NCBI GenBank assembly: GCA_019326865.1
Contig: GCA_019326865.1_4101.1
DNA length: 64,000 nucleotides
Strand: one strand, 5' to 3'
Origin: a phage
Part shown: positions 1 through 64,000 of the stretch, one piece after another
Position numbering within the stretch: the first letter of the stretch is position 1
How the letters are laid out: the number at the start of each line of letters is the position of its first letter
The notes under the pieces: generated by a model
What the model saw: only the letters and a program-made list of their open reading frames with translations
What the model was told of the DNA's origin: nothing
The model's database searches: none
Position numbers and translations under genes: made by a program

Positions 1-1
1 A

Positions 2-388
2 ATTGAAGAGGCTCGTTGTGAAGTAAAGAAGATTGGCATCATTGAAAAAATTGCTCAAGAGATTCCTGGCTGGCATGAGACGCGTCTAAGCCAGCTCCAA
101 GAACTTGAAGCAGTATTGGAAATGTTAGAAATTGAAATGCGTCAGATACAAGCCGAGAAGTTCAAATACTTTCTCGAAGGATACCGACGTGCACTATCTT
201 CATCTGACTGTAAAAAGTATGTTGAAGGTGATAAAGATGTTTGTGAGTTAGCAGAACTTATAAACGAGGTATCTTATATAAGAAATACATATTCTAGTAT
301 TGTTAAATCTTTAGAAATGAAAGCATTTCAATTGAATAACATTGTAAGGCTACGTGCTTCTGGTATAGAGGACGCACGTTTGGAATAA
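2..388 (+). CDS. hypothetical protein, 5' end outside window
   Basis: Frame of ORF 116..388 stays open back to position 2; terminator follows. Confidence 0.5.
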   Translation: MEEARCEVKKIGIIEKIAQEIPGWHETRLSQLQELEAVLEMLEIEMRQIQAEKFKYFLEGYRRALSSSDCKKYVEGDKDVCELAELINEVSYIRNTYSSIVKSLEMKAFQLNNIVRLRASGIEDARLE

Positions 389-396
389 TTATCATT

Positions 397-421
397 AAGG
401 ACGCATCCCGCGTCCTTTTTC
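397..421 (+). terminator. rho-independent terminator
   Basis: Hairpin ggacgc-atccc-gcgtcc followed by TTTTT. Confidence 0.7.
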
Positions 422-438
422 TATGTGAGATTAAACAA

Positions 439-1257
439 ATGACAAAATTAAATGAATTCTTATCAAATGTAGCAGTTCTTGATACTGAAACCACTGGTGT
501 TGAAAGTGATGATGATATTATTGAATTTAGTATCTCATATCCATATACTTCACATGAAAACATTGATACTATTGATAACTATACATTGCGATATAAACCA
601 CTGAAAGATATTCCACCAGAAGCATCGGCTGTTCACTTTATCAGTACTGAGGATGTAGCTAATTGTGTTGGGTATAAAGATGATTTAGATAACATAGATG
701 CACTTATGGGATGCCGTAAGTATTTTGTTGGTCATAATGTACAATTTGACCGTAGAATGATGGTAGATAATGAATATAAATATCGTAACTCAGTTTCACA
801 GTACTTACTCGATGAAGATAAATGGATTTGTACTCTTCGTTTGGCTAAGAAAATGTTTGCAGAAGATACCGAATATAAAAACTTAACTCTAAGTTATTTG
901 TGGTATAAGTTTGGATGCCATCGAGATGTTCACAGACCTATTAATGCTCACGCGGCAAAAGATGATGTATTCATGTGTTATCAGGTTCTAATCAAATTGG
1001 TTGAAATTGCCATCGAACGTGGTCATATTGATTCCAATGGGGATATTGGTGAACAAATAGTAGCTTTTTGTAACACCCCAATGCGTTATCAATTCATGCC
1101 ATTTGGTAAACATAAAGGTGAGCCAATGAATACAGTACCATTGAATTACATTGAATGGATGATCACTAATAGTGACATTTTAGATGCAAGTAACCCTAAC
1201 TGTGATAAAGATTTAGTATATACATTTGAGTACGAATATAATACTCGAACTAATTAA
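439..1257 (+). CDS. DEDD-family 3'-5' exonuclease (DnaQ-like)
   Basis: N-terminal VLDTETTG Exo I motif, later H-x4-D region; 272 aa. Confidence 0.65.
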   Translation: MTKLNEFLSNVAVLDTETTGVESDDDIIEFSISYPYTSHENIDTIDNYTLRYKPLKDIPPEASAVHFISTEDVANCVGYKDDLDNIDALMGCRKYFVGHNVQFDRRMMVDNEYKYRNSVSQYLLDEDKWICTLRLAKKMFAEDTEYKNLTLSYLWYKFGCHRDVHRPINAHAAKDDVFMCYQVLIKLVEIAIERGHIDSNGDIGEQIVAFCNTPMRYQFMPFGKHKGEPMNTVPLNYIEWMITNSDILDASNPNCDKDLVYTFEYEYNTRTN

Positions 1258-1272
1258 TAAAGGTAATCATGG

Positions 1273-2757
1273 ATGAAAACTTGTAAGTTAACCTTATTGG
1301 ATGAGGTGAATTGTAAATTTGAGGGACTTGATCCCTCAATTAGACAAAAGATGATTCGTGCAACTGAATATGTGTTACCATATGCAAAGTTCACACCAGC
1401 AGGACGTATTGGACGTTGGGATGGTAAAGTTCAGTTTATGAATTTAGGTGGAACAACTTATTATCATATGTTAGATAAGTTATTGCCTATTCTTGATGAA
1501 GCTAAGATTGACATTGAATTGGTAGATCATAGGGTAGATTATGGATTTAAATTTGACCCTATTGATGAAGATATTTTTAGTGATGTTGTATTCGGTGCAG
1601 GACACCACATGGAAGGTAAATCCATAAAACTACGTGAACATCAAGTTAATGCGGTTAATGCATGTTTGGCTAATCCACACGGATTACTATTGGCAGCTAC
1701 TGGTGCAGGTAAAACACTCATTACTGCTGCATTGTCAAAGAAAGTGCAAGAGTATGGACGTTCTGTTATAATAGTACCAAGTACTGACTTAGTACAACAA
1801 ACATATGATGACTATATTATGTGTGGGTTGGATACTGGTATGTTCTATGGTTCACAAAAAGATTTTGGTCACCAACATACTATTACAACGTGGCAATCAT
1901 TTAACTCTCTATGGAAGAAAACCAAGAAAGGTGAAATTGAATTAACTGAACAAGATGTTAATGATTTTATCGATGGAGTAGTTTGTGTTATCGTTGATGA
2001 GTGTCAAGGTGCAGGTGGTGACGCATTAGTTCAAGTACTATCTAAAGTTATGAACAACGTACCATTACGTTGGGGTCTTACTGGTACAATTCCGAAAGAT
2101 CCGGTTGTCGCCGCAAAAATCAAATGTAATGTTGGTGATGTTATATTTAAAATAACTGCAAAGGAATTACAAGATAAACAGATACTAAGTACATGTAATG
2201 TAAATTGCATAAAACTAAAAAGTAGTATGAAGTTTGCATCATATGCTGAAGAGTTGAAATACTTAGTAACTGACAGAGATAGAATGGCATATATAGCATC
2301 ATTGATATCTGCGTTATCTGAATCAGGAAACACTTTAGTTTTAGTAGATAGGCTTGAAGCGGGTGAGTTGTTATGTGAATTTTTAGGTATTCCCAAATCA
2401 GAATTTGTTCGTGGAGAAACTAAAAAGAAAGATCGAGAATCATCATATGGTGAAATTCGTTGGGCTGATAATAAAATACTTATTGCGACATACGGTGTTG
2501 CCAGTACTGGTATCAGTATTTCAAGGTTATACAATGTAGTATTGATTGAGCCAGGAAAAAGTTTTGTAAGAACTATACAATCAATCGGACGTGGATTACG
2601 CCGAGCAGAAGATAAAGACCATGTGGAAATATATGATATTAGTGGTTCTAATAAGTATAGTGCAAAACATTTACGTGAACGTTTAGCATATTATAAGGAA
2701 GCACAATATCCGCATAGTATAATAGATGTTAAAGATTGGGAAAACACAGCGGGATAA
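1273..2757 (+). CDS. SF2 helicase (UvsW-like)
   Basis: Walker A LLAATGAGKT, DExx box VIVDECQ, C-terminal helicase motifs; 494 aa. Confidence 0.65.
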   Translation: MKTCKLTLLDEVNCKFEGLDPSIRQKMIRATEYVLPYAKFTPAGRIGRWDGKVQFMNLGGTTYYHMLDKLLPILDEAKIDIELVDHRVDYGFKFDPIDEDIFSDVVFGAGHHMEGKSIKLREHQVNAVNACLANPHGLLLAATGAGKTLITAALSKKVQEYGRSVIIVPSTDLVQQTYDDYIMCGLDTGMFYGSQKDFGHQHTITTWQSFNSLWKKTKKGEIELTEQDVNDFIDGVVCVIVDECQGAGGDALVQVLSKVMNNVPLRWGLTGTIPKDPVVAAKIKCNVGDVIFKITAKELQDKQILSTCNVNCIKLKSSMKFASYAEELKYLVTDRDRMAYIASLISALSESGNTLVLVDRLEAGELLCEFLGIPKSEFVRGETKKKDRESSYGEIRWADNKILIATYGVASTGISISRLYNVVLIEPGKSFVRTIQSIGRGLRRAEDKDHVEIYDISGSNKYSAKHLRERLAYYKEAQYPHSIIDVKDWENTAG

Positions 2758-2768
2758 ACCCGCTGTTT
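2746..2768 (+). terminator. possible terminator hairpin over helicase stop codon
   Basis: cagcggg-ataaa-cccgctg stem-loop, weak T-tract. Confidence 0.4.
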
Positions 2769-2777
2769 GTGATATAA
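2769..2777 (+). promoter_or_regulatory. extended -10 promoter element (TGaTATAAT)
   Basis: TGnTATAAT about 25 nt upstream of next start; same motif recurs at 39580. Confidence 0.4.
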
Positions 2778-2800
2778 TGTGTCATATGTAAACAACAAGG

Positions 2801-3241
2801 ATGTGGAATAAAATGGAATTGAGATCTAGTATTGCTTTTGTCTGTGACCAAGAAACGTTAGAGGTTATGGATGTATTGTTGAATGATGATGGTATTATGG
2901 ATGACATGGTGTCTTCTCTTGACTATATTCCTGAACTAGAAACGGATGATACTAACGTATGGAGATGTAACATTGATGGCGATTCGTGGATTAATATCTA
3001 TGAATTACAAACACGAATTGATTCTAAGGTTGAATCATTGAAATATGATATCATCTATGCAAGTACTGATACAAAAACTTTTATTGATGTAGTAAGTCTA
3101 AGTGGTAATTTTGATTCATATCTTGATACTGATGTGGATAAAATTCAAGAGATGTGTGATACATACGGACTTGAATTTTATGGTGCAGAAGATTTGGATG
3201 ACGAAGACTATTACGATGATGAAGAAGAATCACAGTACTAA
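2801..3241 (+). CDS. hypothetical acidic protein
   Basis: 146-aa ORF, strongly acidic C-terminus (DDEDYYDDEEE). Confidence 0.55.
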   Translation: MWNKMELRSSIAFVCDQETLEVMDVLLNDDGIMDDMVSSLDYIPELETDDTNVWRCNIDGDSWINIYELQTRIDSKVESLKYDIIYASTDTKTFIDVVSLSGNFDSYLDTDVDKIQEMCDTYGLEFYGAEDLDDEDYYDDEEESQY

Positions 3242-3250
3242 GGAGACGAT

Positions 3251-3748
3251 ATGAACGTATTAACACCAGAAAATACATCTTTTGATATGGATTTAGTAAC
3301 AGAACATATCCCTGAAGAAATGTATTGTGTTTTGGATTTAAGTCCAAATGGTGAATCTGATTTTTATTTTAGACATATTCTAAACACCGTATCATTTAAT
3401 AGTATTAGTGCTGATCTTCAAATTGGTGAAAAGATTATTCAAGTGCCTTTAGGATGGCAAATTATGTTAGGGGATGAAGAAACTGGTATGGTTGAGATGT
3501 GCACAATTGAAAACATTCTCAACATGAAAGAACCAAAAGCTTTTGTTTATAATCCTATCCGTTCGATGTATCCTAAGTTTGAGCCAGTAAAAGTACTACG
3601 TGTATTTGCTTTAACAACTAAGTGGCAAATTCCAATGCTACCGAAAAAGAATTTACTCTGTGTGCCGTTACATAGTGGTGAAAATCCACCATGTGTGTAC
3701 TTTGCAGATGAAAATGAAAAAATTCAAGATTTGTATCTAGGAGTATAA
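3251..3748 (+). CDS. hypothetical protein
   Basis: 165-aa ORF tightly packed in + strand operon. Confidence 0.55.
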   Translation: MNVLTPENTSFDMDLVTEHIPEEMYCVLDLSPNGESDFYFRHILNTVSFNSISADLQIGEKIIQVPLGWQIMLGDEETGMVEMCTIENILNMKEPKAFVYNPIRSMYPKFEPVKVLRVFALTTKWQIPMLPKKNLLCVPLHSGENPPCVYFADENEKIQDLYLGV

Positions 3749-3752
3749 AATA

Positions 3753-4595
3753 GTGTTTGATTTCAGTGATATTAAAAATAAGTCAGTCGATGATGATAAA
3801 CCAACACAGCAGTCTTTTTCTATTGCTGAATTTCTAAAACATATTGACCGTGCTGATTATAAGTTCTATAATGACATGACAGAAAAAGAACGAAAAGAGT
3901 TTACACCTTATACTGTTTTGCGATGGGTAAGCTCTTTGGATGATTCTCTTCAAGTTACATATCCAAGTAGTAAAGTTGAAAAAGTATTTGGTAAATGGAA
4001 AGCTGGTGGTAAGGAAACATTAACTGAACTAGTAACTGAATTGAAGTCTTCTGGGACTAATGTTTCATCAGTAACCAAGTACTGTCACGGTGACTATGAT
4101 TGGCGTATTAAATTTGCGGTTCAATCTAAAGATGCTGCACAAAAATTAATATCATCAATGACAGAATTTGGTGTAACTGGTTCTGAAATTGTGTCATTAG
4201 TAGATACTGAAGTTGTAAAATATCAACTTATTATGCTGAATGACATGGTTAATGATGGTTTTTGGGATATGAAAGAACATCCAGAATTAGTATATCAACT
4301 TATGTGCTCAGTGCATGATATGATTGGTGGACAAGAAATGCCCCGTAATTGGTTGAATTTTTCTAAAAATTTCAAAAAAGCAAACAATGAACTATTTGAA
4401 TTAATTAAAAGTTCACAACCTGATACTATTTCTACTCAAATGAATGAAGATGAATATAAAATTGTTTTATTACAGTATGATAAAAAATCATTTGAAACAT
4501 TTCTTGACAATAATGGTTTACAAGATAATGAAAAGAAATCTATGATGAAATTGTTTAAAGATGAATGTAAAAAATATGGAAAAGAAATCAAGTAA
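3753..4595 (+). CDS. hypothetical protein
   Basis: 280-aa ORF, apparent GTG start. Confidence 0.5.
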   Translation: MFDFSDIKNKSVDDDKPTQQSFSIAEFLKHIDRADYKFYNDMTEKERKEFTPYTVLRWVSSLDDSLQVTYPSSKVEKVFGKWKAGGKETLTELVTELKSSGTNVSSVTKYCHGDYDWRIKFAVQSKDAAQKLISSMTEFGVTGSEIVSLVDTEVVKYQLIMLNDMVNDGFWDMKEHPELVYQLMCSVHDMIGGQEMPRNWLNFSKNFKKANNELFELIKSSQPDTISTQMNEDEYKIVLLQYDKKSFETFLDNNGLQDNEKKSMMKLFKDECKKYGKEIK

Positions 4596-5286
4596 TAAAG
4601 TATACACCTGTAAATTTTGTGACCGTGAATTTAAACGAGAAGAAACTGTCAGCACACATAAATGTATAAAACGTGACCGATACGAAGACCGCCAAAGCCG
4701 CCAGATGATGGAGGCTTTTCGTATATATATGCAATTTATGGAATTGAATAAGTTCCCATTTAAAAAAGGCGTGGAGCCTTTTATTGCTTTTATAAAATCG
4801 AAGTACTTTAATGATTTTTATAGTTTCGCAGAATACTATTTGAATAATAGAGATATTATAAATGTGGACGAGTTTGTAAAGAACTTGATTATCACTAACA
4901 GACCAATTACTGAATGGAGTACGTATAAAGCAAAAGATGAATGGATATTAAAAACTATTCGTGCAGAACATCCAAAAGAAGCTATTGCACGAAGTGTAAT
5001 ATCATTGGTTGAATGGGCTGAAAAGTTGAATGTACAATGGAACACCTTCTTTGAAAATGTAAGTTCTGCTCGTGCAATTGCATGGATAGAGAGTGGTAAA
5101 ATTTCACCGTGGATTATATGGCTTGCTCCTAAAAAAAGTACTAATAAGTTTTTTAAAAAACTATCAAACTCAGAAATTGAATATATACTTAAATACATCG
5201 ATCCAAGTTATTTTGAAATAAAAACTATAAAATACAAAAAGGATTGTGATGAAATTAAGATTATGCTATGTGAGGCAGGATTATGA
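4561..5286 (+). CDS. hypothetical protein with C2HC zinc-finger-like motif
   Basis: CKFCDREFKREETVSTHKC near N-terminus; 241 aa. Confidence 0.5.
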   Translation: MNVKNMEKKSSNKVYTCKFCDREFKREETVSTHKCIKRDRYEDRQSRQMMEAFRIYMQFMELNKFPFKKGVEPFIAFIKSKYFNDFYSFAEYYLNNRDIINVDEFVKNLIITNRPITEWSTYKAKDEWILKTIRAEHPKEAIARSVISLVEWAEKLNVQWNTFFENVSSARAIAWIESGKISPWIIWLAPKKSTNKFFKKLSNSEIEYILKYIDPSYFEIKTIKYKKDCDEIKIMLCEAGL

Positions 5287-5612
5287 ATGGAAAAAGTATA
5301 TATAACAAAATACCAGAAGGGTATGTACCTGTACCTAAAGAACAAAAATCAAAACAAATATCTCTACTTCGACAAGGATCTATTACTGAAATAACACTAG
5401 ATGGCAAAACATTTCAAGTTCACGATCCGGCTCGTGTTGAAAAAATAATTTCTTTAGTTGAAAGACATGAAGAGCGATTTTTTAGTTTGAGTCAGGAGTT
5501 AGCAAAGACAAAACAAAATTGTAAAATATTAGAGAAACAAATATCAACGTTAGTTAATACAGTTAAACAGTTACAGGAGCAAATAAAAAATGCAGGATTT
5601 GACCGATTCTAA
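5283..5612 (+). CDS. hypothetical protein
   Basis: 109-aa ORF, coiled-coil-like C-terminus; start overlaps previous stop. Confidence 0.5.
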   Translation: MNGKSIYNKIPEGYVPVPKEQKSKQISLLRQGSITEITLDGKTFQVHDPARVEKIISLVERHEERFFSLSQELAKTKQNCKILEKQISTLVNTVKQLQEQIKNAGFDRF

Positions 5613-6228
5613 ACATTATAGAAAGGCCCGAACTGATATTGACATTGACTTCAAGGATAGTAAAAGTGTAATTGCAAAACTTCCTTGTGTACGAAGTACT
5701 GAAAAAATTACGGAGGATGGTTTAATCCCCCATAATAGTGGTGTTCATTTTGACAATATACCAACTGATCCAATTACTGGTTTGGCTAGTATACAATATA
5801 AAGAAGCTGAAAGGTTAGGATATCAAAAAGTTGATATTCTTTCACAGTCAGCTTACATGTATGTTCGTGATAGAGAACATTTAAAAGAACTAATGAATCA
5901 GGAACCAAATTGGGATTTATTGTTAGAACCCGAAATAGTAGAGCATCTCTCGCAAATTAAAAAACATGTAACATTGTTAAATGTATGGAAGCCTAAATCA
6001 ATAGACGAACTGGCAATGTTTATTGCCATGATTCGCCCAGGAAAAAGGCAGTGCCAAAGTATGAACACATGGGACGAGGTAAAAGCCACCATATGGGACT
6101 ACAGTACTATTGGCACGGACCAAGCAGGAAATAAATTACGATATTTCAAAAAGCCACATGCTTATGCATATAGCTTAATGATTGTTGTACAACTAAATGC
6201 TTTAGTTGAACATCTTACTTCTTCTTAA
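5590..6228 (+). CDS. DnaE (Pol III alpha)-like palm/fingers fragment
   Basis: By-eye motifs matching DnaE in order: DIDIDF (cf PDFDVDF), HNSGV (cf HAGGV), YQKVDIL (cf KFDFLGL), AMIRPG (cf LFRPGP), KKPHAYAYSL (cf NKSHSAAYAL); only 212 aa. Confidence 0.45.
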   Translation: MQDLTDSKHYRKARTDIDIDFKDSKSVIAKLPCVRSTEKITEDGLIPHNSGVHFDNIPTDPITGLASIQYKEAERLGYQKVDILSQSAYMYVRDREHLKELMNQEPNWDLLLEPEIVEHLSQIKKHVTLLNVWKPKSIDELAMFIAMIRPGKRQCQSMNTWDEVKATIWDYSTIGTDQAGNKLRYFKKPHAYAYSLMIVVQLNALVEHLTSS

Positions 6229-6568
6229 GTGCCACATTACGACGTTTGATGCGTTTCTGTGGCAAATTGCTTAAAGAAACTACTGGACCACATACGAAAT
6301 TCACCGATTGTGTATCGAATCTCTGTGTGTACGGTTCAAATTTCTCCATCTCTTCTTGAAAGAATAGACAAACTGGAATGGTTCTATTACTTTGCCACCA
6401 CCAATCATGTGCTATACTTAACAATTCGTCTTGCATTGATTCATTCATATCATCGAAACAATAAAGAGTTGTATACTGTTTGCTTTTGATTTTGATGATA
6501 CCAATAAACGTTTTACCATCATACTGGATTACAGTAATGAATGGTGGGATAGTGTTATATTGATTCAT
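6215..6568 (-). CDS. hypothetical protein (minus strand)
   Basis: 117-aa ORF filling the gap between + genes; basic C-terminus; 3' end overlaps convergent + gene by 14 nt. Confidence 0.4.
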   Translation of the reverse strand: MNQYNTIPPFITVIQYDGKTFIGIIKIKSKQYTTLYCFDDMNESMQDELLSIAHDWWWQSNRTIPVCLFFQEEMEKFEPYTQRFDTQSVNFVCGPVVSLSNLPQKRIKRRNVALKKK

Positions 6569-6625
6569 ATTAGTTCCATAAATATTAGTATAAATTTATA
6601 CCTATTATTTATGGAAGGAAAAACT

Positions 6626-7603
6626 ATGGCTCATCACGGCGTGTTTATGTACCCTTATAACCAGGAAGTATCATTGGGCAATTTTAATATGCCATTTAGT
6701 AATGAAAAACTAACTATCTATCGAGGGGCAAATAATAATTTATCTTTTACTGTTCACAACGCTGATGGAAAATATACTTTATTGAAAGATAATGAATATC
6801 TTACATTTATGATTTTTGATGCACGAAATAATACTAAACTATTTGATGTTGTATTGGAAAAGCAAGAACCAAGTTGGTTATCAGAAAGTGGTCAAGCTCG
6901 TCAAACATTGGGAAATAAAAAGAAAGTATACTATGGATGTATTGTTCCAGCAGGAGTTATTCAAGATACCAGTCCTGGTTCCAAATATAGATGGAGCATT
7001 ACTAAAGTAACTATGGATGGTTCACTTATAGAACCAACACAATATCTATACACTGGAATGAACTTTGAGGCATCAGCGGAGCTAATAATTTCAGACCAAG
7101 CAGCCCCAGTATTTGTTCCTAGTACTGAAATATCTACAGACAAAAATCCAGCCTGGACATCAATAAAGCGTTTATATAATGAACCAATTGGTAATGGTAT
7201 GATAGGTGAGTATGATATACTAGCATCAACTCCACTTCCAGCACAAATGCAGTATGGGTTGGTTGATGGGCTAAGTAGCATTGCAATCTATTTTGATAAA
7301 TTCATTGGAAGAATACAGTTACAAGGATGTTTGTGTAATAATGTACCTAATGATAATGAAAATTATAAATGGTTTATAATCAAATTAGATGGAAAGGATT
7401 ATATTGAAAATGGGATTGATATTGATGGATTTCCAAAAGAGCTTGATGGTATTCAAGCATTTAATTTCAAAGGAAATTATATGTGGTTGCGAATCGTAGT
7501 AGCAATTCATCCTAAAAATGTTCCAGTACCATACGACTATGCTGCTGTGCGAAAAGTGTATAATCCTTTATTAACTGTACCTAAAATTTTGATTCGCAGG
7601 TGA
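6626..7603 (+). CDS. hypothetical protein
   Basis: Start moved to ATG at 6626 after GGAAGGA RBS; about 325 aa. Confidence 0.55.
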   Translation: MAHHGVFMYPYNQEVSLGNFNMPFSNEKLTIYRGANNNLSFTVHNADGKYTLLKDNEYLTFMIFDARNNTKLFDVVLEKQEPSWLSESGQARQTLGNKKKVYYGCIVPAGVIQDTSPGSKYRWSITKVTMDGSLIEPTQYLYTGMNFEASAELIISDQAAPVFVPSTEISTDKNPAWTSIKRLYNEPIGNGMIGEYDILASTPLPAQMQYGLVDGLSSIAIYFDKFIGRIQLQGCLCNNVPNDNENYKWFIIKLDGKDYIENGIDIDGFPKELDGIQAFNFKGNYMWLRIVVAIHPKNVPVPYDYAAVRKVYNPLLTVPKILIRR

Positions 7604-7621
7604 GACAAAATTAGAAGGTGT

Positions 7622-7630
7622 GCTATAATC
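7622..7630 (+). promoter_or_regulatory. extended -10 promoter element (TGcTATAAT)
   Basis: TGcTATAAT about 28 nt upstream of primase start. Confidence 0.4.
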
Positions 7631-7658
7631 ATTTGTAAGAAAAGACAAGGATTAACTT

Positions 7659-8714
7659 ATGAACGCTGTACAAAACATAATGGCACAAATAATGAATGAT
7701 CCAGTACCTTCAATTGGTACATGGTCACATCACAATTGTCCAGCTTGCGTGTTCAGAGGACATTCAAGGCCGGATACAAAGCACCGTGGTAATCATATGT
7801 TCAATGCAGATGGTTCCGTATCATATAACTGCTTTAACTGTAGTTTAAAAACGGGTTGGCAGCCTGGAAAATATATGAGCAAAGATATGGAGTCTTTGCT
7901 CATTTCTTTTGGTGCACAAGATAAAGAAATAGAATTAGTTAAGTTTTATATTAAAGAAATGGTTGATAGTGGAGATTACGCTACACAAGAAACGGTTGTA
8001 TCAAAATTATATGATAGAATAACTGTGCGTGATTTACCATCAAATGCTAAAACATTTTGGGAATGGGCTTCTTTACCAGAAGACAAAATTCCCCGAGAAT
8101 TTTTGAGTGTTTTGCATAACGTCAATGAACGAAATCCATACTTGTTAGATTTAGAATTATATTGGTCACCCAATAAAGAACATAAAATGTATGACAGGTT
8201 TATTATTCCTTATTTCATGAATGGAAAAATCATTGGATACACAGCAAGACACAAATTAAAAGATCCTGGAAGTACATACAGGTTTATAAATCAAGTAAGT
8301 ACTAATATACTATACAATTATGATTTATTAAAAGATGATAGAATAAAAACAATTTTAGTATGTGAGGGACCATTGGATGCTGCATTGATGGGTGGGGTAT
8401 CTGCAAATAACTTTAAACTATCAAATGTACAAATTGATGTATTAAAAGATGCACAACAAAAAGGTAAAAAAATAGTTATTGTTCCAGACCGAGACAAAGA
8501 TGGATTAATAACAATAGAACAAGCACTTGAAAATGGATTCAGTGTGTCGTTCCCAGACTTTGGTGCAGTAAGAGAAGGGAGCACTATACGTCACGTCAAA
8601 GATTTTGAAGAAGCTTGTTCACGATTTGGAAGATTGTTTTGCTTACAATTAATACACGATAGTATAGTAGATGAGCCATTTTATATCAAAGCTCAAACAG
8701 AAAAATGGATGTAA
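7659..8714 (+). CDS. DNA primase (zinc ribbon + TOPRIM)
   Basis: CPAC...CFNC zinc ribbon; TOPRIM motifs LVCEGPLDA and IVPDRDKDG; 351 aa, directly upstream of helicase. Confidence 0.75.
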   Translation: MNAVQNIMAQIMNDPVPSIGTWSHHNCPACVFRGHSRPDTKHRGNHMFNADGSVSYNCFNCSLKTGWQPGKYMSKDMESLLISFGAQDKEIELVKFYIKEMVDSGDYATQETVVSKLYDRITVRDLPSNAKTFWEWASLPEDKIPREFLSVLHNVNERNPYLLDLELYWSPNKEHKMYDRFIIPYFMNGKIIGYTARHKLKDPGSTYRFINQVSTNILYNYDLLKDDRIKTILVCEGPLDAALMGGVSANNFKLSNVQIDVLKDAQQKGKKIVIVPDRDKDGLITIEQALENGFSVSFPDFGAVREGSTIRHVKDFEEACSRFGRLFCLQLIHDSIVDEPFYIKAQTEKWM

Positions 8715-8736
8715 TACATATAATGAGGGAACATAG

Positions 8737-10257
8737 ATGATTCAAAGCACAATGGATGTGAAACAATATGGGATTAATGCACAACAATACTTATTATCTC
8801 AGATTTTCAGTAATCCTGATTTATATGTACGTTGTAAAAATATCCTTAAACCTGAATATTTTGATAAAACATTTCATGAAAGTATTAAGTACGTTCATGA
8901 TTATGCTGCAAAATATAGTTCATCACCGACTTTAAAAGATATTGAAGTTAAAGGTGGTTATCAATACGATCAATATGAAGTTCAAGAATTACATAAACAA
9001 TCAGTACTGGATACATGTGGTGAATTTTGTCGACACAAAGCATTAGCATTAGCTGTGGAAAAGGGAATGGAACTTGTCCATCAGAAAAAATATGGTGGGA
9101 TAGAAGAACTAATTCGTGAAGCAATGCTGGTAACTGTACAGAATGAGTTGGGCTTGGACATTTTTGAAAATCCAGAAGATACTATTCGTTCACTAAGTTC
9201 AATGCAAGGGTCATTTAAGAGTGGATGGGAAACACTTGATTACAAACTTTTCGGTGGTTTTGGGCGTAGAGAGTTAGAGATTTTCGCGGCTGCATCAGGT
9301 GGTGGTAAATCAGTAGTGCTGCAAAATTTAGCAGTTAACTTTGCTAAAGCTGGAATGAATGGTGCATATATCTCACTAGAACTAGCTGAAGAGTTGGTTG
9401 CGGTTCGTATCTATGGTATGATGACTGAATCGAAACTCAGTAACGTAAAAAATGAAGCTGAAAAGATTGGGTTTGCTGTTAAAGTTGAAGGTAAAAACAG
9501 TGGTATGTTGCGTATTAAACGCTTACCTGAATCTGTGACAACAACTGACGATATCGAAAGTTATCTACGTGAATTACAAATTAAGATGGAAATCAAACTT
9601 GATTATGTATGTGTGGACTATTTGGACCTATTAACTTCTAATCGTCTTGGTCCAAATGATAAATCCAATACATTTACTAAAGATAAATTTGTATCAGAAG
9701 AATTACGTGCTCTTGCATCCAAAATGGATTTGACTGTATTCACTGCATCTCAGTTTAACCGTAGTGGTATGGATGAAGATAAGAAAAGTCAAAGTCAGAT
9801 TGCTGGTGGTATTTCAAAAATTTATACTGCGGATAACGTAATTTATATTGAAGCAAAAAAAGAAACTGGGGAATTATGGTTTGATTTTCAAAAAACACGT
9901 AACAGTAGTGCAGTAGGTTCTCGCTTACGTATGTCATATGATATTGACTCATTGCGAGTTCTTGATCACGCAACTACAGTACAACAAATGGAAACAGAAG
10001 GCAACGGGTTCCGTCACAGTGGTGTTTCTAAGATTGGTGGAGGAAATATGGCATTACCACCTAGTACAATGCAAACATTGCGTCATACGCTTTCTGGTGC
10101 ATCAAATCCATTATCTACACAACCAAACAAACAAGTATTACTAAATACTGAGAGTGCTCCTAACACCACAACACAAAATGAATTACAGCCCCCGCAGCCA
10201 CATGCAGGTTCTGAACGTGCTCACGCAATGAAGCAATGGTTAAATCAAAGGAAATAA
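8737..10257 (+). CDS. DnaB-family replicative DNA helicase
   Basis: Walker A AAASGGGKS, Walker B VCVDYLDLL, TASQFNRS motif; 506 aa. Confidence 0.75.
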   Translation: MIQSTMDVKQYGINAQQYLLSQIFSNPDLYVRCKNILKPEYFDKTFHESIKYVHDYAAKYSSSPTLKDIEVKGGYQYDQYEVQELHKQSVLDTCGEFCRHKALALAVEKGMELVHQKKYGGIEELIREAMLVTVQNELGLDIFENPEDTIRSLSSMQGSFKSGWETLDYKLFGGFGRRELEIFAAASGGGKSVVLQNLAVNFAKAGMNGAYISLELAEELVAVRIYGMMTESKLSNVKNEAEKIGFAVKVEGKNSGMLRIKRLPESVTTTDDIESYLRELQIKMEIKLDYVCVDYLDLLTSNRLGPNDKSNTFTKDKFVSEELRALASKMDLTVFTASQFNRSGMDEDKKSQSQIAGGISKIYTADNVIYIEAKKETGELWFDFQKTRNSSAVGSRLRMSYDIDSLRVLDHATTVQQMETEGNGFRHSGVSKIGGGNMALPPSTMQTLRHTLSGASNPLSTQPNKQVLLNTESAPNTTTQNELQPPQPHAGSERAHAMKQWLNQRK

Positions 10258-10260
10258 TAA

Positions 10261-10533
10261 ATGTCTAGTAAATCCAATAAAAAGAATCTACTTGATAGTA
10301 TAGTTGACTATACCCCAGAGAAAGATACGTTACAGAGTTTTAGTAATCGTGCAGATCATGCAATAAACTCTGTGATACATTTATTGGAGAGCATTGAAGA
10401 TGAATTTAACCAAACTGATGCTGAAGATTTGAAAAAGCGTTTATTTCTAAGTATAAAAAACCGAGATTATAAAAAGTTTCAAAAAGGGTTAGAGAACATA
10501 GCACTTGATGAAAAACGTAATAAGGGTAATTAA
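10261..10533 (+). CDS. hypothetical protein
   Basis: 90-aa ORF immediately after helicase stop. Confidence 0.45.
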   Translation: MSSKSNKKNLLDSIVDYTPEKDTLQSFSNRADHAINSVIHLLESIEDEFNQTDAEDLKKRLFLSIKNRDYKKFQKGLENIALDEKRNKGN

Positions 10534-10534
10534 T

Positions 10535-10699
10535 ATGAAGAAAAAGAATATTAAAGAGAATGCATCCACAGCATCTACTTCGGCAGGTGCAATTGCATCT
10601 GTCAGTACTGGTTTACATTATCCATTACATCGTAGATTGCCTCCAACTAACTTCTTTGGGTATAAAATAGTAGATATAAAAGATAAGGATAAAGAATGA
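10535..10699 (+). CDS. hypothetical small protein
   Basis: Short ORF; ATG at 10535 chosen over overlapping 10505. Confidence 0.3.
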   Translation: MKKKNIKENASTASTSAGAIASVSTGLHYPLHRRLPPTNFFGYKIVDIKDKDKE

Positions 10700-11088
10700 A
10701 ACCATATACTTTCTACACGATACATACTGTAGTAGATATTGGTGACGGTAAAACTCCAACAATCATAGATTCAAAATTCACTGGTGCTATGAACTTGTCT
10801 AGGTTGTTGGAAGCAATTATGGTATATGATTATCCTATGATGGTAAGTGTTGTTAAAAATGAAGTTGATTTATATAAAGATAATAATTCATCTTTTTATA
10901 ATATACCAATTTCATGGGGTAAATGTACAATAAGCACATTTAAATTCGCTATACCAATGGACGTCGAACTTCGATTACATGGTATTCCATTAGTTCTACC
11001 AACTGAACTAAATGGGAAACGAATAACTAAATTTATTACATCTGGTGATGATATCAACATTAGCATCAGTAAACAGACCTTTTCTTAA
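10696..11088 (+). CDS. hypothetical protein
   Basis: 130-aa ORF, start overlaps upstream stop. Confidence 0.5.
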   Translation: MKPYTFYTIHTVVDIGDGKTPTIIDSKFTGAMNLSRLLEAIMVYDYPMMVSVVKNEVDLYKDNNSSFYNIPISWGKCTISTFKFAIPMDVELRLHGIPLVLPTELNGKRITKFITSGDDINISISKQTFS

Positions 11089-11144
11089 TTGTGATAAATA
11101 TCATAAAGCAAGACAGAGGTCTTTTTTTATTTTATGGAGAAAAT

Positions 11145-12089
11145 ATGGATATAAATCAAACAGCAACCGAACTTCAAAAGTTCGCAGACGCACATAATTT
11201 GAATGTTGATGTTTCTGTCATTCTTGATAATATGGATGCAGGTGATTTCATTACTTTAAATTCTGCGATTGATAATTCTGATAATCGTGAAATATTTCAA
11301 ATTTTGCAAAAATATAAAGCACAGATGAGTGAGTGTTATGAATATTTCAGTTCTAATAATTTAAATAAACATATCAATGAAAGTACTGAGCTACATAGCA
11401 TTGTTGATGCAATGACTCTAACACAACTGGAAGAGACATACACTAAAAAATATACTTATTCTGAAACATCAAAGCTAACGACCCAAGAATTAAAAGCGAT
11501 TGTATTTGAAGATTTTCAAAATCAAGCAACCCAAATGCAATCTAAACAAATTGCTAAAATGAATGTTTCCCAAGGTCAACAACAAGTTAATCCACAAACT
11601 CAAGCTAAAATGAAACAGGCTGAGTTACAAAGGAACGCTAATAATATGAAAGTTAGTGTTCCTGGAACACAAAGCGGTACGGATTCAGTAGAGCCTGTTG
11701 TTGGTGTAGATCCAGGTCAAACACCTGAGCAAACATTGGTAATTACTAAAAGCGGTACTAAACCAAATGAGTTAAATGTTTTCCCATTGAATGATGTGAA
11801 TCCAATCGATAGCCAAAATAATCCAATACGCGAGGAAAAATCTCCACAGGAAATTAACAGTGAATTAATGGGAGATGCAAGTTTAGAGCCTGATAGTAAT
11901 CCTGATTCACCATCACCATTATCACATCATGCACCAGGTATGGGTGAAATGATTCATGCTATTTCTGATATTGAAAAGGAAGATGATATTTACGGTGACG
12001 AAAGTGTAATGGCAAATCAGTCTCAATCGGATAATGATGATATGGTAGATCAAATTATTGATTATTGTCATCGTATGCGAGGTCGTTAA
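11145..12089 (+). CDS. hypothetical acidic Q-rich protein
   Basis: Start at 11145 after GGAGA RBS; Q/N-rich, acidic C-terminus. Confidence 0.5.
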   Translation: MDINQTATELQKFADAHNLNVDVSVILDNMDAGDFITLNSAIDNSDNREIFQILQKYKAQMSECYEYFSSNNLNKHINESTELHSIVDAMTLTQLEETYTKKYTYSETSKLTTQELKAIVFEDFQNQATQMQSKQIAKMNVSQGQQQVNPQTQAKMKQAELQRNANNMKVSVPGTQSGTDSVEPVVGVDPGQTPEQTLVITKSGTKPNELNVFPLNDVNPIDSQNNPIREEKSPQEINSELMGDASLEPDSNPDSPSPLSHHAPGMGEMIHAISDIEKEDDIYGDESVMANQSQSDNDDMVDQIIDYCHRMRGR

Positions 12090-12307
12090 TGAGAACAGTA
12101 ATGAATGTGTATGGTCACAATACGATGGTTTCTAATGAAGAATACAAACTATTACAAAAGATAAAAGCACGTGGAACTGTTCCAGTTGAAAAGGTTAATG
12201 AATATTATCAAGAACTTGCTGATAAAATGGTATCACGTGGTGTTCTAAATAAAATAGAAAATGTTGACGGTACTGAATCATATCAAACAGTTAGGAGTAG
12301 TAAATGA
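12089..12307 (+). CDS. hypothetical protein
   Basis: ATG overlaps upstream stop (TAATG), GAGGT RBS. Confidence 0.5.
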   Translation: MRTVMNVYGHNTMVSNEEYKLLQKIKARGTVPVEKVNEYYQELADKMVSRGVLNKIENVDGTESYQTVRSSK

Positions 12308-12981
12308 ATTACGAATATGATCAACAATCAGTCAATCAGATGGCTGATTTGTTAAGTGGTCTTAATGATATTGAAGCTGGTGAGACACATGATGCGGCTG
12401 GTGTACCATATAAAGCTAGTGGTGATATTGGTGCAATGACTGCTATTTTAACTTCATTAAATGAAGCGGGTATGGATTATGGTATTGAACCTGAACAGAC
12501 ACATCCGAAGGTTGTGTCATATAACGCACCATTTAACGAACACATGAATGGACAACAACATGTTCAGCCTGTGATGCAACGTTCACCTTCTAAACCGAAA
12601 ACCAATTGGAGTTTAGTAGAAGAAAAGGTACAAGGCACGAAATCTACTAAAGTTTATAGTATTAAGTGTAACCATAGTTCACAAATTATCATGAATAATA
12701 TTATGATGTATGAAGCAGCACTTACTTTAGTTAACCTTCTTAACGAAGGGCGAATGTTGACAGATGCTAAAGTTCTTGGTATAATTAGTTCGGGTTTGCA
12801 ATACACAAATGTAATAAGCGAAGCATTAAAAGCAGCCCATAAACGCCAACGTGTACTTAATGAATCAAAGTATGATGAAGCAAAAGATTTAGATATAATC
12901 ATTGCAGAAAAGAAAGCAGAAGCGTATAAATTAAAAGAGCGTGTATTAAACTTTCTTAAAAATGAAGGGTACATCACTTGA
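12304..12981 (+). CDS. hypothetical protein
   Basis: 225-aa ORF. Confidence 0.5.
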   Translation: MNYEYDQQSVNQMADLLSGLNDIEAGETHDAAGVPYKASGDIGAMTAILTSLNEAGMDYGIEPEQTHPKVVSYNAPFNEHMNGQQHVQPVMQRSPSKPKTNWSLVEEKVQGTKSTKVYSIKCNHSSQIIMNNIMMYEAALTLVNLLNEGRMLTDAKVLGIISSGLQYTNVISEALKAAHKRQRVLNESKYDEAKDLDIIIAEKKAEAYKLKERVLNFLKNEGYIT

Positions 12982-14729
12982 TTATAGATGAATTGAAGAA
13001 ATTCTTAAAAAGCAAAAACAAAAAAACATGGGTTAAGTTGGTAAGCAATAATGAAGTGTATTTTAAATATGTTCGTGAATTATTCCCAACTAAACCCATG
13101 AATGAAGCATTGTATCTTATAATGAACGATATGGTATGTGCACCATCTGCCCCATGTGGCTCTGAATGTAAATTTATTAATGGTTCATATGATAAGTATT
13201 GTTCTAAGCCAACAAAACCAAACAAAAATCGTGATAATGGTTTTTGTGTAGTATGCAATGAGCATTGGAAGAACGCCAAACTCAAAAATACTAAACAAAA
13301 ATGCCTTGATGCTTATGGAGTCGAATATCATTGGCAAAGAAATGATGTGAAGGACAAAATAAAAAGTACTAATATGAAACGATATGGCGTTGAGCACAAT
13401 TCGCATATCGAACATGTTCTTGAAAAAAGAAAGGAAACCTTCATTAAAAGATATGGTGTTGAATCACCTTTAGCATCTGTTGAAATTCGTGATAAGATAA
13501 AAGCAACAAACATTGAAAAATATGGTGTTGAAAATTATGGAAGTACTGATGAATGTATAGAAAAACGAAATAAAACAATGATGGATTTATATGGTGTTAA
13601 TAATGCACAACATGTAACGAAATTTTTAAATGAATCAAAGGTTACGAAAGCTAAAATTAGGTATGATAAAATTTTATCTATTATTAACCCTTCATATAAA
13701 GAACTTTTTGAATATGATGACTTGATAGATTCAACTAATGAAAGTAAACTTCCGTATTATTGTGAAATACACAAAGGGCTGTTTTATAGTAATTATAAAT
13801 ATGGTATAGTTTGTAGTGTTTGTAATCCACCCGTGTATAGTTCCATACAAAATGAAATAAAGAATTTTGTATCAACATTGACTGAATGTGACATTATTAT
13901 GAATGATCGAAGTAATGGGTATGAATATGATATATACATCCCTGAACTCCAGATAGCAATAGAAGTTAATGGAATGTATTGGCACAAAAGTGATATGGTT
14001 GATAAGTATTATCATAGGACAAAAACAATAAATTCGATTGAACGTGGAATTAGATTGATACATATATTTGAAGATGAATGGTACAGTAAACAGGAAATTA
14101 TTAAAAATAGATTAATGAACGTTTTTCAATGTTCTAGTAAGATTTATGCCAGAAAATGTATTGTTAAAAAAATTAACACAAATATTTGTTATGATTTCTT
14201 GAACACTAATCACATACAAGGATATACTAAAACTGGAATAAACTATGGTTTGTTTTATAAACAAGAACTGATTGCAGTAATGACGTTCAGTAAAAGTCGA
14301 TATGATAAAAAATTTGAATATGAGCTAATACGATATTGCTCACGTGGAACGGTTGTTGGTGGGGCTGGTAAATTATTGTCTGCATTTGAGCGTGATTACA
14401 AACCATTGTCGTTGATGAGCTACGCAGACTTGAATTGGGGTTCTGGGCAGTTATACATATCTCTTAATTTTGAAAATTTGGGATATACCGAACCCAAATA
14501 TTTTTATTATGATCCAAAAACAAAACAGCGTTTTTCTAGACAAAAATTTAGAAAACATAAATTGATTGAAATGGGCCACGACTCATCTAAAACTGAAGAA
14601 GAGATATGCTTAGGTGAAATTGGATTGTATAAAATATACGATTCTGGCAATTGCAAATTTGCTAAATATTATTACAACATAAACATTACAGGAGATATTG
14701 AAAAATGTCCAAATCGTACAAAAAACTAA
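12978..14729 (+). CDS. putative homing-endonuclease-like protein (tandem repeats + nuclease motif)
   Basis: Cys-rich N-terminus; five ~22-aa repeats with [KR]YGVE core; later DIYIPELQIAIEVNGMYWH resembling Vsr/DUF559-type endonuclease motif; 583 aa. Confidence 0.45.
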   Translation: MIIDELKKFLKSKNKKTWVKLVSNNEVYFKYVRELFPTKPMNEALYLIMNDMVCAPSAPCGSECKFINGSYDKYCSKPTKPNKNRDNGFCVVCNEHWKNAKLKNTKQKCLDAYGVEYHWQRNDVKDKIKSTNMKRYGVEHNSHIEHVLEKRKETFIKRYGVESPLASVEIRDKIKATNIEKYGVENYGSTDECIEKRNKTMMDLYGVNNAQHVTKFLNESKVTKAKIRYDKILSIINPSYKELFEYDDLIDSTNESKLPYYCEIHKGLFYSNYKYGIVCSVCNPPVYSSIQNEIKNFVSTLTECDIIMNDRSNGYEYDIYIPELQIAIEVNGMYWHKSDMVDKYYHRTKTINSIERGIRLIHIFEDEWYSKQEIIKNRLMNVFQCSSKIYARKCIVKKINTNICYDFLNTNHIQGYTKTGINYGLFYKQELIAVMTFSKSRYDKKFEYELIRYCSRGTVVGGAGKLLSAFERDYKPLSLMSYADLNWGSGQLYISLNFENLGYTEPKYFYYDPKTKQRFSRQKFRKHKLIEMGHDSSKTEEEICLGEIGLYKIYDSGNCKFAKYYYNINITGDIEKCPNRTKN

Positions 14730-15340
14730 TGGAAACTGCTTCTCGTGCTGAAGCAATGAAATTCATTAAATTGAATGAATCTAACATTGAAAAGGCGGAA
14801 ATCGTCCTTTCAGTTAAAGGTGAAATTGTTGATAAATTACAACGTCAATCAGAGGTTATTAATAACATGGGTGTTGACGTATTAGGCCCACTACTAGATC
14901 GTATTAAAGCAGAACAAGGTCTAGATGCTGCTCAGAATTTTAGTGATAATGTTCGTCATCTACTACAACATGCGGTAGCCACATTGATGGATGTAAAAGA
15001 TAAAATCAGTACAGAAACACTCAAATTGACTGGTGATATTACCGATGGTCCTGATGTTTCTGATATTGGCAGTGAAGACGTTGATATTGATATTGCAGCC
15101 GATACACCAACTTTTGATATGGATGCTGATGCAGATTTTGAAGATGATATTATTTCTGAACCAGTTCCAACCGAGCGTGAAATGAAGGAATCGGTAAAAC
15201 CACGTAAAGTTGGAGTAAAAATGGAAAGTATTCGTGGTACTGTAGGTACTAAATACTTTAGTTCAAAAGATGAAATGAAAACCTGGCTCTCAGAGAATGA
15301 AAAGAAAGTCAAGCGTGTTCTAGGATATGTTAAAAAATAA
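14705..15340 (+). CDS. hypothetical acidic protein
   Basis: 211-aa ORF, D/E-rich central region. Confidence 0.5.
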   Translation: MSKSYKKLMETASRAEAMKFIKLNESNIEKAEIVLSVKGEIVDKLQRQSEVINNMGVDVLGPLLDRIKAEQGLDAAQNFSDNVRHLLQHAVATLMDVKDKISTETLKLTGDITDGPDVSDIGSEDVDIDIAADTPTFDMDADADFEDDIISEPVPTEREMKESVKPRKVGVKMESIRGTVGTKYFSSKDEMKTWLSENEKKVKRVLGYVKK

Positions 15341-15356
15341 TTAAGGATAAATCTAC

Positions 15357-15692
15357 ATGAGATTTAGTGATCTTACTGAAGAGGCTCCTGGTAAGGATAT
15401 ACGCAATATGATTACTACTATTGCGTTGTCTTTAATGTCAACGGGCCGAGAAGATGTAAATGTTCAATCTTTGATTTCAGAAATCAAAAAGAGAACTAAT
15501 ATTGATGTTCCATACAATGTAATGATGGATATTTTGAATTCCCTTCCTTTTGTACAGGATGCCAATTCCGATGTTGTAACTTTTGTTGGAAATTCAGAAG
15601 AAGGTTCAGGTGAATTAGAACAAGATTCTGAAGATCAAGTTGAAGATTGGGCAACAAAAGCTGCGGTGTCAGCAAATAAACAAAAAAACTGA
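15357..15692 (+). CDS. hypothetical protein
   Basis: 111-aa ORF, acidic. Confidence 0.5.
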   Translation: MRFSDLTEEAPGKDIRNMITTIALSLMSTGREDVNVQSLISEIKKRTNIDVPYNVMMDILNSLPFVQDANSDVVTFVGNSEEGSGELEQDSEDQVEDWATKAAVSANKQKN

Positions 15693-15708
15693 GACAAATA
15701 AAAATATA

Positions 15709-15717
15709 ATGCTATAA
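15709..15717 (+). promoter_or_regulatory. extended -10 promoter element (TGcTATAAT)
   Basis: TGcTATAAT just upstream of RBS and start at 15732. Confidence 0.4.
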
Positions 15718-15731
15718 TTAGGAGTACACGG

Positions 15732-16451
15732 ATGTACACACCACCAATTGTTAGCAGATATACATATGTTGGTTATAATAGAATTGAAGGCGGCCCCGAA
15801 GGTCGCCTTTATTCAACTCCAACGGGTAATCTGCCGTCAGTAACAACAATTCTAAGTGCGACCTCAAATGATGAGGGATTAAAGAAGTGGAGAGAATTTG
15901 TTGGTGAAGAAAAGGCTAATGAAATTACATTAGAAGCATGTACTGTTGGTACTTTTATGCATGAGAACTTAGAATTTAGATTAGAAGGTAAACCAGATCA
16001 TGAAGGTGGGATGCCAATCCGAGTTCTTGCACGTAGAATGGCTGATAAGATTCAGCAAGAGGCATGGCCTAGAATTAATGAAGTGTGGGGACAGGAAGTT
16101 CCATTATACTATGAAGGGTTATGGGCTGGAACTACAGACCTAGTGGGTGTTCATGATGGAATTCCCACCATTATGGATTATAAAAATTCTCGCAAGGTTA
16201 AGAATTGGGCACAAATTGAAAATTATCGTATGCAGATTGCAGCGTATGCATTAGCACATAATCAAATGTTTGGGACGAATATTGAACGTGGTGTGATTTT
16301 CATCTGTGTAAGAAAAGATCCTAATAATCTACAATATCAAGAGTTTGTTATTGAAGGACAAGACTTCAAGGATGCTGTTAATATGTGGATTGAGCGTGTT
16401 GAGCAATACTATATTTTGCGTGGAGAAATTGAATCAAATGGAGCAGCATAA
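15732..16451 (+). CDS. PD-(D/E)XK family nuclease (RecB/Cas4-like)
   Basis: Motifs GTTDLVGV and IMDYKNSRK fit D...D/E-x-K; 239 aa. Confidence 0.55.
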   Translation: MYTPPIVSRYTYVGYNRIEGGPEGRLYSTPTGNLPSVTTILSATSNDEGLKKWREFVGEEKANEITLEACTVGTFMHENLEFRLEGKPDHEGGMPIRVLARRMADKIQQEAWPRINEVWGQEVPLYYEGLWAGTTDLVGVHDGIPTIMDYKNSRKVKNWAQIENYRMQIAAYALAHNQMFGTNIERGVIFICVRKDPNNLQYQEFVIEGQDFKDAVNMWIERVEQYYILRGEIESNGAA

Positions 16452-16455
16452 AAAA

Positions 16456-16992
16456 ATGAAACAAGACCTATATACAATTCGTGCATTGGAAAGTAAAGGG
16501 TATAATTTGGAAGAAATCATTAAACTGAGTGAACAAGAAATTGATAATCTTGATTTATCACATAAACTGATTCTAAATATCAAAGATTATAAACAGCGTG
16601 GTGCAAAACCAGTAGAAGAAATTAAAGAACAAATTGCACAAGATATTAGTATCGATGAGGTATCACGCAATGTCCCGCCAGAAGTAATTCAAGAGTATGC
16701 TGTTAATAGTGATGAGCAATTGAAAGTTTCTGAAGAAGTTGAAACTATTACAGAAGAACTTACCCCTGAAGTAGAAGAAGATGAAATTGTTATTGAGCGT
16801 GTAGTTTCTTCTAAAGAAGATTTGGATATTATCAAAGAAGCACTACAAACAAAAGAACTTAAAAGTGTATCCAGTTATGTAAAACATCTAAAATCTCTAG
16901 TTCCAGAACAAATTCTCTCTTCTGTAGATAGCTCAGTTGTATCACAACTAATCAATGAGCGTATTACTGAAGTTAAAGAAAAAGCTAAATAA
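16456..16992 (+). CDS. hypothetical acidic protein
   Basis: Start at 16456 after GGAG RBS; E-rich. Confidence 0.5.
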   Translation: MKQDLYTIRALESKGYNLEEIIKLSEQEIDNLDLSHKLILNIKDYKQRGAKPVEEIKEQIAQDISIDEVSRNVPPEVIQEYAVNSDEQLKVSEEVETITEELTPEVEEDEIVIERVVSSKEDLDIIKEALQTKELKSVSSYVKHLKSLVPEQILSSVDSSVVSQLINERITEVKEKAK

Positions 16993-17020
16993 TCCTATAA
17001 TACTATAGGAGATGGTTTTT

Positions 17021-17602
17021 ATGGCACAACAACAAATTGCGTTACAACAAGTAAGAACTGGTAAACAGCGAGATTTACCAGATGCATTAGAAAAAGGTCA
17101 GATTGGATTCAGTACTGATGTGGGTCGTGTTTTCATCGGTCTTCCATCATCATCTGACCCTGCCAGTTTAGTTGCTGGTAGAACGTGGACAACTGACCCT
17201 AATTCGGGTAAAGAAAACGTTGAAATAATTACAGAATTTTCGCCGTGGCGAACGGTTTCTAAAATAATCAACAGACCGTTTAAAGTTGACCTTCCACTAA
17301 ATCAAGAAAAAATTGAAGTTATTCTTGAAAGTGATAGTCGAGTGTTTATTGATTATATTGCATATGATGATTCTGAAGAAGTATTGGAATCTGGAACCGT
17401 GCAAATTGTAACTATTGGAAACAAATCAATGTTTGCACAGTCTAATAATACAAATCGAAATGATGCAATTATCTCGATTTCATTTGAAGATCCTGCATAT
17501 GATTCCACAACTGGAAATATGCAATTTAACATAGTAAATTCGGATTATTTAAATTCAGGATATCATATAGAATTTGTATATCGTGGGTGGGACAAACCTT
17601 AA
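17021..17602 (+). CDS. hypothetical protein
   Basis: Start at 17021 after GGAGA RBS; terminator follows. Confidence 0.55.
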   Translation: MAQQQIALQQVRTGKQRDLPDALEKGQIGFSTDVGRVFIGLPSSSDPASLVAGRTWTTDPNSGKENVEIITEFSPWRTVSKIINRPFKVDLPLNQEKIEVILESDSRVFIDYIAYDDSEEVLESGTVQIVTIGNKSMFAQSNNTNRNDAIISISFEDPAYDSTTGNMQFNIVNSDYLNSGYHIEFVYRGWDKP

Positions 17603-17622
17603 AAGGCGGTCCCGCCTTTTTC
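17601..17622 (+). terminator. rho-independent terminator
   Basis: aggcg-gtcc-cgcct hairpin then TTTTT. Confidence 0.7.
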
Positions 17623-17668
17623 TTCCACTAAAAAAAGAAATTTACATCAAAAAAAACAAGGATGACAC

Positions 17669-19987
17669 ATGATTAACGTAACCAAGCGTAATGGAATGAA
17701 AGAACCGTTATCATTGGATAAGATCCATCAGATTTTATTTTTCGCTGCTGAAGGTCTAAGTGGTATTTCAGTTTCTGAAATTGAAATTCGTGCACAACTT
17801 CAGTTTTATGAAGGTATTGAAACTAGTACTATTCATGATATTCTGATTAAAGCAGCCGCAGAACTTATTTCAGAAGATACACCAAATTACCAATATGTTG
17901 CTGGTAGATTATTAAACTATAGTATTCGTAAGCAAGTATATGGGCAGTATGACCCGATTAAATATGCTGCTCATCTTCAAGAAATGGTTGATATCAAAAT
18001 ATATGATCCTGAAATTCTTGAAAAATATACTCTTCAAGAAATAGAAGAGCTTGGGCGTTATATCAAACATAAACGTGACGATAAATTTACTTATGTTGCA
18101 ATGCGACAATGGGAAGGAAAATACCTTTACAAAAACCGCGTTACTAAGAAAATTTATGAAACTCCACAAATGGCATATATGACTATTGCCGCAATCATTT
18201 TTATGGAGTATGATCGTTCCGTTCGTATGTCATATGTTAAAAAGTTTTATGATGCAGTAAGTAACTTTGACATTAGTCTTCCTACACCTATTATGGCTGG
18301 TCTACGTACAAACACACGTCAGTTTAGCTCTTGTGTAGTTCTAAATGTTGGTGACAGCTTGGATAGTATTGGTTCATCTAACCACGCCATTCTACGTTAT
18401 ATTTCACGTAAAGCTGGTCTTGGTATTAATATGGGCCGCATTCGTGCCTTGGATTCCGAGATTCGTTCAGGTGATGCAGTACATACTGGATTGATTCCGT
18501 TCATTGCAGCTACTGCTAAAACTGTTAAAAGCTGTTCACAAGGTGGTGTTCGTGGTGGAGCAGCAACTGTTCACTTCCCATTGTGGCATTTGGAATTTGA
18601 TAACTTGGTAGTTCTTAAAAACAACAAAGGAACTGAGTTTAACCGTGTACGTCAACTGGACTATTGTTTCCAAGTAAACAAAACTTTGTATCAACGTTTG
18701 GTTGATGGAAAGAATATCACGTTCTTTAGTCCTAATGAAGTTCCTGGGTTATATGATGCATTCTGCTCTGATCAAAAAGAATTTGAAAAGCTATATAAAA
18801 AATACGAATCTGACCAAAGCATCCGTAAAAAATCCGTACCTGCTGTTGAAGTATTCAGTACTTTAATGACGGAACGTGCAGAAACTGGTCGTATCTATAT
18901 TCAAAATATTGACCATACAAACACACACTCAACATTTATTGAATCAAATGCTCCTATCGAGCAATCCAACTTGTGTCAGGAAATCGCACTACCATCTGTG
19001 CCATTTGATGATATTAATACTGGTAAAGGTTTGATTAGTTTATGTACCTTGAGTGCAATCAACTGGGGTAACTTTGACCGTCCAGAAGAGATGGAAACTG
19101 CATGTGATCTTTCTGTTCGTGCTCTTGACTCACTTTTAGACTATCAAGACTATCCAGTAGTTCATGCGGATCGAGCAACAAAAATGTATCGTCCACTAGG
19201 TGTTGGTATTATTAACTTTGCCTATTTCCTTGCTAAACGTGGTTTACGTTATAATGAAGCTGCACTGGAAACAGTTAACGAATGGGCTGAAGCATGGTCT
19301 TACTATCTAATTAAATCGTCTGTACAGCTTGCTAAAGAGAAAGGTAAATGTGAAGGATTTGATAATCTAAAATATGCCAAAGGTATCCTTCCAATTGATA
19401 CTTATAAATCTGATATTGATGAATTAGTAACTAAAGAACTAAAACAAGATTGGGAATCTTTGCGTGAAGATATCAAAGAATATGGCATTCGTAACGCAAC
19501 AACCATGGCATTAATGCCAGCAGAAACAAGTGCACAAATCAGTAACAGTACTAACGGTATTGAAAAACCACGTTCTCTCGTAACTAAGAAACTATCTAAG
19601 GATGGTATTCTTAAACAAGTAGTTCCTGAAATTAATAAATTAAAAAACAAATATGATTTATTATGGGAACAAAAAGATAACATTGGTTATCTACAAATTT
19701 GTGGTGTTCTACAAAAATACATTGACCAAAGCATCAGTGTTAATACCAGTTATAACCCAGCACACTTCCCTGATGGGAAGTTGCCAATGTCGACTCTCCT
19801 AACTGAGCTTATGTATGCATATAAGGTTGGTTTGAAAAATCTTTATTATCATAATACAAATGATGGTTCAGATGAAGTAGACGTTGAAAAAGTACTGAAA
19901 GAAGCTGCAAAACCAGAATCAGGGCAGTTCGTGTTACCTACACTATCGGACTTAGATGAAGGTGATTGTGATAGTTGTAAAATCTAA
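17669..19987 (+). CDS. nrdA: ribonucleoside-diphosphate reductase alpha subunit (class Ia)
   Basis: N-terminal ATP-cone (VTKRNG...), 772 aa, C-terminal Cys pair (CDSC); followed by nrdB. Confidence 0.85.
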   Translation: MINVTKRNGMKEPLSLDKIHQILFFAAEGLSGISVSEIEIRAQLQFYEGIETSTIHDILIKAAAELISEDTPNYQYVAGRLLNYSIRKQVYGQYDPIKYAAHLQEMVDIKIYDPEILEKYTLQEIEELGRYIKHKRDDKFTYVAMRQWEGKYLYKNRVTKKIYETPQMAYMTIAAIIFMEYDRSVRMSYVKKFYDAVSNFDISLPTPIMAGLRTNTRQFSSCVVLNVGDSLDSIGSSNHAILRYISRKAGLGINMGRIRALDSEIRSGDAVHTGLIPFIAATAKTVKSCSQGGVRGGAATVHFPLWHLEFDNLVVLKNNKGTEFNRVRQLDYCFQVNKTLYQRLVDGKNITFFSPNEVPGLYDAFCSDQKEFEKLYKKYESDQSIRKKSVPAVEVFSTLMTERAETGRIYIQNIDHTNTHSTFIESNAPIEQSNLCQEIALPSVPFDDINTGKGLISLCTLSAINWGNFDRPEEMETACDLSVRALDSLLDYQDYPVVHADRATKMYRPLGVGIINFAYFLAKRGLRYNEAALETVNEWAEAWSYYLIKSSVQLAKEKGKCEGFDNLKYAKGILPIDTYKSDIDELVTKELKQDWESLREDIKEYGIRNATTMALMPAETSAQISNSTNGIEKPRSLVTKKLSKDGILKQVVPEINKLKNKYDLLWEQKDNIGYLQICGVLQKYIDQSISVNTSYNPAHFPDGKLPMSTLLTELMYAYKVGLKNLYYHNTNDGSDEVDVEKVLKEAAKPESGQFVLPTLSDLDEGDCDSCKI

Positions 19988-19995
19988 ATAAAAAA

Positions 19996-20020
19996 ATCCC
20001 GCTTCGGCGGGATTATTTTT
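19996..20020 (+). terminator. rho-independent terminator
   Basis: atcccgc-ttcg-gcgggat hairpin plus T-tract. Confidence 0.75.
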
Positions 20021-20034
20021 AACGGAGTGATATA

Positions 20035-20808
20035 ATGAAAGTTGATTATTTTAAACCAATTAATATTGGTTTCATTGAGGAATTTTGGGATGATTTGGAC
20101 ATGGATATGATTGTTCGCCATCAAAAGCTTCCAGACGATTTCATTAAGAAGCATTTTGATAAAATGAACCCTAACATGTTGGCTCGTTATCAAACTATGT
20201 CAATTGATTTCTTAAAAGAAAAGTGGGAATGGTTCGATAAGAACGTTCTGGCAACATATGTTGTCATGCCACTGGAACTCATTAAAGAAAAGTGGGATGA
20301 TTTTAAAGATAACTGTCTTGGAACAGTTGCAAAATACCAAAAAATGTCATTGGATTTTATACAAGAAAAATGGGATGACTTTGTAGAGTTTAAAGATGGT
20401 GTAATGTCAGAAATCTCTCGTTACCAAAAATTAACTCTGGATTTCATTCAAGATAAGTGGGAATATATAGATAAGAATTATATTTCTTATTATCAAACTT
20501 TAACTGTTGATTTCATCAAAGATAACTTAACAGAACTGAACATTGCTGCGGTATCTGCATTCCAAATTATTTCTGATGATGTTCGAAATCTTATGGGATT
20601 GGCTGCACCAGCAGCAACCATTACCGGAAACCAAATATTATCTCTAGACCCATGTGTGGATGGTATGGCACGATATAACGCCCATACTCCTGATAACACA
20701 ACAGTACTGACATGGAATGAATTATTACAAAAACACTTGGGTACACAGGACGGAATTCGTGATATCCATTGGTTGTCTTATAAACTAGGACATAACATCA
20801 ATACATAA
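20035..20808 (+). CDS. tandem-repeat protein
   Basis: Five to six ~27-aa repeats with core YQ-x-[ML]-[ST]-[IL]-DF-[IL]-x-[ED]-KW-[DE]; 257 aa. Confidence 0.55.
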   Translation: MKVDYFKPINIGFIEEFWDDLDMDMIVRHQKLPDDFIKKHFDKMNPNMLARYQTMSIDFLKEKWEWFDKNVLATYVVMPLELIKEKWDDFKDNCLGTVAKYQKMSLDFIQEKWDDFVEFKDGVMSEISRYQKLTLDFIQDKWEYIDKNYISYYQTLTVDFIKDNLTELNIAAVSAFQIISDDVRNLMGLAAPAATITGNQILSLDPCVDGMARYNAHTPDNTTVLTWNELLQKHLGTQDGIRDIHWLSYKLGHNINT

Positions 20809-20827
20809 TATATAAGGAAATATATAA

Positions 20828-21952
20828 ATGTCCGTTTTTAAAATTAACGAAAAATCACACTTAGAAAAAAATATGTTTTTTGATGAAAGTGTTGACATTC
20901 AACGATTTGAAAGTGTAAAATATTCAGCACTAGAGAAACTAACTGAACAACAAAAAAGTTTCTTCTGGACCCCAGGAGAAGTTGATGTATCTAAAGATAA
21001 AATTGATTTTGCCAACCTTAATGATTCAGAGAAGCACATTTTTACCTCTAACTTGAAACGTCAAATTCTTCTTGATTCTGTACAAGGTCGTGGTCCAAAC
21101 CTAATGCTACTACCATATGCATCACTACCTGAATTAGAGAACTTTATTGAGACATGGGCATTCTTTGAAGGTGCGATTCATAGTAAATCATATACTCATA
21201 TTATTCGTAACATTTACCCTAATCCATCTGAAGTGTTTGATACTATGTTGGACATTCCAGAAATCACAGATTGTGCGGCTGATGTGTCTAAGTATTATGA
21301 TGAACTGGATGAGCTAGGTACATGGTATAAAGTACTGGGTGAAGGAACTCACAATGTCAATGGTAAAACTATTGTTGTTGATATGTACGAACTTAAAAAG
21401 AAAATGTGGTTGTGTCTGAATAGTATTAACATCCTTGAGGGTGTGCGTTTTTACGCTAGTTTTGCCTGTTCGTGGGCCTACGCCGAAAACAAGCTTATGG
21501 AAGGTAATGCCAAAATTATTCGTCTAATTTGTCGTGATGAAAATTTACACTTAGCGGCAACACAAATGATTCTTCGCCTACTTAAGAAAGAAGATCTAGA
21601 CTTTGCAAAAATTGCAGAAGAGTGTTATGATGAAGTACTGGAAATGTTCATGTCTGCAATCCGTCAAGAAGAAGCTTGGGCAGATTTCCTCTTTAAAGAT
21701 GGTTCAATCATTGGACTAAATGCAGAAATCCTAAAACAATATGTTCGCTGGATTGGTTCTAAGCGTATGTCAGCACTAGGAATTAAATGTCCATATACTG
21801 TATCTAAGAGTAACCCACTACCTTGGACTGAGCATTGGGTTAGTGGTGGTTCAGTACAAGTTGCACCGCAAGAAACTGAAATAAGTTCTTACATCATTGG
21901 TGGTATTGTTAATGATATCCAAGGAGATACATTCACGCCATTCAAACTATAA
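20828..21952 (+). CDS. nrdB: ribonucleoside-diphosphate reductase beta subunit
   Basis: 374 aa, ferritin-like helices, directly downstream of nrdA; uninterrupted. Confidence 0.8.
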   Translation: MSVFKINEKSHLEKNMFFDESVDIQRFESVKYSALEKLTEQQKSFFWTPGEVDVSKDKIDFANLNDSEKHIFTSNLKRQILLDSVQGRGPNLMLLPYASLPELENFIETWAFFEGAIHSKSYTHIIRNIYPNPSEVFDTMLDIPEITDCAADVSKYYDELDELGTWYKVLGEGTHNVNGKTIVVDMYELKKKMWLCLNSINILEGVRFYASFACSWAYAENKLMEGNAKIIRLICRDENLHLAATQMILRLLKKEDLDFAKIAEECYDEVLEMFMSAIRQEEAWADFLFKDGSIIGLNAEILKQYVRWIGSKRMSALGIKCPYTVSKSNPLPWTEHWVSGGSVQVAPQETEISSYIIGGIVNDIQGDTFTPFKL

Positions 21953-21962
21953 ATTAAAACTA

Positions 21963-21990
21963 AAAAGGGATTCATAGAATCCCTTTTCTT
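21963..21990 (+). terminator. rho-independent terminator
   Basis: aaagggattc-ata-gaatcccttt hairpin plus T-tract. Confidence 0.7.
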
Positions 21991-22002
21991 ATGGGTATTA
22001 TA

Positions 22003-22170
22003 TATGAAAGATATTTTTACAATAGATGCAAACGTTATATATGATTTTTATCTTACTGGTGGTGTGAAGGTAACGGGTACAGTGATTGATGTTTGTGATA
22101 ATGGTATAATCTTAAGTGATGGAACTAGAGTTGTCCAAACACACATCATTATGTTTGTTCCACATGTATG
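22003..22170 (+). CDS. small Sm/Hfq-like protein (55 aa)
   Basis: Not in ORF track (<60 aa). Sm1-like YDFYLTGGVKVTG and Sm2-like VQTHIIMFVP, Hfq-like spacing. No clear RBS. Confidence 0.35.
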
Positions 22171-22198
22171 ATTTTTTTGGAACAAAACAGAATAAATG

Positions 22199-22207
22199 TG
22201 CTATAAT
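22199..22207 (+). promoter_or_regulatory. extended -10 promoter element (TGcTATAAT)
   Basis: About 28 nt upstream of start at 22236. Confidence 0.4.
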
Positions 22208-22223
22208 GAATTTTGTAAAATAA

Positions 22224-23606
<1,383 letters not shown>

Positions 23607-23607
23607 T

Positions 23608-23638
<31 letters not shown>

Positions 23639-23641
23639 AGC

Positions 23642-25044
<1,403 letters not shown>

Positions 25045-25129
25045 TGTTAATCTCCAATCTTATTGTTATTTTTATAAAGTATTTACCCATTTTTATGTTT
25101 TATATAGTTTATATGGAGAAGGAAGTAAT

Positions 25130-26432
<1,303 letters not shown>

Positions 26433-26459
26433 CTTGAAATGTAGAAATCAGTCGAGGGA

Positions 26460-27803
26460 ATGATGAGTAAAATTAAGCTTACGGATAAGCAACAAGAAAT
26501 CTTTGATGATTTTATAGATCGTGTTTACAACTATGCAGGTAAGACAATTTCAGTTTTATCTGCACCAGCAGGAACTGGAAAAACATTCACTACCGCTGAG
26601 ATTGTAAAAGCATTATGTAAAAACTATAATATTGCAGTAACTTCACCTACACATAAAGCCAATGCGGTTATTCGCAATATGCTAATTAACAATGCTGGTC
26701 TTACTAAGGAAGACGCACAAGTTAGTACTATACATTCTTTTTTAGGATTGAAATTAGTATATGAAAAGAATCGTCAAGTACTAAAACATGACCCACAGAG
26801 TAAAGTCAGCAACACGAACGTTGATATTCTTATTGTTGATGAGTGTAGTATGATTTCAGATGAACTATTTCAGCATATACAGGACCAATTGTGGCGTGTC
26901 CGTCGAGCAGTTTTATTCATTGGTGATCGTTGTCAGTTACCACCAGTTGAGTCGGAAGGTACGATGGGGGAGACTAAATTGTCCCCTACATTTGATGTGC
27001 CTGTTCAGTATGAATTAACTGAGGTTTTACGCCAAGCATTGGATAATCCTATTCTGGCAATTGCAACTGCAATTCGTGAGTGTATTGGGACTAGTAAAAA
27101 TCCATTTGATATTATGCACCAAACCCATGGGTTGAGCACTATTACACCTATAGATGATGAAGATTTATTTCTAAATGTTTATCGTGAATTTATAATGGAA
27201 AATAAGGGGTCATCTAAAAAAATATTTGATTTTGTAAATGAAAATAAAATTCTAGCATACACAAATTATAGAGTTAATTTGGCTAATATTTACATTAGAA
27301 GTCAATTATTTGAAGTTCCAGATGAATTTACTAAAGGTGAACCAATTGTTTTTGAAAGTATAACTGAGAATAGCCCTTATGTAGTACAACAAATAATTCA
27401 ATGTCCTGAAGTAAAACGTGAAAGTTTTATGGGTATTGATTGTTGGCAATTCCGTTTACCAAATGGTAGTTATATTTTGGGTGTAGGACCAGAGACAAGA
27501 ATTGCGATGGACGAAAAACTTGATAAACTTGTTAAGGATATTGAGAAAAAAGAAATAAACCCATTGACAAAGAAACCATATATGTGGCAGGATTATTATG
27601 TTATAAAGAATAAATTACATATCATTAATTATCCGTATGCAACAACTGTTCATAAATCGCAAGGAAGTACTTTTGACAACATTTGGTTTGACACTGATTT
27701 TATTGAACGCATAGGAACTAATGATACGAAGTGTAGAATTTTATACACAGCAATGACCCGTCCTAGATATAGTGTTATTCTGAGACAGAACGCCCGATTC
27801 TAA
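26460..27803 (+). CDS. SF1 helicase (Dda/RecD-like)
   Basis: Walker A APAGTGKT, Walker B LIVDECSM, C-terminal VHKSQGSTF; 447 aa. Confidence 0.75.
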   Translation: MMSKIKLTDKQQEIFDDFIDRVYNYAGKTISVLSAPAGTGKTFTTAEIVKALCKNYNIAVTSPTHKANAVIRNMLINNAGLTKEDAQVSTIHSFLGLKLVYEKNRQVLKHDPQSKVSNTNVDILIVDECSMISDELFQHIQDQLWRVRRAVLFIGDRCQLPPVESEGTMGETKLSPTFDVPVQYELTEVLRQALDNPILAIATAIRECIGTSKNPFDIMHQTHGLSTITPIDDEDLFLNVYREFIMENKGSSKKIFDFVNENKILAYTNYRVNLANIYIRSQLFEVPDEFTKGEPIVFESITENSPYVVQQIIQCPEVKRESFMGIDCWQFRLPNGSYILGVGPETRIAMDEKLDKLVKDIEKKEINPLTKKPYMWQDYYVIKNKLHIINYPYATTVHKSQGSTFDNIWFDTDFIERIGTNDTKCRILYTAMTRPRYSVILRQNARF

Positions 27804-27886
27804 CATACTAAATAATATACTTAAATATTTTTGATTTTTAATCATAAATAATCAAAAGTGTTTTGTATTATGGAGAAGAATATACA

Positions 27887-28453
27887 ATGAACAATTTACT
27901 ACATGTATTTAAAATTGAAGTTGCAGGAACGAATCTAGATAATATCCCATATTATATGTATGGTGATTATGATTCATCTTCTACAACTACTGCCCCAACC
28001 GATAAGCAAACTACTGATAAATCAGTTGCACTTTTGCGTTATCTACAACTTTCACGTTTGTTATCAACATATTCAGTACCAGTTTATAGTAATGTTGAGT
28101 TTTCTACACCAGGAACTGCCAAAACTATCCCATCTGGTGCAACTATTACCGTTGGGTATATTAGTTATCAGCCGTTTCTAAGTACTTTGAGTGATGTAGA
28201 ACTAGCTAAATTAACAACTGAAGATATGAAAACCGCGAAAGCTGCTGAAATTATTCAAAATCTAATTAATGATTCATTGAAAGGTAACGGAACTACAGCT
28301 ATTGTTAATGAAGAAGTCACTGTACAGAAAACCATCAAACGAAACAAAAATGCACTAAGTACGGATGAAGTTGCATTCATTGAATATGAGAATGTGTTCC
28401 TTGATGTCCCCTCAGTTGAGGATGCATCCGTAGTATCTTACGTTAAATTATAA
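27887..28453 (+). CDS. hypothetical protein
   Basis: Start at 27887 after GGAGAAG RBS. Confidence 0.5.
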   Translation: MNNLLHVFKIEVAGTNLDNIPYYMYGDYDSSSTTTAPTDKQTTDKSVALLRYLQLSRLLSTYSVPVYSNVEFSTPGTAKTIPSGATITVGYISYQPFLSTLSDVELAKLTTEDMKTAKAAEIIQNLINDSLKGNGTTAIVNEEVTVQKTIKRNKNALSTDEVAFIEYENVFLDVPSVEDASVVSYVKL

Positions 28454-28476
28454 TTTTATAATATGGAGTTCTTGAC

Positions 28477-28671
28477 ATGGCAGACAAAACATTTTATGAT
28501 CGTATTATTGAAGACAAGGGAGTTTTTGATAAGGTGGTTTATGACTTAGAACTTATGATCAAAGACGCACCAAATCCACGAGTACGAACACAAGCAGAAT
28601 TTGCAAAAACTTATCTTGTTCAAGTTCAAGCAATCTGTGAAGCAATTAAAAAACACAATGATAGAACTTGA
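28477..28671 (+). CDS. hypothetical small protein
   Basis: 64-aa ORF; its 3' end overlaps a consensus promoter. Confidence 0.45.
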   Translation: MADKTFYDRIIEDKGVFDKVVYDLELMIKDAPNPRVRTQAEFAKTYLVQVQAICEAIKKHNDRT

Positions 28672-28696
28672 CAGAACCAACGTTCTATCCTATAAT
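28668..28696 (+). promoter_or_regulatory. sigma70-type promoter (TTGACA-17-TATAAT)
   Basis: Perfect -35 and -10 hexamers with 17-nt spacer, 45 nt upstream of IF3-like start. Confidence 0.65.
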
Positions 28697-28740
28697 TACT
28701 ATTGAACAAAACATTAAAATCATATTGGAGCTTTTATTAC

Positions 28741-29803
<1,063 letters not shown>

Positions 29804-29814
29804 AATATAGATTA

Positions 29815-32772
<2,958 letters not shown>

Positions 32773-32777
32773 TAAAA

Positions 32778-32809
32778 ATATCGGGACATCTGGTCCCGAT
32801 ATTTTTTTT
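32778..32809 (+). terminator. rho-independent terminator
   Basis: atatcgggac-atctg-gtcccgatat hairpin plus T8. Confidence 0.8.
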
Positions 32810-32871
32810 GAGACAGAAATAACATTGGTGATACAATGTTTTATGACAAAGAGACATGATAAGGAATTCAA

Positions 32872-34836
32872 ATGGCTAAGAAAGAAAGTGCTGTTCTACA
32901 GGAACATGATGTTCAACGACTCAACGATTATCAACATGCTCGTTTGCGTACAGAGATGTACCTTGGCTCACGTTCTGTGCATGAAAGTCAAGTATTGATT
33001 TTTGGTGAATCTGGATATGAGGTCAAGAACGTAGAATGGGTTCCTGCAATTCTTACTGCTACACGTGAAATTATTGATAACAGCTTAGATGAATTTAAAA
33101 AAGCTGGAACTAAAGAACCCGTTTTGAAAGTTGATTTCAATGAAGAAGAACTATCATTTGAAATTAGTGATAATGGTCGTGGTATCCCAATCGATTACGT
33201 TCCAGAATATCAAAAAAACTTATGTACTATGGTAATGACCGAAACTAAAACTGGTCGTAACTTTGATGATTCAAAACGTGATGAAACTATTGGTCAGAAT
33301 GGTTTGGGTGGTTCTGTTGCGATGATTGTAAGTTCTAAGGCAGAATTGGAAATTCATCGTCAAGGTCGTCCATATAAAACACAAAGTAGCAATGATGGTT
33401 ATGACGGCTTTTATAAGTTCAATCAGAAGTTTGAGGAAGGGACCATCATGTTCCCTGAACTTTATGTACATGAACCTACTATTAGAAAGGTACAAACAGA
33501 TAAAACTGGAACAACAATTCGTTTCACATTGAGTAAAGAAGTTTTTCCAAATAGAAAACTGCCTACTGAATTACTTTATAGTATTCTTAAAGAAATGGCT
33601 GCCGCTAACCCAACTTATAAAATATTTTTAAATGGTAAACGTATTTCTATTAAAGGAAACACTGAAAAAGCATTATTCAACTCACCTAAATTGATGCAGT
33701 TAAATGTTAAAGATGAATCTTTCAATTTTAACAGTACTTTTTATATTGTTCCTAATGCTGTATCTGGTATGAACACTAACTTTCATATGCATGGATTAGT
33801 TAACAATGCACCTGCTTTTGATGGTGGTACACATCTTGACACATTTAAAAAATTCTTTTCTTTAGGTGTTGGAGCAGCACTAGAGAAAGAATCCAAGAAA
33901 CGTAGAATGAAACCAAACCGTTCTGACATTGAAGAAGGATTGTTGATTTATAACGTCACGACGATGAAAGCACCTTCGTTCAATTCACAGATTAAATCTA
34001 AACTAACAAATGAAAATGTAATTCGTCCTATTCAACAAGCAATGAGTTCTGAGTGGTTTGATGAATTGGTTAAGAAGAATAAAGAGTGGGTTGATGAAAT
34101 TTTTGAACGCTGTGCGGCCCGTACTAATAAGAAAGATGCTGAAGAAGATCGCCGTTTGGCTAAAAAGCTTCTAAAAGGTAAGGTTGCAAAATTACTTGAT
34201 AGTACTGGTACTGATAGATCACAGTGTATTTTGTTGATTGCAGAAGGTGACTCAGCAATTTCTAACATGGCAAGTGCTCGTATACCAAGTATTCATGGGA
34301 TTCTACCATTGCGTGGTAAGATTATGAACGTCAGTGGTTCTGAAAAGACCAAAGAATTAATGGATTCGATGGCATTGCATGACATAATGGCTAGTATCAA
34401 TTTAGTGCCAGGGGTCAAAGCTGACCGAGCAGACCTGAACTATGGTAAACTTTATATTTGTGCAGATGAAGATGAAGACGGTAAAAATATCGGAGCATTA
34501 GTATGTAACTTCCTGTTCAAATTCTGGCCTGAGTTGTTCCAAGATCCAGAAAATCCATTTGTGTACATATTCAAAACTCCATTTATCATTCTAGAGAAAG
34601 GTAAGGAAACAAAATACTACTATGGTCATGATGTACATGAATACAATCCTGACGATTGGAAAGGTTGGAAAGCAACTCGTGCAAAAGGGCTTGGTACGTT
34701 AGAAAAATCAAATTTCCGCGACGCATTCACACATAGTGTTGCAGTAGCAATCACAGATGATGGACGTCTTGGTGAAACTCTTGATTTGATTTTCAACAAG
34801 AAACGTGCAGATGATCGTAAGAACTGGATGGAATAA
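32872..34836 (+). CDS. type II DNA topoisomerase large subunit (GyrB/ParE-like ATPase + TOPRIM)
   Basis: GHKL ATPase region, TOPRIM LLIAEGDSA and DEDEDG; 654 aa, consistent with fused T4 gp39+gp60-type subunit. Confidence 0.8.
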   Translation: MAKKESAVLQEHDVQRLNDYQHARLRTEMYLGSRSVHESQVLIFGESGYEVKNVEWVPAILTATREIIDNSLDEFKKAGTKEPVLKVDFNEEELSFEISDNGRGIPIDYVPEYQKNLCTMVMTETKTGRNFDDSKRDETIGQNGLGGSVAMIVSSKAELEIHRQGRPYKTQSSNDGYDGFYKFNQKFEEGTIMFPELYVHEPTIRKVQTDKTGTTIRFTLSKEVFPNRKLPTELLYSILKEMAAANPTYKIFLNGKRISIKGNTEKALFNSPKLMQLNVKDESFNFNSTFYIVPNAVSGMNTNFHMHGLVNNAPAFDGGTHLDTFKKFFSLGVGAALEKESKKRRMKPNRSDIEEGLLIYNVTTMKAPSFNSQIKSKLTNENVIRPIQQAMSSEWFDELVKKNKEWVDEIFERCAARTNKKDAEEDRRLAKKLLKGKVAKLLDSTGTDRSQCILLIAEGDSAISNMASARIPSIHGILPLRGKIMNVSGSEKTKELMDSMALHDIMASINLVPGVKADRADLNYGKLYICADEDEDGKNIGALVCNFLFKFWPELFQDPENPFVYIFKTPFIILEKGKETKYYYGHDVHEYNPDDWKGWKATRAKGLGTLEKSNFRDAFTHSVAVAITDDGRLGETLDLIFNKKRADDRKNWME

Positions 34837-34846
34837 TATAGGCTAA

Positions 34847-34870
34847 TGGGGGACATAGTGTTCCCCTTTT
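34847..34870 (+). terminator. possible terminator
   Basis: gggga...tcccc hairpin then TTTT. Confidence 0.4.
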
Positions 34871-34886
34871 ATAAAGAGACAATGGA

Positions 34887-36299
34887 ATGGCTAAAAGTAA
34901 AAAAACAGAAAATCATAACATCGATAACCAAACGCTAACTCTACTAGATTATAACAGTTCTGATTATGTGAATACCACATCATTAGAGTATTCAATGTAC
35001 ACACTAGACCGTGCAATTCCTGGTATTGATGGTCTAAAGAGTTCACAACGAAAAGCAATTTTCACATTATCTAAAATCAGTGGCGAAATTAAAACAGTAT
35101 CATGTGCTGGTAAAATGATCAGTGATGGTATCTATCTTCATGGGGATACATCTGCATCAGGAACACTTCAGAACTTAGCATCACCAGTAGCCAATAATTA
35201 TCCACTAATAGGTAAACGTGGTGGATTTGGTACACAAGTAAATAGCACACCAGCTTCTGCTCGTTATACGTATGTAAAGAAGAATAAAAGTACTGAAATG
35301 CTCGTGTTACGTGATGCTGATATTATTCCAATGAAAGAGAACTATGATGGGACAACATACGAGCCTGTTCACTTCTTGCCTATTATTCCATTATCATTAT
35401 TTGGTAATGATAGTATGTCAGTTGGGTATAAAAGTACAATCCTACCACATAAAATTGAAGATATTATTGACAATTGTATTCGTGCTATTGATAAAAAACC
35501 ACTAAAAGAAATGACACCATACTATGTGTCATGTGGTGCAAGTGATGTAGTAACAAAGCTTGATGAAAATAAGTACGAGTTTTATGGTAAAGCACAAGTT
35601 ATTGATGCCAGCACTGTTAAAGTGACAGGCTTACCACCAAATTATAGTATTGAGAAGTTCATTGAGAAGCTCATTAAAATGTGCGATGATGGAGAGATAC
35701 GTGACTATGATAATAACAGTACTGATGTAATTGATATTACCATTAAACTACCACGTGGAACATCAGCTAAATGGACAGAGAAAGATGTTATTGATTATTT
35801 TGGAATTAACAAAAAGATCACACAACATTTAACTGTCTTAGGTGAAAATGGTAAAGTGAAAGTTTACGATACAACAATGGATTTGATTAAAGACTTCGTG
35901 AATTTCCGTTTCAAATATTACATCAAGCGTTATGAAAAGAAACTTGATGATTGTGCTGCTGAAGTTCGTTATAAAGTTCTAATTAAAGAATGTTTCGATA
36001 ATGATATGATTGCTAAGGTAAAAGGATTTGCCAACCGTGCGGAGATGGTTGAATTCGTTAAATCATTAAATGTCGAAATTCAAGCAACTGAAGATAATAT
36101 TCAAAGTATTGTAAACTTCCCTTCATATCGCTGGACACAAGATAATTATCAATCAGTTCTACAAGATATCCAGGACAATCTTGATTTGATGGATAAGTAC
36201 AATGAACTACTATCTAATCATGACTTAATTTGGGATATCTACAAATCTGAACTCAAAGAACTAAAAAAAACTGACTTTACTCCTAAATCAGACAATTGA
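34887..36299 (+). CDS. type II DNA topoisomerase subunit (GyrA-like, T4 gp52-type)
   Basis: Breakage-reunion motifs LDRAIPGIDGLKSSQRK and active-site region SARYTYV; 470 aa. Confidence 0.75.
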   Translation: MAKSKKTENHNIDNQTLTLLDYNSSDYVNTTSLEYSMYTLDRAIPGIDGLKSSQRKAIFTLSKISGEIKTVSCAGKMISDGIYLHGDTSASGTLQNLASPVANNYPLIGKRGGFGTQVNSTPASARYTYVKKNKSTEMLVLRDADIIPMKENYDGTTYEPVHFLPIIPLSLFGNDSMSVGYKSTILPHKIEDIIDNCIRAIDKKPLKEMTPYYVSCGASDVVTKLDENKYEFYGKAQVIDASTVKVTGLPPNYSIEKFIEKLIKMCDDGEIRDYDNNSTDVIDITIKLPRGTSAKWTEKDVIDYFGINKKITQHLTVLGENGKVKVYDTTMDLIKDFVNFRFKYYIKRYEKKLDDCAAEVRYKVLIKECFDNDMIAKVKGFANRAEMVEFVKSLNVEIQATEDNIQSIVNFPSYRWTQDNYQSVLQDIQDNLDLMDKYNELLSNHDLIWDIYKSELKELKKTDFTPKSDN

Positions 36300-36308
36300 T
36301 ATATTAAT

Positions 36309-36335
36309 GGAAGACCTTACTGGTCTTCCTTGTCC
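36309..36335 (+). terminator. rho-independent terminator
   Basis: ggaagacc-ttac-tggtcttcc hairpin then T-rich run. Confidence 0.6.
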
Positions 36336-36385
36336 TTTATATAAATAATCTATAGATAATGGTAGCTTGGCTATGGAGAATTACA

Positions 36386-38779
36386 ATGACAACTTTTACC
36401 CCACGCTGGGACATAAAAGCCGATGCTCGATATATACAAGAAGGACAAGACATTCTTGTGCGTTTGAGTATCAATAAAAAAAGCACAACGGATGATAGAT
36501 ATGTATTAAATGAAGAAGAATACTTAGAGATGATTCTTAATATACAATGCTTGGATAGTTCAGGTGCTGTATTTGATCCAGAACCACATTATACTTTTTA
36601 TGTTGGTAATGATGAAAATAGTTTTGTTCCGATTTCTGATGGAACTACTGGTAATAAATTGGTAAATGGTAAGCATAAATGTAAAATTAGCAAAAAAGAA
36701 TTTAACTTATCAGCAAACACTAATAGTGAAGATGTATATTTTATAAAAATCCACTGCAAAAATGATGGAACCTATAACAATACAGAAGTTATTAATTTTT
36801 ATTTGCAAGCAGTAAATGTTATGTATTATGGTAATATCTCACCAAGTGGTGTATTAGGTTCAACCGATGTTACATTAACATATGATAGTCAGGAAGTTTG
36901 GGTTACGCCTGGAGTTGAAATTGGTGATGATAATAAGCTTTATTGTATTGGTGATGTTGAATACGGTTCAAACAGCACACTATTTGTACAAGGATTTGGT
37001 AGAAGACGACCTTTTATATTAGGTACTGACATTACGGATGATATTACACCCCGCGTATTTTTCCCAGCTTATAGATTGCTTGATATGGATATATCAGAAG
37101 TCCCCCAGAAGCATATAACAAAGAATTATGCTGTATTCAAACCAGCACATTCAACATGGCCGATTTCTGGTATAAACAAAGAAGTAAAAGTTAACATTCA
37201 AAATAAGAATGGAAGTCTTATTGATACAGGTATGATTTTTAACCCCAATGGACAATTACTTCAATCATTTTTGTATGACTCTGATGCATGTGATGCATAT
37301 TTTAAAGTTGAGATCGTTGATATATTAAGCACATATTTAGAGGAAAGTGAAAGGTTTGCAATCAATCAACGATATAAAGCATATCAAATGTGGGTATGTC
37401 CTGAAGATATAGATACTATCTATTCTGTTTCAGACAAGCCATTACCCAATCATTTATATCAATTAAAAGATAATGTTGTGTATCCATATGTAATTAGTGG
37501 TGAATATGACAACGGATCACTTAAACCTGTATATGATAGTAGTGATTGGATCGATTTGGGATATTATGACCCTTCTCTTGGTGAGAATATTATTGGTATG
37601 CAAAAAATATTCAGAGTATTGGTTAACGCCGAAGAAGGAAATAATATAAACTTCATCACTGATAGTGACTTAGGGATTATTCATGTCGGTGAATATTTTG
37701 GTAATAGTACTTATCCTAAACTAGAAACTGATAGTACAAGTCAGGTTTCTTATATGTTAGATGGTGGTGATGATATCAGAAAATATGGAATTGACTTGAC
37801 ACCGGATGGGTATCTTATTGGAACAGCATATGCCAAAAGTATTGATTTTAGTCAAAATGATGATATTAAATTATCATTTTATGTTAAAGTATTCAGTACT
37901 GAAGGTGGTGAAGCAAGGAAATTATTCAACCTTAAAATTGTGAGAGGATTTGGACAGAATTATTTGAGTGCACATGTATTACCTTCTGTTGCATTTGAGA
38001 GAGAGTGGTTTAAATGTATTAGTACTTCATCATTCACAAACCAACTTTTTTTCCGTCAATCTGACAACAGATATGGACTTCAAAAAGTACCGAAGATGTT
38101 ATTAAAAGAAAACTTCCTAAGTCAAAATTATCCATATACAAATATTACTGATATTAAAAAAGTATTACGAAAGATTATAGTTAATCCAAATGGAACTACG
38201 ATTCCTAATGGAAAATTTAAAATGGTTATAGGTAATTATAAATTATTATCAGTACTTGACAATCAAGGCAATTTGCAATATGATTTATTATATAGAGAAG
38301 TTTTGCCCGAAGGTTCACTGGTATCAGTATCAAAAAATCCTCGTCAGTATACACAAATAGACAACGGACAACTTGGTGAATTGTTTGGCCTCCGACAAAA
38401 CATATTTCAAGTTATTGGCGAAGATACAACGAACTTGGTCAAAGATCCAACCGATTTACAAAACCGTGGTTTATATGTTGATGCAATACCAAGTGTAAGT
38501 GAAGAAATGCTCGATACTGTTCCTAGGTTCATGAATCATCCATATATTGAAAATGGATTACAGAAAAAATTCATGCCTATAATTCCAGTTGCTTTTTGTC
38601 AACCAGGAAAAGGTGAAGCGTTTTTCAACACTTTACTCCAGAATAATGAACATGGTACAATGGTAGGTCTAGAATTTGAAATCACATCTGTTGAATTCGG
38701 ATACTTTTCACATGAATCAGTTAATTATGTGCCTGATACATTTGTGATTACACTACCAAATAATAACATAGGAGGTTGA
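36386..38779 (+). CDS. large hypothetical protein
   Basis: About 798 aa; start at 36386 after GGAGA RBS (36359 possible); no recognisable motifs. Confidence 0.55.
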   Translation: MTTFTPRWDIKADARYIQEGQDILVRLSINKKSTTDDRYVLNEEEYLEMILNIQCLDSSGAVFDPEPHYTFYVGNDENSFVPISDGTTGNKLVNGKHKCKISKKEFNLSANTNSEDVYFIKIHCKNDGTYNNTEVINFYLQAVNVMYYGNISPSGVLGSTDVTLTYDSQEVWVTPGVEIGDDNKLYCIGDVEYGSNSTLFVQGFGRRRPFILGTDITDDITPRVFFPAYRLLDMDISEVPQKHITKNYAVFKPAHSTWPISGINKEVKVNIQNKNGSLIDTGMIFNPNGQLLQSFLYDSDACDAYFKVEIVDILSTYLEESERFAINQRYKAYQMWVCPEDIDTIYSVSDKPLPNHLYQLKDNVVYPYVISGEYDNGSLKPVYDSSDWIDLGYYDPSLGENIIGMQKIFRVLVNAEEGNNINFITDSDLGIIHVGEYFGNSTYPKLETDSTSQVSYMLDGGDDIRKYGIDLTPDGYLIGTAYAKSIDFSQNDDIKLSFYVKVFSTEGGEARKLFNLKIVRGFGQNYLSAHVLPSVAFEREWFKCISTSSFTNQLFFRQSDNRYGLQKVPKMLLKENFLSQNYPYTNITDIKKVLRKIIVNPNGTTIPNGKFKMVIGNYKLLSVLDNQGNLQYDLLYREVLPEGSLVSVSKNPRQYTQIDNGQLGELFGLRQNIFQVIGEDTTNLVKDPTDLQNRGLYVDAIPSVSEEMLDTVPRFMNHPYIENGLQKKFMPIIPVAFCQPGKGEAFFNTLLQNNEHGTMVGLEFEITSVEFGYFSHESVNYVPDTFVITLPNNNIGG

Positions 38780-38780
38780 C

Positions 38781-39092
38781 ATGTTTAATCCTTTCTTTGA
38801 CCCGTCAGGGATGACCGAAAAGGAACTACAGTTGAAAATTAATGAACAATCAATGCGTTTAACAGCAGCACGTGCTGCTGGGATGAGCAATATGATTATT
38901 GGTAATATGCAAACTGTGTTAAATCAATGTTATGCTGAACTAGAACTTCGTCAAGGACAAAAAGAGAAAAATGTTTATGATGATGAAGGTCCATGTATAT
39001 TTGACATGGATTCCTATCTAACAGATAATGAAGAGGCCCAAAAGAAGAAAAATGAAAGTACAAGGAAACAGATTTATAAGTCCCAATGGTGA
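38781..39092 (+). CDS. hypothetical protein
   Basis: 103-aa ORF; 3' end overlaps next ORF by 65 nt in another frame. Confidence 0.45.
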   Translation: MFNPFFDPSGMTEKELQLKINEQSMRLTAARAAGMSNMIIGNMQTVLNQCYAELELRQGQKEKNVYDDEGPCIFDMDSYLTDNEEAQKKKNESTRKQIYKSQW

Positions 39093-39570
39093 TGTGAAAT
39101 GTAATCTTAATGCAGTTGTTTATGCAATCAACTGTGGTGTAGATATCCAGTACTTGCAATTACAGGAAATTGATGAACCTGAAAGGTTAAAATTCAATGA
39201 TAACTGTAAAAAATTTGGCTTAGAACAACGTATGCTAGATTATACAATAGAACATGATAAAAATCATGAACTTTGGCGTTATGATCCTGTATACGATAAT
39301 ATAAATCTTCGTGATTATTTTTTAGAAAAGTGTACGTCAGATGAAGCACGAAAACGTGTTGAGTATGAACTTGATTTATATGAATATTATAATATGACTA
39401 AGCTATTGAGATGTATGATATGGCTAGTCGATTATATGGAAGAAAATAAGATCTTTTGGGGTCTTGGGCGTGGAAGCTCTGTTGCATCGTATTGTCTGTT
39501 TTTGATTGGTCTACATATGGTAGATTCATTGAAATATGATCTTGATGTTAATGAATTTTTGAAATGGTAG
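39028..39570 (+). CDS. DnaE (Pol III alpha)-like fragment carrying the GRGS motif
   Basis: C-terminal GLGRGSSVASYCLFLIGLHMVDSLKYDLDVNEFL parallels DnaE [34 protein letters not shown]; preceding YELDLYEYYNM resembles DnaE. Start uncertain. Confidence 0.45.
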   Translation: MKRPKRRKMKVQGNRFISPNGDVKCNLNAVVYAINCGVDIQYLQLQEIDEPERLKFNDNCKKFGLEQRMLDYTIEHDKNHELWRYDPVYDNINLRDYFLEKCTSDEARKRVEYELDLYEYYNMTKLLRCMIWLVDYMEENKIFWGLGRGSSVASYCLFLIGLHMVDSLKYDLDVNEFLKW

Positions 39571-39579
39571 AAAAACATG

Positions 39580-39588
39580 TGATATAAT
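39580..39588 (+). promoter_or_regulatory. extended -10 promoter element (TGaTATAAT)
   Basis: tgtgatataatgt, same 13-mer as at 2767. Confidence 0.4.
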
Positions 39589-39636
39589 GTTTGTTACAGA
39601 AGCATTATATCACACATACAATAAAAGGATTTTTAT

Positions 39637-39981
39637 ATGTCTAAACACACAACTTATCGTGGTACAACTATTGATATGGATATGCTCAAGTACCAAAACC
39701 AATACCAAGTTGCATTAGGTAATGCAAACCTAAATGCTCGCGGTGATAAAATTGGTTCCGGTGGTACAATTGTTAAAACTCGTGAAGAGTTACTTCAAGA
39801 AAAAGAACGAGAAATGCAAATTCCTGATTATATTCCTGAGCATCAACTTCATAGCACTGAGCATAGTACTGACGATGTATGGGACGATGAAAGTTTTGAG
39901 GTTAAGCCCGAAGAACAAGAAGTTAAAGTTTCTGAAGAAAAGAAAGCACCACGCCGAGCTAGAATCAAAGATCAGGAGTAA
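39637..39981 (+). CDS. hypothetical protein
   Basis: 114 aa, charged C-terminus; good RBS. Confidence 0.5.
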   Translation: MSKHTTYRGTTIDMDMLKYQNQYQVALGNANLNARGDKIGSGGTIVKTREELLQEKEREMQIPDYIPEHQLHSTEHSTDDVWDDESFEVKPEEQEVKVSEEKKAPRRARIKDQE

Positions 39982-39989
39982 TATATTAA

Positions 39990-40316
39990 ATGACTAAAAA
40001 AGTAATGACAGCATGTAAAGGTAAAGTTTTAGTAACTGAACTTGAACATGGTGAACGTAAAACAGCAGGTGGTATTGTTTTAACAAACGATGATGGTAAA
40101 ATTCGAGGTATTCGCTCCCGCTGGGCTAGAGTTTATTCTGTCGGTGAGGACATTACCGATATCAAAGAAGGACAATGGATTTTAATCGATCATGGACGAT
40201 GGTCCAGAACGATTGAAGTTGATGGTATCGAATTGAACTTAGTTGATTACCCTGCTGCTGTTAGTTTGGTGTCAGATGAAGACCCCCGAACTAAAATGCT
40301 GACATTTGGACGTTAA
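39990..40316 (+). CDS. groES: GroES-like co-chaperonin (T4 gp31-type)
   Basis: KTAGGIVL, GIRSRWARVYSVGED and WILIDHGRWS fit GroES pattern; 108 aa. Confidence 0.6.
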   Translation: MTKKVMTACKGKVLVTELEHGERKTAGGIVLTNDDGKIRGIRSRWARVYSVGEDITDIKEGQWILIDHGRWSRTIEVDGIELNLVDYPAAVSLVSDEDPRTKMLTFGR

Positions 40317-40359
40317 TATAATATAATTAAAGCTCGGAATAATTTCTGGGCTTTTTATT

Positions 40360-40641
40360 TTGGACACTTTTATGATAACGGATGATGGAAAATTTAGTTT
40401 TAAAGATGTAACATTGATATCAAAAAACGGAAGATTCATGTTTGAAGATAGAAAAAATACCAAATATGTGTATGAAGTTTCCCATGATATGTTTAAAGTT
40501 TTATTAGTTGCTGCTGCCCAAGCTGAAAGTTCTGGGATTAAAAATAAAGCAAACTCTTTTAATTTTTTATTTAATCAACTAGAAATGACAGAAGAACTTT
40601 TTACGGCTTTATTGTATAATTCAGCCGATTGGATTCTATAA
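40360..40641 (+). CDS. hypothetical protein
   Basis: 93-aa ORF. Confidence 0.45.
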   Translation: MDTFMITDDGKFSFKDVTLISKNGRFMFEDRKNTKYVYEVSHDMFKVLLVAAAQAESSGIKNKANSFNFLFNQLEMTEELFTALLYNSADWIL

Positions 40642-40665
40642 CACGTACACAGAAGGAAATATAAA

Positions 40666-41619
40666 ATGACCACACTTTGGACTGAAAAATATCGCCCACA
40701 ATCAATGGAAGATTATGTATCAAAAAATGATGCCCTACGCCAGAAAATGGAAGAATGGATTAAAACTGGTGATATTCCACATATTGGTTTTTTTGGCCCA
40801 GCCGGAACTGGTAAAACATCTGCAATTAAAGTTCTTATTAATGGGTTAGTTCAAAATGGACACTTAGACCCAAGTGATGTAACAACACTTAATATGTCAG
40901 ATGAAGGTATTGATGCTGTACGTGATAAAATCGATGCAGCAGCTAAACTATCATGTTTTGGTAGATATCGTATTTTTGTTCTTGAAGAAATGGAGCAGAT
41001 GAATCATAAAGCACAAGGTAGCTTGAAACGTGTAATGGAGGATTATCATGAAAATGCTCGCTTTATTTTAACAAGTAATGAACCACATAAAATTCAAAAG
41101 CCTATCATTTCCCGTGTTCAAGTCATCACTATTGAAAAGCATGACATGGAACAGTTCATGACTAGAATTTACAATATCCTTCTCGCCGAAGGTGTTGACC
41201 TGAGTAGTGATGATAGTGTTGAACAAGTTCAAAAGTACATTAATGCTTCTTATCCTGATTTTCGTAAAACGTTAAACGTATTGCAAAGCTCTGTAGTTGA
41301 TGGTAAACTAGTAAAACTAGAAGATAGTATTGAAAATTCAGCGGGATACCGCACTGCAATCATTGATGCATTGAAGGCGGGAAATATTCGTCAAATGCGA
41401 GAACAGATTGTTCAATCTATTCCTGATGATGAAATGGATGCATTTTTCTCTTACTTATACAGAAATGCTGAAATGTTCAGTACTGATGAAATTACTCTTA
41501 TGAAAATCAAGGTTAAGATTCGTGATGCTGTTGTAAAACAAGCAACTGTATCTGACCGTGAAATGAATCTCAGTGCATTACTGTGTGAAATTGACCTAAT
41601 TTGTTCGGGGAACATGTAA
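40666..41619 (+). CDS. clamp loader ATPase (RFC/gp44-like)
   Basis: Walker A FFGPAGTGKTS, Walker B-like FVLEEMEQM, SRVQ sensor motif; 317 aa. Confidence 0.75.
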   Translation: MTTLWTEKYRPQSMEDYVSKNDALRQKMEEWIKTGDIPHIGFFGPAGTGKTSAIKVLINGLVQNGHLDPSDVTTLNMSDEGIDAVRDKIDAAAKLSCFGRYRIFVLEEMEQMNHKAQGSLKRVMEDYHENARFILTSNEPHKIQKPIISRVQVITIEKHDMEQFMTRIYNILLAEGVDLSSDDSVEQVQKYINASYPDFRKTLNVLQSSVVDGKLVKLEDSIENSAGYRTAIIDALKAGNIRQMREQIVQSIPDDEMDAFFSYLYRNAEMFSTDEITLMKIKVKIRDAVVKQATVSDREMNLSALLCEIDLICSGNM

Positions 41620-42245
41620 TGAAAGACCGTTGTATTGTATTCGACTGCGACGAAGTACTGCTAGATCACATTGGCTCATTGGAAGAATATGCAAAACTTC
41701 AGTATGATATCAACCCAACAACACCATACCCACTTGCCTATGATTTATCAGAATGGTTTGGTGTTTCAAAAGAGAAAGTGCAAGAGATCATAACCGAATT
41801 CAATCAACGCTCGTATATGTTTGGTTTACTAAAACCATTGGAACCAAACACTGTAAGTATTATGCATGAAATTCGTGATCGCTTTTACAAGGAAAAATTC
41901 ATCGTACTTACCAAGTGTGGCAAGAAAGGCTATAGTGAAGTTCTTCGCAATACCAATCTTATGCACGTGTTCGGTGAATCATGTTTTGATGAAATCATCA
42001 TTATTGAAATGAATGAATCTAAACGCAAAGCACTAGAAGAATTAAAAGAACGTTATGACGTAAAACTTATGATTGATGATTATATCAATAATATTGAAAC
42101 ATCAATGGAATTGGGTATTCCATCAGTTATGATGCGTGCTTCCCATAATCACATGTATAAGAACGGTTCTGGATATGACTATGTGAATAACTGGGATGAG
42201 CTACGTTTGAAAATCTACTCAGTACTATCAAAATACTACCAATAA
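41619..42245 (+). CDS. HAD-superfamily 5'(3')-deoxyribonucleotidase-like protein
   Basis: N-terminal FDCDEVLLD (DxDxV motif I), later LMIDDY; ATG overlaps upstream stop. Confidence 0.5.
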   Translation: MKDRCIVFDCDEVLLDHIGSLEEYAKLQYDINPTTPYPLAYDLSEWFGVSKEKVQEIITEFNQRSYMFGLLKPLEPNTVSIMHEIRDRFYKEKFIVLTKCGKKGYSEVLRNTNLMHVFGESCFDEIIIIEMNESKRKALEELKERYDVKLMIDDYINNIETSMELGIPSVMMRASHNHMYKNGSGYDYVNNWDELRLKIYSVLSKYYQ

Positions 42246-42259
42246 TAAAGTAAAATATA

Positions 42260-42285
42260 GGGGATTATTTAATCCCCTTTTGATG
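42260..42285 (+). terminator. rho-independent terminator
   Basis: ggggatt-attt-aatcccc hairpin plus TTTT. Confidence 0.7.
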
Positions 42286-42342
42286 TTTTTTAAAAGTAGT
42301 AAATAGTATTATATGTGCTAGTTTTTAAGGATAATATAAAAT

Positions 42343-42906
42343 ATGGACGATTTAGATTATACAGATAATGCTATTCAGCAATTGTATGATAACAGTGGTA
42401 TGTTAGATATACTTCTTGCTGTAGAGAAATATTTCGATGATAATGATTTATATGCGTATAAAGGAATTATTGAGGGTGAGTTGGTAGAGGGACCAATCGT
42501 AAGTAAGTATTGGTGTACTGTAACATTTAAATACTATCGTGAAAATTTCCCCGATCCTACAGCATTCTCCATTTTGGAGAAACATGGCACGAAAGTATAT
42601 GTCAAAGCTGATTATGAAATAACACCAATCCAAGAACCAAATCGCCAAGCTGATATGAAAAGCATTGCGACACAATCTGGTTCTGTGCGTATTCCAAAAA
42701 ATGAAAGAATTCCAGTTCTGTTGGTTAGAGTTCAAATTCCAAGAAACTTAATTAATCCAGAAAGTTTTGATGAATATAAACTTATGGCATCTGAATTTAA
42801 TAGTAATCCTATGAATTCTCCCGAAAATACAGAGGAACCAGTTACAGGTGGTGATGTTGATTTGGACGTCGATGTAAATGATGATATGCAAGAAGGTGGA
42901 ATGTAA
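42343..42906 (+). CDS. hypothetical protein
   Basis: 187 aa, acidic C-terminus. Confidence 0.5.
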   Translation: MDDLDYTDNAIQQLYDNSGMLDILLAVEKYFDDNDLYAYKGIIEGELVEGPIVSKYWCTVTFKYYRENFPDPTAFSILEKHGTKVYVKADYEITPIQEPNRQADMKSIATQSGSVRIPKNERIPVLLVRVQIPRNLINPESFDEYKLMASEFNSNPMNSPENTEEPVTGGDVDLDVDVNDDMQEGGM

Positions 42907-43586
42907 TGAAAAAGAAATTAAATGAACAGGGATTACGCCCACAGGTTCTTAAAGATTTGATTCATCCTATTATTAGTGTTGACGAATATACTCCTAAAAT
43001 TGAAGATAGTAATATCGTTATTATGTTCCAGGTTCTAAATAATTTTGATGCCGCATATGATTTATCTTCTTTTATTGAAAAATCACCAATTGATGCAATC
43101 GACACAGAGGCAGCAGAAACCCCTAATTTGGATGGTCGATATCAAGTTTATGTTGAAATGGAACGCAATGCGGAGTTCCCTGAAAAACTATTACGTTTAA
43201 TCAAAACAATTGAAAACATTTGCCCAGATCCCGGCTGGAAAATTCAACTATATGGTGTTAATGATCCTATTGATGTTGATTTTGAAGAAATACAGCAGAG
43301 AATTGATTTAGGTATTCCAAGTTCAATTAGTGAGTTTCTTGACTATGCAGGTGTTTCTGCAATTAAAGAAGGTAATATGTTGACACTAAAAACTGCATAT
43401 GGTAAATTACATTATAGCACTGGAAGCGGTTTTGTTTCAGAAACATATGTGAAAAAGTTATTAAAGAATGATACACAATTAGACACTTCGCGTCTTAGTT
43501 CCATACTAGGGGAAAGCTATACAGTACTACGAAGTGGTGATCAATATGTAATTGGAAGGAATGGGAAATATTTGGTGTTGCGATGA
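42906..43586 (+). CDS. hypothetical protein
   Basis: 226-aa ORF, start overlaps upstream stop. Confidence 0.5.
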   Translation: MKKKLNEQGLRPQVLKDLIHPIISVDEYTPKIEDSNIVIMFQVLNNFDAAYDLSSFIEKSPIDAIDTEAAETPNLDGRYQVYVEMERNAEFPEKLLRLIKTIENICPDPGWKIQLYGVNDPIDVDFEEIQQRIDLGIPSSISEFLDYAGVSAIKEGNMLTLKTAYGKLHYSTGSGFVSETYVKKLLKNDTQLDTSRLSSILGESYTVLRSGDQYVIGRNGKYLVLR

Positions 43587-44401
43587 GAATTTTAAATATG
43601 CTTAAATCTCTTCACGAAACAACCAAATTACATCAGGATGAAAAGTATCGTCGCAGTCTTACTAAAGATTTAGCATGTCGTATGTATATGCGTAGATTTG
43701 AAATTTCAAGAATTGGTAAAGGATGGGACGATGTAAATCGCGAAGACATTGATCCAGATGCAATTTTTAAAGCATACATGGCTAGAAAAGTTTTCATAAA
43801 TGAAAAAACTTTTTATATTGATAGTGATAGAGAATTAGAAAATAAATTTACAAAAGGTTTATGGAAGATATGGTGTGTTGAAGTATTCGGTGAAGTATTA
43901 CCTGAGCCACCTGTCCCAGAAACTTATAAAGACTTAAAAAGTATTTTTGATAATGAACATATACATTCAAATTTCTCGTTATATGATACTGTGTCAGAAG
44001 CTGTATTTTATGGTGAGTTACATGGTCATAACAAATACTTTGATAGTATGGTTAGTTTTGATTTGTTTTGTCACTTGCCTGGTGTATCAAGTTGGACATG
44101 TGACCAACACAGAGCAAGTAAGATTGATAAGCGAAAATTCTCGGCCCAAAGATTTATGCAAGTTGCTATGAGTATGTATAAACTTGATTATCTTGGTTGT
44201 CCAGAACCATATAAACATTTTTGGAAAGAAAGAGCACAAAAATGTTTAAACTATTGTATAATCCGTTTAATGAACACATACATTCTTAAGTTTAGAAATG
44301 CAACTGTATACGACATGCCTGAACCACCAAAGAATGAAAAATATCCACCTGTCAAGACATTTGTATGGTACAAGGATAAAAGTAACAAAAGGATGCACTA
44401 A
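43583..44401 (+). CDS. hypothetical protein
   Basis: 272-aa ORF. Confidence 0.5.
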   Translation: MRILNMLKSLHETTKLHQDEKYRRSLTKDLACRMYMRRFEISRIGKGWDDVNREDIDPDAIFKAYMARKVFINEKTFYIDSDRELENKFTKGLWKIWCVEVFGEVLPEPPVPETYKDLKSIFDNEHIHSNFSLYDTVSEAVFYGELHGHNKYFDSMVSFDLFCHLPGVSSWTCDQHRASKIDKRKFSAQRFMQVAMSMYKLDYLGCPEPYKHFWKERAQKCLNYCIIRLMNTYILKFRNATVYDMPEPPKNEKYPPVKTFVWYKDKSNKRMH

Positions 44402-44427
44402 GGTGTGTCCTTTTTTCTTTTCAGGTG

Positions 44428-44456
44428 TTGACATGCATAGACGAAGTCTGTACAAT
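44428..44456 (+). promoter_or_regulatory. sigma70-type promoter (TTGACA-17-TACAAT)
   Basis: Consensus -35, 17-nt spacer, near-consensus -10; 40 nt upstream of start at 44498. Confidence 0.6.
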
Positions 44457-44497
44457 AACTACATCGCGTGAATTTTAATTGATTATGAGGTTTTATA

Positions 44498-45625
44498 ATG
44501 AAAGGTAAATATTTTTTCATTGAAAATGGGAAAGAAGTTGAGATTCAAGAATTTAACTATAATTATGTACTGAATTCTTTATTGAAACAATATGACCGTT
44601 CATCAAACAAAAAATACATTTACAATGTGATAGTACGTCGTACATATGATTCATTGGGTAATCCGATATTTGATGTAAAAACATTGGCATTAGATGAAAT
44701 CTATTTTGATAATAAACGATTGAAAGTTCTTGATTTAATGAAGGATAAAATTCATTTTAGTAATGTTAAAATTGATCCGAACATGCCAGTTCCACCACTA
44801 GAGCGTGAATATCGTGAATGGAAAGAAGGTCGTTCTAAACCACGTTTAGATATGGTACAAACATCACCAAATGTACCTGCACCTATTGTTCTGAAGAAAA
44901 AATCAATTGACCCAGATGACAACAGAATTGCTGATATTGAACGTTGGGTTGAATTCCCTAGTACTATTGAAAAGAATTCAGTAAAAGTTCTAGACTGGTT
45001 TGTAAACTTACCTGTTTGTGCACAAGAAATTGGAACTAAGATTCAACAAATTTCAGAACGTCAATTGGATCTTAATTCAGCATTACAACAGCATAGTGAT
45101 TATATTAGAATGCTTATGAATAACCTTACTGTTGCGTTGGAAACGTTGTTCCCATTGAAGCCGACCTTTACGCAGAAATTATTTGGTAAAACTGATATAA
45201 AAGTGCAACCATCAGATTTGCCAAAAGTGATGAAAGCACTAAATGAAGCAGTTAAGTATGACACCAATAAGTTTAGTGGTCTTAGTACTATGTTTTCAGA
45301 ACTCCGAAAGGAAGTTCATGAAATCAAAAATGAACTTGAATATGGAAAGTTGGGATGTGAATACGCACTACGTTGTGTGGATGATGCGTTTGAATATGAA
45401 TTAACATTAGAACGTATTATGAAAATGGGAATTACAACATCCATGACTGAAACGAGCATTATTGCAACAAGTAAGCAATATCAAGTTGATATGAATCGTA
45501 TGGTAGATATTCAAACTATTACTATCCCTTTGATTATCAATCGTTTACAATCACAGACAGGTAAAGCTGTAGATGAGGATACAGTAAAAATTATTCGTAA
45601 TCTGGCATATGGTAACAAAGAGTAA
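44498..45625 (+). CDS. hypothetical protein
   Basis: 375-aa ORF with good RBS. Confidence 0.5.
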   Translation: MKGKYFFIENGKEVEIQEFNYNYVLNSLLKQYDRSSNKKYIYNVIVRRTYDSLGNPIFDVKTLALDEIYFDNKRLKVLDLMKDKIHFSNVKIDPNMPVPPLEREYREWKEGRSKPRLDMVQTSPNVPAPIVLKKKSIDPDDNRIADIERWVEFPSTIEKNSVKVLDWFVNLPVCAQEIGTKIQQISERQLDLNSALQQHSDYIRMLMNNLTVALETLFPLKPTFTQKLFGKTDIKVQPSDLPKVMKALNEAVKYDTNKFSGLSTMFSELRKEVHEIKNELEYGKLGCEYALRCVDDAFEYELTLERIMKMGITTSMTETSIIATSKQYQVDMNRMVDIQTITIPLIINRLQSQTGKAVDEDTVKIIRNLAYGNKE

Positions 45626-45632
45626 AAAATAC

Positions 45633-45661
45633 TTGACTAGCATCTGTGTTGCACGTATAAT
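45633..45661 (+). promoter_or_regulatory. sigma70-type promoter (TTGACT-17-TATAAT)
   Basis: Near-consensus -35, 17-nt spacer, consensus -10. Confidence 0.6.
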
Positions 45662-45709
45662 GTTTATCACAAAGCAGCACATCATATTAAATTAAACGAG
45701 GAATACTAA

Positions 45710-46858
45710 ATGTCCGAGAAAGAAATCAATCCTAAAAAAACAACTACCGCAGCTAAAACTACAAAACGTTCTACAAAACGTTCTACCAAAACCGCATCCA
45801 AAGGTCATACCATTGATGCAAGTGATATTTTTAACCAAACTACAAAATCACTCCCCGTACTGAAAGATGTTAAGGGAAATACTATGTCTCTAACAGTTCA
45901 AAACATCAACACTGTTGGTACAACTGCTGGTGCTGCTGTTGGGCGATTAGCTGATGAAATCATGTCTAAAGTTAATGTAACTGATGACAATACAGAGTTT
46001 GGAAAATCAATCACCACAATTCTCACATTGACTCGTGCAGTTGATATTGACAGTCTTCAAGAAGATAAATCAATTGTGGGGCGTATTAAGAAATTTTTTG
46101 TTAATGCTCAACAAAAAGTTGGTGATCAGTACAAAAATAGCAAAGAGCAAATTGACGAAATCATGAAAACTCTTCAAACTGGTATTAATCGCCAGCACGG
46201 AGAATGTGAATGGCTTGATAAAGCATATAATGAAAACAAAGAATATTTGTTTGAATTACGTGATACATTAGTTGGTTTGGAAGAAGTAACTAAATCACAA
46301 GATGCATTGTTAGAAGAAATGCAAAAAGACAAAAATGTAGACTCTTTTGCTATTCAAGAGCAGAAGATGATTTGTGAAGCACTTTCTAAACAGGAAGATA
46401 AGATTCGTCGTCTTATTATGATGTGCGAACTAAGTGGTCCACGTCTGATGAGTATGAAAAAAGTAAACTTGAACACTGTTTCTAAGTTTGAAGATTTAAA
46501 ATCTGTTGTTATTCCAGCATGGAAGTCTCAATTGGCTGAACAATTAATTTCCGAGCGTCAACGTAAGGATAATGAACTAGGCAATCTAATTGATAATGAG
46601 ACAAACCGTCTTTTGGAAACTAACTCTAAGATGGTTGCAGCAAATATGTTGGACGCAGCAAAGGCAAACAACCGTGGTATTGTGGATATTAAAACCTTGC
46701 GTAATGTACATAAAACGATGATTGACAGTATTGAAGCAGTTATTGAAGAAGAGAAAAAAGGCAAATTGGAACGTGAACGTGCTAAACAGGAAATTGCACA
46801 ACTTTCCTATGAACTGGAAGACACTCTTCGTGAAATTGCCGAAAAAGCTAACAAGTAA
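45710..46858 (+). CDS. hypothetical coiled-coil protein (possibly TelA/KlaA-like)
   Basis: 382 aa, basic low-complexity N-terminus then long predicted helices; TelA resemblance is size/composition only. Confidence 0.4.
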   Translation: MSEKEINPKKTTTAAKTTKRSTKRSTKTASKGHTIDASDIFNQTTKSLPVLKDVKGNTMSLTVQNINTVGTTAGAAVGRLADEIMSKVNVTDDNTEFGKSITTILTLTRAVDIDSLQEDKSIVGRIKKFFVNAQQKVGDQYKNSKEQIDEIMKTLQTGINRQHGECEWLDKAYNENKEYLFELRDTLVGLEEVTKSQDALLEEMQKDKNVDSFAIQEQKMICEALSKQEDKIRRLIMMCELSGPRLMSMKKVNLNTVSKFEDLKSVVIPAWKSQLAEQLISERQRKDNELGNLIDNETNRLLETNSKMVAANMLDAAKANNRGIVDIKTLRNVHKTMIDSIEAVIEEEKKGKLERERAKQEIAQLSYELEDTLREIAEKANK

Positions 46859-46861
46859 TAG

Positions 46862-46890
46862 TTGACATATGAGTGCGTTTTTAATATAAT
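46862..46890 (+). promoter_or_regulatory. sigma70-type promoter (TTGACA-17-TATAAT) inside terminator hairpin
   Basis: -35 at 46862-46867 and -10 at 46885-46890, lying within the stem-loop at 46871-46913. Confidence 0.55.
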
Positions 46891-46913
46891 CTTATTGAAA
46901 ACGCACTCTTTTT
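46871..46913 (+). terminator. rho-independent terminator
   Basis: gagtgcgtttt ... aaaacgcactc stem then TTTTT. Confidence 0.65.
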
Positions 46914-46937
46914 AATGTACAGATAAGGAACTAATTT

Positions 46938-47627
46938 ATGAAACGTCGTCATATTAGTGTTGATATTGAAACTCTTGGAACACCTGAACTTTCCGGTTAT
47001 GATATTATTATCCCAAATTATGCAGCAGTTGTAGTTCCAAGTAAACCTGAAAATGACATTCATCAGTTCTTATATGTTAAATTACCATACCAAGATCAAG
47101 TTGCTGCTGGATTAAAATCAGACGCAGGTGCAATGGATTTTTGGATGAATACATGCCAGAAAGAATATCCAAATGCATATACTGAAGTTGCTAGTACTAT
47201 GAAAATCAAAGCACCTGAATTATATGGACCTAATGAACAATCACGACGTTTTTTTGCATACAGTAGTATTGTTGATTTTTGGAAAGAATTACGTTACAAT
47301 GAACATGGCGAAGAAGTTCCTCATTCTGTATGGGGTAATGGATGCAACTTCGATTGTAGTATTTTACAAGCAAACCATTTAAAATTAATGAACGCGGGTG
47401 AATTGTGGAAGTATGATGCACCTGAAAATGCACGCACATTGAAACGTTTATTGAATGAAGAAGCTCGTATTGAAATGGATGAAATCGTCTCGGTACAATT
47501 GGCTAAATTTGTTACATATGCAAACAAGTGTGGGATCAATGGGTTGGAGTTGCACCACCCACTGTTTGATGCGGCACGTGAAGCAATCCAGATTTCATTT
47601 TGTCTAAACAAGCTTAAAATGGATTAA
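46938..47627 (+). CDS. DEDD 3'-5' exonuclease (DexA-like)
   Basis: N-terminal ISVDIETLG Exo I motif; 229 aa. Confidence 0.55.
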   Translation: MKRRHISVDIETLGTPELSGYDIIIPNYAAVVVPSKPENDIHQFLYVKLPYQDQVAAGLKSDAGAMDFWMNTCQKEYPNAYTEVASTMKIKAPELYGPNEQSRRFFAYSSIVDFWKELRYNEHGEEVPHSVWGNGCNFDCSILQANHLKLMNAGELWKYDAPENARTLKRLLNEEARIEMDEIVSVQLAKFVTYANKCGINGLELHHPLFDAAREAIQISFCLNKLKMD

Positions 47628-47630
47628 TAC

Positions 47631-48725
47631 ATGAATTTTATTATTCTGTTAATACCTTCTCTAATTGTAGTATTCGTTATGAAATACATGTACGATAAGC
47701 ACATCAGTACTAAAGAATTGATGATTCATATTGGTTGTTGTGTATTAGGTGCTGCTCTTGTACTTGGGATTTCATATGCAATTAATTACAGCCAACTATA
47801 TGATGTAGAGATTTTAAATGGACAAGTAACATCAAAATACAATCATAAAGAAATTTGTACACAATCAAGTTCATGTAAGCACTATACATGGCATGAGAAG
47901 TGTCACACACGATATGATAGCAAAGGTAAATCACATCGTGAGTGTGAATCATATAAAGTATTTGATTACTCATATGAAGTTGATTGGTATGTGAAAAGTA
48001 CAGTAGGTGTGTTTGTGATTGAACGTGTAAACCGTCAAGGCACAATGACACCACCACGTTGGCAACAAGTTATGATTGGTGACTATGCAGCAGCAGAAAG
48101 TTCATATATCAACTATCTATTTGCTGATAAGAACTCATTGTTTAGTCCAGCAGAAATACACAACATGTATGATGAAAAGTATCTTAGTACTATTCCAGAA
48201 TACCCAAGTGTAGTTGATTATTATAAAACCCATCATGTAATTAACACTACAAATTACAACGTTGATGGTTACGATGAATACCTTCGTAATGAGCTAAAAA
48301 CTATGGGTACACGTAAGCAGGTAAACATCCAAGTTCTGGTGTATAATTACAAAGATAGTGATTTTGTTGCTGCAACTCTTGCAAAGTGGCGTGGTGGTAA
48401 GAAGAATGATGTTATTATGTTCTTTGGTATTGATAATGATGGTAATGTTGTTAAATTCAACAGTACCTCATTTGCACAAGGTATGAAGAATGAAGAGTTA
48501 CATGCAAAGATGCGTATTGATGCATTAAATGAAAAATTAACTCTTGACTTACTATCCAAAGAAGTGCATAATATTGATACACAGTTCGAGAGACTCTCTA
48601 ATAAAGAGTTTGAGTACCTATCAGTAAAAATGGAACCTAGAAAAGATGTTCTTATTGGTGCTTCCATTGTATTGTTGATTCTGTCTATTTTCATTGGCCT
48701 TTATATGAGGGATAACAAATTATGA
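47631..48725 (+). CDS. membrane protein (N- and C-terminal TM segments)
   Basis: 364 aa; hydrophobic N-terminus and C-terminus, Cys-rich middle. Confidence 0.55.
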   Translation: MNFIILLIPSLIVVFVMKYMYDKHISTKELMIHIGCCVLGAALVLGISYAINYSQLYDVEILNGQVTSKYNHKEICTQSSSCKHYTWHEKCHTRYDSKGKSHRECESYKVFDYSYEVDWYVKSTVGVFVIERVNRQGTMTPPRWQQVMIGDYAAAESSYINYLFADKNSLFSPAEIHNMYDEKYLSTIPEYPSVVDYYKTHHVINTTNYNVDGYDEYLRNELKTMGTRKQVNIQVLVYNYKDSDFVAATLAKWRGGKKNDVIMFFGIDNDGNVVKFNSTSFAQGMKNEELHAKMRIDALNEKLTLDLLSKEVHNIDTQFERLSNKEFEYLSVKMEPRKDVLIGASIVLLILSIFIGLYMRDNKL

Positions 48726-49276
48726 ATGGTAAAATTTTTGCGTTGATTGGTATTGTAGTTGTTGTAGGTCTGATGATGATTGGTGCTGTCAGTATGTATG
48801 TTGATACACATGACCGTGCAGTTGAATTCGAAGGTAACATTAAAAAGTACAATGACGCGTCCGAAAGCCAACTGAGTACCTACACTCTTACAATTCAAGA
48901 AAAGGTACAAGTTTCTGATAAGTACAAAGATGCATTGAAAGAAACAATTGAATCATACTTTAAAGGACGTGAAGGTGTTGACCAAAAATTCGTAATGTCA
49001 CAAATCCAACAACAGGTTCCAAATCTCGATCCTAAGATTTATCAGGAACTAATGGCTACAATTGAATCAGGACGTAATAAGTTCAACAATCTTCAGAAAA
49101 TGAAAATTGATCAGTGTACTGATTATGCAAAGTTCCGTAAAGGTTTTTGGAATTCCAGAGTTCTTGATAAAGATATTTTCCCAGGTAAAGAAATTGAACA
49201 TCTATGTACTGTAGTTTCTGATATACGTACTAAGAAAGCAATGGATACTGGTATTCAAGAAGTAATTAAACTATAA
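48722..49276 (+). CDS. membrane-anchored protein
   Basis: 184 aa, N-terminal TM helix, start overlaps upstream stop. Confidence 0.5.
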   Translation: MNGKIFALIGIVVVVGLMMIGAVSMYVDTHDRAVEFEGNIKKYNDASESQLSTYTLTIQEKVQVSDKYKDALKETIESYFKGREGVDQKFVMSQIQQQVPNLDPKIYQELMATIESGRNKFNNLQKMKIDQCTDYAKFRKGFWNSRVLDKDIFPGKEIEHLCTVVSDIRTKKAMDTGIQEVIKL

Positions 49277-49285
49277 TTAAATGTT

Positions 49286-49308
49286 GGGGGTACTTTGTAC
49301 CCCCTTTT
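49286..49308 (+). terminator. rho-independent terminator
   Basis: gggggtac-ttt-gtaccccc hairpin then TTTT. Confidence 0.75.
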
Positions 49309-49310
49309 CT

Positions 49311-49910
49311 ATGGGATGTACTATGTTTTTAAAAAATACTTATGAATTGATTAAAATGCTTCATCAAATGAAGAAAGGTAGTTTATTTCCCTATTACTCT
49401 GAGGATGAAACACATCGTTTAGTCCTTAAATTGGATGAAACTGGACGTATTATATCATTAAGAACACCAGTTCCGAGTGTGGAAACAGTAATTACACAAT
49501 CAACTCAAAATTCAGGAACTGCTATTAAAACGCCACAAGCATACAACTCTAATTACCAACAACCACAAATGTACACGATTAGCACTCCACCTATTAGACG
49601 AGTTGCTTGTATTGTGAATATAAAAGTATCTAAGGACTTTGATGATTTAATATCAGTTGAATGGTCAGAACTAACATCATCATTAACAAACAACGGGCTT
49701 GTAGTGACAAATGCAGGTATAATGCACAACAACAAAGAAGGACAGCAGATAATGAGTGCGTTATATCTTAGTAATGGTTATGTTATCATCAACGGTAAGT
49801 TGTATAGCGATACTGATCCTATTGCATTCACTGAAGATTTGGTTGGTGACAAAGAATACAGCATTCTTGAAATTATGAATTTAAAAAAGGTGTATGAAAA
49901 CCGTGATTAG
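49311..49910 (+). CDS. hypothetical protein
   Basis: Track start 49281 lies inside the terminator; first downstream ATGs are 49311 and 49323. Confidence 0.45.
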   Translation: MGCTMFLKNTYELIKMLHQMKKGSLFPYYSEDETHRLVLKLDETGRIISLRTPVPSVETVITQSTQNSGTAIKTPQAYNSNYQQPQMYTISTPPIRRVACIVNIKVSKDFDDLISVEWSELTSSLTNNGLVVTNAGIMHNNKEGQQIMSALYLSNGYVIINGKLYSDTDPIAFTEDLVGDKEYSILEIMNLKKVYENRD

Positions 49911-50475
49911 ATTTCAACAAGATGATTTGCCATTTATTCAAGAACTAGAAGAACAGGTAATAAGTATTATGGATGAAATTAGTACTTGGGATATAACAGT
50001 GTTTCGAAATGTATATGATAATGTGGTAAATTTTAAAAATGTTAATATTGAAGTAAAACATAATAATTTTTACTTAACAAAACGATTCATTTTGACTCGT
50101 CCTGGTACAAAGCCAGAGAAACGTAATTTGTCATTTGGACGCCTAGTTGGTACAGAACAGGTACATGAAGACTGGATTGACTCCATCTATTCGTATACAA
50201 AAGAGCTTATTCCTGATATTGAGAAAAGATATTATCTTAGTATCACATTAGATGAAAACGGAAATCTTAATGCGTATTCGATAAATTCTTCTTCAAATGT
50301 TCCATTACATTCAATGACGATTGGTGACAAAAAATTACTAATAAATTCTGAAACATGGTACAATAGAGAAAATTTCGCAGCAGAATCATTTCAGTACTCT
50401 GTATCTGAACCTAAGTCACCTTTTGATATAGTGTTTGTAAGTAATATTCTTTTACGTTTTGGTGTAGGAGTGTAA
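49894..50475 (+). CDS. hypothetical protein
   Basis: 193-aa ORF, start overlaps upstream gene. Confidence 0.5.
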   Translation: MKTVIRFQQDDLPFIQELEEQVISIMDEISTWDITVFRNVYDNVVNFKNVNIEVKHNNFYLTKRFILTRPGTKPEKRNLSFGRLVGTEQVHEDWIDSIYSYTKELIPDIEKRYYLSITLDENGNLNAYSINSSSNVPLHSMTIGDKKLLINSETWYNRENFAAESFQYSVSEPKSPFDIVFVSNILLRFGVGV

Positions 50476-50478
50476 TTT

Positions 50479-50832
50479 ATGCTAATTTATTTAAGTGTTA
50501 TTGTGATTTCATTACTGGTATCATTCGCTGTTCTTAAAATTGTTGCTATTTGTAGAAGTAAGATTGATAGTTTTGAAACTAGATCAGTACTTGACTTGAT
50601 TATGGACCATCCTAAAATCTGTGGTATTATTGTATTATTCGTTGTACTGATTAATACATATATTGTCAGGGAACATTTATATAATATGTATGATTGTAGT
50701 GTGCGTTCTATTTCACAAGGTGTTGAAACAGACTATAGTTGGTACTATGAGAAATGTCGATTTAAAAACCAGCATGGTATTTGGGTTGATTTTGATAAAC
50801 TACGTGGAACACCTTCAGGAGAAGAAGAATAA
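50479..50832 (+). CDS. membrane protein
   Basis: 117 aa with two hydrophobic segments. Confidence 0.5.
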   Translation: MLIYLSVIVISLLVSFAVLKIVAICRSKIDSFETRSVLDLIMDHPKICGIIVLFVVLINTYIVREHLYNMYDCSVRSISQGVETDYSWYYEKCRFKNQHGIWVDFDKLRGTPSGEEE

Positions 50833-50834
50833 TT

Positions 50835-51326
50835 ATGTTTGAATTCCCAGAAGAGTCATTTAACTTCATTGACCCTACTGATGATGGATACCGACATATT
50901 AACATTTATAGTAAAGCCAGAACGAAGTTGGGTAGAGATCTATCTAACTTTTCTTCGCATAGCTTCACACTTGAACCATATGGTTGGTTCCCTTCAGTTG
51001 AAACATTTTACTTTTGGTTTTTAACTGGGCAAAAACATGATGACCTTAGAAAAGTATCTGGTGCAGCAGCAAAAGCAGCCGCTAACAAATATATGCATGA
51101 TCGAATTGAAATGACGGATGATTGTATTTCTATTATTCAAGATGCTATTTGTGCTAAGATAATTCAAAATCCAGAGTTAGCCGAAAGATTAAGAAAAAGC
51201 AAGTTGCCTTTTTACCATTACTATGTATATGGTGGTAAAGTTGTAGATGTATCCAACGAACATGATTGGTTTGTTAAAACATTCGAATATATAAGAACTG
51301 TGTTAAAGGAAAACTATGATGGGTAA
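50835..51326 (+). CDS. NADAR/YbiA-like (DUF1768) protein
   Basis: HINIYSKARTKLGRDLSNFSS...FPSVETFY parallels YbiA INFYS...GDFSNFA...WPTSEHYFQ; RKVSGAAAKAAANK parallels RRVSSPMVAARMGR. Confidence 0.45.
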   Translation: MFEFPEESFNFIDPTDDGYRHINIYSKARTKLGRDLSNFSSHSFTLEPYGWFPSVETFYFWFLTGQKHDDLRKVSGAAAKAAANKYMHDRIEMTDDCISIIQDAICAKIIQNPELAERLRKSKLPFYHYYVYGGKVVDVSNEHDWFVKTFEYIRTVLKENYDG

Positions 51327-51597
51327 ATGTTGGGTATGCTTCAAGGTGTTTGATGAAGAATATGAAATAATATTAGATGTATTGCCACAGCAGTACATGG
51401 TATGTAATGAAAAATACAAATTGGACACCTACCCGACCCCCAAGTACATGGGAATATGTCCTTTGTGTGATGCAAATGGCGTGTCCAATAGTGAGATTTC
51501 ATTCACTAACCAAGCCACAACTAACTGTGTATCTGGGTATATAAGAGAGAATCGAGAATATTTTATTAGGAGATTATATGAACGACAAAATCTTTGA
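51316..51597 (+). CDS. hypothetical zinc-ribbon protein
   Basis: CWVC ... CPLC cysteine pairs; 93 aa. Confidence 0.45.
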   Translation: MMGKCWVCFKVFDEEYEIILDVLPQQYMVCNEKYKLDTYPTPKYMGICPLCDANGVSNSEISFTNQATTNCVSGYIRENREYFIRRLYERQNL

Positions 51598-51808
51598 TAC
51601 ATATAACATCGATACTTTACTAACACCATCTGATAACAGTACTGTTAAAATGGACATGTACTGGATTGTCGTTGATAAAAAAGTATTTAGACATAAAATT
51701 ACTAAAGTTTGGCAATGTAATAAAAACAAATCTATTGTTGAAGGATTGGCACAATGCATTCCTAATGCAGAGGTTTTATTTTTACCATATGCATATACAA
51801 AGGAATAA
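51578..51808 (+). CDS. hypothetical protein
   Basis: 76-aa ORF. Confidence 0.4.
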   Translation: MNDKIFDTYNIDTLLTPSDNSTVKMDMYWIVVDKKVFRHKITKVWQCNKNKSIVEGLAQCIPNAEVLFLPYAYTKE

Positions 51809-51809
51809 A

Positions 51810-51971
51810 ATGAAAAAAACTTGGAAAATATTCACAATACCTGCTATAATGTTGTTATTGACACTTTTCACACCACAGAGTCATGTATTATCTCTTAATA
51901 TTGTGGAAATAATTCTTCTTGTAATTCACTGTGTCGTGTGTTATAATTATGTAAAAGGTGATAAAGAATGA
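51810..51971 (+). CDS. small membrane protein
   Basis: AAGGA RBS then ATG at 51810; hydrophobic 53-aa product. Confidence 0.4.
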   Translation: MKKTWKIFTIPAIMLLLTLFTPQSHVLSLNIVEIILLVIHCVVCYNYVKGDKE

Positions 51972-52390
51972 AGTTCTTTAAAATTCGAATTGGTGTAAGT
52001 TCTGGTTTATCTCATTGGGTATTTTATGATTTACCTGATAGTTATACTATTGATGATGTAATTGATTTATATACCGAAGATCAACAATGGGTGTTAGATA
52101 CCGAAACATATAGAATTGATTGTCAAGAGATTAGTGAAGAAGATTACAAGCACGGAAAGCAAGCCATGAAGTATTTTGAAACAAATATCAAAATGCTGTC
52201 TGAAAACGTATTTCCGGTAAAAGAATGGGCAATTTTACTTGCTAATCCTAAAAAACCTGTTAGAATTGGTTATCCAAATTTTCATATGGTATATCGAATG
52301 AATGATAAACGAGAGCTTAATTATCAATACGATTATGACTCATCTAAGTTTGGGGTTCTTAAACAATTTTTGAAGGCTTATCCAGTATGA
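51968..52390 (+). CDS. hypothetical protein
   Basis: 140-aa ORF. Confidence 0.5.
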   Translation: MKFFKIRIGVSSGLSHWVFYDLPDSYTIDDVIDLYTEDQQWVLDTETYRIDCQEISEEDYKHGKQAMKYFETNIKMLSENVFPVKEWAILLANPKKPVRIGYPNFHMVYRMNDKRELNYQYDYDSSKFGVLKQFLKAYPV

Positions 52391-52722
52391 GTGAAGATAG
52401 TAAAGAGTATATTTTACGTTGTTCTTGTGGCGATAAAATGGAGCATTGTGTTCACATTGCACAATTTGACTTGACAGAAGAATATGGAGATGGTAAACTT
52501 GGTCAATGTCTTATTAGTATGCGTTTAAATCCTTTTTTAAAATGGTATAAACGCGTATGGGTGGCAGTAAAGTACATTTTTGGCGTAAACGACTATCAAT
52601 ATGTAGAAGCAACAATTGATGTTGACATTCTAAAAGATGTTGTTTTACAATTAGAAGATACTCGTTCAGATGAGGTTAAGAATGAAGAAAGAAAAAAACG
52701 TACTGATGTGAAGGTTTTATGA
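52387..52722 (+). CDS. hypothetical protein
   Basis: 111 aa, Cys/His cluster near N-terminus. Confidence 0.45.
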   Translation: MSEDSKEYILRCSCGDKMEHCVHIAQFDLTEEYGDGKLGQCLISMRLNPFLKWYKRVWVAVKYIFGVNDYQYVEATIDVDILKDVVLQLEDTRSDEVKNEERKKRTDVKVL

Positions 52723-52913
52723 ATACTGAACTTTATGAAAAAAAGTACTGTACAAATTGTTCAACTGAGTATACAATACAAGGTATGTTAATTTGTACAA
52801 TATGTCAGTCAAAGAAATCAGCCACGTTTATCGTTGATGATAGATTTGGTGACTTAAAACAGTTTAAAGCAAACCGCAATCTTCGTATTTTTAGCAATCT
52901 AAATAAGGAATAA
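52719..52913 (+). CDS. hypothetical zinc-ribbon protein
   Basis: CTNC ... CTIC cysteine pairs; 64 aa. Confidence 0.4.
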   Translation: MNTELYEKKYCTNCSTEYTIQGMLICTICQSKKSATFIVDDRFGDLKQFKANRNLRIFSNLNKE

Positions 52914-52916
52914 TAT

Positions 52917-53345
52917 ATGAATATCGAACAAACTATCCGTAATCATTCTTTCTTCGCACCAGAAACTGGACGTGTTATCGAGAATATCAAAATCGAAGAA
53001 CTCATGATTAATGTTAAATACAAAGAACTAAATGATGAGATTAGCAGCACCATTTGTGCTTTACGTGCACCATTTCGTGACGAAAAAGCCAAAAAACCAG
53101 CATATGTTCTTGCAATTGCACTAGGGTGTGTCGTTAAACTGGCAGTTGATGAAAATATTATCAACATCAAAGTCGCCCCATCTAATGACGAAGAGAACAT
53201 TGATTTGAACTTCGATGGTAATCTTGATGAAGATGTATTTTTCCAACAATCACTTGTTTATGATTTCCGCACAGTTACACATTCTCATATCAACTTCGTC
53301 AATGAAATGGTTGATATTGTAGCAAAATATGAAGAATCACTATAA
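52917..53345 (+). CDS. FQxS-motif paralog family member
   Basis: C-terminal DEDVFFQQSLVYDF shared with nine other ORFs. Confidence 0.55.
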   Translation: MNIEQTIRNHSFFAPETGRVIENIKIEELMINVKYKELNDEISSTICALRAPFRDEKAKKPAYVLAIALGCVVKLAVDENIINIKVAPSNDEENIDLNFDGNLDEDVFFQQSLVYDFRTVTHSHINFVNEMVDIVAKYEESL

Positions 53346-53354
53346 GTAAATACA

Positions 53355-53380
53355 AAAGCCTCCACTATGGGGGCTTTTCT
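53355..53380 (+). terminator. rho-independent terminator
   Basis: agcctcc...gggggct hairpin then TTTT. Confidence 0.6.
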
Positions 53381-53399
53381 CACATAAGGTAATGAAGAC

Positions 53400-53951
53400 A
53401 TGATTGAACAAATTAAAATTCTCACAAAGCAAATTACCGATTTTCTTTCAGATAAAGATGGTTTTAAAACAGAAGTAAAAATGCACGGTGTTAGTCTTGA
53501 TGTTATTTCTCCTGATTCTAATGTGACAAATTATGATATGTATGAATTATTCCTTTACACGTTAGCAGTACGTAAGTTAGGAAGTGATATTGAACTTAAT
53601 ATTAATACTAATAGCGAAGGAAATAAAATTTTTGCAATCAACACGAGTGCCAAATTTGATATTAATGCAGAAATTAAAAAAATCAATGAAAGTTTTGTTG
53701 GCTTTAAACATAATTCTATTCAAGGTGTTTTTGTAGGAAAACAAACTTCCTCAAGTCAATACCCATACTGCATTATGACTTTATACAAAAATGGCGATTG
53801 GATGCGACAAGATTTAGTTTATGCTGAATTGTTGTATGCGTTTACACATGATCTTGTAATTGAATTGGACGACAGTGCTTTTTGCTTTAAGAAAATCAAA
53901 AAATTAACCAATGACATTCAAACACAACTTAAAGATTTAAATGATAAATAA
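53400..53951 (+). CDS. hypothetical protein
   Basis: 183-aa ORF. Confidence 0.5.
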   Translation: MIEQIKILTKQITDFLSDKDGFKTEVKMHGVSLDVISPDSNVTNYDMYELFLYTLAVRKLGSDIELNINTNSEGNKIFAINTSAKFDINAEIKKINESFVGFKHNSIQGVFVGKQTSSSQYPYCIMTLYKNGDWMRQDLVYAELLYAFTHDLVIELDDSAFCFKKIKKLTNDIQTQLKDLNDK

Positions 53952-54010
53952 ATATACCAGAAATGGTTAACATATCATGTTACTTTCATCCCTTACATAA
54001 TAATTATGCG

Positions 54011-54056
54011 TTATTATATTTTTCATTATTATATTTTTCATTATATTATTATTTTC
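54011..54056 (+). repeat. 15-nt tandem direct repeat in intergenic region
   Basis: ttattatatttttca twice in tandem (54011-54040) plus a partial third copy. Confidence 0.6.
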
Positions 54057-54085
54057 TTTTTATTGTACATAATCATATTAGTACT

Positions 54086-54107
54086 GCCCCGTTTTTCGGG
54101 GCATTTT
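54086..54107 (+). terminator. rho-independent terminator
   Basis: ccccg-ttttt-cgggg hairpin then TTTTT. Confidence 0.65.
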
Positions 54108-54129
54108 TATTATCTAAAATTGAGGATAT

Positions 54130-54525
54130 ATGAATAATAACATTGGAACTTCAATAATTAACCCACTTTCTTATTACCTTGAGAAATTTAGAAGTACAAA
54201 TGGTAAGAAATTTAATAATATATTTCAGTTTTCTCATAAAGAATATATTACTATTGATCATTTTTCAAAGAAACTAATGTATGTAAATGATAATAATCAT
54301 ATTATTAAATTATCATTTGATATTGAATTAGATAAATTGACATTTACTGAATATATTAATAATAAAACTTCGTTTTTAAGCACATACAATAGAAAAGTAT
54401 ATAGGAACATTTCAATGTACCTAAATGACGAATATTACTTTCAACAATCTACCATAGAAGATGTATTATTCAGTACAGAAGAATTAAAAGAATTATATTA
54501 TTGGTATGAGCAATTTATCTATTGA
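54130..54525 (+). CDS. FQxS-motif paralog family member
   Basis: C-terminal DEYYFQQSTIEDV. Confidence 0.55.
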   Translation: MNNNIGTSIINPLSYYLEKFRSTNGKKFNNIFQFSHKEYITIDHFSKKLMYVNDNNHIIKLSFDIELDKLTFTEYINNKTSFLSTYNRKVYRNISMYLNDEYYFQQSTIEDVLFSTEELKELYYWYEQFIY

Positions 54526-54577
54526 CATTGTGGTTCGATTCTTCTACAATACAAGATAATACGTTGAGGAAAAATGA

Positions 54578-54988
54578 ATGAGTTTAGATTTACACAATGA
54601 ACTAAAATATTTTTTAGATTTGGATATATCCAATTTGAGCCAACACGTCAATTATATAACTAGTACTGTGTGGTGGTCTAATGAACAAGATGACCCAATT
54701 ATACAACTAAGTGATAATTCATCAGTTATGCGATTTTATAAGATTAATTATAAAAATAACATCAAGATCACATATATACCATACAAAAACATACTAATAG
54801 CCGAAACACTTAATCCAAGCTCTTTATTAAAAATCACCGATATAGATACATTACAAACAAATGAATCATTATTTCAACGTTCATTGGTTGATGATCTTGG
54901 TGGTATTACTTTTGAAGATATATTACAATTGAAGAATATGTATAGCGAATTGTTAGAGATTAAAAACACTTTAGTAATGGGGGATTGA
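54578..54988 (+). CDS. FQxS-motif paralog family member
   Basis: C-terminal NESLFQRSLVDDLG. Confidence 0.55.
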   Translation: MSLDLHNELKYFLDLDISNLSQHVNYITSTVWWSNEQDDPIIQLSDNSSVMRFYKINYKNNIKITYIPYKNILIAETLNPSSLLKITDIDTLQTNESLFQRSLVDDLGGITFEDILQLKNMYSELLEIKNTLVMGD

Positions 54989-54989
54989 T

Positions 54990-55388
54990 ATGGTAAGTTT
55001 ACTAGATATTGATAATACCAGTTTAGTGTTGGTGAAAAAAGGTTTAATCCCCAATTCTACAAAAATTGATTATGCTGTTATTGAAACAAATATGGGAAAT
55101 ATTTGGTATGATTCCGAAAGGGATATTGTGATTAGCTGCGTAGACAGTGACCGTGCTGAGTGTTGTAGAGTCGGTCATGACGGACAATTTGTTTTTGAAT
55201 TTCGTTATTGGAAGGACGCAAAATTTCACCAAGAACTTGTTGCTTTGTCAAATGAACTATATACAGAAGAAACTTTCTTTATGGAAAGTACTATTAATGA
55301 TCTTGGTTCAGTAACGTATGAGCACTATAAAAAAGTATACACACTATCCAGAGAAGTTATGAAAATTATCAGAACTGCTGAAAGTTGA
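54990..55388 (+). CDS. FQxS-motif paralog family member
   Basis: C-terminal EETFFMESTINDLG. Confidence 0.55.
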   Translation: MVSLLDIDNTSLVLVKKGLIPNSTKIDYAVIETNMGNIWYDSERDIVISCVDSDRAECCRVGHDGQFVFEFRYWKDAKFHQELVALSNELYTEETFFMESTINDLGSVTYEHYKKVYTLSREVMKIIRTAES

Positions 55389-55395
55389 GAATAAC

Positions 55396-55785
55396 ATGAC
55401 TACTATATATGATATTTTAGATAACTTGAATAAAAATATTGATAAAAATTTAGTTATCGTCGCTAATACTAGATGTATAATTCATCTTCCAGATATAAAT
55501 TATATTCCAACGGATACAACTGATAGATTAATTATTAATACATATTTACAATCATTAACATATCTCTATAATGGGATGGTGATATGGGTTTTTGATATAA
55601 AAGAAAATACAATACGATATGTATATGACTTTAACGATTATTGGTCAAGAACCCATAACATTGATATTGAGGAAGATGAACTGTTTCAATTGTCGTTAAT
55701 CGAGAAAAATGTAATAGGAGTTACCGAAATTGGCATTGTTAAAAAAGCATTGGAATATGCAAATAGTAAATTAAATGGTGAATAA
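55396..55785 (+). CDS. FQxS-motif paralog family member
   Basis: C-terminal EDELFQLSLIEKNV. Confidence 0.55.
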   Translation: MTTIYDILDNLNKNIDKNLVIVANTRCIIHLPDINYIPTDTTDRLIINTYLQSLTYLYNGMVIWVFDIKENTIRYVYDFNDYWSRTHNIDIEEDELFQLSLIEKNVIGVTEIGIVKKALEYANSKLNGE

Positions 55786-55787
55786 AC

Positions 55788-56234
55788 ATGGATGTTGATA
55801 AAATAGCAAATCATTTTGAAATTGCATTATCTTGTAATTTTGATACCAAAAGCGTAGAATCACCTAAAGAGTATATACATATTAGCTGTTCTTATTCACA
55901 TTCATGTATAGTCCATATTGAAAAGACCTATGACCGTACTGAGTTATCGTTTTACAACCCACTCATCAGAACAACATCAGTTATGTTAATATATAATACA
56001 ATATCTGACATTATTGAAATTATTTCAAATTATACTGATGTAACTTGTACAACTATATATAATGCAAGTACATGCATAACAGAAGAAGGATATTTCCAGG
56101 AGTCACTTATTCAAAATTTTAATTATGATTATAAAGATTTATGTTATATAGTCTTAAGTTTTGAAAAAATAAACGAAATGGTTTTGTCATTATTTGACAT
56201 AATCGAACAAAATCCAAAGGTAATCAAATGCTAA
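55788..56234 (+). CDS. FQxS-motif paralog family member
   Basis: C-terminal EEGYFQESLIQNF. Confidence 0.55.
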   Translation: MDVDKIANHFEIALSCNFDTKSVESPKEYIHISCSYSHSCIVHIEKTYDRTELSFYNPLIRTTSVMLIYNTISDIIEIISNYTDVTCTTIYNASTCITEEGYFQESLIQNFNYDYKDLCYIVLSFEKINEMVLSLFDIIEQNPKVIKC

Positions 56235-56668
56235 ATCCAATAAAGTTTTTTAATTTATTAGGTATTACATCTATACCGGATTTAACAAGTGAAACAAACG
56301 TATATCGTGATGTTGGAAATGTATCATTGGAATATGATACATTTGACTTTAAATGTTACATAACATATAACATTGAATCCTATACTAAAAAATCATCATA
56401 CATTTTTGTGTTCATATATAATGATTATAGTGGTAATACACTGAATGATGTTCATATTGACACATTTGAAATATGTGGTAATATTATATCAGATGAATCA
56501 TCATCTACATTTGATTTGGAATTAAACAGTACTGAAGAGTCACTTTTTCAGTTGAGTACTATAAGTGACACTATATTAACACCAGATGACATTGAGAAAT
56601 TTAAAGAACATCTTGACGCAGTTCGTGAGATGTTCTATAATCATTATCCAGAAGTGGAGTTCAAATAA
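56228..56668 (+). CDS. FQxS-motif paralog family member
   Basis: C-terminal EESLFQLSTISDT. Confidence 0.55.
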   Translation: MLNPIKFFNLLGITSIPDLTSETNVYRDVGNVSLEYDTFDFKCYITYNIESYTKKSSYIFVFIYNDYSGNTLNDVHIDTFEICGNIISDESSSTFDLELNSTEESLFQLSTISDTILTPDDIEKFKEHLDAVREMFYNHYPEVEFK

Positions 56669-56682
56669 CTAAAGGTAATAAG

Positions 56683-56943
56683 ATGACTAAAGTAGTTCGT
56701 AGACGCCATATGATGAACATGGATGAATTTCGCACATTTGACAAATATCGTACTATGTTTCGTATGCTTTCACAGGGCCGCCCAATTGTCATTGTAACAG
56801 AGAATTACATGTCACCTGAGATTATGTTTGGTAATTATGAAAAGGTCTTCATGCTGTACGTGAAGCGTGGATTACTTACAATCAAGACATTAGCTGAAGC
56901 AACTGATGAAGATATGGATGGTGATAATACCTTTACCATGTGA
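56683..56943 (+). CDS. hypothetical protein
   Basis: 86-aa ORF. Confidence 0.45.
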   Translation: MTKVVRRRHMMNMDEFRTFDKYRTMFRMLSQGRPIVIVTENYMSPEIMFGNYEKVFMLYVKRGLLTIKTLAEATDEDMDGDNTFTM

Positions 56944-57021
56944 GGAAATATATGTCTGAAAAACCAAAAGAACCTTTAGATCGTGATGATGATTTTTATG
57001 ACGAACGATATGGAGATGATA

Positions 57022-57273
57022 ATGAGTGAACATAGTGCGGTGCTTAAAAAGATTTTAAAGGAAATTGATGGTGAGTTTAATGTCACAGAAGAAGAATATC
57101 AGCATTGGAAGAAAGATTTCGAACAACTAACCGAGTATGATAAAGTGTTCAATATGATTGGTGTAATTAGCCAGTACTTACTTGGTGGAGGACGTGCAAG
57201 TGCTTCAATTCTGGCATCTGCAATCATCTGCACATCACGATGGTGTGATGAAAAAAGTTTGGAAGATTTCTAA
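57022..57273 (+). CDS. hypothetical protein
   Basis: Start at 57022 after GGAGA RBS; a 25-aa upstream ORF (56952..57029) with its own RBS overlaps by ATGAGTGA. Confidence 0.45.
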   Translation: MSEHSAVLKKILKEIDGEFNVTEEEYQHWKKDFEQLTEYDKVFNMIGVISQYLLGGGRASASILASAIICTSRWCDEKSLEDF

Positions 57274-57289
57274 ATAAGATGCTATAATA

Positions 57290-57298
57290 TATTATAGT
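57290..57298 (+). promoter_or_regulatory. extended -10 promoter element (TGcTATAAT)
   Basis: About 28 nt upstream of methyltransferase start. Confidence 0.4.
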
Positions 57299-57325
57299 AC
57301 CTTAACAATATAAAAAGGATTTTAT

Positions 57326-59221
57326 ATGAAACCTATCCGAGTACTATCTCTTTTTAATGGGATGAGTGTAGGATACATGGCATTAAAAGATGCTGGTATC
57401 CCTGTTGAAAAATATTATTCATCCGAAATTGACAAATTTGCTATAGCTGAATCCCAAGCTAACTTCCCCGATATCATCCAATTGGGTGATGTAACTAGAT
57501 GGAAAGAATGGGATATCGAATGGGACAAGATAGATCTACTGATGGGTGGTTTTCCATGCTTCCCAGCAGGAACTATGATAATGACAAATAAAGGTCATAA
57601 AGATATAAAAGATATAAAAATTGGTGATATGGTTCTTACACACACTGGACAGTACCAAAAAGTATTGAGTACTTGTGTAAAACAAGCACCAACTAGAATT
57701 ATATCAGGTCAGGGCCATTTACCTATTGAATGTACCGATAATCACCCATTTTATTCGAGAGTTTTGGGTAAAAAATGGAATAATGCCAAACGTCAATATG
57801 ATAGAATAGCAAGCGATGCAGAATGGGTATATGCATCAGAATTAACACCAAATCATTTACTATGTAATGTAAAATCATCGTATGTTCGTGAATCATCATT
57901 GAGAGATGAAAAATTTTGGTATTTTATGGGTAGATTTGCAGGAGATGGGTGGGTATCAAAAGTTAAACGTCAAAAAAGAAAAAATAGTTATGTATATAAA
58001 GTGTTAATGTGTTGTGCACATGATGAATTTGATGAATTGGTTGAATGTTTTGATGGTTTAAAAATGAATTATAATTATACCAAAGAACGCACTTCATATA
58101 AATTTTATATTACATCAAAAACTTTACTTGAATTCTGTGAAAAGATGGGGAAAGGTGCTTCTAATAAAATTGTTCATCCTGAATTATGGTCCGAATGTGT
58201 AGAAAATAAAAAAGCTTTTCTTGAAGGGTACATATCGGCTGACGGTCATTACTATGATGGTAAATGGCACATTACATCAACATCATCAAACATGATATTG
58301 GGTATACAGCAATTAGTCATGGACATTTATGGAAGGCATGTGAATATACATAAAGTCACACCGTCACCCACTAAGATTATTGAGGGACGTATAGTAAATC
58401 AAAAACCGTGGTACAGAATAGAATTCACTGAAAATCCACTAAAACATGAAAATGCTTTTTATGATGATGATACGTATGCTTGGGTAAACGGTGTCAAAAA
58501 AAGTATACCTACAAATGAAATAAAAGACGTATATTCATTTGAAGTTGCAGTAGATAACACATATACGGCGAACAATATTGTAGTTCATAACTGTCAAGCG
58601 TGGTCAGTTGCTGGGAAACAAGGCGGTGTGAATGACCCTCGTGGTATGTTATTCCATACAATGGTTGATATTTACCAGCACATAAAAAGTCTCAATCCAG
58701 ACTTGAAAGTACTGTTCGAGAATGTTAAAATGAAAGAAGATTTCAAGCAATACATTAATAGTGTTCTTGAGATGACACCAGTACTGATAAATTCCCAGCA
58801 TTATACGCCTCACTTCAGGCAGAGATATTACTGGTACAGTACTGATAAACTTTTTATACCACCTGCATTATCCAATGCACCTAAACTTCAAGATATTATT
58901 GAAGATGGTTGGTACACTGACAGAACCGCTTCGTACTGTATAGATGCTAACTATTTTAAGGGTGGTGATTGTAACCAGTACTTTAATAAATCAAGAAGAC
59001 AAATTGTTTTCAAAGAACCTGATATCGATAGGGATTTCCTTCTTGAACATGGTAAGCGAAATGTGGACTATCGTCATTTAACAGTACAAGAGTGTTGCAT
59101 GTTGCAAGGAATTGATGTAAACTACTTCAAAGTTAGTAGTTCAACACAAGCATACAAAATGCTTGGGAATGGATGGACTATGCCAGTTATATCACACTTA
59201 CTACGAGATATATTCTTTTGA
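57326..59221 (+). CDS. DNA (cytosine-5)-methyltransferase interrupted by an in-frame intein
   Basis: N-extein: motif I LFNGMSVG, E-x-D, GGFP; C-extein: CQAWSVAGK (completes motif IV), ENV, QRYYW, MLGNGWTMPVISHL. Exteins total about 286 aa. Confidence 0.75.
   Translation: MKPIRVLSLFNGMSVGYMALKDAGIPVEKYYSSEIDKFAIAESQANFPDIIQLGDVTRWKEWDIEWDKIDLLMGGFPCFPAGTMIMTNKGHKDIKDIKIGDMVLTHTGQYQKVLSTCVKQAPTRIISGQGHLPIECTDNHPFYSRVLGKKWNNAKRQYDRIASDAEWVYASELTPNHLLCNVKSSYVRESSLRDEKFWYFMGRFAGDGWVSKVKRQKRKNSYVYKVLMCCAHDEFDELVECFDGLKMNYNYTKERTSYKFYITSKTLLEFCEKMGKGASNKIVHPELWSECVENKKAFLEGYISADGHYYDGKWHITSTSSNMILGIQQLVMDIYGRHVNIHKVTPSPTKIIEGRIVNQKPWYRIEFTENPLKHENAFYDDDTYAWVNGVKKSIPTNEIKDVYSFEVAVDNTYTANNIVVHNCQAWSVAGKQGGVNDPRGMLFHTMVDIYQHIKSLNPDLKVLFENVKMKEDFKQYINSVLEMTPVLINSQHYTPHFRQRYYWYSTDKLFIPPALSNAPKLQDIIEDGWYTDRTASYCIDANYFKGGDCNQYFNKSRRQIVFKEPDIDRDFLLEHGKRNVDYRHLTVQECCMLQGIDVNYFKVSSSTQAYKMLGNGWTMPVISHLLRDIFF
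57557..58591 (+). mobile_element. intein with LAGLIDADG homing-endonuclease domain (345 aa)
   Basis: Starts CFPAGTMIM, block B TDNHPF, two LAGLIDADG-like motifs (FMGRFAGDGWV, FLEGYISADGHY), ends NNIVVHN before +1 Cys. Confidence 0.7.
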
Positions 59222-59703
59222 ACATAAACAAACACCAAACTTATATAAAACGTGCAGAAAGTTTCAAACGGCTGGCTGTAAAATCTGAATTAGAATTTAA
59301 TTTGTATTATCCTAATATTGGTGATGAGGTATTTTATTGCTCTCATTCAAAGAATGGAACTTTACTTAAATCGGGTAAAGGAACTATTGTTGATATGACC
59401 GCAAATTTCAGAGGTAAACTTAATGTAATGTACAAAGTACAAGATTCAAGAACTGAGTGTATTCATGAAGTGATGCATAACATACCTGCATATCCAAAAG
59501 ATTTTGTTCAGCTAATATCTCGAAGGGAGAAACCTATGTTCTATTGTGGTTACGACAAATTAACCAAACAAATTATTCCTAATACTATGGGAAAATTTAA
59601 AAGTGATGTAAAATCTGAACTAGAAAAGAAATTTGGTACATCATGGGAAACTGAAAACGAGTTTATCGAAATTCGTTTAATTGAAGTTACTATTCTTGAT
59701 TAA
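59173..59703 (+). CDS. hypothetical protein
   Basis: 176-aa ORF overlapping methyltransferase 3' end; start uncertain. Confidence 0.4.
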   Translation: MDYASYITLTTRYILLNINKHQTYIKRAESFKRLAVKSELEFNLYYPNIGDEVFYCSHSKNGTLLKSGKGTIVDMTANFRGKLNVMYKVQDSRTECIHEVMHNIPAYPKDFVQLISRREKPMFYCGYDKLTKQIIPNTMGKFKSDVKSELEKKFGTSWETENEFIEIRLIEVTILD

Positions 59704-59708
59704 TTATA

Positions 59709-59731
59709 AATCCACGCAATGCGTGGATTTT
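59709..59731 (+). terminator. rho-independent terminator
   Basis: atccacgc-aat-gcgtggat hairpin then TTTTT. Confidence 0.75.
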
Positions 59732-59745
59732 TCATAGGTGTATAT

Positions 59746-60261
59746 ATGTCAATTCCTTATGTTAAAATTATTAACAATATTCTTGATTCTTGGGAAGATG
59801 TCATTATTGGCAAAAAGAAACCTTTTCCTGTTCATGCACTAACTGGAAGACTACAATTCAGAATGTCAAACAAAACTGAAACGTTTAATAATCATGATAT
59901 TTGTATTACATTAAAAACACCTGTTAGTATTGTAATTAAAAAAAATAAAGATGATGAATTGTCATTATCTATTGGTCGTGATAAAATCATTTTAAGTAAT
60001 TTGTCTGAAGAAGAATTCTTTCAAAGAAGTACTATCATCGACATGAAAGATTTCACATATGAATCATTAGTAGAACTCAATACACGTTTTGATGATATTC
60101 AGGAACGATTGCGACCAATCCTCCGTAGAGAAGAAGAAGCCTGGATTGAAAGTATGAAGAAGATGCAAGAAATGTTAAAAGAAACTATTAACAATATGGG
60201 TCAATCTATTTTGGACATTGGTAAAACTTTTAAACTCAACTTTTCAAAGGAACGTAAATGA
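59746..60261 (+). CDS. FQxS-motif paralog family member
   Basis: Start at 59746 after AGGTG RBS; motif EEEFFQRSTIIDM. Confidence 0.55.
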   Translation: MSIPYVKIINNILDSWEDVIIGKKKPFPVHALTGRLQFRMSNKTETFNNHDICITLKTPVSIVIKKNKDDELSLSIGRDKIILSNLSEEEFFQRSTIIDMKDFTYESLVELNTRFDDIQERLRPILRREEEAWIESMKKMQEMLKETINNMGQSILDIGKTFKLNFSKERK

Positions 60262-60710
60262 AAATCGATGAACTGATTTATATTTTAGGTAACTTGCATA
60301 AAATATTGTTACATCTCCAAGAGATAAAGAACCTTGGGTATAGCATGTCCAATACTAATAAAACCGCATTTGAATACAACCCAACCACGGGTGGAAATTA
60401 TAATATTGTGTATTGTTATGAAACTGACCCAGACTGCTATCAACTTACGTTATACTTTTATCCAACAAACCCTACCATTGTTCAAGACATATCATCAATA
60501 TCACTTGACCCAGATGGTGAAATGAGTATAGAATATAGCTATGATTCTAAAAAAGAATGTTACGTTGAAGATATGAAAAATATGTTTAACGACGAATATG
60601 TGTTCCAGCTAAGTACTGTACATGATGTTGGAAGTACTAATGGACAATTTTGGAATACATGTTATTATCATATGATTGAAATTTGTAAATTACTAAAAGG
60701 CGATGATTAA
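60258..60710 (+). CDS. FQxS-motif paralog family member
   Basis: C-terminal DEYVFQLSTVHDVG. Confidence 0.55.
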   Translation: MKIDELIYILGNLHKILLHLQEIKNLGYSMSNTNKTAFEYNPTTGGNYNIVYCYETDPDCYQLTLYFYPTNPTIVQDISSISLDPDGEMSIEYSYDSKKECYVEDMKNMFNDEYVFQLSTVHDVGSTNGQFWNTCYYHMIEICKLLKGDD

Positions 60711-61093
60711 TGAAATACAGCATTGAAGTACATTACACTACTGGTGATACTGAAAATCAATATAACATAGTTAAGACCATTGATGTTCAATGGGATACTA
60801 AAGAGGAAGCAGTTGCTGCTTTACAGTGCCTAAAAGAGCATTGGGTGTTTTATATGAAGCAAGATAATTGCTATACAAAAGAACACGAAACTATCGTTAA
60901 AAATGCTAAACAAAAAGAGTGGTTTGACCCAATTTCACCAGAATATTCATTTTTGGTTAAAGTTGGCGGTGTGACAGTTCCCTTACGTACACCGTGGAAC
61001 GGCTACTTTGAAACTCTTCATAATGCACGAGTTGTCGCTGTTGATAATCCTGAACAAATCGATTTCGATTCATTGGACTGGAAAAAACTATGA
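60710..61093 (+). CDS. hypothetical protein
   Basis: 127-aa ORF between family members. Confidence 0.5.
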   Translation: MKYSIEVHYTTGDTENQYNIVKTIDVQWDTKEEAVAALQCLKEHWVFYMKQDNCYTKEHETIVKNAKQKEWFDPISPEYSFLVKVGGVTVPLRTPWNGYFETLHNARVVAVDNPEQIDFDSLDWKKL

Positions 61094-61533
61094 CAGTACT
61101 GCACCAATTGAAGAAGGTTAAGCATCCAGTTGTATATGAGGACTGGAAACGTCAGAAGCTGATGGGTGACTTTTATTACCCAAAATCTAAAGTTCTGGCA
61201 ACGTCAAAAGCTATATACTTGAAATATAAGGATGAAGATTGTTTGTGTATTCAAATGGGATTCCATCCTAAAGTTGGTTTGTTTAAATCAAATCAAACAT
61301 TTTATAAATTTAGAATTCAAAAAGATACATTTAGTATTCATATCGAAAAGCCTGATGTACAAGATACAATTTATCGTGTGGAAAGTCAGCCTTTGAATCT
61401 TGTTGAGATTCCGTACAATAATTTAGAAGAAATGTACTTTCAGCAGTTGACAATACAAGAAGACTTTGGTATGATAGGACTTCAAGAGTTAGAGATGATT
61501 AAACAAATTCGTGATATCTACTTTAAGGAGTAA
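61090..61533 (+). CDS. FQxS-motif paralog family member (divergent)
   Basis: C-terminal EEMYFQQLTIQEDFG. Confidence 0.5.
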   Translation: MTVLHQLKKVKHPVVYEDWKRQKLMGDFYYPKSKVLATSKAIYLKYKDEDCLCIQMGFHPKVGLFKSNQTFYKFRIQKDTFSIHIEKPDVQDTIYRVESQPLNLVEIPYNNLEEMYFQQLTIQEDFGMIGLQELEMIKQIRDIYFKE

Positions 61534-61535
61534 CT

Positions 61536-61679
61536 ATGCCAGTACGTAACAGTACTTCACGCTTTACGCTTCAACAGAAAGCAGATCTTTTGAATATGGC
61601 AAACAAAGATTCTAATTTTCACTATCTAGTGCTCGGTGGGTCAGTAGAAAAGATTGACCTACGTGAGTGTATGAAATAA
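61536..61679 (+). CDS. small hypothetical protein (47 aa)
   Basis: Not in ORF track; AAGGAG RBS 5 nt upstream of ATG. Confidence 0.4.
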   Translation: MPVRNSTSRFTLQQKADLLNMANKDSNFHYLVLGGSVEKIDLRECMK

Positions 61680-61693
61680 CAAAAGGGGCTAAA

Positions 61694-61864
61694 ATGAGTC
61701 TACGTGAATCATGGGAACAATTTAAAGAAGAGATTGGTTATCGTGGTGTTAAGATTGAAAAAATCAATCGTTCTGAAAGCATCAAAGCCAGTTCTAATGG
61801 CACTACTTATGATCGTTATGATGAAAAGTATGGTTTGCATTCTAACCCGAAGGATAGTGAATAA
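61694..61864 (+). CDS. small hypothetical protein
   Basis: Start at 61694 after AAGGGG RBS. Confidence 0.4.
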   Translation: MSLRESWEQFKEEIGYRGVKIEKINRSESIKASSNGTTYDRYDEKYGLHSNPKDSE

Positions 61865-62003
61865 TGGTATACACTAACATTTTTACTGGTATTATGCGTA
61901 AATTTATTAATGGTACTGGATACGTATCCAATGACAACGGTAGTACATGGGTAAAAAATAATACATCTGAATCTTTAGTAAAAAGTCTTCCGTATTATAA
62001 AGC

Positions 62004-62032
62004 TTGACACATGAAAATGGAGTATGTATAAT
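62004..62032 (+). promoter_or_regulatory. sigma70-type promoter (TTGACA-17-TATAAT)
   Basis: Consensus hexamers, 17-nt spacer, about 30 nt upstream of start at 62065. Confidence 0.6.
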
Positions 62033-62064
62033 ACTCCTATATTAATTAAACGAGGATATACGAA

Positions 62065-62637
62065 ATGGCGGGTGTTGATAAAATTTGTGAATTCAGTTCA
62101 GATTATGAAGGGTACGAAATGTATAAGTCCAAGCGTAATCACATTCAAGTACTGTCAAAATACCGAAAACATTTTAGAGGGCACAAAGCAACCCTGTATA
62201 TTTTTGAAAACGGATTGAAAGAGGTATGGAAGTCGGGTGCGTTATCTGATGCAACGATGGAATGTGTAAATCCAAACCCAACTGAAGAGAACTGGAATAA
62301 CCACGAATATTTCCGTGTTGCCACACGTACACCTTGGGGTAAAAAGGAATGCTTTGGTGTATTCTTTGATAACATTAATGAATACAAAGCTGCATTAAAA
62401 CAATATCACCAGCGTTTACTAATGAATTATGATTACATTCTTCATGTACCAACTGTTCCAGGACAGGTTAATGGTATCTATACGAACAGTACGCATGATT
62501 TAACTGCGGTGAAACGTCGCCTCAAACGTATGTTGGGTAGTGGTAATTTAACAATCAAGGTTATGCGTAATGAATCAATGTATAACTTTTTAAATATCCT
62601 ACACTACACATTAAAGGATAATAATGGAAACGATTAA
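62065..62637 (+). CDS. hypothetical protein
   Basis: 190 aa, GAGGA RBS. Confidence 0.5.
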   Translation: MAGVDKICEFSSDYEGYEMYKSKRNHIQVLSKYRKHFRGHKATLYIFENGLKEVWKSGALSDATMECVNPNPTEENWNNHEYFRVATRTPWGKKECFGVFFDNINEYKAALKQYHQRLLMNYDYILHVPTVPGQVNGIYTNSTHDLTAVKRRLKRMLGSGNLTIKVMRNESMYNFLNILHYTLKDNNGND

Positions 62638-62821
62638 GTTTATTTTTGAGGTGTTTGTTGCATTCATCTTATGTATTGTATCTATTACTATTTCTTTAAT
62701 CCCAGTCATCGTGTACCAAATTAATGGCGGCACTGATCCAACAGTTGATATGTTTCTTCGTTGCTTTGGATTTTGTATATGGTTAGCGATGTTTATGTTC
62801 TATATGCATCGTGAGGAATAA
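62624..62821 (+). CDS. small membrane protein
   Basis: 65 aa with two hydrophobic helices. Confidence 0.45.
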   Translation: METIKFIFEVFVAFILCIVSITISLIPVIVYQINGGTDPTVDMFLRCFGFCIWLAMFMFYMHREE

Positions 62822-62823
62822 TT

Positions 62824-63654
62824 ATGTCATTGGAAAAAGTAATCATTTCTGAATTCCGAAAGTATATCATGGATTGTGATAGAGATGTGCAACGTAAATT
62901 CAATGAGTATCTTGACAAATATCCGTATTTGATGTTTAATCCGTTTGAAGTTGATAATGATTTATATCTTGGATTTTACATAGGATTTACTTACCGAATT
63001 CTACATAAAGATGAGATGAAACAATCTGAGATTTGGGTAGAAACTGACTCAGCCGAGTCTAATGTTTTTTATCTTTATACATATTATGCCGAAATTGTTA
63101 GAGATATGACACCTGACGGTTGTCTATTTGTACAGTCGTCTGATATTGAAAGAATATATGTAGAACCTGTATCTTTGGACATGGTTGCACAACTTCCAAC
63201 TATCCAACAGTTAGGTGCGGAAGAATTAACTTATTCTGTATTTGAATATTTAAATAGAGATGATTTGACTCAAGAAATTGATAAAATGGTTTCTAAATAT
63301 ACTTCATCCCTTATTTCGGATGGTAAACTCAGATTGGAATTAATTTTTGAAGATACGAGTATTAATCCAGTAAGAGGGGTTACAATTGGAAACGTTACCA
63401 TACGTGTTGTTTACGATAATGAAGTTCTAGGATATATCTCAAAACGTGGTCATGATTTATGTATAATTAGTACATTCGTTATTTCTCGTAAAAAATGGAA
63501 TGATTTAATGCAGAAAATTGTTGACGGTAGTAAAATTCGTGATATAATATGTAATGATATGGTAATAATGAATCCCGATATTGACTGTGATGTATATTTT
63601 CCAGTTCCTGGGTTTACACGAGAAAACTTTAGTAAATTGAAGGATACGAAATGA
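62824..63654 (+). CDS. hypothetical protein
   Basis: 276-aa ORF. Confidence 0.5.
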   Translation: MSLEKVIISEFRKYIMDCDRDVQRKFNEYLDKYPYLMFNPFEVDNDLYLGFYIGFTYRILHKDEMKQSEIWVETDSAESNVFYLYTYYAEIVRDMTPDGCLFVQSSDIERIYVEPVSLDMVAQLPTIQQLGAEELTYSVFEYLNRDDLTQEIDKMVSKYTSSLISDGKLRLELIFEDTSINPVRGVTIGNVTIRVVYDNEVLGYISKRGHDLCIISTFVISRKKWNDLMQKIVDGSKIRDIICNDMVIMNPDIDCDVYFPVPGFTRENFSKLKDTK

Positions 63655-63941
63655 AAATTTTAGAAGTCTTGCTAGAAAAAGATGCATCTGGCACACTTTA
63701 TGTTGGTAATGAGTTCAGTCCAGATCCAATTGATATGTTACAGAGAATCCAAATACTGACACAAAACATCTCGGTTAAAAAACCGTTTCAGAAAGAATTG
63801 GAAATCTTTTGCAATAAAGATATTGAACAGCATGATAATGTGATTGCTGATATTAAAAGTCTATTGACAAAAAATGGTTATGTAGAGTATAATCCTCCTA
63901 TTGTAATCGTTATTCCAGACTTCATGAAAGGAACAATCTAA
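63651..63941 (+). CDS. hypothetical protein
   Basis: 96-aa ORF, start overlaps upstream stop. Confidence 0.45.
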   Translation: MKILEVLLEKDASGTLYVGNEFSPDPIDMLQRIQILTQNISVKKPFQKELEIFCNKDIEQHDNVIADIKSLLTKNGYVEYNPPIVIVIPDFMKGTI

Positions 63942-64000
63942 TGACTAAAGACGAAATGAAATCTCGCTTAAGAAAACTGAAGAACGAACGTAAACTAGTA
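63941..64000 (+). CDS. hypothetical protein, 3' end outside window
   Basis: ATG overlapping upstream stop (TAATG); frame open to window end. Confidence 0.35.
   Translation, partial: MTKDEMKSRLRKLKNERKLV

Follow-up and report, generated by a model that had tools for sequence, protein, structure and literature searches.

The locus described here raises the question of whether a protein of 212 amino acids that carries a row of DnaE-like motifs is part of a working DNA polymerase or what is left of one. It lies in a 64,000-nucleotide stretch of phage DNA (hereafter, the window), where the original prediction had read it as a DnaE fragment that complements a second ORF at 39028..39570 and that could be either a degenerate remnant or a repurposed non-catalytic module. 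The first part of that reading held, in that the protein is shorter than its DnaE counterpart and the junction between the two proteins fits, but the second did not, given invariant catalytic residues, a low dN/dS and co-occurrence with the partner. We refer to the two proteins as the C-half and the N-half.

The C-half gene can be read directly from the window at positions 5590..6228 on the plus strand. It begins with ATG, is preceded by a Shine-Dalgarno sequence, AGGAG, at 5576..5580 on the same strand (9 nt before the ATG) and encodes the palm catalytic beta-sheet and truncated fingers of a Pol III alpha. The start of the gene overlaps the last 23 nt of the upstream gene (5283..5612, plus strand), which encodes a small coiled-coil protein annotated as a virion structural protein (phrog_14909). 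At its 3' end, 14 nt are shared with a convergent gene on the minus strand (6215-6568) that belongs to phrog_11637, of unknown function. A promoter and terminator scan returned 21 promoter-like sites against 22.6 expected, and no tRNAs were found in the 64-kb window.

The full length of the C-half matched phrog_11778, annotated 'DNA polymerase', at E 2e-108. By sequence alone, its matches to DnaE itself look weak. The sole Pfam match was a sub-threshold hit to DNA_pol3_finger (residues 129-162, E 0.043), and a 33-sequence C-half profile searched against all PDB sequences found M. tuberculosis DnaE1 alone, in four colinear pieces and with a marginal E of 0.7. Single-sequence phmmer searches of either half against PDB gave no significant match. 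Alignment of the C-half family to the single E. coli DnaE sequence with hhalign placed K80/D82 on K553/D555, yet with a probability of 1.9%. Because this result was weak, a broader HMM and structural comparison were relied on instead. An HMM built from 135 family members and compared one-to-one with E. coli DnaE scored 22.2 bits (per-sequence P 3.7e-9), with the match made up of three colinear stretches at DnaE residues 399-418, 540-641 and 741-767. The AlphaFold model of the window protein had a mean pLDDT of 92.9; its palm-plus-fingers fold is superposable on solved Pol III alpha structures, which took all of the top nine places in a Foldseek search against PDB, all other hits having E > 2. 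We regard the DnaE-likeness of the C-half as confirmed and as real far beyond chance, since a chance resemblance of motifs was ruled out by their colinearity and by the restriction of matches to C-family polymerases. The motifs named in the original prediction are all in place, namely DIDIDF (aa 16-21), HNSGVHF (48-54), YQKVDIL (78-84), AMIRPG (146-151) and KKPHAYAYSL (187-196), and profile alignment to DnaE kept them in DnaE order and pointed to no unrelated family.

These alignments allowed residues of the C-half to be mapped to E. coli DnaE and their conservation to be scored in 103 cluster representatives that are 21-44% identical to the window protein. D16-I-D18-I-D20 (5635..5649, plus strand, as are all motifs that follow) forms a DxDxD metal-binding motif equivalent to D401/D403/D405, and aligns to PDFDVDF of both E. 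coli DnaE and M. tuberculosis DnaE1. D16 and D18 were present in 101/101 aligned representatives and D20 in 98/103. The third catalytic aspartate, which had been thought not obviously conserved, is D82 within YQKVDIL. It belongs to the KxD motif K80-V-D82 (5827..5835), which hhalign and HMM alignments placed on K553-x-D555 of E. coli, with G77 on G550, and both K80 and D82 were found in every one of the 103 representatives. H48-N-S-G51 (5731..5742) is probably the counterpart of the HAGG motif, H48 and G51 standing for H511 and G514; this equivalence was drawn from motif order, without a scored alignment, and the motif lies just past the place where a thumb would be. H48 was retained in 100 and G51 in 99 of the 103 representatives. 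In the fingers, R149-P150-G151 (6034..6042) aligned to R639-P640-G641 (R149 in 101/103, P150 in 102/103), and K187-K188-P-H190 (6148..6159) aligned to FNKSHS of DnaE and DnaE1, corresponding to N757-K758-S-H760, so that K188 and H190 match K758 and H760. Position 187 is K in 94/103 representatives and R in a further 6/103, and H190 occurs in 98/103.

The protein had also been described as far smaller than the equivalent DnaE region, and it does compress E. coli DnaE ~386-782 into 212 aa. It is small because two blocks are absent. D18 and H48 are separated by 30 aa, compared with 108 aa between D403 and H511 in E. coli, leaving ~78 aa missing, and R149 and K188 are separated by 39 aa, compared with 119 aa in E. 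coli, leaving ~80 aa of the fingers missing. The spacing of the first pair suggests that the thumb (E. coli ~432-510) is absent from the C-half. The protein then stops ~24 residues past the KSH-equivalent motif, at about DnaE 782. Complete fingers, the (HhH)2 clamp-binding domain and the OB/tau-binding domains are absent, and no longer phage homologues were seen among the matches listed. As for the PHP domain, neither half had a PF02811 match, and the N-half aligns from DnaE residue 245 onward only.

The N-half (39052..39570, plus strand; 172 aa) comprises the helical palm subdomain with a nucleotide-phosphate-binding GRGS loop. A longer ORF opens at 39028, but translation probably begins at the ATG at 39052, given the 172-aa length of the homologues. 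The N-half was recognized by Pfam as PF07733 (DNA_pol3_alpha), with 38.3 bits against a cut-off of 23.9 over profile positions 16-95, and over its full length as phrog_11127 'DNA polymerase' (E 2e-86). In hhalign, the N-half family aligned to residues 245-394 of E. coli DnaE with a probability of 88% and E 3e-6, its last residue, W180 in the numbering of the 180-aa ORF, falling on P394. In the same numbering, G147-R148-G149-S150 (39466..39477, plus strand) corresponds to G361-R362-G363-S364 of E. coli. The GRGS motif is invariant in 31 homologues, as are W144, G145, the longer GRGSSV stretch (147-152), S154 and Y155. The position of E. coli R390 is taken by an invariant glutamate, E176, and nucleotide contacts are therefore not identical to those of DnaE. 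The claim that the C-half begins where the ORF 39028..39570 ends relative to DnaE was borne out, as the N-half ends at DnaE 394 and the C-half picks up at ~395-399. Only the two proteins together provide the GS loop and the three catalytic acidic residues of a Pol-beta-like palm.

The halves also travel together. By tblastn, 96 phage records contain the C-half and 94 the N-half, and the counts by genus are nearly the same; the one surplus record from Klebsiella is 85.7 kb long, compared with ~346 kb for the other Klebsiella phages listed. Both halves are kept together in phages of at least 17 host genera, and both were present by tblastn in Atu_ph07 and SCTP-2, two phages named by Iyer et al. 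(2021). In the window, 33 kb separate the two genes, and in relatives the distance is 14-116 kb. They are separate in every isolate listed, with the C-half usually upstream of the N-half on the same strand. A frameshift or assembly artefact as the cause of two genes was ruled out by the distance of 33 kb and by the separate start of each gene. An exhaustive profile search of 1.84 billion representatives gave 514 matches for the C-half. Among the 150 of these that were listed, nearly all were ~220 aa or shorter, most were 180-220 aa, and none was a full-length DnaE.

Natural single-chain fusions, with the N-half followed by the C-half, were found in P0302, P0390 and P0391 (375-376 aa) and in P0379 (336 aa), and thus in two distant lineages. 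P0302 and P0391 are encoded on metagenome contigs with a GC content of 25-27% (L003, 1066-2193, and L007, 519-1649, respectively). P0302 (375 aa) is a complete gene inside its contig and has two relatives of the same length, 78-81% identical, from other samples. Its PF07733 match spans the junction and the DxD motif without a break, and on it the end of the window N-half (…EFLKW) and the start of the window C-half (MQDLT…) meet with a 5-residue overlap. P0302 is 31-36% identical to the two window proteins and served as a stand-in for the pair; its AlphaFold model, made with a block alignment that included both window proteins, reached a pTM of 0.86. For this alignment, subsets of N- and C-halves were sifted until the block structure was clean, as an all-inclusive MAFFT alignment with the concatenated query was misaligned. 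The closest C-half relatives of the P0302-type fusions are split proteins of 206-222 aa that are 51-59% identical, so fusion looks secondary within a split lineage. P0379 comes from a different setting, a JGI metagenome contig of 7992 bp with a GC content of 59% (L006, 1516-4181), and carries the motifs RGSGGAS and DYDIE. It overlaps by 4 nt the end of an upstream gene for a 552-aa protein with PF03090 Replicase and HTH domains, and this pair looks like a small replication module outside jumbo phages.

Selection on both window genes was measured against phage 121Q. The C-half differs from its 121Q orthologue by 31 synonymous and 3 non-synonymous changes (dN/dS 0.020), and the N-half by 34 synonymous and 5 non-synonymous changes (dN/dS 0.025). 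The pattern of conservation and selection fits a working catalytic site rather than decay or lost catalysis, and we judge that the C-half is conserved, real and probably active, the activity being a prediction. It might be the functionless product of decay of a phage or host dnaE gene that was formerly full-length; in favor of this are a length roughly half that of the corresponding DnaE region, the loss of most DnaE domains and the term 'truncated' that a 2017 genome paper applied to the partner gene. Such a remnant should hardly show a dN/dS of 0.02, catalytic residues that stay invariant at 21-44% overall identity, a length held at 180-220 aa across most listed representatives, a Shine-Dalgarno sequence and start codon of its own, and strict co-occurrence with a partner half; we give this explanation almost no credence, and the selection and conservation data already refute it. 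A repurposed module that serves as a DNA-binding or scaffold subunit, for example of the replisome or the virion, and that has lost nucleotidyl transfer would account for the absence of thumb, PHP and clamp-binding parts, for neighbors annotated as virion structural proteins and for the presence of a family B polymerase in the phage lineage. It is nevertheless improbable, because the strictest conservation falls on metal ligands and nucleotide-contact motifs (DxD, KxD, GRGS, RPG and KxH) that a scaffold would not need.

We consider it likely that the pair forms a two-subunit minimal phage nucleotidyltransferase of the C family (Pol III alpha/DnaE-like) with a composite active site, which acts as an auxiliary polymerase beside a T4-like replisome. 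The analysis shows the homology, the fold, the conservation of residues, the co-occurrence, the natural fusions and the purifying selection; from these we infer the physical association, catalysis and biological role of the pair, and the view of the site draws on established knowledge of the Pol-beta-like transferase fold. With the GS loop on one side of the break and the DxD strand on the other, both chains would have to contribute to the active site. The N-half would supply the helical part of the Pol-beta-like palm, with its GRGS loop holding the phosphates of the incoming nucleotide. The C-half would supply the beta-sheet with the metal-binding aspartates D16, D18 and D82 and with K80, and would add shortened fingers with R149-P150 and K187/K188/H190. 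The chains would associate non-covalently and then form one active site, with no intein involved. The enzyme may be a low-processivity DNA polymerase for tasks such as repair, gap filling or primer extension in the T4-like replication and recombination module. This auxiliary role seems the most likely one because the enzyme has no PHP, thumb, clamp-binding or OB domain and because a gp43-like family B polymerase is found in the phage lineage.

Against this reading stand the missing thumb, clamp-binding and OB domains for holding DNA, E176 of the N-half at the position of E. coli R390 and the weak sequence matches of the C-half to DnaE. Another explanation is that the two chains form an active nucleotidyltransferase other than a template-dependent DNA polymerase, such as a terminal transferase, a nucleotide-signal synthase or an enzyme that nucleotidylates proteins or nucleic acids in phage-host conflict. 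We hold this unlikely, as C-family-specific fingers motifs are kept, the genes lie within replication and recombination blocks, and one fused homologue adjoins a replicase gene. A C-half that acts alone, its link to the ORF at 39052-39570 being coincidental, could be argued from the 33 kb between the genes here, the 14-116 kb in relatives and the fact that they are never adjacent in the isolates listed. However, the C-half is without a GS loop, which every Pol-beta-like transferase needs, the phyletic distributions of the halves match, natural fusions occur in two distant lineages, and in the fusions the Pfam match spans the junction unbroken; a lone C-half therefore has next to no chance of being the right explanation.

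A split minimal Pol III alpha of this kind has already been described by Iyer, Anantharaman, Krishnan, Burroughs and Aravind (2021, Viruses 13:63, PMC7824862), and the C-half is half of that system, so the feature is already known. In that study, group 2.2 jumbo phages, which have a family B polymerase as well, were found to encode the enzyme as two free-standing proteins whose genes lie far apart. The N-terminal one binds the NTP, the C-terminal one binds Mg and the template, and no other Pol III domains were reported from these phages. The authors proposed a function in one-strand synthesis or repair and took the pair as a model of the ancestral enzyme. Earlier, in 2017, the N-half had been mentioned in the genome paper on CBB, where it was called a 'truncated' Pol III alpha. 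The pair in the window is of the same kind, with two distant genes, a junction at DnaE ~394-399 and the name 'DNA polymerase' in PHROGs and RefSeq. Added here are the mapping to E. coli residues, the figures for conservation and selection, the spacing that accounts for the missing ~80 aa blocks (thumb and inner fingers) and the metagenome fusions. The single-chain fusions, above all the Replicase-linked one, are the sole elements that we did not find in the literature searched. The search for experimental follow-up turned up the 2021 comparative paper and genome reports but no biochemical or genetic work on any family member, and the PA5oct omics paper makes no mention of the polymerase.

Several known enzymes offer comparisons. 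DnaE and PolC are single chains of ~1160 aa, whereas the phage enzyme would consist of two chains with ~384 aa in total, has no PHP domain and is missing the thumb, ~80 aa of the fingers, the distal fingers and the clamp-binding, OB and tau-binding regions. In cyanobacteria, DnaE is reportedly split into DnaE-n and DnaE-c, which are joined by a split intein. The phage pair resembles this case in that a C-family polymerase comes from two genes far apart on one genome. The cyanobacterial break, however, is in the fingers (~774) and bears intein pieces that trans-splice the protein into one chain, whereas here the palm is broken, after the GS loop and before the DxD strand. A split-intein arrangement was ruled out for the phage pair, as the N-half ends with …EFLKW-stop, the C-half starts with MQDLT and neither half has a Hint or intein Pfam match; there is no room for intein sequence at the break, and the halves therefore stay separate. 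Split family B polymerases are represented by gp43A and gp43B, said to occur in Aeromonas T4-like phages, and by the split PolB of Methanothermobacter. These share with the phage pair a replicative-type core in two polypeptides and an expected reassembly, but they have an unrelated fold (RRM-like palm), and their phage examples are encoded by neighboring genes and retain all domains.

The host of the window is a jumbo coliphage. A 3.1-kb stretch around the C-half gene is 99.6% identical to Escherichia phage UE-S1 and ~94% identical to 121Q, PBECO4 and other Asteriusvirus jumbo coliphages of the Rak2-like group. In the UE-S1 record (ON568341), window positions 4500-7600 match at two places, and the matching stretch overlaps the right terminal repeat annotated there; the window appears to run across the genome end of that record. 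The 121Q orthologues of the two halves, gp16 and gp56, are named 'DNA polymerase' in RefSeq. Both lie inside one plus-strand block of ~45 kb with genes for replication, recombination and nucleotide metabolism, which include those for SSB, UvsX, UvsY, a DnaQ-like exonuclease, UvsW, primase, a gp41-like helicase, NrdAB, RNase H, Dda, topoisomerase II and a gp44-like clamp loader. The T4 gp43-like family B polymerase of 121Q is encoded ~17 kb further upstream of this block, outside the region covered by the window. 121Q also encodes a gp23-like capsid protein and a late sigma factor, which identifies, through 121Q, a T4-like jumbo phage with a gp23-type capsid and a family B polymerase.

Several other genes in the window deserve mention. 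A DnaQ-like 3'-5' exonuclease is encoded at 439-1257 on the plus strand (Pfam RNase_T, E 5e-15; phrog_192 'DNA polymerase exonuclease subunit', E 6e-61). It lies 4.3 kb upstream of the C-half and is a candidate proofreading partner, though the split polymerase lacks a PHP domain, to which epsilon binds in E. coli. At 12978-14729 (plus strand), an ORF of 583 aa opens with TTG; its matches are phrog_3339 'homing endonuclease' (E 4e-134), Pfam DUF7487 and restriction-endonuclease-like domains. No equivalent of it is present in the 121Q loci examined, and it makes up most of the ~2.5 kb of extra spacing between the polymerase halves. A 257-aa ORF at 20035-20808 (plus strand) sits between nrdA (17669-19987) and nrdB (20828-21952); it belongs to phrog_3532, of unknown function, and has no Pfam match. 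In 121Q, nrdA and nrdB are adjacent, without an ORF between them. We take its position to recall that of the mobE homing endonuclease between nrdA and nrdB of T4. At 57326-59221 (plus strand), a C5-cytosine DNA methyltransferase (PF00145) contains an intein of 345 aa that carries Hint and LAGLIDADG domains. Comparison with the intein-free gp91 of 121Q (286 aa) places the insertion in catalytic motif IV (GGFP | CFPAGT…VVHN | CQAWS), so the catalytic cysteine is the +1 residue.

Archaeal and eukaryotic replicases are not related to Pol III alpha, the replicase of bacteria. A natural minimal core made of a palm and partial fingers in two chains offers a system in which to ask which parts of the 1160-residue enzyme catalysis needs, and a split Pol III that is conserved in many jumbo phages beside a family B polymerase offers one in which to ask about the role of a second polymerase in a T4-like replisome. 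The present analysis corrects the reading of the C-half as a remnant or non-catalytic module and adds natural fusions. A bolder proposal, which we put forward tentatively and regard as somewhat doubtful, is that the pair is a self-sufficient, thumb-less C-family polymerase of ~45 kDa with its site across the subunit interface, and that its single-chain relatives are the replicative polymerase of small mobile replicons. If this were true, the relative of the C-half and N-half on the high-GC element, which lies behind a primase-like Replicase gene, would serve a small mobile replicon, and the phage pair would be the smallest working member of the bacterial replicase family and would provide an experimental handle on a minimal or ancestral Pol III core.

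Follow-up and report, generated by a model that had tools for sequence, protein, structure and literature searches.

What is a gene for an internally repetitive protein doing between the two ribonucleotide reductase genes of a jumbo phage, and does its product take any part in the enzyme? The question arises from a 64,000-nucleotide stretch of phage DNA, here called the window, in which a first-pass annotation had noticed an open reading frame (ORF) with internal repeats at positions 20,035 to 20,808, between nrdA and nrdB; both the exact coordinates and the repeats hold. The window belongs to a jumbo Asteriusvirus close to phage UE-S1: over the 4.4 kb of the nrd region its DNA is 95.8% identical to that of Escherichia phage UE-S1, NrdA and NrdB share 98.6% and 99.7% of their amino acids with the UE-S1 proteins, respectively, and the equivalent ORF is annotated there as a 'hypothetical protein'. 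The nrdA counterparts in UE-S1, PBECO4 and CBB are annotated as the ribonucleotide reductase (RNR) alpha subunit. The locus comprises the following features.

17669 to 19987, plus strand: nrdA, class Ia ribonucleotide reductase large subunit, 772 aa, the left flank
19995 to 20014, no strand assigned: G+C-rich hairpin AATCCCGCTTCGGCGGGATT with a T run behind it, in the gap that separates nrdA from the ORF, terminator-like on both strands
20024 to 20027, plus strand: GGAG ribosome-binding site of the ORF, 7 nt before its ATG, read from the sequence
20035 to 20808, plus strand: repeat ORF of the tryptophan repeat gene (TRG) family, 257 aa, 30.3 kDa, pI 4.85, between nrdA and nrdB
20828 to 21952, plus strand: nrdB, RNR small subunit, the right flank, 20 nt after the stop of the ORF
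21962 to 21988, no strand assigned: terminator-like hairpin after nrdB, found on the minus strand

The hairpin behind nrdA, past which the ORF begins after 20 nt, is kept in UE-S1, where the annotation gives a terminator at the equivalent position, in Ecwhy_1 and also in PBECO4, which has no such ORF; it is present with or without the repeat gene, and nrdB always lies behind it. Since nrdB is downstream of the hairpin in every phage, we infer that transcription must pass it at least partly, and the element may attenuate transcription or stabilise the RNA without full termination. A ribosome-binding site is annotated in UE-S1 at the same place as the GGAG. Between the ORF and nrdB there is no terminator, and a sigma-70-like promoter for nrdB within the 3' end of the ORF (compare mobE of T4) was looked for and not found; the ORF is probably co-transcribed with nrdB. 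The hairpin after nrdB, at whose equivalent UE-S1 again has an annotated terminator, is the probable end of an nrdA-ORF-nrdB unit.

The repeats themselves are real, albeit not quite as first counted. In a BLOSUM62 autocorrelation of residues 1-185 there is a peak at lag 23 with z = 8.9, against a largest z of 4.7 over all lags in 2000 shuffles, so that the significant periodicity on which the first-pass proposal depended is indeed there. Five to six repeats of about 27 aa had been proposed; the array consists instead of seven units and a degenerate eighth, with a period of 23. The exact motif YQ-x-[ML]-[ST]-[IL]-DF-[IL]-x-[ED]-KW-[DE] has three copies, at residues 52, 101 and 130, and four further degenerate units lie in register with these copies, giving seven units of 23, 23, 23, 26, 29, 23 and 23 aa whose sum-of-pairs score reaches z = 26 against shuffles in a register chosen after inspection. 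Residues 178-200 align with the last 'ILSDEFIEEF' helix of the homologues. Tandem Repeats Finder detects no DNA-level tandem array in the ORF; the repeat exists at the protein level only, and the duplication is therefore old. The protein divides as follows.

20056 to 20565, plus strand: seven tandem repeat units, residues 8-177, from the autocorrelation and the units in register
20056, 20125, 20194, 20263, 20341, 20428 and 20497, plus strand: first nucleotides of the seven units
20566 to 20634, plus strand: degenerate eighth half-unit and linker, residues 178-200, IISDDVRNLMGLAAPAATITGNQ
20635 to 20805, plus strand: conserved C-terminal module, residues ~201-257, [DN]PCxDGxxRY..HT...[TS]WNxLLxxH...DIxWL

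The description of the product as solenoid-like is borne out by structure prediction. From an alignment of 42 sequences, AlphaFold2 models a confident all-alpha solenoid (mean pLDDT 92.3, pTM 0.82) in which a pair of short helices makes up each repeat unit, with a third helix in those of 26 and 29 aa, a small helical domain caps the C-terminus, and pLDDT falls to 79-88 at residues 178-200. The only solved-structure analogues of the model are protein-binding solenoids, namely HEAT repeats and the leucine-rich repeat variant, LRV (1lrv; 3c5w, the PP2A A subunit), which are analogues of fold class at 6-11% identity; the ORF matches no HEAT, HEAT_PBS or LRV profile, and a search of PDB sequences with the family profile returned 0 matches.

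To which family, then, does the protein belong? Scans against Pfam, NCBIfam and PADLOC gave no meaningful family, the only two matches to the anti-phage defence and counter-defence models of PADLOC (both at E 0.019, ~12 bits) being noise, while the PHROGs matches are all to families of unknown function (phrog_3532, E 8e-33). An exhaustive phmmer search collected 651 representative proteins (clusters at 50% identity, E <= 1e-3), many of them long and with numerous copies of a canonical unit, ISxYQKLSEDFIREFKDKVDW; the distant homologues are all named 'hypothetical protein' or not at all. A family name is nonetheless provided by gp045 of Bacillus phage BpSp, which carries a TRG family annotation and which BLASTP aligns to the ORF product at E 5e-19 in several register-shifted alignments, and tblastn adds Listeria phage LPJP1 (2e-12) and phage G gp563 (2e-7). 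In a Foldseek search of the viral models in BFVD, the TRG proteins of entomopoxviruses come first (MSV027, AMV029, MySEV; E 2e-9 to 3e-10, 22-26% identity, TM ~0.6 on the query), and five of the top ten are from entomopoxviruses, four of these annotated TRG, at probability 1.00 with predicted models on both sides; pithovirus proteins and phage G gp558-563 follow. The entomopoxvirus origin of the family name is taken from BFVD/UniProt descriptions and PMC7728225.

The seven units with their period of 23 conform to the TRG unit of ~23 aa, [IV]SxxQxL[ST]x[DE]F[IL]xx[FHW]xD[KR][VIL][DN]W, and retain its Q-x-L-[ST]-x-[DE]-F-I core. The terminal Trp of that unit (...DKVDW) is absent, with DKN, NPN or MDM in its place, and the Trp of the ORF repeats is located at EKW, five residues before the TRG position; the loss of the eponymous Trp position, with a Trp five residues earlier, makes this a divergent member. 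In sequence similarity to annotated members and in a fold shared with the entomopoxvirus members the protein agrees with the family, whereas in copy number it does not, for Rak2-like phages have the gene at one place per record as compared to 11 in LPJP1 and 6 in BpSp, and tblastn finds no paralogues in the 64-kb window (the best match, E 0.075 and inside the dihydrofolate reductase ORF, is noise). Multiplicity is arguably a trait of the genomes in which TRG genes were first described and not a criterion of membership. The ORF product is accordingly a TRG-family protein, divergent and single-copy, of a family already known and uncharacterised: the literature that we found naming the family gives no function and reports no experiment on any TRG protein.

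Comparison with other carriers of TRG repeats places the protein more precisely. The entomopoxvirus proteins (MSV027/029/205 of Melanoplus sanguinipes EPV, AMV029/AMV254 of Amsacta moorei EPV) likewise consist of ~23-aa helix-pair repeats, but they form multi-copy families of a eukaryotic virus and often measure 300-600 aa, whereas the ORF occurs once per phage genome, encodes 257 aa, ends in a C-terminal module of a distinct kind and has its conserved Trp shifted within the unit. In AMV254 an F-box is reported alongside the TRG repeats, suggesting that the protein acts as an adaptor (PMC7728225). The proteins of phage G (gp556-563), BpSp (gp045/gp053) and LPJP1 resemble the ORF in sequence and have the same predicted fold in BFVD; such Bacillus and Listeria jumbo phage proteins are annotated as TRG family, function unknown (PMC12484599), and occur in 2-11 copies per genome away from nrd, the BpSp copy adjoining a helicase, unlike the ORF with its single copy and fixed slot. 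On two very large viral contigs TRG-repeat genes have expanded to at least four to six separate copies each, as in entomopoxviruses and phage G and unlike the single copy of Rak2-like phages: IMGVR_UViG_3300028029_000006 (409 kb; loci L033, L060-L062, L071 and L082) and IMGVR_UViG_3300027898_000006 (168 kb; loci L024, L056, L066 and L067). Among cellular genomes TRG is seldom met: ~185,000 species genomes yielded 33 loci, mostly in MAGs. Relatives on four Bacteroidales MAG contigs from ruminant gut (L083-L085, L087) match query residues 2-246, the C-terminal module thus included, and may be prophages or binned phage contigs.

That module, of ~55 aa and helical in the model, matches neither Pfam nor solved folds; it appears to be the only undescribed element of the protein and, having no Pfam family, could be defined as a new domain. 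Its near-invariant residues are P206, C207, G210, Y214, W227, N228, L230, D243, W246 and L247. Some 40 short metagenomic phage proteins carry the same module behind 3-6 canonical TRG repeats. Those of this two-part architecture (P0155, P0156, P0157, P0096, P0164 and others) share PC..G..RY...W[ND]...D..WL with the ORF and differ from it in their 3-6 canonical repeats, their length of 130-220 aa and an identity of 28-39%, the first 70-100 residues remaining unaligned in most alignments; where checked, their genomic context is unrelated to RNR, as in P0164, which lies on an unrelated phage contig next to a tail-fibre-like gene and an HNH endonuclease gene and without nrd genes. Other TRG proteins carry DUF7666 at their N-terminus, and further relatives have still other end domains. 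A relationship between the module and DUF7666, both of which contain 'PCxxG', was considered and rejected (hhalign probability 2.7% over 7 columns). The joining of TRG arrays to such varied ends, be it the C-terminal module, DUF7666 or others, argues for a portable, adaptor-like scaffold.

The gene is maintained by selection. Its dN/dS amounts to 0.14 against UE-S1 and 0.06 against Ecwhy_1, more relaxed than nrdA and nrdB (0.006-0.04) yet clearly purifying, from which it follows that the ORF is a functional gene. The ORF product and NrdA are 84% and 96% identical to their Ecwhy_1 counterparts and 63% and 75% identical to those of CBB, respectively, so the divergence of the ORF tracks that of its flanks at a faster pace, as fits an old residence with repeated loss. 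Against Ecwhy_1 (L003, 5434-6207), the dS of the ORF is 1.8 as compared to 0.69 for nrdA and 0.85 for nrdB; this roughly twofold excess suggests, as far as sequence comparison goes, that the insert either is less constrained in its codons or has recombined differently from its surroundings, and it is compatible with a recombinational exchange bounded by the conserved flanks.

Whether the position is unusual, as had been supposed, depends on what else is found there. The ORF is present in 19 GenBank records, always between nrdA and nrdB and with 62-94% amino acid identity. Its carriers include nine Asteriusvirus-like coliphages, EJP2, the Yersinia phages fHe-Yen9-03 and fHe-Yen9-04, the Xanthomonas phages XaC1 and XbC2, Erwinia phage Kaldavass and Pectobacterium phage CBB; with IMG/VR, where the orthologous loci have the order nrdA-ORF-nrdB in 9/9, they span Asteriusvirus, Mimasvirus, Eneladusvirus and unclassified Xanthomonas and Erwinia phages, and the length is constant at 257 aa across at least four genera. 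The presence in related phages that the first-pass annotation had proposed as a check is thereby found in 19 GenBank records and 9 IMG/VR contigs, along with absence from ~40 relatives. In these ~40 Rak2-like phages (the PBECO4/121Q group, the Salmonella SD phages, the Erwinia pEa_SNUABM phages, Serratia BF, Hallingskeid and others) the slot is empty and tblastn finds no copy elsewhere in the genomes, and phages with and without the ORF are separated by a clean indel of ~790 bp running from the nrdA hairpin to the nrdB ribosome-binding site. With ~40 relatives doing without it, the gene is dispensable.

The slot has other occupants. In Cronobacter phage GAP32 (L010, 3912-4649) it contains GAP32_299, of 245 aa, which matches MUG113 at 23.9 bits (cutoff 22.3) and DUF723 weakly and is likely a GIY-YIG-like free-standing homing endonuclease. 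In T4 the occupant is mobE, and the region around the nrd genes is described as a hotspot at which endonucleases insert (PMC2790892), so that a gene does stand where the first-pass annotation saw one, in a place that is a documented insertion hotspot of T4-like phages and in this sense not unusual. In fHe-Yen9-04 (L005, 5784-7951), nrdB is annotated as two CDSs, g298 (5784-6494) and g300 (7523-7951), separated by g299, of 245 aa and without a Pfam match, with the TRG orthologue g297 adjacent; the gene is probably split by an intron or a free-standing mobile insertion. A free-standing homing endonuclease (HNH, GIY-YIG or LAGLIDADG) was considered as an identity for the ORF itself and rejected: the position fits, and the ORF contains no nuclease domain. 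Like mobE (PMC2790892), the ORF is a gene between the reductase genes behind a terminator, and GAP32_299 is in the same slot; unlike the mobE-type homing endonucleases, it has no HNH, GIY-YIG or other nuclease signature.

One might therefore regard the ORF as selfish or passenger DNA, a mobile-element remnant or cargo that persists in the nrd hotspot without benefit to the phage, a reading consistent with the endonucleases of T4 (PMC2790892) and GAP32 in the same slot, the nrdB of fHe-Yen9-04 split by an inserted ORF, the patchy presence of the ORF within each genus and its dS of 1.8, which hints at a history separate from that of the flanks. We consider it very unlikely all the same, for the protein matches no nuclease or DNA-binding family, it is acidic with a pI of 4.85, it is under strong purifying selection at a length constant across genera, and neither terminal repeats nor a target duplication are seen at the junctions.

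More relevant to the question posed at the outset is whether the protein serves the reductase, the first-pass annotation having suggested a scaffold or protein-binding module associated with the reductase or a nucleotide-precursor complex. That association turns out to be positional only. Binding to the phage reductase (NrdA2B2) as its scaffold or regulator, or bridging between the enzyme and a complex that makes dNTPs, would agree with the nrdA-ORF-nrdB order kept in the 19 GenBank records and 9 IMG/VR contigs over several genera, with the uninterrupted passage from the ORF to nrdB, no terminator separating the two, and with a predicted solenoid fold suited to scaffolding; it would also agree with an unrelated phage contig (L045) that has a TRG gene directly behind nrdA-nrdB on the same strand. 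Against this stand the ~40 relatives that lack the gene anywhere and whose NrdA is nearly identical, as in PBECO4 (98.3% protein identity to the window for NrdA, 93.9% for NrdB), the endonuclease in the GAP32 slot, the general character of the slot as an insertion hotspot (PMC2790892), the same architecture without nrd neighbours in P0164, and the different C-terminal domain of the TRG protein of L045. A wider linkage to nrd was looked for among the distant TRG loci of IMG/VR and rejected: 2/63 have nrd genes within 6 kb, approximately the chance rate for a 12-kb span in a 300-kb phage. We find no NrdI flavodoxin, NrdH redoxin or YfaE ferredoxin-type domain in the ORF with Pfam and NCBIfam, only the nrd operon position fitting such a role, and the all-alpha model has no cofactor-binding fold. 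The link between the ORF and the reductase is one of synteny, and a scaffold or regulator of the enzyme seems unlikely to us.

In the unrelated contig just mentioned (IMGVR_UViG_3300045921_000443, 2485-6930), NrdA and NrdB are 49% and 47% identical to those of the window, and nrdA-nrdB is followed by two adjacent TRG-repeat ORFs on the same strand (5935-6237 and 6367-6930), which may be one interrupted gene.

A more specific proposal is that the phage class Ia reductase has a dedicated, conditionally dispensable partner in the TRG array and C-terminal module together; this partner might hold RNR to a further factor, or protect the synthesis of nucleotides against a response of the host. Such a partner would explain the kept slot and the exact length across several Rak2-like genera, and it would furnish the first function for any TRG protein and for the C-terminal module; we hold it to be decidedly unlikely.

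A role as a virion or assembly component may be dealt with more briefly. Neighbours of nrd in PBECO4, CBB and fHe-Yen9-04 are marked as virion structural proteins in RefSeq, but the orthologues of the ORF, CBB gp304 and fHe-Yen9-04 g297, remain 'hypothetical protein' although the genes around them are labelled structural; the CBB paper makes no mention of gp304, and dispensability argues against a core structural role. This reading strikes us as highly improbable.

What we regard as reasonably probable, rather than a reductase partner, a selfish relic or a virion protein, is a dispensable TRG solenoid adaptor. The variety of end domains attached to TRG arrays, among them the F-box of AMV254 (PMC7728225), forms the pattern of an adaptor, and a protein-binding adaptor is, on the predicted model with its HEAT and LRV analogues, the most likely identity of the product. 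It would be a cytoplasmic, soluble, acidic alpha-solenoid of helix-pair repeats capped by the C-terminal module, whose solenoid surface would, to judge by its fold class, bind a host or phage protein, and whose C-terminal module would supply a second conserved contact or an activity. It would be expressed with the genes of nucleotide metabolism, probably transcribed with nrdB, as the product of an accessory gene that Rak2-like phages inherit in the nrdA-nrdB slot and have repeatedly lost or replaced, and some hosts at least would support a lytic cycle without it. It would be neither a subunit nor an obligatory cofactor of the reductase and would presumably have no catalytic role. Two considerations weigh against the adaptor: a slot and a length of 257 aa that do not change over at least four genera could stem from a functional connection with the reductase, and the protein is, by its repeat sequence, a divergent TRG member in which the canonical Trp is not kept.

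For the reductase, the result is mostly a negative one, in that the product of the intervening gene probably does not belong to the enzyme. For the TRG family, which is large and extends from insect poxviruses and pithoviruses to jumbo phages, the ORF offers a convenient handle, being single-copy in a cultivable coliphage lineage in which natural relatives with and without it exist, their flanking genes being 92-95% identical in DNA.

Follow-up and report, generated by a model that had tools for sequence, protein, structure and literature searches.

Two distant genes of an Asteriusvirus jumbo coliphage as probable halves of a minimal C-family DNA polymerase core

Split and minimal replicative polymerases

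Bacterial C-family replicases are large, multidomain enzymes. In DnaE and PolC, known structurally from E. coli (2HNH/5FKU), Taq (2HPI/3E0D) and Geobacillus PolC (3F2B), the catalytic subunit is one chain of ~1100-1450 aa. In the cyanobacteria Synechocystis and Nostoc, DnaE is encoded by two genes, dnaE-n and dnaE-c, with the break after about residue 774, and intein halves splice the exteins into the full-length protein. A split PolB is likewise known from archaea. A split minimal DNA polymerase III was described in group 2.2 jumbo phages by Iyer, Anantharaman, Krishnan, Burroughs and Aravind (2021, Viruses 13:63, PMC7824862, section 3.4.1 and Fig. 3b), on the basis of comparative genomics. 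According to that section, it consists of an N-terminal NTP-binding protein and a C-terminal Mg2+- and template-binding protein encoded by distant genes; it lacks the remaining Pol III domains, occurs together with a family B polymerase and is called phage-specific (PMC7824862). The family B polymerase of phiKZ-like group 1 jumbo phages is reported there to be encoded in pieces as well (PMC7824862).

The window analyzed here, a 64,000-nucleotide stretch of phage DNA, comes from an Asteriusvirus (121Q/PBECO4/UE-S1-like), a Rak2/121Q-like jumbo coliphage. It contains two genes, ORF1 and ORF2, which lie 33.4 kb apart and correspond to the pair outlined in section 3.4.1 of Iyer et al., from which they show no substantive difference: two stand-alone halves of 172 aa and 212 aa, encoded by distant genes of the same genomes. 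The Asteriusvirus pair is thus one more member of the group 2.2 split Pol III alpha. The split genes and their interpretation are already published (Iyer et al. 2021), and the 'DNA polymerase' label already exists in GenBank and PHROG; the window therefore adds a member and not a discovery. What is added to the published account is the residue mapping onto E. coli DnaE, structural confirmation of the C-terminal half, dN/dS estimates, the gene neighborhood in 80 viral contigs, and rare unsplit minimal relatives, one of them beside a Rep/primase gene.

The reading favored here, with a probability of about 0.72, is that a single minimal C-family (Pol III alpha/DnaE-like) polymerase core has been divided within its Pol-beta-like palm, with ORF1 and ORF2 as its halves. 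With DnaE and PolC the pair shares the palm fold, the GS motif, the Asp triad (equivalents of D401, D403 and D555) and the fingers motifs RPG and NKSH. By contrast, it amounts to only 384 aa in two chains, the break separates the GS helix region from the DxD strand, and the PHP domain, thumb, distal fingers, beta-clamp-binding motif, HhH, OB fold and tau-binding tail are missing. As in the cyanobacterial split DnaE, a C-family catalytic subunit comes from two distant genes, but the phage pair is minimal, its break falls inside the palm, and intein sequence is absent. The group 1 phage family B polymerase and the archaeal split PolB offer a precedent for non-covalent assembly of separately encoded replicative catalytic parts, although they have an RRM-type palm and other break points.

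ORF1 and the GS motif segment

ORF1 (39052..39570, + strand, 172 aa), the N-terminal half, consists of a family-specific N-terminal region followed by a palm segment bearing the GS/NTP-binding motif. Its longest frame spans 39028..39570 (+ strand, 180 aa, C-terminal end ...GLGRGSSVASYCLFLIGLHMVDSLKYDLDVNEFLKW*), and the initial annotation had placed the start at 39028. The start of the homologues, of the gene calls and of the PHROG profile falls instead at the second ATG, 39052; the match to phrog_11127 ('DNA polymerase', E 2e-86) starts at residue 9 of the longer frame, and RaK2 lacks an ATG at the position matching 39028. On this comparison with relatives, 39052 is almost certainly the true start. 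The alternative upstream ATG at 39028 would give the 180-aa product. A strong sigma-70-like site at 39001..39029, which would exclude the 39028 ATG, is unconserved in RaK2 and was dropped as evidence. The upstream gene (38781..39092, + strand) matches phrog_15348 over its full length (E 2e-53); it is a context gene of unknown function and lies outside the enzyme. It does overlap ORF1 in another frame, as annotated initially, but the start at 39052 makes the overlap 41 nt and not 65 nt, and a 41-nt overlap is also found in RaK2. A 66-nt gap directly follows ORF1.

The earlier description of ORF1 as a DnaE-like frame ending at a GRGS...ERFL motif is borne out by profile searches. PF07733 (DNA_pol3_alpha) matches ORF1 with 38.3 bits (E 1.5e-9; Pfam gathering cut-off 23.9), profile positions 16-95 aligning to residues 100-179 of the 180-aa frame, and both BLASTP and HMM alignments place ORF1 on E. 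coli DnaE 320-392. The GLGRGS motif (39460..39477, + strand; ORF1 residues 137-142), the GS motif of the Pol-beta-like nucleotidyltransferase palm, faces GPGRGS at residues 359-364 of E. coli DnaE; G137, G139, R140, G141, S142 and S143 (GxGRGSS) are invariant across 26 diverse homologues. Further on, NEFL faces ERFL (389-392), and the stop codon comes two residues past the EFL motif. The break point is accordingly placed at NEFLKW and the stop codon (39550..39570, + strand), corresponding to E. coli DnaE 389-394, on which hhalign and BLAST agree. The ORF1 homologues are all of ~172 aa and terminate at EFLK, every family member ending within 0-25 residues of it.

Modeled alone, ORF1 gives a poor prediction (pLDDT 70.5), which was too uncertain for a fold search and found no match in one. 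Single-sequence phmmer searches with each ORF against PDB sequences returned only noise, and family HMMs of ORF1 and ORF2 had zero matches among PDB sequences. The families are thus too divergent for profile-sequence search, and profile-profile and structure comparison are needed.

ORF2, the catalytic strand and the fingers

ORF2 (5590..6228, + strand, 212 aa; N-terminal start MQDLTDSKHYRKARTDIDIDF...), the C-terminal half, contains the catalytic Asp strand, the remaining palm sheet and a reduced fingers module. Plain sequence search recovers little of this: the Pfam fingers match is sub-threshold (E 0.043), PDB sequences give no match, and the fingers family PF17657 matches weakly in 11 of the 24 ORF2 family members. 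Alignment to DnaE places the motifs in order. A PDFDVDF-type segment had been noted at the beginning of this frame, and TDIDIDF (5632..5652, + strand) indeed aligns to PDFDVDF of E. coli (400-406), with D16 and D18 in the positions of the catalytic D401 and D403; none of D16, D18 and D20 varies among 24 homologues of ORF2. QKVDILS (5824..5844, + strand) corresponds in the hhalign columns to VKFDFLG (552-558), with D82 as the third catalytic Asp, D555, and K80 as K553, both invariant among the homologues. All three catalytic Asp residues (D16, D18 and D82) therefore have counterparts in D401, D403 and D555, and hhalign, HMM and BLAST alignments concur on this. Two fingers motifs follow in the HMM and hhalign alignments: MIRPGK (6028..6045, + strand), corresponding to E. 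coli LFRPGP (637-642), with invariant I148, R149 and P150, and FKKPHAYAYS (6145..6174, + strand), corresponding to FNKSHSAAYA (756-765), with invariant K187, H190 and Y194. In three dimensions, the palm and fingers fold of the C-family core is present, and the C-terminal half is confirmed structurally.

The halves as one polymerase core

When the ORF1 and ORF2 families are concatenated and compared with a DnaE alignment by hhalign, the match has a probability of 98.6% and an E-value of 7e-16, and query positions 39-382 lie colinearly on E. coli DnaE 224-779. The PF07733 score rises from that of ORF1 alone to 45.2 bits for the concatenate, with the alignment passing the junction into DIDIDF. 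At the level of sequence, both halves are shown to be homologous to, and colinear with, DnaE residues ~300-780. PHROG families 11127 and 11778 match the two halves over their full length. ORF1 and ORF2 are independent genes that have start and stop codons of their own.

The hhalign mapping also shows which parts are missing. ORF2 residues 21-47 stand in for E. coli 404-510, a segment that includes the thumb (433-510), and the end of ORF2 falls at about E. coli 779; the thumb, clamp-binding, HhH and OB modules are absent. Pfam finds no PHP domain in either ORF. A window without PHP or C-terminal domains had been proposed before, and a tblastn search of the window with E. coli DnaE, a test of limited sensitivity, agrees in matching ORF1 alone.

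Two single-gene relatives cover both halves. The first, P0302 (metagenomic, 375 aa), aligns in one piece over the junction (34% identity, 383 columns, E 1e-55). The second, P0378 (336 aa), is encoded on a small contig, where the fused gene begins within the last part of a Rep/primase-type Replicase gene (PF03090), so that the two overlap. That these single-gene relatives span both halves supports a derivation of ORF1 and ORF2 from one ancestral gene. The initial suggestion that the two frames are consecutive pieces of a reduced C-family core is thus upheld by three observations, namely the junction-crossing PF07733 match, the colinear hhalign alignment and the contiguous P0302. No mention of unsplit forms or of a Rep association was found in the part of Iyer et al. 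(2021, PMC7824862) that deals with the split polymerase, and the unsplit relatives do not sit easily with its description of the enzyme as split and phage-specific. A literature search found no published biochemical, structural or activity-assay work on any member of the family.

Gene neighborhood

Each half has its own conserved neighbors in related phages. ORF2 belongs to a conserved gene module that also encodes the UvsW helicase, the primase and the replicative helicase; ORF1 adjoins the clamp loader. A primase (7659..8714, + strand; phrog_47) lies beside ORF2 homologues in 68 of 80 viral loci, and a DnaB/gp41-like helicase (8737..10257, + strand; PF03796, DnaB_C) in 60 of 80; overall, ORF2 neighbors are kept in 60-79 of the 80 loci. 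The other conserved ORF2 neighbors (3251..3748, 3753..4595, 4561..5286 and 6215..6568) have no Pfam match and belong only to function-unknown PHROGs. In PA5oct the local synteny of both halves is preserved, and synteny holds across phage families.

The replication genes within the window comprise a UvsW-like helicase (Pfam helicase domains; UvsW-like by the 121Q annotation), the DnaB-like helicase, the primase and an RFC-like clamp loader, and no T4-type family B polymerase was found inside it. In the closest relative, UE-S1, a 1001-aa gene annotated simply as 'DNA polymerase' lies 19 kb upstream of the ORF2 homologue, and the Rak2-like phage CBB has a homologue of T4 gp43 (family B; PMC5259590). 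On this evidence the phage probably does not need the split enzyme as its main replicase. The pair also prompts the question why jumbo phages that have a complete T4-like replisome retain a second, bacterial-type core under strong selection.

Proposed function and alternative explanations

In the proposed mechanism, the triphosphate of the incoming nucleotide would be bound by a strand-GS loop-helix element from ORF1. ORF2 would contribute the DxD strand and the third catalytic Asp, together with the remainder of the palm sheet and the cut-down fingers. The two proteins would be made separately and join non-covalently into a heterodimer with a single active site, and the interface is predicted to be an intermolecular beta-sheet, in keeping with the low confidence of the GS segment in the model of ORF1 alone. 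The heterodimer may act as an auxiliary DNA polymerase beside a presumed family B replicase of the phage; candidate roles are the extension of primers or synthesis of the lagging strand, the filling of gaps and recombination-dependent synthesis. It is probably poorly processive alone, or reliant on partner proteins, because it has none of the PHP, thumb, clamp-binding, HhH and OB domains.

A more ambitious and decidedly tentative proposal is that the pair, at ~384 aa in total, is the smallest active C-family DNA polymerase known, its two chains completing one palm sheet between them, and that the single-gene versions (336-375 aa) may be autonomous mini-replicases of small mobile elements. If so, a minimal palm-fingers core without PHP, thumb and clamp-binding modules would suffice for templated synthesis, and this core would either reflect the ancestral condition of the bacterial replicases or have arisen by their radical reduction. 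Were the pair active, it would show what the minimal catalytic unit of the C family is. The pair also bears on the origin of C-family replicases, as a model for the build-up or stripping-down of complex replicases, and would be a natural split-enzyme scaffold.

Loss of the thumb, PHP, clamp-binding and OB domains means that templated, processive synthesis is not guaranteed, and the assembled protein could, with a lower but appreciable likelihood, be a Pol III alpha-derived nucleotidyltransferase and not a templated DNA polymerase. It might then be a terminal transferase, a synthase or degrader of nucleotide signals, or a non-catalytic replisome adaptor that keeps the fold. The Pol-beta fold serves many non-polymerase nucleotidyltransferases. 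The complete stripping of accessory domains, including HhH, is consistent with such a role, as are the separate, complete annotated DNA polymerase of the closest relative and the gp43 homologue of CBB. Against it, the fingers retain RPG and FKKxH (E. coli 637-642 and 756-765) as invariant motifs, 60-68 of the 80 loci have ORF2 within a primase-helicase module, and a fused relative adjoins a Rep/primase-type replicase. A purely structural role is disfavored by the invariant catalytic Asp residues. A minimal polymerase core remains the preferred reading.

Joining of the two products into one polypeptide, by a split intein or by RNA trans-splicing, is very improbable. Split DnaE genes with split inteins do occur naturally in cyanobacteria, and another gene of this phage (57326..59221) carries an intein. 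Intein halves, however, comprise ~100-120 aa for intein-N and ~35 aa for intein-C, and there is no space for them here, with 2 residues after EFL in ORF1 and about 13-15 before DxDxD in ORF2; neither ORF has a Hint/intein match in Pfam. Each gene also has its own stop or start codon and is packed against its upstream gene, ORF2 with an overlap of 23 nt and ORF1 with one of 41 nt, and no Rfam intron family occurs anywhere in the window. The trans-splicing considered in the initial annotation is thus unsupported, which leaves a non-covalent heterodimer as the remaining reading.

The idea that the ORFs are decaying pseudogene fragments of a once complete, host-captured dnaE is still less credible and is effectively refuted. 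Most DnaE domains are missing, and the CBB genome paper calls ORF1 a 'truncated' Pol III alpha (PMC5259590). Both genes are, however, under purifying selection with dN/dS ~0.1: relative to RaK2, the values are 0.085 for ORF1 and 0.126 for ORF2, at a near-saturated dS of ~1.6. Hundreds of intact homologues have a constant length, the catalytic residues are invariant down to ~31-40% identity, and synteny is kept across phage families.

An assembly or annotation artefact dividing a single contiguous gene, which the metagenomic P0302 and P0378 might suggest, is scarcely conceivable, given that these relatives are only 34% identical or less, that each half has separate conserved neighbors, and that the split recurs in ~96 independently sequenced phage genomes, with matching genus counts for the two halves. 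In complete Rak2-like genomes, dozens of them assembled independently, the two genes lie ~31-35 kb apart, and other spacings occur elsewhere (44 kb in PA5oct, 182 kb in Atu_ph07, 14 kb in Xoo-sp13/RAS14). The C-terminal half stands alone in a 189-221-aa frame in all 80 viral loci, and no N-terminal half was found near it in any of them (flanks of up to 10 kb per side, as the contig permits).

The gene at 439..1257, annotated as 'DNA polymerase III' in 121Q, was considered as a third DnaE piece and rejected; its product is an exonuclease of the DnaQ/RNase T type, not a piece of alpha.

Two genes for one predicted polymerase core

ORF1 (39052..39570 (+), 172 aa) and ORF2 (5590..6228 (+), 212 aa) both match PHROGs families labelled 'DNA polymerase' (phrog_11127, E 2e-86, and phrog_11778, E 2e-108, respectively), and the ORF1 homologue carries the label 'DNA polymerase III alpha subunit' in several Asteriusvirus records. 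Over 38000-41000 the window shares 96.7% identity with Escherichia phage UE-S1 and ~89.5% with 121Q, PBECO4, phAPEC6 and further jumbo coliphages of Asteriusvirus, and is thus assigned to a Rak2-like, T4-related jumbo myovirus. The split minimal Pol III encoded by the two genes is real, was correctly read in the initial annotation, and is already known. Those parts of Iyer et al. 2021 (PMC7824862) that deal with it describe the same split minimal Pol III, assign it to the group 2.2 jumbo phages with a family B polymerase alongside, and present the minimal form as split and phage-specific. In the earlier genome paper of the related phage CBB (PMC5259590) the protein of 172 aa is called a 'truncated' Pol III alpha. 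No follow-up experiments on the split enzyme were found in the literature; its interest is moderate and lies in the unusual biology.

The reading frame 39028..39570 is present in the window and ends in GLGRGSSVASYCLFLIGLHMVDSLKYDLDVNEFLKW and a stop codon. The second ATG, at 39052, is likely the true start: it is where the PHROG profile begins, as do the family alignment and every called homologue (172 aa), and RaK2 has AAC in place of the 39028 ATG and conserves AAGAAGAAAAATGAAAGTA around 39052. With the 39052 start, the gene upstream (38781..39092, phrog_15348) still overlaps ORF1, by 41 nt instead of the 65 nt first reported, and an identical 41-nt overlap occurs in RaK2. A sigma-70-like site at 39001..39029 (+) (TTGACA-17-GATAAT, 11/12 to consensus) lies within this preceding gene, with its -10 element overlapping the 39028 ATG, and is not conserved in RaK2.

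ORF1 matches Pfam PF07733 (E 1.5e-9; 38.3 bits, cut-off 23.9; residues 100-179 on profile positions 16-95) and aligns by BLASTP with E. coli DnaE residues 320-392 (gene from NC_000913; E 2e-5), an alignment reproduced by the ORF1 family HMM. Its GLGRGS corresponds to DnaE GPGRGS (359-364) and its NEFL to ERFL (389-392). Among 26 homologues, with identity down to 31%, W-G-x-G-R-G-S-S-V-x-S-Y is invariant, and every C-terminus lies at EFLK or a few residues past it. ORF1 is the segment of the Pol III alpha palm that carries the GS motif; its first ~90 residues have no confident counterpart. In Escherichia phage CMSTMSU (MH494197, 229549..229962) the ORF1 homologue is matched in two places (only 68% identity, 81% of the length); this copy may carry a frameshift or an assembly fault.

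ORF2 opens with MQDLTDSKHYRKARTDIDIDF, the DnaE segment downstream of the GRGS part, as first noted, and is the catalytic-Asp and fingers part of Pol III alpha. Plain sequence searches fall short for ORF2: its match to the Pfam fingers profile reaches E 0.043, and PDB sequence searches gave no match. Independent lines of evidence, among them the hhalign comparison described below, nevertheless support the assignment. The invariant residues of its family are those of the DnaE active-site and fingers motifs: TDIDIDF (D16/D18/D20) corresponds to E. coli PDFDVDF (D401/D403/D405), PHNSG (H48/G51) to KHAGG (510-514), QKVD (K80/D82) to VKFD (K553/D555), IRPG (148-151) to FRPG (638-641), and FKKPHAYAY (186-194) to FNKSHSAAY (756-764).

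That the two are consecutive pieces, as originally proposed, is borne out by matches that cross the junction. The concatenate scores 45.2 bits against PF07733, up from 38.3 for ORF1 alone, with the match passing the junction to reach ORF2 residue 25, and by BLASTP it aligns with E. coli DnaE from GRGS through to DFDVDF, interrupted by a single 9-residue gap. For hhalign, the natural fusions and the concatenates from the window, RaK2 and PA5oct were combined into a small 'fused family' alignment. Set against a DnaE alignment (E. coli, Phettuccine, which is a Streptomyces phage, and one metagenomic DnaE), it gave a probability of 98.6% (E 7e-16) over 331 aligned columns, with query 39-382 strictly colinear on E. 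coli 224-779.

The natural fusions, which also cover both halves, are among 504 relatives retrieved by searching 1.84 billion representatives with a profile. Among the 150 matches listed, 148 are stand-alone C-halves (ORF2 homologues) of ≤233 aa, some being shorter partial proteins, and two metagenomic proteins on short contigs unite both halves in one gene: P0302 (375 aa; contig L008, 1066..2193), which aligns with the window concatenate in one block (34% identity, 383 columns, E 1e-55), and P0378 (336 aa; contig L012, 3171..4181). These rare relatives are unsplit, unlike the split-only minimal form in the relevant parts of Iyer et al. 2021 (PMC7824862). Their halves are closest to stand-alone halves (e.g. 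P0302 C-half to P0286, 48%), and they may either have arisen by secondary fusion or represent an ancestral form that survived. In L012, a 552-aa gene (1516..3174) with a PF03090 'Replicase' match (Rep/primase-type, E 2.5e-13) and an HTH has its stop overlapped by P0378.

Conservation of the split

The split is real, old and maintained. By tblastn the C-half was found in 96 phage records and the N-half (ORF1 homologues) in 117, the latter including 17 Streptomyces phages. The listed Streptomyces records carry the annotation DnaE-like Pol III alpha, and Phettuccine, the one examined among them, encodes a full-length Pol III alpha. Counts of N-half and C-half are equal in Escherichia (34/34), Pseudomonas (11/11), Salmonella (8/8), Erwinia (8/8), Xanthomonas (4/4) and Yersinia (4/4). 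The gap between the halves measures 31-35 kb in the Rak2-like group, 44 kb in PA5oct-like phages and 182 kb in Atu_ph07; in Xoo-sp13 and RAS14 it is 14 kb, with reversed gene order. At 80 IMG/VR loci (37-99% identity, ~1.09 Mb of flanks), the C-half occupies a 189-221-aa frame in 80/80, and no N-half was found within any locus. Relative to RaK2, dN/dS is 0.085 for ORF1 and 0.126 for ORF2 (dS ~1.6).

The apparent spacing of 41.7 kb in UE-S1, the closest relative, versus 33.4 kb in the window, arises because the UE-S1 distance takes in an 8.3-kb terminal repeat (349779..358076; 31780..40077 in locus L003), whose start is only ~330 nt past the ORF2 homologue. The window (about 6560 onward) continues through this repeat boundary, like a circularly permuted or concatemer-type representation.

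Proposed function and alternatives

Sequence comparison establishes that both genes are homologues of the palm-fingers core of DnaE and keep its residue order, with the catalytic motifs all conserved, and the genes are independent, under selection and in a replication context. Their products would associate non-covalently, with the GS element coming from ORF1, and the fingers and the sheet that bears DxD and the third Asp from ORF2; modelled alone, the ORF1 GS segment reaches only ~60 pLDDT, which would fit a need for a partner. The predicted complex would act as an auxiliary DNA polymerase beside the family B replicase.

Alignment mapping onto E. coli DnaE agrees with the initial annotation that PHP and C-terminal domains are missing: the whole PHP domain is gone, nothing matches past ~residue 779, 27 residues stand in for 404-510 so that the thumb is missing, and ~100 internal residues of the fingers are absent. 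With the thumb and the DNA- and clamp-binding modules missing, another kind of nucleotidyltransferase is a less likely but serious alternative.

Splicing of the halves, including the trans-splicing suggested initially, was rejected, as neither ORF has a Hint or intein match, the residues beyond the DnaE-colinear alignment (2 on the ORF1 side, ~15 on the ORF2 side) are far too few to leave space for intein halves, each gene is packed tightly against its neighbours, and Rfam detected no intron or other RNA family over the window. A conserved AGGAG lies 12 nt upstream of the ORF2 ATG.

Elsewhere in the window, 57326..59221 (+) encodes a 631-aa C-5 cytosine DNA methyltransferase whose PF00145 match falls into three stretches, with a Hint domain (residues 77-123) and a LAGLIDADG one (295-344) as interruptions; it looks like an intein-containing Dcm-like gene. 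In Bacillus phage Edson (PV796108, L010) a full-size DnaE-like gene is apparently in three ORFs (2960..4384, 5015..6064 and 6340..7302) with gaps of ~630 nt and ~275 nt. The first break falls directly after the catalytic MPDVDTD and the third piece opens just before NRSHAACYAY, which points to introns or inserts of another kind at conserved positions; at the gathering threshold, Rfam detected no intron family in this gene.

Replisome context

ORF2 is within a conserved replisome module, its neighbours keeping their strand and order where they recur across 80 viral loci: a UvsW-like helicase (61/80), a primase (68/80), a DnaB/gp41-like helicase (60/80), and the function-unknown genes 3251..3748 (+) (67/80), 3753..4595 (+) (63/80) and 4561..5286 (+) (76/80), together with a small opposite-strand gene, 6215..6568 (-) (79/80). 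These last four have no Pfam match and only function-unknown PHROGs matches, and are candidates for accessory subunits that would bring a thumb or DNA binding to the minimal polymerase or to the helicase-primase. The 4561..5286 product has an N-terminal Cys/His-rich motif, possibly zinc-binding. ORF1 precedes a GroES-like gene and an RFC-type clamp loader, both in the window and in PA5oct.

A DnaQ/RNase T-type 3'-5' exonuclease gene (439..1257 (+); PF00929, E 5e-15), annotated 'DNA polymerase III' in 121Q, lies 4.3 kb upstream of ORF2, a linkage confined to the Rak2-like group (6/80 loci), and could encode a proofreader for the minimal polymerase. The E. coli epsilon subunit binds the PHP domain, which the minimal polymerase lacks. 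In CBB, of the same phage group, the exonuclease counterpart was called an epsilon-like subunit, and a T4 gp43 homologue is present (PMC5259590); UE-S1 has a 1001-aa gene annotated simply 'DNA polymerase'. Within a replication/nucleotide-metabolism region of the window, 12978..14729 (+) encodes a 583-aa protein with DUF7487 and a weak REase_MTES_1575 match, whose counterpart in UE-S1 is annotated 'putative homing endonuclease'.

Follow-up and report, generated by a model that had tools for sequence, protein, structure and literature searches.

The window, i.e. the whole 64-kb stretch of phage DNA analyzed here, has an A+T content of about 66% and carries nearly all its genes on the + strand. 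A 2-kb query around the element under study matched 32 phage records, the best of them at 94-95% identity. These best matches include 121Q, PBECO4, G17, phAPEC6, and slurp01, and the phages matched are jumbo coliphages of the genus Asteriusvirus (320-385 kb). Judging from its sequence, the window is that of an Asteriusvirus, a jumbo coliphage of the 121Q/G17 kind. The element occupies a 79-nt gap which has a TelA-like gene upstream and a 3'-5' exonuclease gene downstream. The features of this junction and of the genes flanking it are as follows:

45710..46858, + strand: TelA-like (toxic anion resistance) gene; open reading frame, Pfam TelA E = 1e-37, PHROG 5890
46856..46861, + strand: tandem stop codons TAA TAG, with the -35 hexamer following at once; invariant in all 14 Asteriusvirus sequences
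46862..46867, + strand: -35 hexamer TTGACA, a consensus match kept in all 14 Asteriusvirus sequences
46871..46886, + strand: left arm of the hairpin, in the promoter spacer, sharing its last 2 nt with the -10 hexamer
46885..46890, + strand: -10 hexamer TATAAT, a consensus match kept in all 14 sequences, lying partly in the top of the left arm and partly in the loop
46887-46892, + strand: loop of the hairpin, 6 nt
46893..46908, + strand: right arm of the hairpin, containing the predicted transcription start
46909..46913, + strand: T-tract TTTTT (the U-tract of the RNA), abutting C46908, at about +13 to +17 of the nested promoter
46925..46929, + strand: Shine-Dalgarno sequence AAGGA, 8 nt before the exonuclease ATG (46938); AAGGA in every relative
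46938..49276, + strand: downstream three-gene unit, delimited from open reading frames, profile matches, and annotations in relatives
46938-47627, + strand: Rv2179c-like/DEDD-type 3'-5' exonuclease gene; Pfam PF16473 E = 3e-10, PHROG 255 'exonuclease' E = 2e-35
47631-48725, + strand: gene for a 364-aa protein; open reading frame
48722-49276, + strand: gene for a 184-aa protein, annotated as LemA in relatives
49286..49308, + strand: strong canonical terminator, GGGGGTAC-TTT-GTACCCCC followed by TTTT, predicted to close the three-gene unit

The exonuclease gene had been called DexA-like in an earlier sequence-only reading of this DNA, a name that is approximate but reasonable for a member of the Rv2179c-like/DEDD-type family (Pfam PF16473, PHROG 255). 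The terminator at 49286..49308 folds at -14.7 kcal/mol (z = -3.5), and an equivalent terminator is also annotated in the G17 and UE-S1 records. A search of the 44-50 kb region against Rfam gave only a chance snoRNA-like match.

Overlap of the promoter with the hairpin

The two hexamers, which are separated by a 17-nt spacer, match the sigma70 consensus at 12 of 12 positions, and this is the sole 12/12 site in a 14-kb scan. In the whole window, the perfect TTGACA-N17-TATAAT arrangement occurs four times, always on the + strand, versus the 0.03 occurrences expected from shuffled sequences. Sites with at most one mismatch number 15, versus 2.3 expected, and at a loose threshold 80 promoter-like sites were found versus 73 expected. 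A ribosome-binding site and a start codon are found downstream of it, and among the relatives the hexamers and their spacing are kept while the sequence of the spacer diverges. The transcription start is predicted at 46897 +/- 1, about 7 nt past the -10 hexamer and inside the right arm of the hairpin, and a promoter which matches the consensus perfectly may be limited at the step of promoter escape. A literature search for transcriptome or promoter mapping on phAPEC6, 121Q, PBECO4, and Asteriusvirus yielded none, and the RpoD-like promoters given in the paper on CBB are predicted only.

The stem of the hairpin comprises 16 bp, five of which are G-C pairs, and is closed by a G-C pair. Folded alone, the hairpin has a minimum free energy of -22.1 kcal/mol (z = -8.6), and in a 71-nt context the fold amounts to -23.4 kcal/mol (z = -5.8). 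It has the features generally associated with an intrinsic terminator: a stable hairpin containing G-C pairs, a U-tract immediately 3' of it, and a position just past a stop codon. The efficiency that might be predicted from these features is tempered by the length of the stem and its A/U-rich upper half, which are less typical of efficient E. coli terminators. The GenBank record of G17 lists this very hairpin as a terminator predicted by ARNOLD and annotates no promoter there.

The sequence-only reading had described a consensus promoter nested inside a terminator hairpin at 46862-46913, and the sequence and coordinates were confirmed, with a 12/12 match of the hexamers, a 16-bp stem, and the TTTTT tract. 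The -35 hexamer, which was said to sit just before the left arm, ends 3 nt ahead of it. The placement of the -10 hexamer in the loop depends on how the stem is delimited: when only the G+C-rich 11-bp core (GAGTGCGTTTT/AAAACGCACTC) is considered, the entire hexamer lies within a 16-nt A/U-rich apical region, whereas in the full 16-bp stem its first two bases form the top of the left arm and only the remaining four lie in the 6-nt loop. In the coordinates of the nested promoter, the hairpin spans from about -26 to +12, and the right arm and the U-tract together run from about -4 to +17. The hairpin (46871-46908) therefore overlaps the spacer, the -10 hexamer, and the nucleotides from about +1 to +12, and the terminator, the promoter, the 5'UTR, and the ribosome-binding site are all packed into 79 nt.

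This geometry bears on what each of the two transcripts could fold into. The hairpin persists when it is folded within 154 nt of upstream mRNA, in line with the earlier claim that transcripts arriving from upstream would form it whole. The RNA from position 46897 onward folds at only -5.1 kcal/mol (z = +1.2), which is no better than shuffled sequences, so that no stable structure would be expected ahead of the U-tract; the predicted start being located inside the right arm, this agrees with the claim that RNA started at the promoter would contain this arm alone.

Conservation of the junction in Asteriusvirus

The same junction was aligned in the window and 13 other Asteriusvirus genomes, giving 14 sequences with flanks ranging from about 97% to about 74% identity. 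All the Asteriusvirus records inspected share one gene order around the junction. The tandem stop codons, TTGACA, and TATAAT were found in all 14 sequences, as was a hairpin followed by a T-tract. The spacer measures 17-18 nt in 13 of them and 15 nt in the unverified record of CMSTMSU, and the loop measures 6-14 nt in most of the relatives and 4 nt in phage A4. In CMSTMSU (L006 1857-1939), the 15-nt spacer results from a 2-nt deletion, and the TelA gene and neighboring genes are fragmented or frameshifted; since this record is flagged UNVERIFIED_ORG, sequencing errors are the likely cause.

In the part of the stem that can be aligned, 96.3% of the cells are paired. In the JNE01/Turkey5 clade, two pairs are altered on both sides, GAGTGCG/CGCACTC becoming AGGTGCG/CGCACCT, so that the pairing expected of an intrinsic terminator has been kept through compensatory change. 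The support drawn from this covariation is modest in amount, as the alignable set contains two double-changed pairs and 34 of 500 shuffles reach two. In phage A4, the hairpin is an unrelated one (ATGTGCCCATT-GTAT-AATGGGCACAT followed by ATTTTATT; -16.8 kcal/mol, z = -4.5), located in the same nested position, while TTGACA and TATAAT are unchanged and the -10 hexamer straddles the loop and the right arm. The fact that the hexamers, a hairpin, and a T-tract have been kept there although the hairpin itself has been replaced indicates that selection has kept the architecture rather than the sequence, and we regard A4 as the strongest single argument for a nested arrangement. More generally, a promoter and a terminator which are both kept while the sequence between them changes are what would be expected with selection acting on both.

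In RaK2 and Serratia phage BF, which belong to other genera, the telA/exonuclease junction has a plain terminator only, and the nesting is therefore confined to one genus. Serratia phage BF carries an extra 108-aa ORF (BF_0339, 'gp94'; L010 2171-2497) between the TelA-like and exonuclease genes. When IMG/VR was searched with the exonuclease protein for distant junctions, only two new contigs were obtained, both with unrelated upstream regions.

Two alternatives to a nested terminator and promoter have to be weighed against these data. In the first of them, only the promoter would be functional and the inverted repeat would act at the DNA level, either as the operator of a dimeric regulator shutting off an early promoter or as a supercoil-driven cruciform sequestering the -10 hexamer. 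The repeat does bracket the -10 hexamer and the start, which is where repressors act, its arms often contain GTG...CAC, and its A/T-rich center might favor cruciform extrusion; moreover, a repeat which brackets the telA promoter (45633) in the same way, but lacks a U-tract, is kept in three genera. However, neither the sequence of the arms nor their spacing is conserved, the loop varying between 6 and 14 nt in most relatives and A4 having a 4-nt loop with unrelated arms. This variability fits selection on base pairing rather than on the binding site of a protein. All the relatives have a T-tract after the stem, and no candidate regulator was identified. A protein operator was rejected as the main explanation on the grounds that arm sequence and spacing are not conserved, and an inverted repeat acting on DNA seems, as a whole, quite improbable.

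In the second, only the terminator would be functional, and the promoter match would be an unused by-product of the A/T-rich top of the hairpin in an A/T-rich genome. With an A+T content of about 66%, TATAAT-like strings are indeed common, as indicated by the 80 sites found versus 73 expected at the loose threshold, and a plain terminator suffices here in RaK2 and Serratia phage BF. What makes this proposal very improbable is that chance would yield a 12/12 match with 17-nt spacing only 0.03 times per window, that none of the 14 sequences has lost the hexamers, not even A4 with its wholly replaced hairpin, and that the promoter is suitably spaced from the Shine-Dalgarno sequence and ATG that follow it.

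Proposed mechanism and known composite elements

We take the element to be the intrinsic terminator of a monocistronic telA-like transcript, interleaved with the consensus sigma70 promoter of the next unit, and we give this interpretation a probability of roughly 75%. The upstream unit would consist of the telA-like gene, the RNA of which would end at the hairpin: an RNA coming from upstream has both arms and could form the 16-bp hairpin ahead of UUUUU, leading to the release of the polymerase at about 46909-46915. The host polymerase, presumably early in infection, would recognize TTGACA-17-TATAAT and start at about 46897, within the right arm. Since the RNA made from this promoter lacks the left arm, the hairpin cannot form and the polymerase would pass the U-tract (+13 to +17). 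The transcripts of the nested promoter would then continue through the exonuclease, 364-aa, and LemA-like genes up to the terminator at 49286-49304. The benefit of such an arrangement is likely to be an economy of space.

The release site lies within the promoter's own footprint, so that each upstream polymerase would have to cross the whole promoter before terminating. It is therefore likely, from this analysis of the geometry, that transcription of telA transiently occludes the nested promoter as a side effect. The element probably removes the read-through RNA but not the interference between the two units. The sequence-only reading had concluded that expression of the downstream operon is uncoupled from upstream read-through; this may hold for the RNA, which would be removed, but probably not for the promoter, given that release would occur inside its footprint and that coupling of the two units by occlusion has been proposed for an overlap of this kind at tufB-secE (PMC6735719). 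Seen from the sequence, that interpretation was largely right, the uncoupling being overstated.

The same reading had also treated the arrangement as a one-off, whereas a class of comparable elements had already been described (PMC2839356, PMC4122927). Promoter-early stem-loops (PeSLs) are known from the T4-like phages RB49/phi1, PST/T4, and nt-1/KVP40 (Arbiol et al., 2010, PMC2839356; Comeau et al., 2014, PMC4122927). They consist, in this order, of an upstream stop codon, an A/T-rich tract, a consensus TTGACA-N17-TATAAT with a stable stem-loop, a Shine-Dalgarno sequence, and an ATG (PMC2839356, PMC4122927). The stem-loops of the RB49/phi1 PeSLs lie between the -35 and -10 hexamers or overlap the -10 (PMC2839356), and both promoter activity and terminator/attenuator activity were demonstrated for them in lacZ reporters (PMC2839356). 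The stem-loop has been proposed to terminate or attenuate upstream transcription, which the promoter would then restart (PMC2839356, PMC4122927), and the element at 46862 might also reset transcript boundaries in the way proposed for these PeSL cassettes of T4-like phages. We found PeSLs again in the DNA of RB49, for example TTGAC-AGGGGATC-acc-GATCCCCT-ATAAT, along with two copies in which the stem-loop lies over the -10 hexamer.

The present element resembles the PeSLs in that a consensus sigma70 promoter and a stem-loop are located between an upstream stop codon and a Shine-Dalgarno sequence with its ATG. It differs from them in several respects. In RB49, the stem-loop usually lies wholly in the spacer, or over the -10 hexamer and ending before the start, whereas here the right arm extends past the start; the RB49 stem is rich in G/C tracts with the -10 hexamer next to it, whereas the present hairpin has a canonical U-tract. 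The PeSLs of RB49 have A-runs upstream of the -35 hexamer, whereas here 20 of the 30 nt are A or T, which is the genome average of about 66%. The lack of an A/T-rich upstream tract can be explained by the fact that this sequence encodes the C-terminus of TelA. RB49 carries its PeSLs in many nearly identical copies, each of about 100 bp, which are linked to indels, whereas the present element is located at a stable gene junction; a blastn-short search of the 64-kb window for a second copy returned, beyond the hexamers, only the element itself and its own inverted repeat. Lastly, the phages carrying PeSLs belong to the Straboviridae and the present phage, an Asteriusvirus, does not. Membership of the PeSLs in the strict sense was rejected, the cassette being single-copy in the window and the A/T-rich upstream tract missing: the element would act like a PeSL but fails two of the features by which this family of mobile repeated cassettes is defined. 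The idea that it might mainly be a PeSL-type recombination module, providing homology through which adjacent ORFs could be swapped or excised, the control of transcription being secondary, recalls the indels and mini-circles mediated by the RB49/phi1 PeSLs (PMC2839356) and the position of the extra ORF of Serratia phage BF, exactly between telA and the exonuclease gene, but it is extremely improbable in view of the single cassette copy (beyond the hexamers) in the 64-kb window and of the identical gene order at the junction in all the Asteriusvirus records inspected.

The element belongs to a broader known kind, that of overlapping terminator-promoter composite elements. The terminator-promoter overlap at tufB-secE, described in 2019 (PMC6735719), is conserved and constrains insertion between the two units. 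A higher load of upstream polymerase lowered the downstream expression there, from which the authors inferred promoter occlusion (PMC6735719). In both cases, the upstream unit ends in a terminator that overlaps the promoter of the downstream one, and it is this overlap as such that the likeness concerns; the tufB-secE overlaps are chromosomal and their downstream effect was established genetically, whereas the phage element is known from its sequence. Two preprints are, in outline, concerned with related matters: one with genome-wide promoter-terminator coupling in bacteria (bioRxiv 10.64898/2026.08.19.745784), the other with terminators which have promoter activity, namely the class II terminators of T7, which have no hairpin (bioRxiv 10.64898/2026.02.12.705533). 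Both appear, at least in their general argument, to hold that where two units adjoin, the signals for initiation and termination are often coupled or share sequence. Promoter-in-terminator overlaps are not described in a paper on the Mycoplasma transcriptome.

The terminator-promoter overlaps and their consequences having already been described, no new mechanism is involved here. The element is real and conserved, and terminator-promoter composites are known both from T4-like phages and from bacterial operons. What the present case adds to them is a geometry with an explicit escape from self-termination, because the RNA made from the promoter lacks one arm. It also extends the idea of composite promoter/terminator cassettes, as developed for the PeSLs, from the T4-like Straboviridae to the Rak2-like jumbo phages. 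As regards the annotation of Asteriusvirus genomes, the element would set the boundaries between units: if a terminator and a promoter are interleaved here, telA would be monocistronic and the exonuclease, 364-aa, and LemA-like genes would form a three-gene early unit. A consensus promoter can be concealed in a hairpin annotated solely as a terminator, as in the G17 record. The element could also be of interest to synthetic biologists, as a 'stop-and-restart' part of only 52 nt.

Other promoters bracketed by hairpins

The telA promoter (TTGACT-17-TATAAT, 45633-45661) has the same geometry, with a left arm in the spacer and the -10 hexamer in the loop. Its 8-bp inverted repeat consists of TGTGTTGC at 45645-52 and GCAGCACA at 45674-81 (about +6 to +13) and is devoid of a U-tract, and the fold taken alone is not significant (z = -1.2). 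A repeat of 7-11 bp was found at this promoter in all 10 relatives examined, which belong to three genera and include RaK2 and Serratia phage BF. The stems have been turned over, and read GTGCTGC/GCAGCAC, GTGTTGC/GCAACAC, or, in Serratia phage BF, GAGAGTG/CACTCTC. The absence of a U-tract from this hairpin is a hint that such hairpins may serve a purpose besides or beyond canonical termination.

The frequency of bracketing hairpins was assessed at 122 'TAATAG-TTGACA-N16-18-TATAAT' sites sampled among diverse viral contigs of IMG/VR, counting hairpins with a score of at least 18. Hairpins bracketing the -10 hexamer were present at 14 of the 122 sites, versus a background of 2.65% (p = 5e-6), and only four of these 14 have a T-rich tail. 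Bracketing hairpins are enriched 4- to 15-fold in this viral-contig sample. The loci, numbered in the range from L020 to L139, include L055, L060, L066, L080, L108, and L132; L066 has two copies with the same stem, in the manner of PeSLs. Close relatives of the L055 and L066 viral contigs were not found among isolated phages. Promoter-bracketing hairpins are a recurrent phage design, of which the element at 46862 is the case provided with a full canonical terminator.

A wider proposal would be that the hairpins bracketing the -10 hexamer and the start of early promoters, whose left arm occupies the spacer and whose right arm falls among the first 10-20 nt transcribed, are a conserved regulatory device with a role beyond termination, in the Rak2-like jumbo phages as well as in many others. 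The hairpin might hold a terminating polymerase inside the footprint of the promoter and thus allow immediate re-initiation, or it might make an early promoter sensitive to upstream transcription or, via cruciform extrusion, to supercoiling. The hairpin kept at the telA promoter in three genera, two further examples in the window (39559 and 62004), and the enrichment in the viral-contig sample are compatible with this proposal, which we nevertheless consider unlikely.

Several other sites in the window combine promoter-like sequences with hairpins or terminators. At 39559-39614, the -10 hexamer of an extended -10 promoter-like sequence (TTGAAA-18-TATAAT, preceded by TGTGA) falls within the left arm of a hairpin with a 15-bp stem, TGTGATATAATG.../...CATTATATCACA, which folds at -17.3 kcal/mol (z = -5.5) and is not followed by a T-run. 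At 62004-62037, a 7-bp hairpin (GGAGTAT-gtata-ATACTCC, z = -4.6) straddles the -10 hexamer of a perfect consensus promoter. The 5'UTR of this promoter shares a 13-nt stretch, consisting of TTAAACGAGGA and its flanks, with the 5'UTR of telA (45690-45702), and nothing else in the window hints at a repeated cassette. The overlap takes a different form at 40299-40354, where a near-consensus promoter, CTGACA-17-TATAAT, overlaps the 3' end of the gene located at 39990-40316 and abuts the terminator at 40329-40354, the predicted start falling in the left arm of this terminator.

At 32773-32837, the T-run of a terminator runs straight into a -35-like box, TTGAGACA. The motif 'TGAGACA' followed 16-18 nt further on by (TGC)TATAAT or TACAAT was found at three intergenic sites (32773-32837, 7600-7629, and 15689-15718), and 'TTGGAA-N15-TGCTATAAT' at two sites (51821-51850 and 57259-57288). 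Based on their sequences, the TGAGACA and TTGGAA sites may form a second class of promoters, with a divergent -35 hexamer and an extended -10. Lastly, at 2748-2778, the stop codon of the upstream gene lies in the loop of a hairpin, AGCGGG-ataaa-CCCGCT, immediately after which comes an extended -10 sequence, TGTGATATAAT, making this another tight terminator-to-promoter junction.

Follow-up and report, generated by a model that had tools for sequence, protein, structure and literature searches.

A divergent NADAR-superfamily protein in an Asteriusvirus-type jumbo phage and its unannotated, phage-borne family

The gene and its genomic surroundings

The window analyzed in this study is a stretch of phage DNA of 64,000 nucleotides. 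A check of its ORFs revealed a complete, ATG-started ORF of 163 codons plus stop at positions 50835-51326 on the plus strand. Both flanking ORFs are co-directional with it; the upstream one ends with its stop at 50832, and the downstream one starts at 51316 and overlaps the NADAR-like gene by 11 nt. The window belongs to an Asteriusvirus-type jumbo phage of E. coli, with DNA 94-98% identical to the Asteriusvirus jumbo phages UB, JP4, phAPEC6, SP27, 121Q and PBECO4 of E. coli and Salmonella. The ortholog in 121Q is gp73 (YP_009101667.1), annotated as 'hypothetical protein', from which the window gene differs by 16 synonymous and 3 non-synonymous codons. Klebsiella phage K64-1 has a farther ortholog (74%), and so do jumbo phages of Xanthomonas and Erwinia (46-48%). 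The conserved orthologs, together with the excess of synonymous over non-synonymous changes, show that the gene is real and under purifying selection.

The gene stands alone in the window, amid a block of small unannotated genes. The surrounding region is devoted to replication and nucleotide metabolism, with genes for RNR, topoisomerase, a DnaB-like helicase, RNase H, DHFR, a C5-methylase and Pol III alpha, and an Rv2179c-like exoribonuclease is encoded near the gene. The intergenic gaps upstream contain strong matches to sigma70-type promoters, one of them with 12 of 12 positions at 46862-46890; they are matches to the consensus, and the window gene may be expressed early. Neither DarT nor any other ADP-ribosyltransferase (ART) partner was found in the window by Pfam searches of ten neighbors, in the 68 other ORFs, of whose 53 Pfam families 25 were listed, or by BLAST with the partner domains described below. 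The same BLAST searches detected no SLOG, Macro, DUF4326 or DUF488 gene in the 64 kb, and the listed Pfam families of the window (25 of 53) include no riboflavin-pathway gene.

A large phage family in the NADAR superfamily

The window protein matches two PHROGs labelled 'unknown function', PHROG 652 (E=3.6e-45) and PHROG 11222 (E=1.3e-30). When 1.84 billion representatives were searched exhaustively with an HMM, the family was seen to comprise at least 2,089 clusters at 50% identity with E<=1e-3, of which 1,651 reach E<=1e-10. A total of 504 phage records carry the family according to tblastn, mostly those of Salmonella, Vibrio, Escherichia, Klebsiella, Erwinia and Serratia phages. Asteriusvirus, K64-1-type jumbo phages and many Vi1-like (PhaxI/SFP10-type) phages of Salmonella, E. 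coli and Klebsiella are among the carriers. In the 40 phage records listed, the product is called 'hypothetical protein' in 35, carries no annotation in four, and is named 'putative N-glycosidase' in one. The family is rare in cellular genomes: 185,579 species genomes yielded eleven loci in a pattern-seeded scan, and the neighbors at these loci (RNR, TK, dUTPase, HNH and DenV) are phage-like. The PHROG 652/11222 family is large and almost entirely phage-borne. Canonical YbiA-type NADARs were found in 641 phage records by tblastn with YbiA, and their dominant host genera are different ones, namely Staphylococcus, Streptomyces and Bacillus; Escherichia is not among the ten commonest.

Searches with the window protein alone returned no match in Pfam-A, including the NADAR family PF08719 (DUF1768), even at E<=10, and none in NCBIfam, in PADLOC with its DarG models, or in a phmmer search of the PDB sequences. 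The best PF08719 scores among the relatives are 12.7-14.5 bits, below the gathering score of 35.1 bits. The original prediction had made a match to the NADAR/DUF1768 profile the test of its claim, and none was obtained at E<=10. This test is invalid for phage NADARs, because the validated phage NADAR gp30.3 (AdfN) of T4 also lacks a PF08719 match and hits only PF08010 (237 bits), so that the absence of such a match cannot exclude a phage NADAR. We therefore rejected the negative single-sequence searches as evidence of absence; they reflect the limits of Pfam, NCBIfam and PADLOC.

Profiles gave a different result. An HMM built from an alignment of 27 relatives was searched against 177,635 distinct PDB sequences, and only two matches were obtained at E<=10, the NADAR of P. 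nicotianae (8BAU, 1.1e-4) and YbiA of E. coli (2B3W, 4.8e-4). A 175-sequence domain alignment, with the window protein as master, was further constructed from the exhaustive profile search, and alignments of YbiA and gp30.3 homologs were built as well. The comparison by hhalign of the family with YbiA reached a probability of 96.3% (E=1.8e-9; query 19-159 against YbiA 14-158), that with the gp30.3 family 98.1% (E=9.1e-14; query 21-130), and that between the gp30.3 family and YbiA 97.5% (E=7.2e-12). From these three results the family, the gp30.3 group and the YbiA group are roughly equidistant, with the family marginally nearest to the AdfN clade.

The AlphaFold2 model, computed with the family alignment, is confident, with a mean pLDDT of 90.9 and a pTM of 0.84. 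A Foldseek search of the PDB placed the three NADAR structures first, with probabilities of 1.00 for 2B3W, 1.00 for 8BAU and 0.99 for 8BAT; these are the only three NADAR structures in the PDB, and the next match has a probability of 0.03. Against the predicted viral structures of BFVD, the best matches are uncharacterized relatives, followed by many giant-virus and phage proteins annotated 'NADAR domain' with probabilities of about 1.0. The window protein is predicted to adopt the YbiA-like alpha+beta fold, a helical core with two small flanking beta-sheets, and in the model the entire protein is a single NADAR core domain without an extra domain. Residues 1-20 form a short, partly disordered stretch in the model, and a strand at 129-132 forms at the C-terminal beta-hairpin.

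Three independent lines, namely the profile search of the PDB, the profile-profile comparison and the fold search, bear out the prediction of a NADAR/YbiA-like domain protein. The homology evidence is decisive, and the window protein is almost certainly a divergent member of the NADAR superfamily. The resemblance to YbiA/NADAR had been seen in the N-terminal half; motifs there do match, but the domain spans the whole protein.

Conserved residues and comparison with known NADARs

Conservation was counted in the columns of the 175 family domains, and the roles of the reference residues in the NADARs of P. nicotianae and E. coli C7 were taken from the literature (PMC11543638). The N-terminal signature D17-G18..H21-I-N23-I-Y25-S26-K27..T30..G33-R34..L36-S37-N38-F39, encoded at 50883..50951 on the plus strand, is invariant or near-invariant in both the 27- and the 175-sequence alignments. 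Within it, 'INxYS' and 'LSNF' match the NADAR motifs 'INFYS' and 'FSNF' of YbiA in the profile alignments to 2b3w/8bau, YbiA and gp30.3, and D17, H21, T30 and R34 are specific to the family. The invariant polar residues of the family's own are D17, H21, N23, Y25, S26, T30, R34, K108, Y129 and R154.

Two residues with known counterparts in the catalytic site stand out. E56, in the motif S-V-E (codon at 51000..51002, plus strand), is Glu in 175/175 domains and is aligned Glu to Glu with 8bau, YbiA and gp30.3. Its equivalents, E43 in P. nicotianae and E88 in E. coli C7, contact the distal ribose and are universally conserved (PMC11543638). The other is H128 of the motif H128-Y129-Y130 (51216..51224, plus strand), which opens the C-terminal beta-hairpin and is conserved in 172/175 (His), 169/175 (first Tyr) and 169/175 (second Tyr) domains. 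The family-defining catalytic position (E125/D171) is occupied by Glu in the YbiA type, by Asp in the DarG1 type and by His in the gp30.3 'phage NADARs' (PMC11125620, PMC12945103). In the profile alignments, the signature His of the gp30.3 family (LKHSI) falls exactly on H128, and the Glu of 'VEHTEND' in YbiA lies next to it. Y130 aligns with the Trp (W133) of the canonical 'D..WG' motif, where the window protein reads 'HYYVYGG' and YbiA 'VEHTENDAYWGDGG'.

The residues that hold the phosphates are altered. L63 (codon at 51021..51023, plus strand) stands at the equivalent of K50/K95, in a column of 43 Ser, 40 Gly, 39 Leu and 14 Lys among the 175 domains, so that this phosphate-binding Lys is not conserved in the family; the gp30.3 consensus has Lys there. 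K50/K95 binds phosphate/adenine, is 'largely conserved over the superfamily', and proved essential for guanine-ADPr hydrolysis in mutagenesis of the E. coli C7 NADAR (PMC11543638). In the segment K80-A-A-A83-N84 (51072..51086, plus strand), K80 is found in 173/175 domains, and its equivalent K75/K115 is needed for rescue from DarT1 in vivo (PMC11543638). A83 and N84 replace the 'G-R' motif, of which the Arg (R79) binds the ADPr pyrophosphate (PMC11543638). Position 83 is Gly in 164/175 domains; position 84 is Arg in 84, Lys in 43, Gln in 16 and Asn in 5 (Arg or Lys in 127/175), and varies among Asn, Asp, Lys and Glu within the Asteriusvirus clade. Conservation of the catalytic residues, a further check on the original prediction, is hence partial: E56, K80 and H128 are kept, but the Lys of K50/K95 is missing, as is, in the window protein, the Arg of R79. 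About 20 polar positions, including E56 and H128, are invariant or nearly so across the 175 diverse domains. Such conservation argues for a working enzyme, in which the contacts to the phosphates of ADP-ribose may be arranged differently.

Among the known systems, gp30.3 of T4 (AdfN; PF08010, Phage_30_3) is nearest to the family by profile comparison. AdfN strips phage DNA of ADP-ribose and overcomes DarTG1 (PMC11257639, PMC11125620). The two share a core-only NADAR of about 150-160 aa, LSNF, the conserved Glu, the lysine of 'G..AK..G' and His at the family-defining position, and both are encoded by large E. coli myoviruses among small genes. However, the window protein has no PF08010 match, and only 2/84 relatives score below threshold with it (20-27 bits against a cut-off of 36 bits). 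The family also lacks the Lys at Glu+7 that gp30.3 keeps. Two motifs are peculiar to it, an invariant one near the N-terminus (DG..HINIYSK..T.LGR) and HYY, and beyond the His the sequences cannot be aligned with each other. The host range differs as well, covering Asteriusvirus, Vi1-like Salmonella phages, and phages of Vibrio, Klebsiella and Erwinia rather than T4-like ones.

Identity to YbiA (2B3W) and to the general NADAR type (PF08719; 8BAU) is 16-17%, without a PF08719 match. YbiA acts on riboflavin intermediates; unlike its type, the window family has His for the catalytic Glu, 'HYYVYGG' for 'D..WG.G' and no K50 Lys. DarG1/BC4488-type antitoxins (8BAT; E. coli C7) carry Asp at the catalytic position, whereas the window family carries His and has no K95 equivalent; moreover, in the model the window protein is core-sized without the N-terminal beta1-beta2-alpha1 DNA-binding extension, and no DarT neighbor was found for it in the searches of the window. 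NADAR-Bas32 (T5-like) and NADAR-Bas60 (Vequintavirinae) are likewise stand-alone NADARs of non-T4 coliphages, gained independently of gp30.3. They were detected by DELTA-BLAST against the NADAR model of conserved domains, and they group with canonical NADARs of archaea and bacteria (PMC11257639); these descriptions set them apart from the window family, which is invisible to PF08719. From its sequence features the family would be best described as a fifth, phage-centered family of the NADAR superfamily, or as a deep sister of the gp30.3 family.

Domain partners and candidate functions

A total of 84 multidomain relatives were found. The domains fused to them are DUF4326 in 25, YAcAr SLOG in 18, DprA-like SLOG in 10, Macro in 6 and DUF488-N3a in 6, and a canonical NADAR, a metallophosphoesterase and an Rv2179c-like exoribonuclease in one each. 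For the last of these, phmmer with the exonuclease of the window gave no match, the sequences being too divergent. With X as the family domain, the architectures include Macro-DUF4326-X (P0086), DUF4326-X-SLOG (P0164, P0057), X-SLOG-DUF4326 (P0120), X-Macro (P0054) and NADAR-X-DUF4326 (P0097). Similar domains recur as separate genes. At locus L016 the family gene lies with DUF488-N3a, Macro, canonical NADAR and SLOG genes on one strand within 4.2 kb. DUF488-N3a is directly downstream of the family gene at L013, a Macro gene is upstream at L020, and a DUF4326 gene (L011), a 2H/LigT phosphoesterase (L009) and an Rv2179c-like exoribonuclease (L008) are located nearby at others. A 392-aa ADP-ribosyltransferase (PF03496) adjoins the family gene at L005, and AAA_28 domains and Thg1 were also found among the neighbors. 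The family domain is thus recurrently linked, physically, to other ADP-ribose-processing domains.

No DarT was found beside the family genes, either by PADLOC among 76 neighbors at the eleven genome loci or among the Pfam families on record for eight metagenomic contexts. Two neighbors at the genome loci match DarG macrodomain models in PADLOC without DarT, and represent orphan DarG-like, antitoxin-like genes. A role of the family as antitoxin of a type II/IV toxin-antitoxin system was considered and rejected, because no DarT or ART partner was found in the window and no DarT at the eleven genome loci. The fusion architectures are those of jumbo-phage and giant-virus 'NADAR' proteins in the surveys of Iyer, Burroughs and Aravind (2021/2022), where phage and giant-virus combinations of NADAR, SLOG, Macro and DUF4326 are regarded as machinery for processing ADPr derivatives. 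Given the matching architectures, part of the family, namely some of its fused members, was very probably already counted as 'NADAR' there; supplementary tables aside, these surveys name no member explicitly. Neither an explicit description of the family nor a Pfam model or functional PHROG label for it came to light.

It was recently established that NADARs erase ADP-ribosylation from bases and that phages use them to counter DarTG1. Representatives of all four recognized families remove G-ADPr from DNA and RNA, and the Asp and His types act on G and not on C (PMC12945103). The conserved residues suggest that the window protein is probably an N-glycosidase of ADPr conjugates. It would hydrolyze the N-glycosidic bond between ADP-ribose and the base, with E56 and H128 flanking the distal ribose in the manner of E43 and E125 in the solved NADAR-ADPr complex. 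Since the canonical phosphate-binding Lys, and here also the Arg, are missing, ADP-ribose must be held differently, probably by the family-specific basic residues K27, R34, K80, K108 and K135, and the substrate preference may consequently differ from that of the characterized NADARs.

By analogy with the known phage enzymes, the protein may erase from phage nucleic acid, during infection, the ADP-ribosylation laid down by ADP-ribosyltransferases of host defence. Guanine-N2-ADPr made by DarT1 would be the model case, which is reversed by T4 AdfN, NADAR-Bas32 and NADAR-Bas60. These three counter DarTG1, as does every phage NADAR tested in vivo by Johannesman et al. (PMC11257639), and NADAR-Bas32 and NADAR-Bas60 show that this holds generally for divergent phage NADARs; strains of E. 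coli are known to carry DarTG1. The linkage to other ADP-ribose-processing domains, the orphan DarG-like neighbors, the ART beside the family gene at L005, and the replication and nucleotide-metabolism setting and upstream promoter matches in the window speak for this reading as context. The countering of an ADP-ribosylating host defence, as originally proposed, is plausible with this direct precedent, and we tentatively put a DarT1-type counter-defence enzyme acting on nucleic acid at a little under an even chance. Caution is called for in two respects. The sequence lacks the K50/K95 equivalent and has N84 for the pyrophosphate-binding Arg/Lys, and the partner domains are equally compatible with soluble substrates, as set out below. 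No DarT was found beside the family genes at the eleven genome loci and in the eight metagenomic contexts, which also speaks against this role. Furthermore, one in-vivo assay showed no activity of T4 gp30.3 against DarT1, so that competence in vitro is no guarantee of a counter-defence role.

The partner domains SLOG, DUF4326, DUF488-N3a and Macro would suit an enzyme that processes soluble ADPr derivatives no less than one that repairs DNA. With the same fold and the same ribosyl N-glycosidase chemistry, the substrate could be soluble and derived from NAD+ or ADPr instead of modified DNA, for instance a cyclic or linear ADPr-based signal or toxin of host TIR, SIR2, ART or SLOG-type systems, and the enzyme would work in one pathway with SLOG, Macro, DUF4326 and DUF488-N3a phosphatase-like domains to blunt abortive-infection signaling. 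We regard this, the main rival reading, as possible though rather unlikely. SLOG/YAcAr, DprA-like SLOG, DUF4326 and DUF488-N3a are the main fusion partners, and the same domains are neighbors in the L016 island and at L013, with 2H/LigT at L009, the DUF4326 gene at L011 and AAA_28 besides. It is exactly the role predicted for the phage NADAR-SLOG-Macro-DUF4326 sets by Iyer et al. (2021/2022), and with the canonical Lys and Arg for pyrophosphate binding lost, the ligand may have changed. However, NADAR biochemistry to date concerns base-ADPr on nucleic acids, or riboflavin intermediates in the case of YbiA, and no soluble immune signal. The window protein itself stands alone, with no SLOG, Macro, DUF4326 or DUF488 gene in the 64 kb at BLAST level, and K80, the counterpart of the Lys thought to aid DNA/DarT1 recognition, is near-invariant (173/175).

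It is improbable that the enzyme, instead of serving counter-defence, trims or reverses the modifications of Alt/Mod-like ARTs encoded by the phage itself, or removes ADPr by-products of NAD-dependent RNA repair of the KptA/2H kind. A number of contexts point this way. They are the PF03496 ART (392 aa) adjoining the family gene at L005, the position of alt about 3 kb from 30.3 in T4, 2H/LigT at L009, Thg1 among the neighbors, and the Rv2179c-like exoribonuclease, which recurs in the window, at L008 and in one fusion; early co-expression of NADAR and ART in T4-like phages and links to RNA repair were also reported by Iyer et al. On the other hand, L005 is the one ART adjacency in about 19 contexts, and none of the Pfam families listed for the window, 25 of 53, is an ART. 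NADARs are inactive on RNA and DNA ADP-ribosylated at phosphate ends, and the demonstrated role of the T4 enzyme is anti-DarTG1. The weakest alternative is a NADAR fold without hydrolase function, as a degenerate binding module or with unrelated chemistry, or else a YbiA-like housekeeping N-glycosidase for riboflavin intermediates; the absence from the window protein of counterparts to K50/K95 and R79, the lack of a Pfam NADAR match and the one relative annotated 'putative N-glycosidase' would agree with it, but we consider it very unlikely, in view of the purifying selection and the roughly 20 near-invariant polar positions, E56 and H128 included, which are typical of an active enzyme, and its riboflavin form was rejected on motif and context grounds, as the YbiA-type Glu and 'D..WG' are absent, no riboflavin genes are among the families listed for the window, and the partner domains are all related to ADPr and none to riboflavin.

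With these results, a large phage family without an assigned function (PHROG 652/11222) gains a fold and, probably, a chemistry. Pfam-based screens miss whole branches of phage NADARs, and surveys of the anti-DarT capacity of phages will accordingly under-count. A NADAR in a jumbo phage is unsurprising to a specialist; the lead is the altered catalytic constellation together with the size of the unannotated family. With its altered active site and its linkage to Macro, SLOG, DUF4326 and DUF488-N3a, the family could reveal, in existing assays, whether phage NADARs are confined to DNA adducts or also take soluble ADPr signals. A bolder proposal, which we hold to be possible but doubtful, is that this branch, with Glu and His and without the Lys, is a fifth NADAR family that acts not on guanine-ADPr in DNA but on a small molecule derived from ADPr or on a differently linked nucleic-acid adduct. 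It would then perform one step of a SLOG/Macro/DUF4326/DUF488-N3a/NADAR phage pathway that dismantles NAD-derived immune signals or toxins of the host. If this holds, the co-occurrence with canonical NADARs in P0097, L016 and Erwinia jumbo phage pEa_SNUABM_12 would represent a division of labor between two N-glycosidases. Different specificities are already argued for by two of these cases, P0097, in which both domains are fused in one protein, and pEa_SNUABM_12, which encodes both a family gene and a canonical NADAR.

Neighbors and fusions linked to ADP-ribose

Five genes on the same strand of a WOR-3 MAG contig (JAGLZA010000033.1, locus L016:4001-8240) constitute an 'ADP-ribose processing island'. 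It is composed of a gene from the divergent, mostly phage-borne NADAR branch (4001-4444), hereafter the family, together with DUF488-N3a (4460-4954), Macro (5551-6006), canonical YbiA-type NADAR (7104-7583) and SLOG (7842-8240) genes, and two distinct NADAR types, the family and the canonical one, are found in this single cluster. Both types also occur within one giant protein of 1415 aa, P0097, in which a canonical NADAR domain (residues 10-143) and a family domain (541-703) are joined by DUF4326 (1185-1274); about 900 of its residues lack domain assignment. On a phage-like contig of 117 kb (L005), a gene encoding a 392 aa ADP-ribosyltransferase (Pfam PF03496, ADPrib_exo_Tox; 6500-7678, minus strand) adjoins a convergent family gene (6001-6435), which echoes the location of alt near 30.3 in T4.

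Genes upstream of the NADAR-like gene

An Rv2179c-like 3'-5' exoribonuclease gene precedes the NADAR-like gene by 3-4 kb both in the window (46938-47627, plus strand) and in the unrelated contig L008 (1201-1770), and one family member is fused with an Rv2179c-like exoribonuclease domain. A recurrent tie of NADAR-like genes to RNA processing through this exoribonuclease is possible. The presence of a TelA-like (toxic anion resistance) gene upstream of the family gene is likewise kept between the window (45710-46858, plus strand) and the contig of a distant relative (L007, 2704-3822).

Predicted signals and small ORFs in the window

The gap preceding the exoribonuclease gene contains, on the plus strand, a perfect match to the sigma70 consensus promoter (TTGACA-17-TATAAT, 46862-46890) overlapping a terminator-like hairpin with a 16-bp stem (46871-46908). 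A second, GC-rich terminator-like hairpin on the same strand, GGGGGTAC...GTACCCCC followed by a T-run (49286-49304), falls just within the mechanically called ORF 49281-49910. The 121Q counterpart of this ORF starts about 40 nt later, and the hairpin is therefore probably intergenic; the transcription unit holding the NADAR-like gene may begin at this point. Just downstream of that gene, three small plus-strand ORFs (51316-51597, 52387-52722 and 52719-52913) contain CxxC motifs in pairs, such as CWVC...CPLC, CSCG...C and CTNC...CTIC, which suggests that they encode zinc-ribbon proteins; ORF 51316-51597 has no match in Pfam. A phage-encoded homolog of translation initiation factor IF-3, with Pfam IF3_N and IF3_C domains, is located at 28702-29241 (plus strand) and shows 41% identity to residues 16-133 of E. 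coli InfC (E=8e-19).

Names in public records

The canonical NADARs of phages BcepSauron and pEa_SNUABM_12 are recorded as 'GTP cyclohydrolase (II)', and a family-SLOG fusion in Erwinia phage RAY as 'DprA-like protein'. These names (NC_049851.1, 259315-259731; MT939486.1, 96005-96460; UniProt A0A173GE06) are likely mis-annotations.
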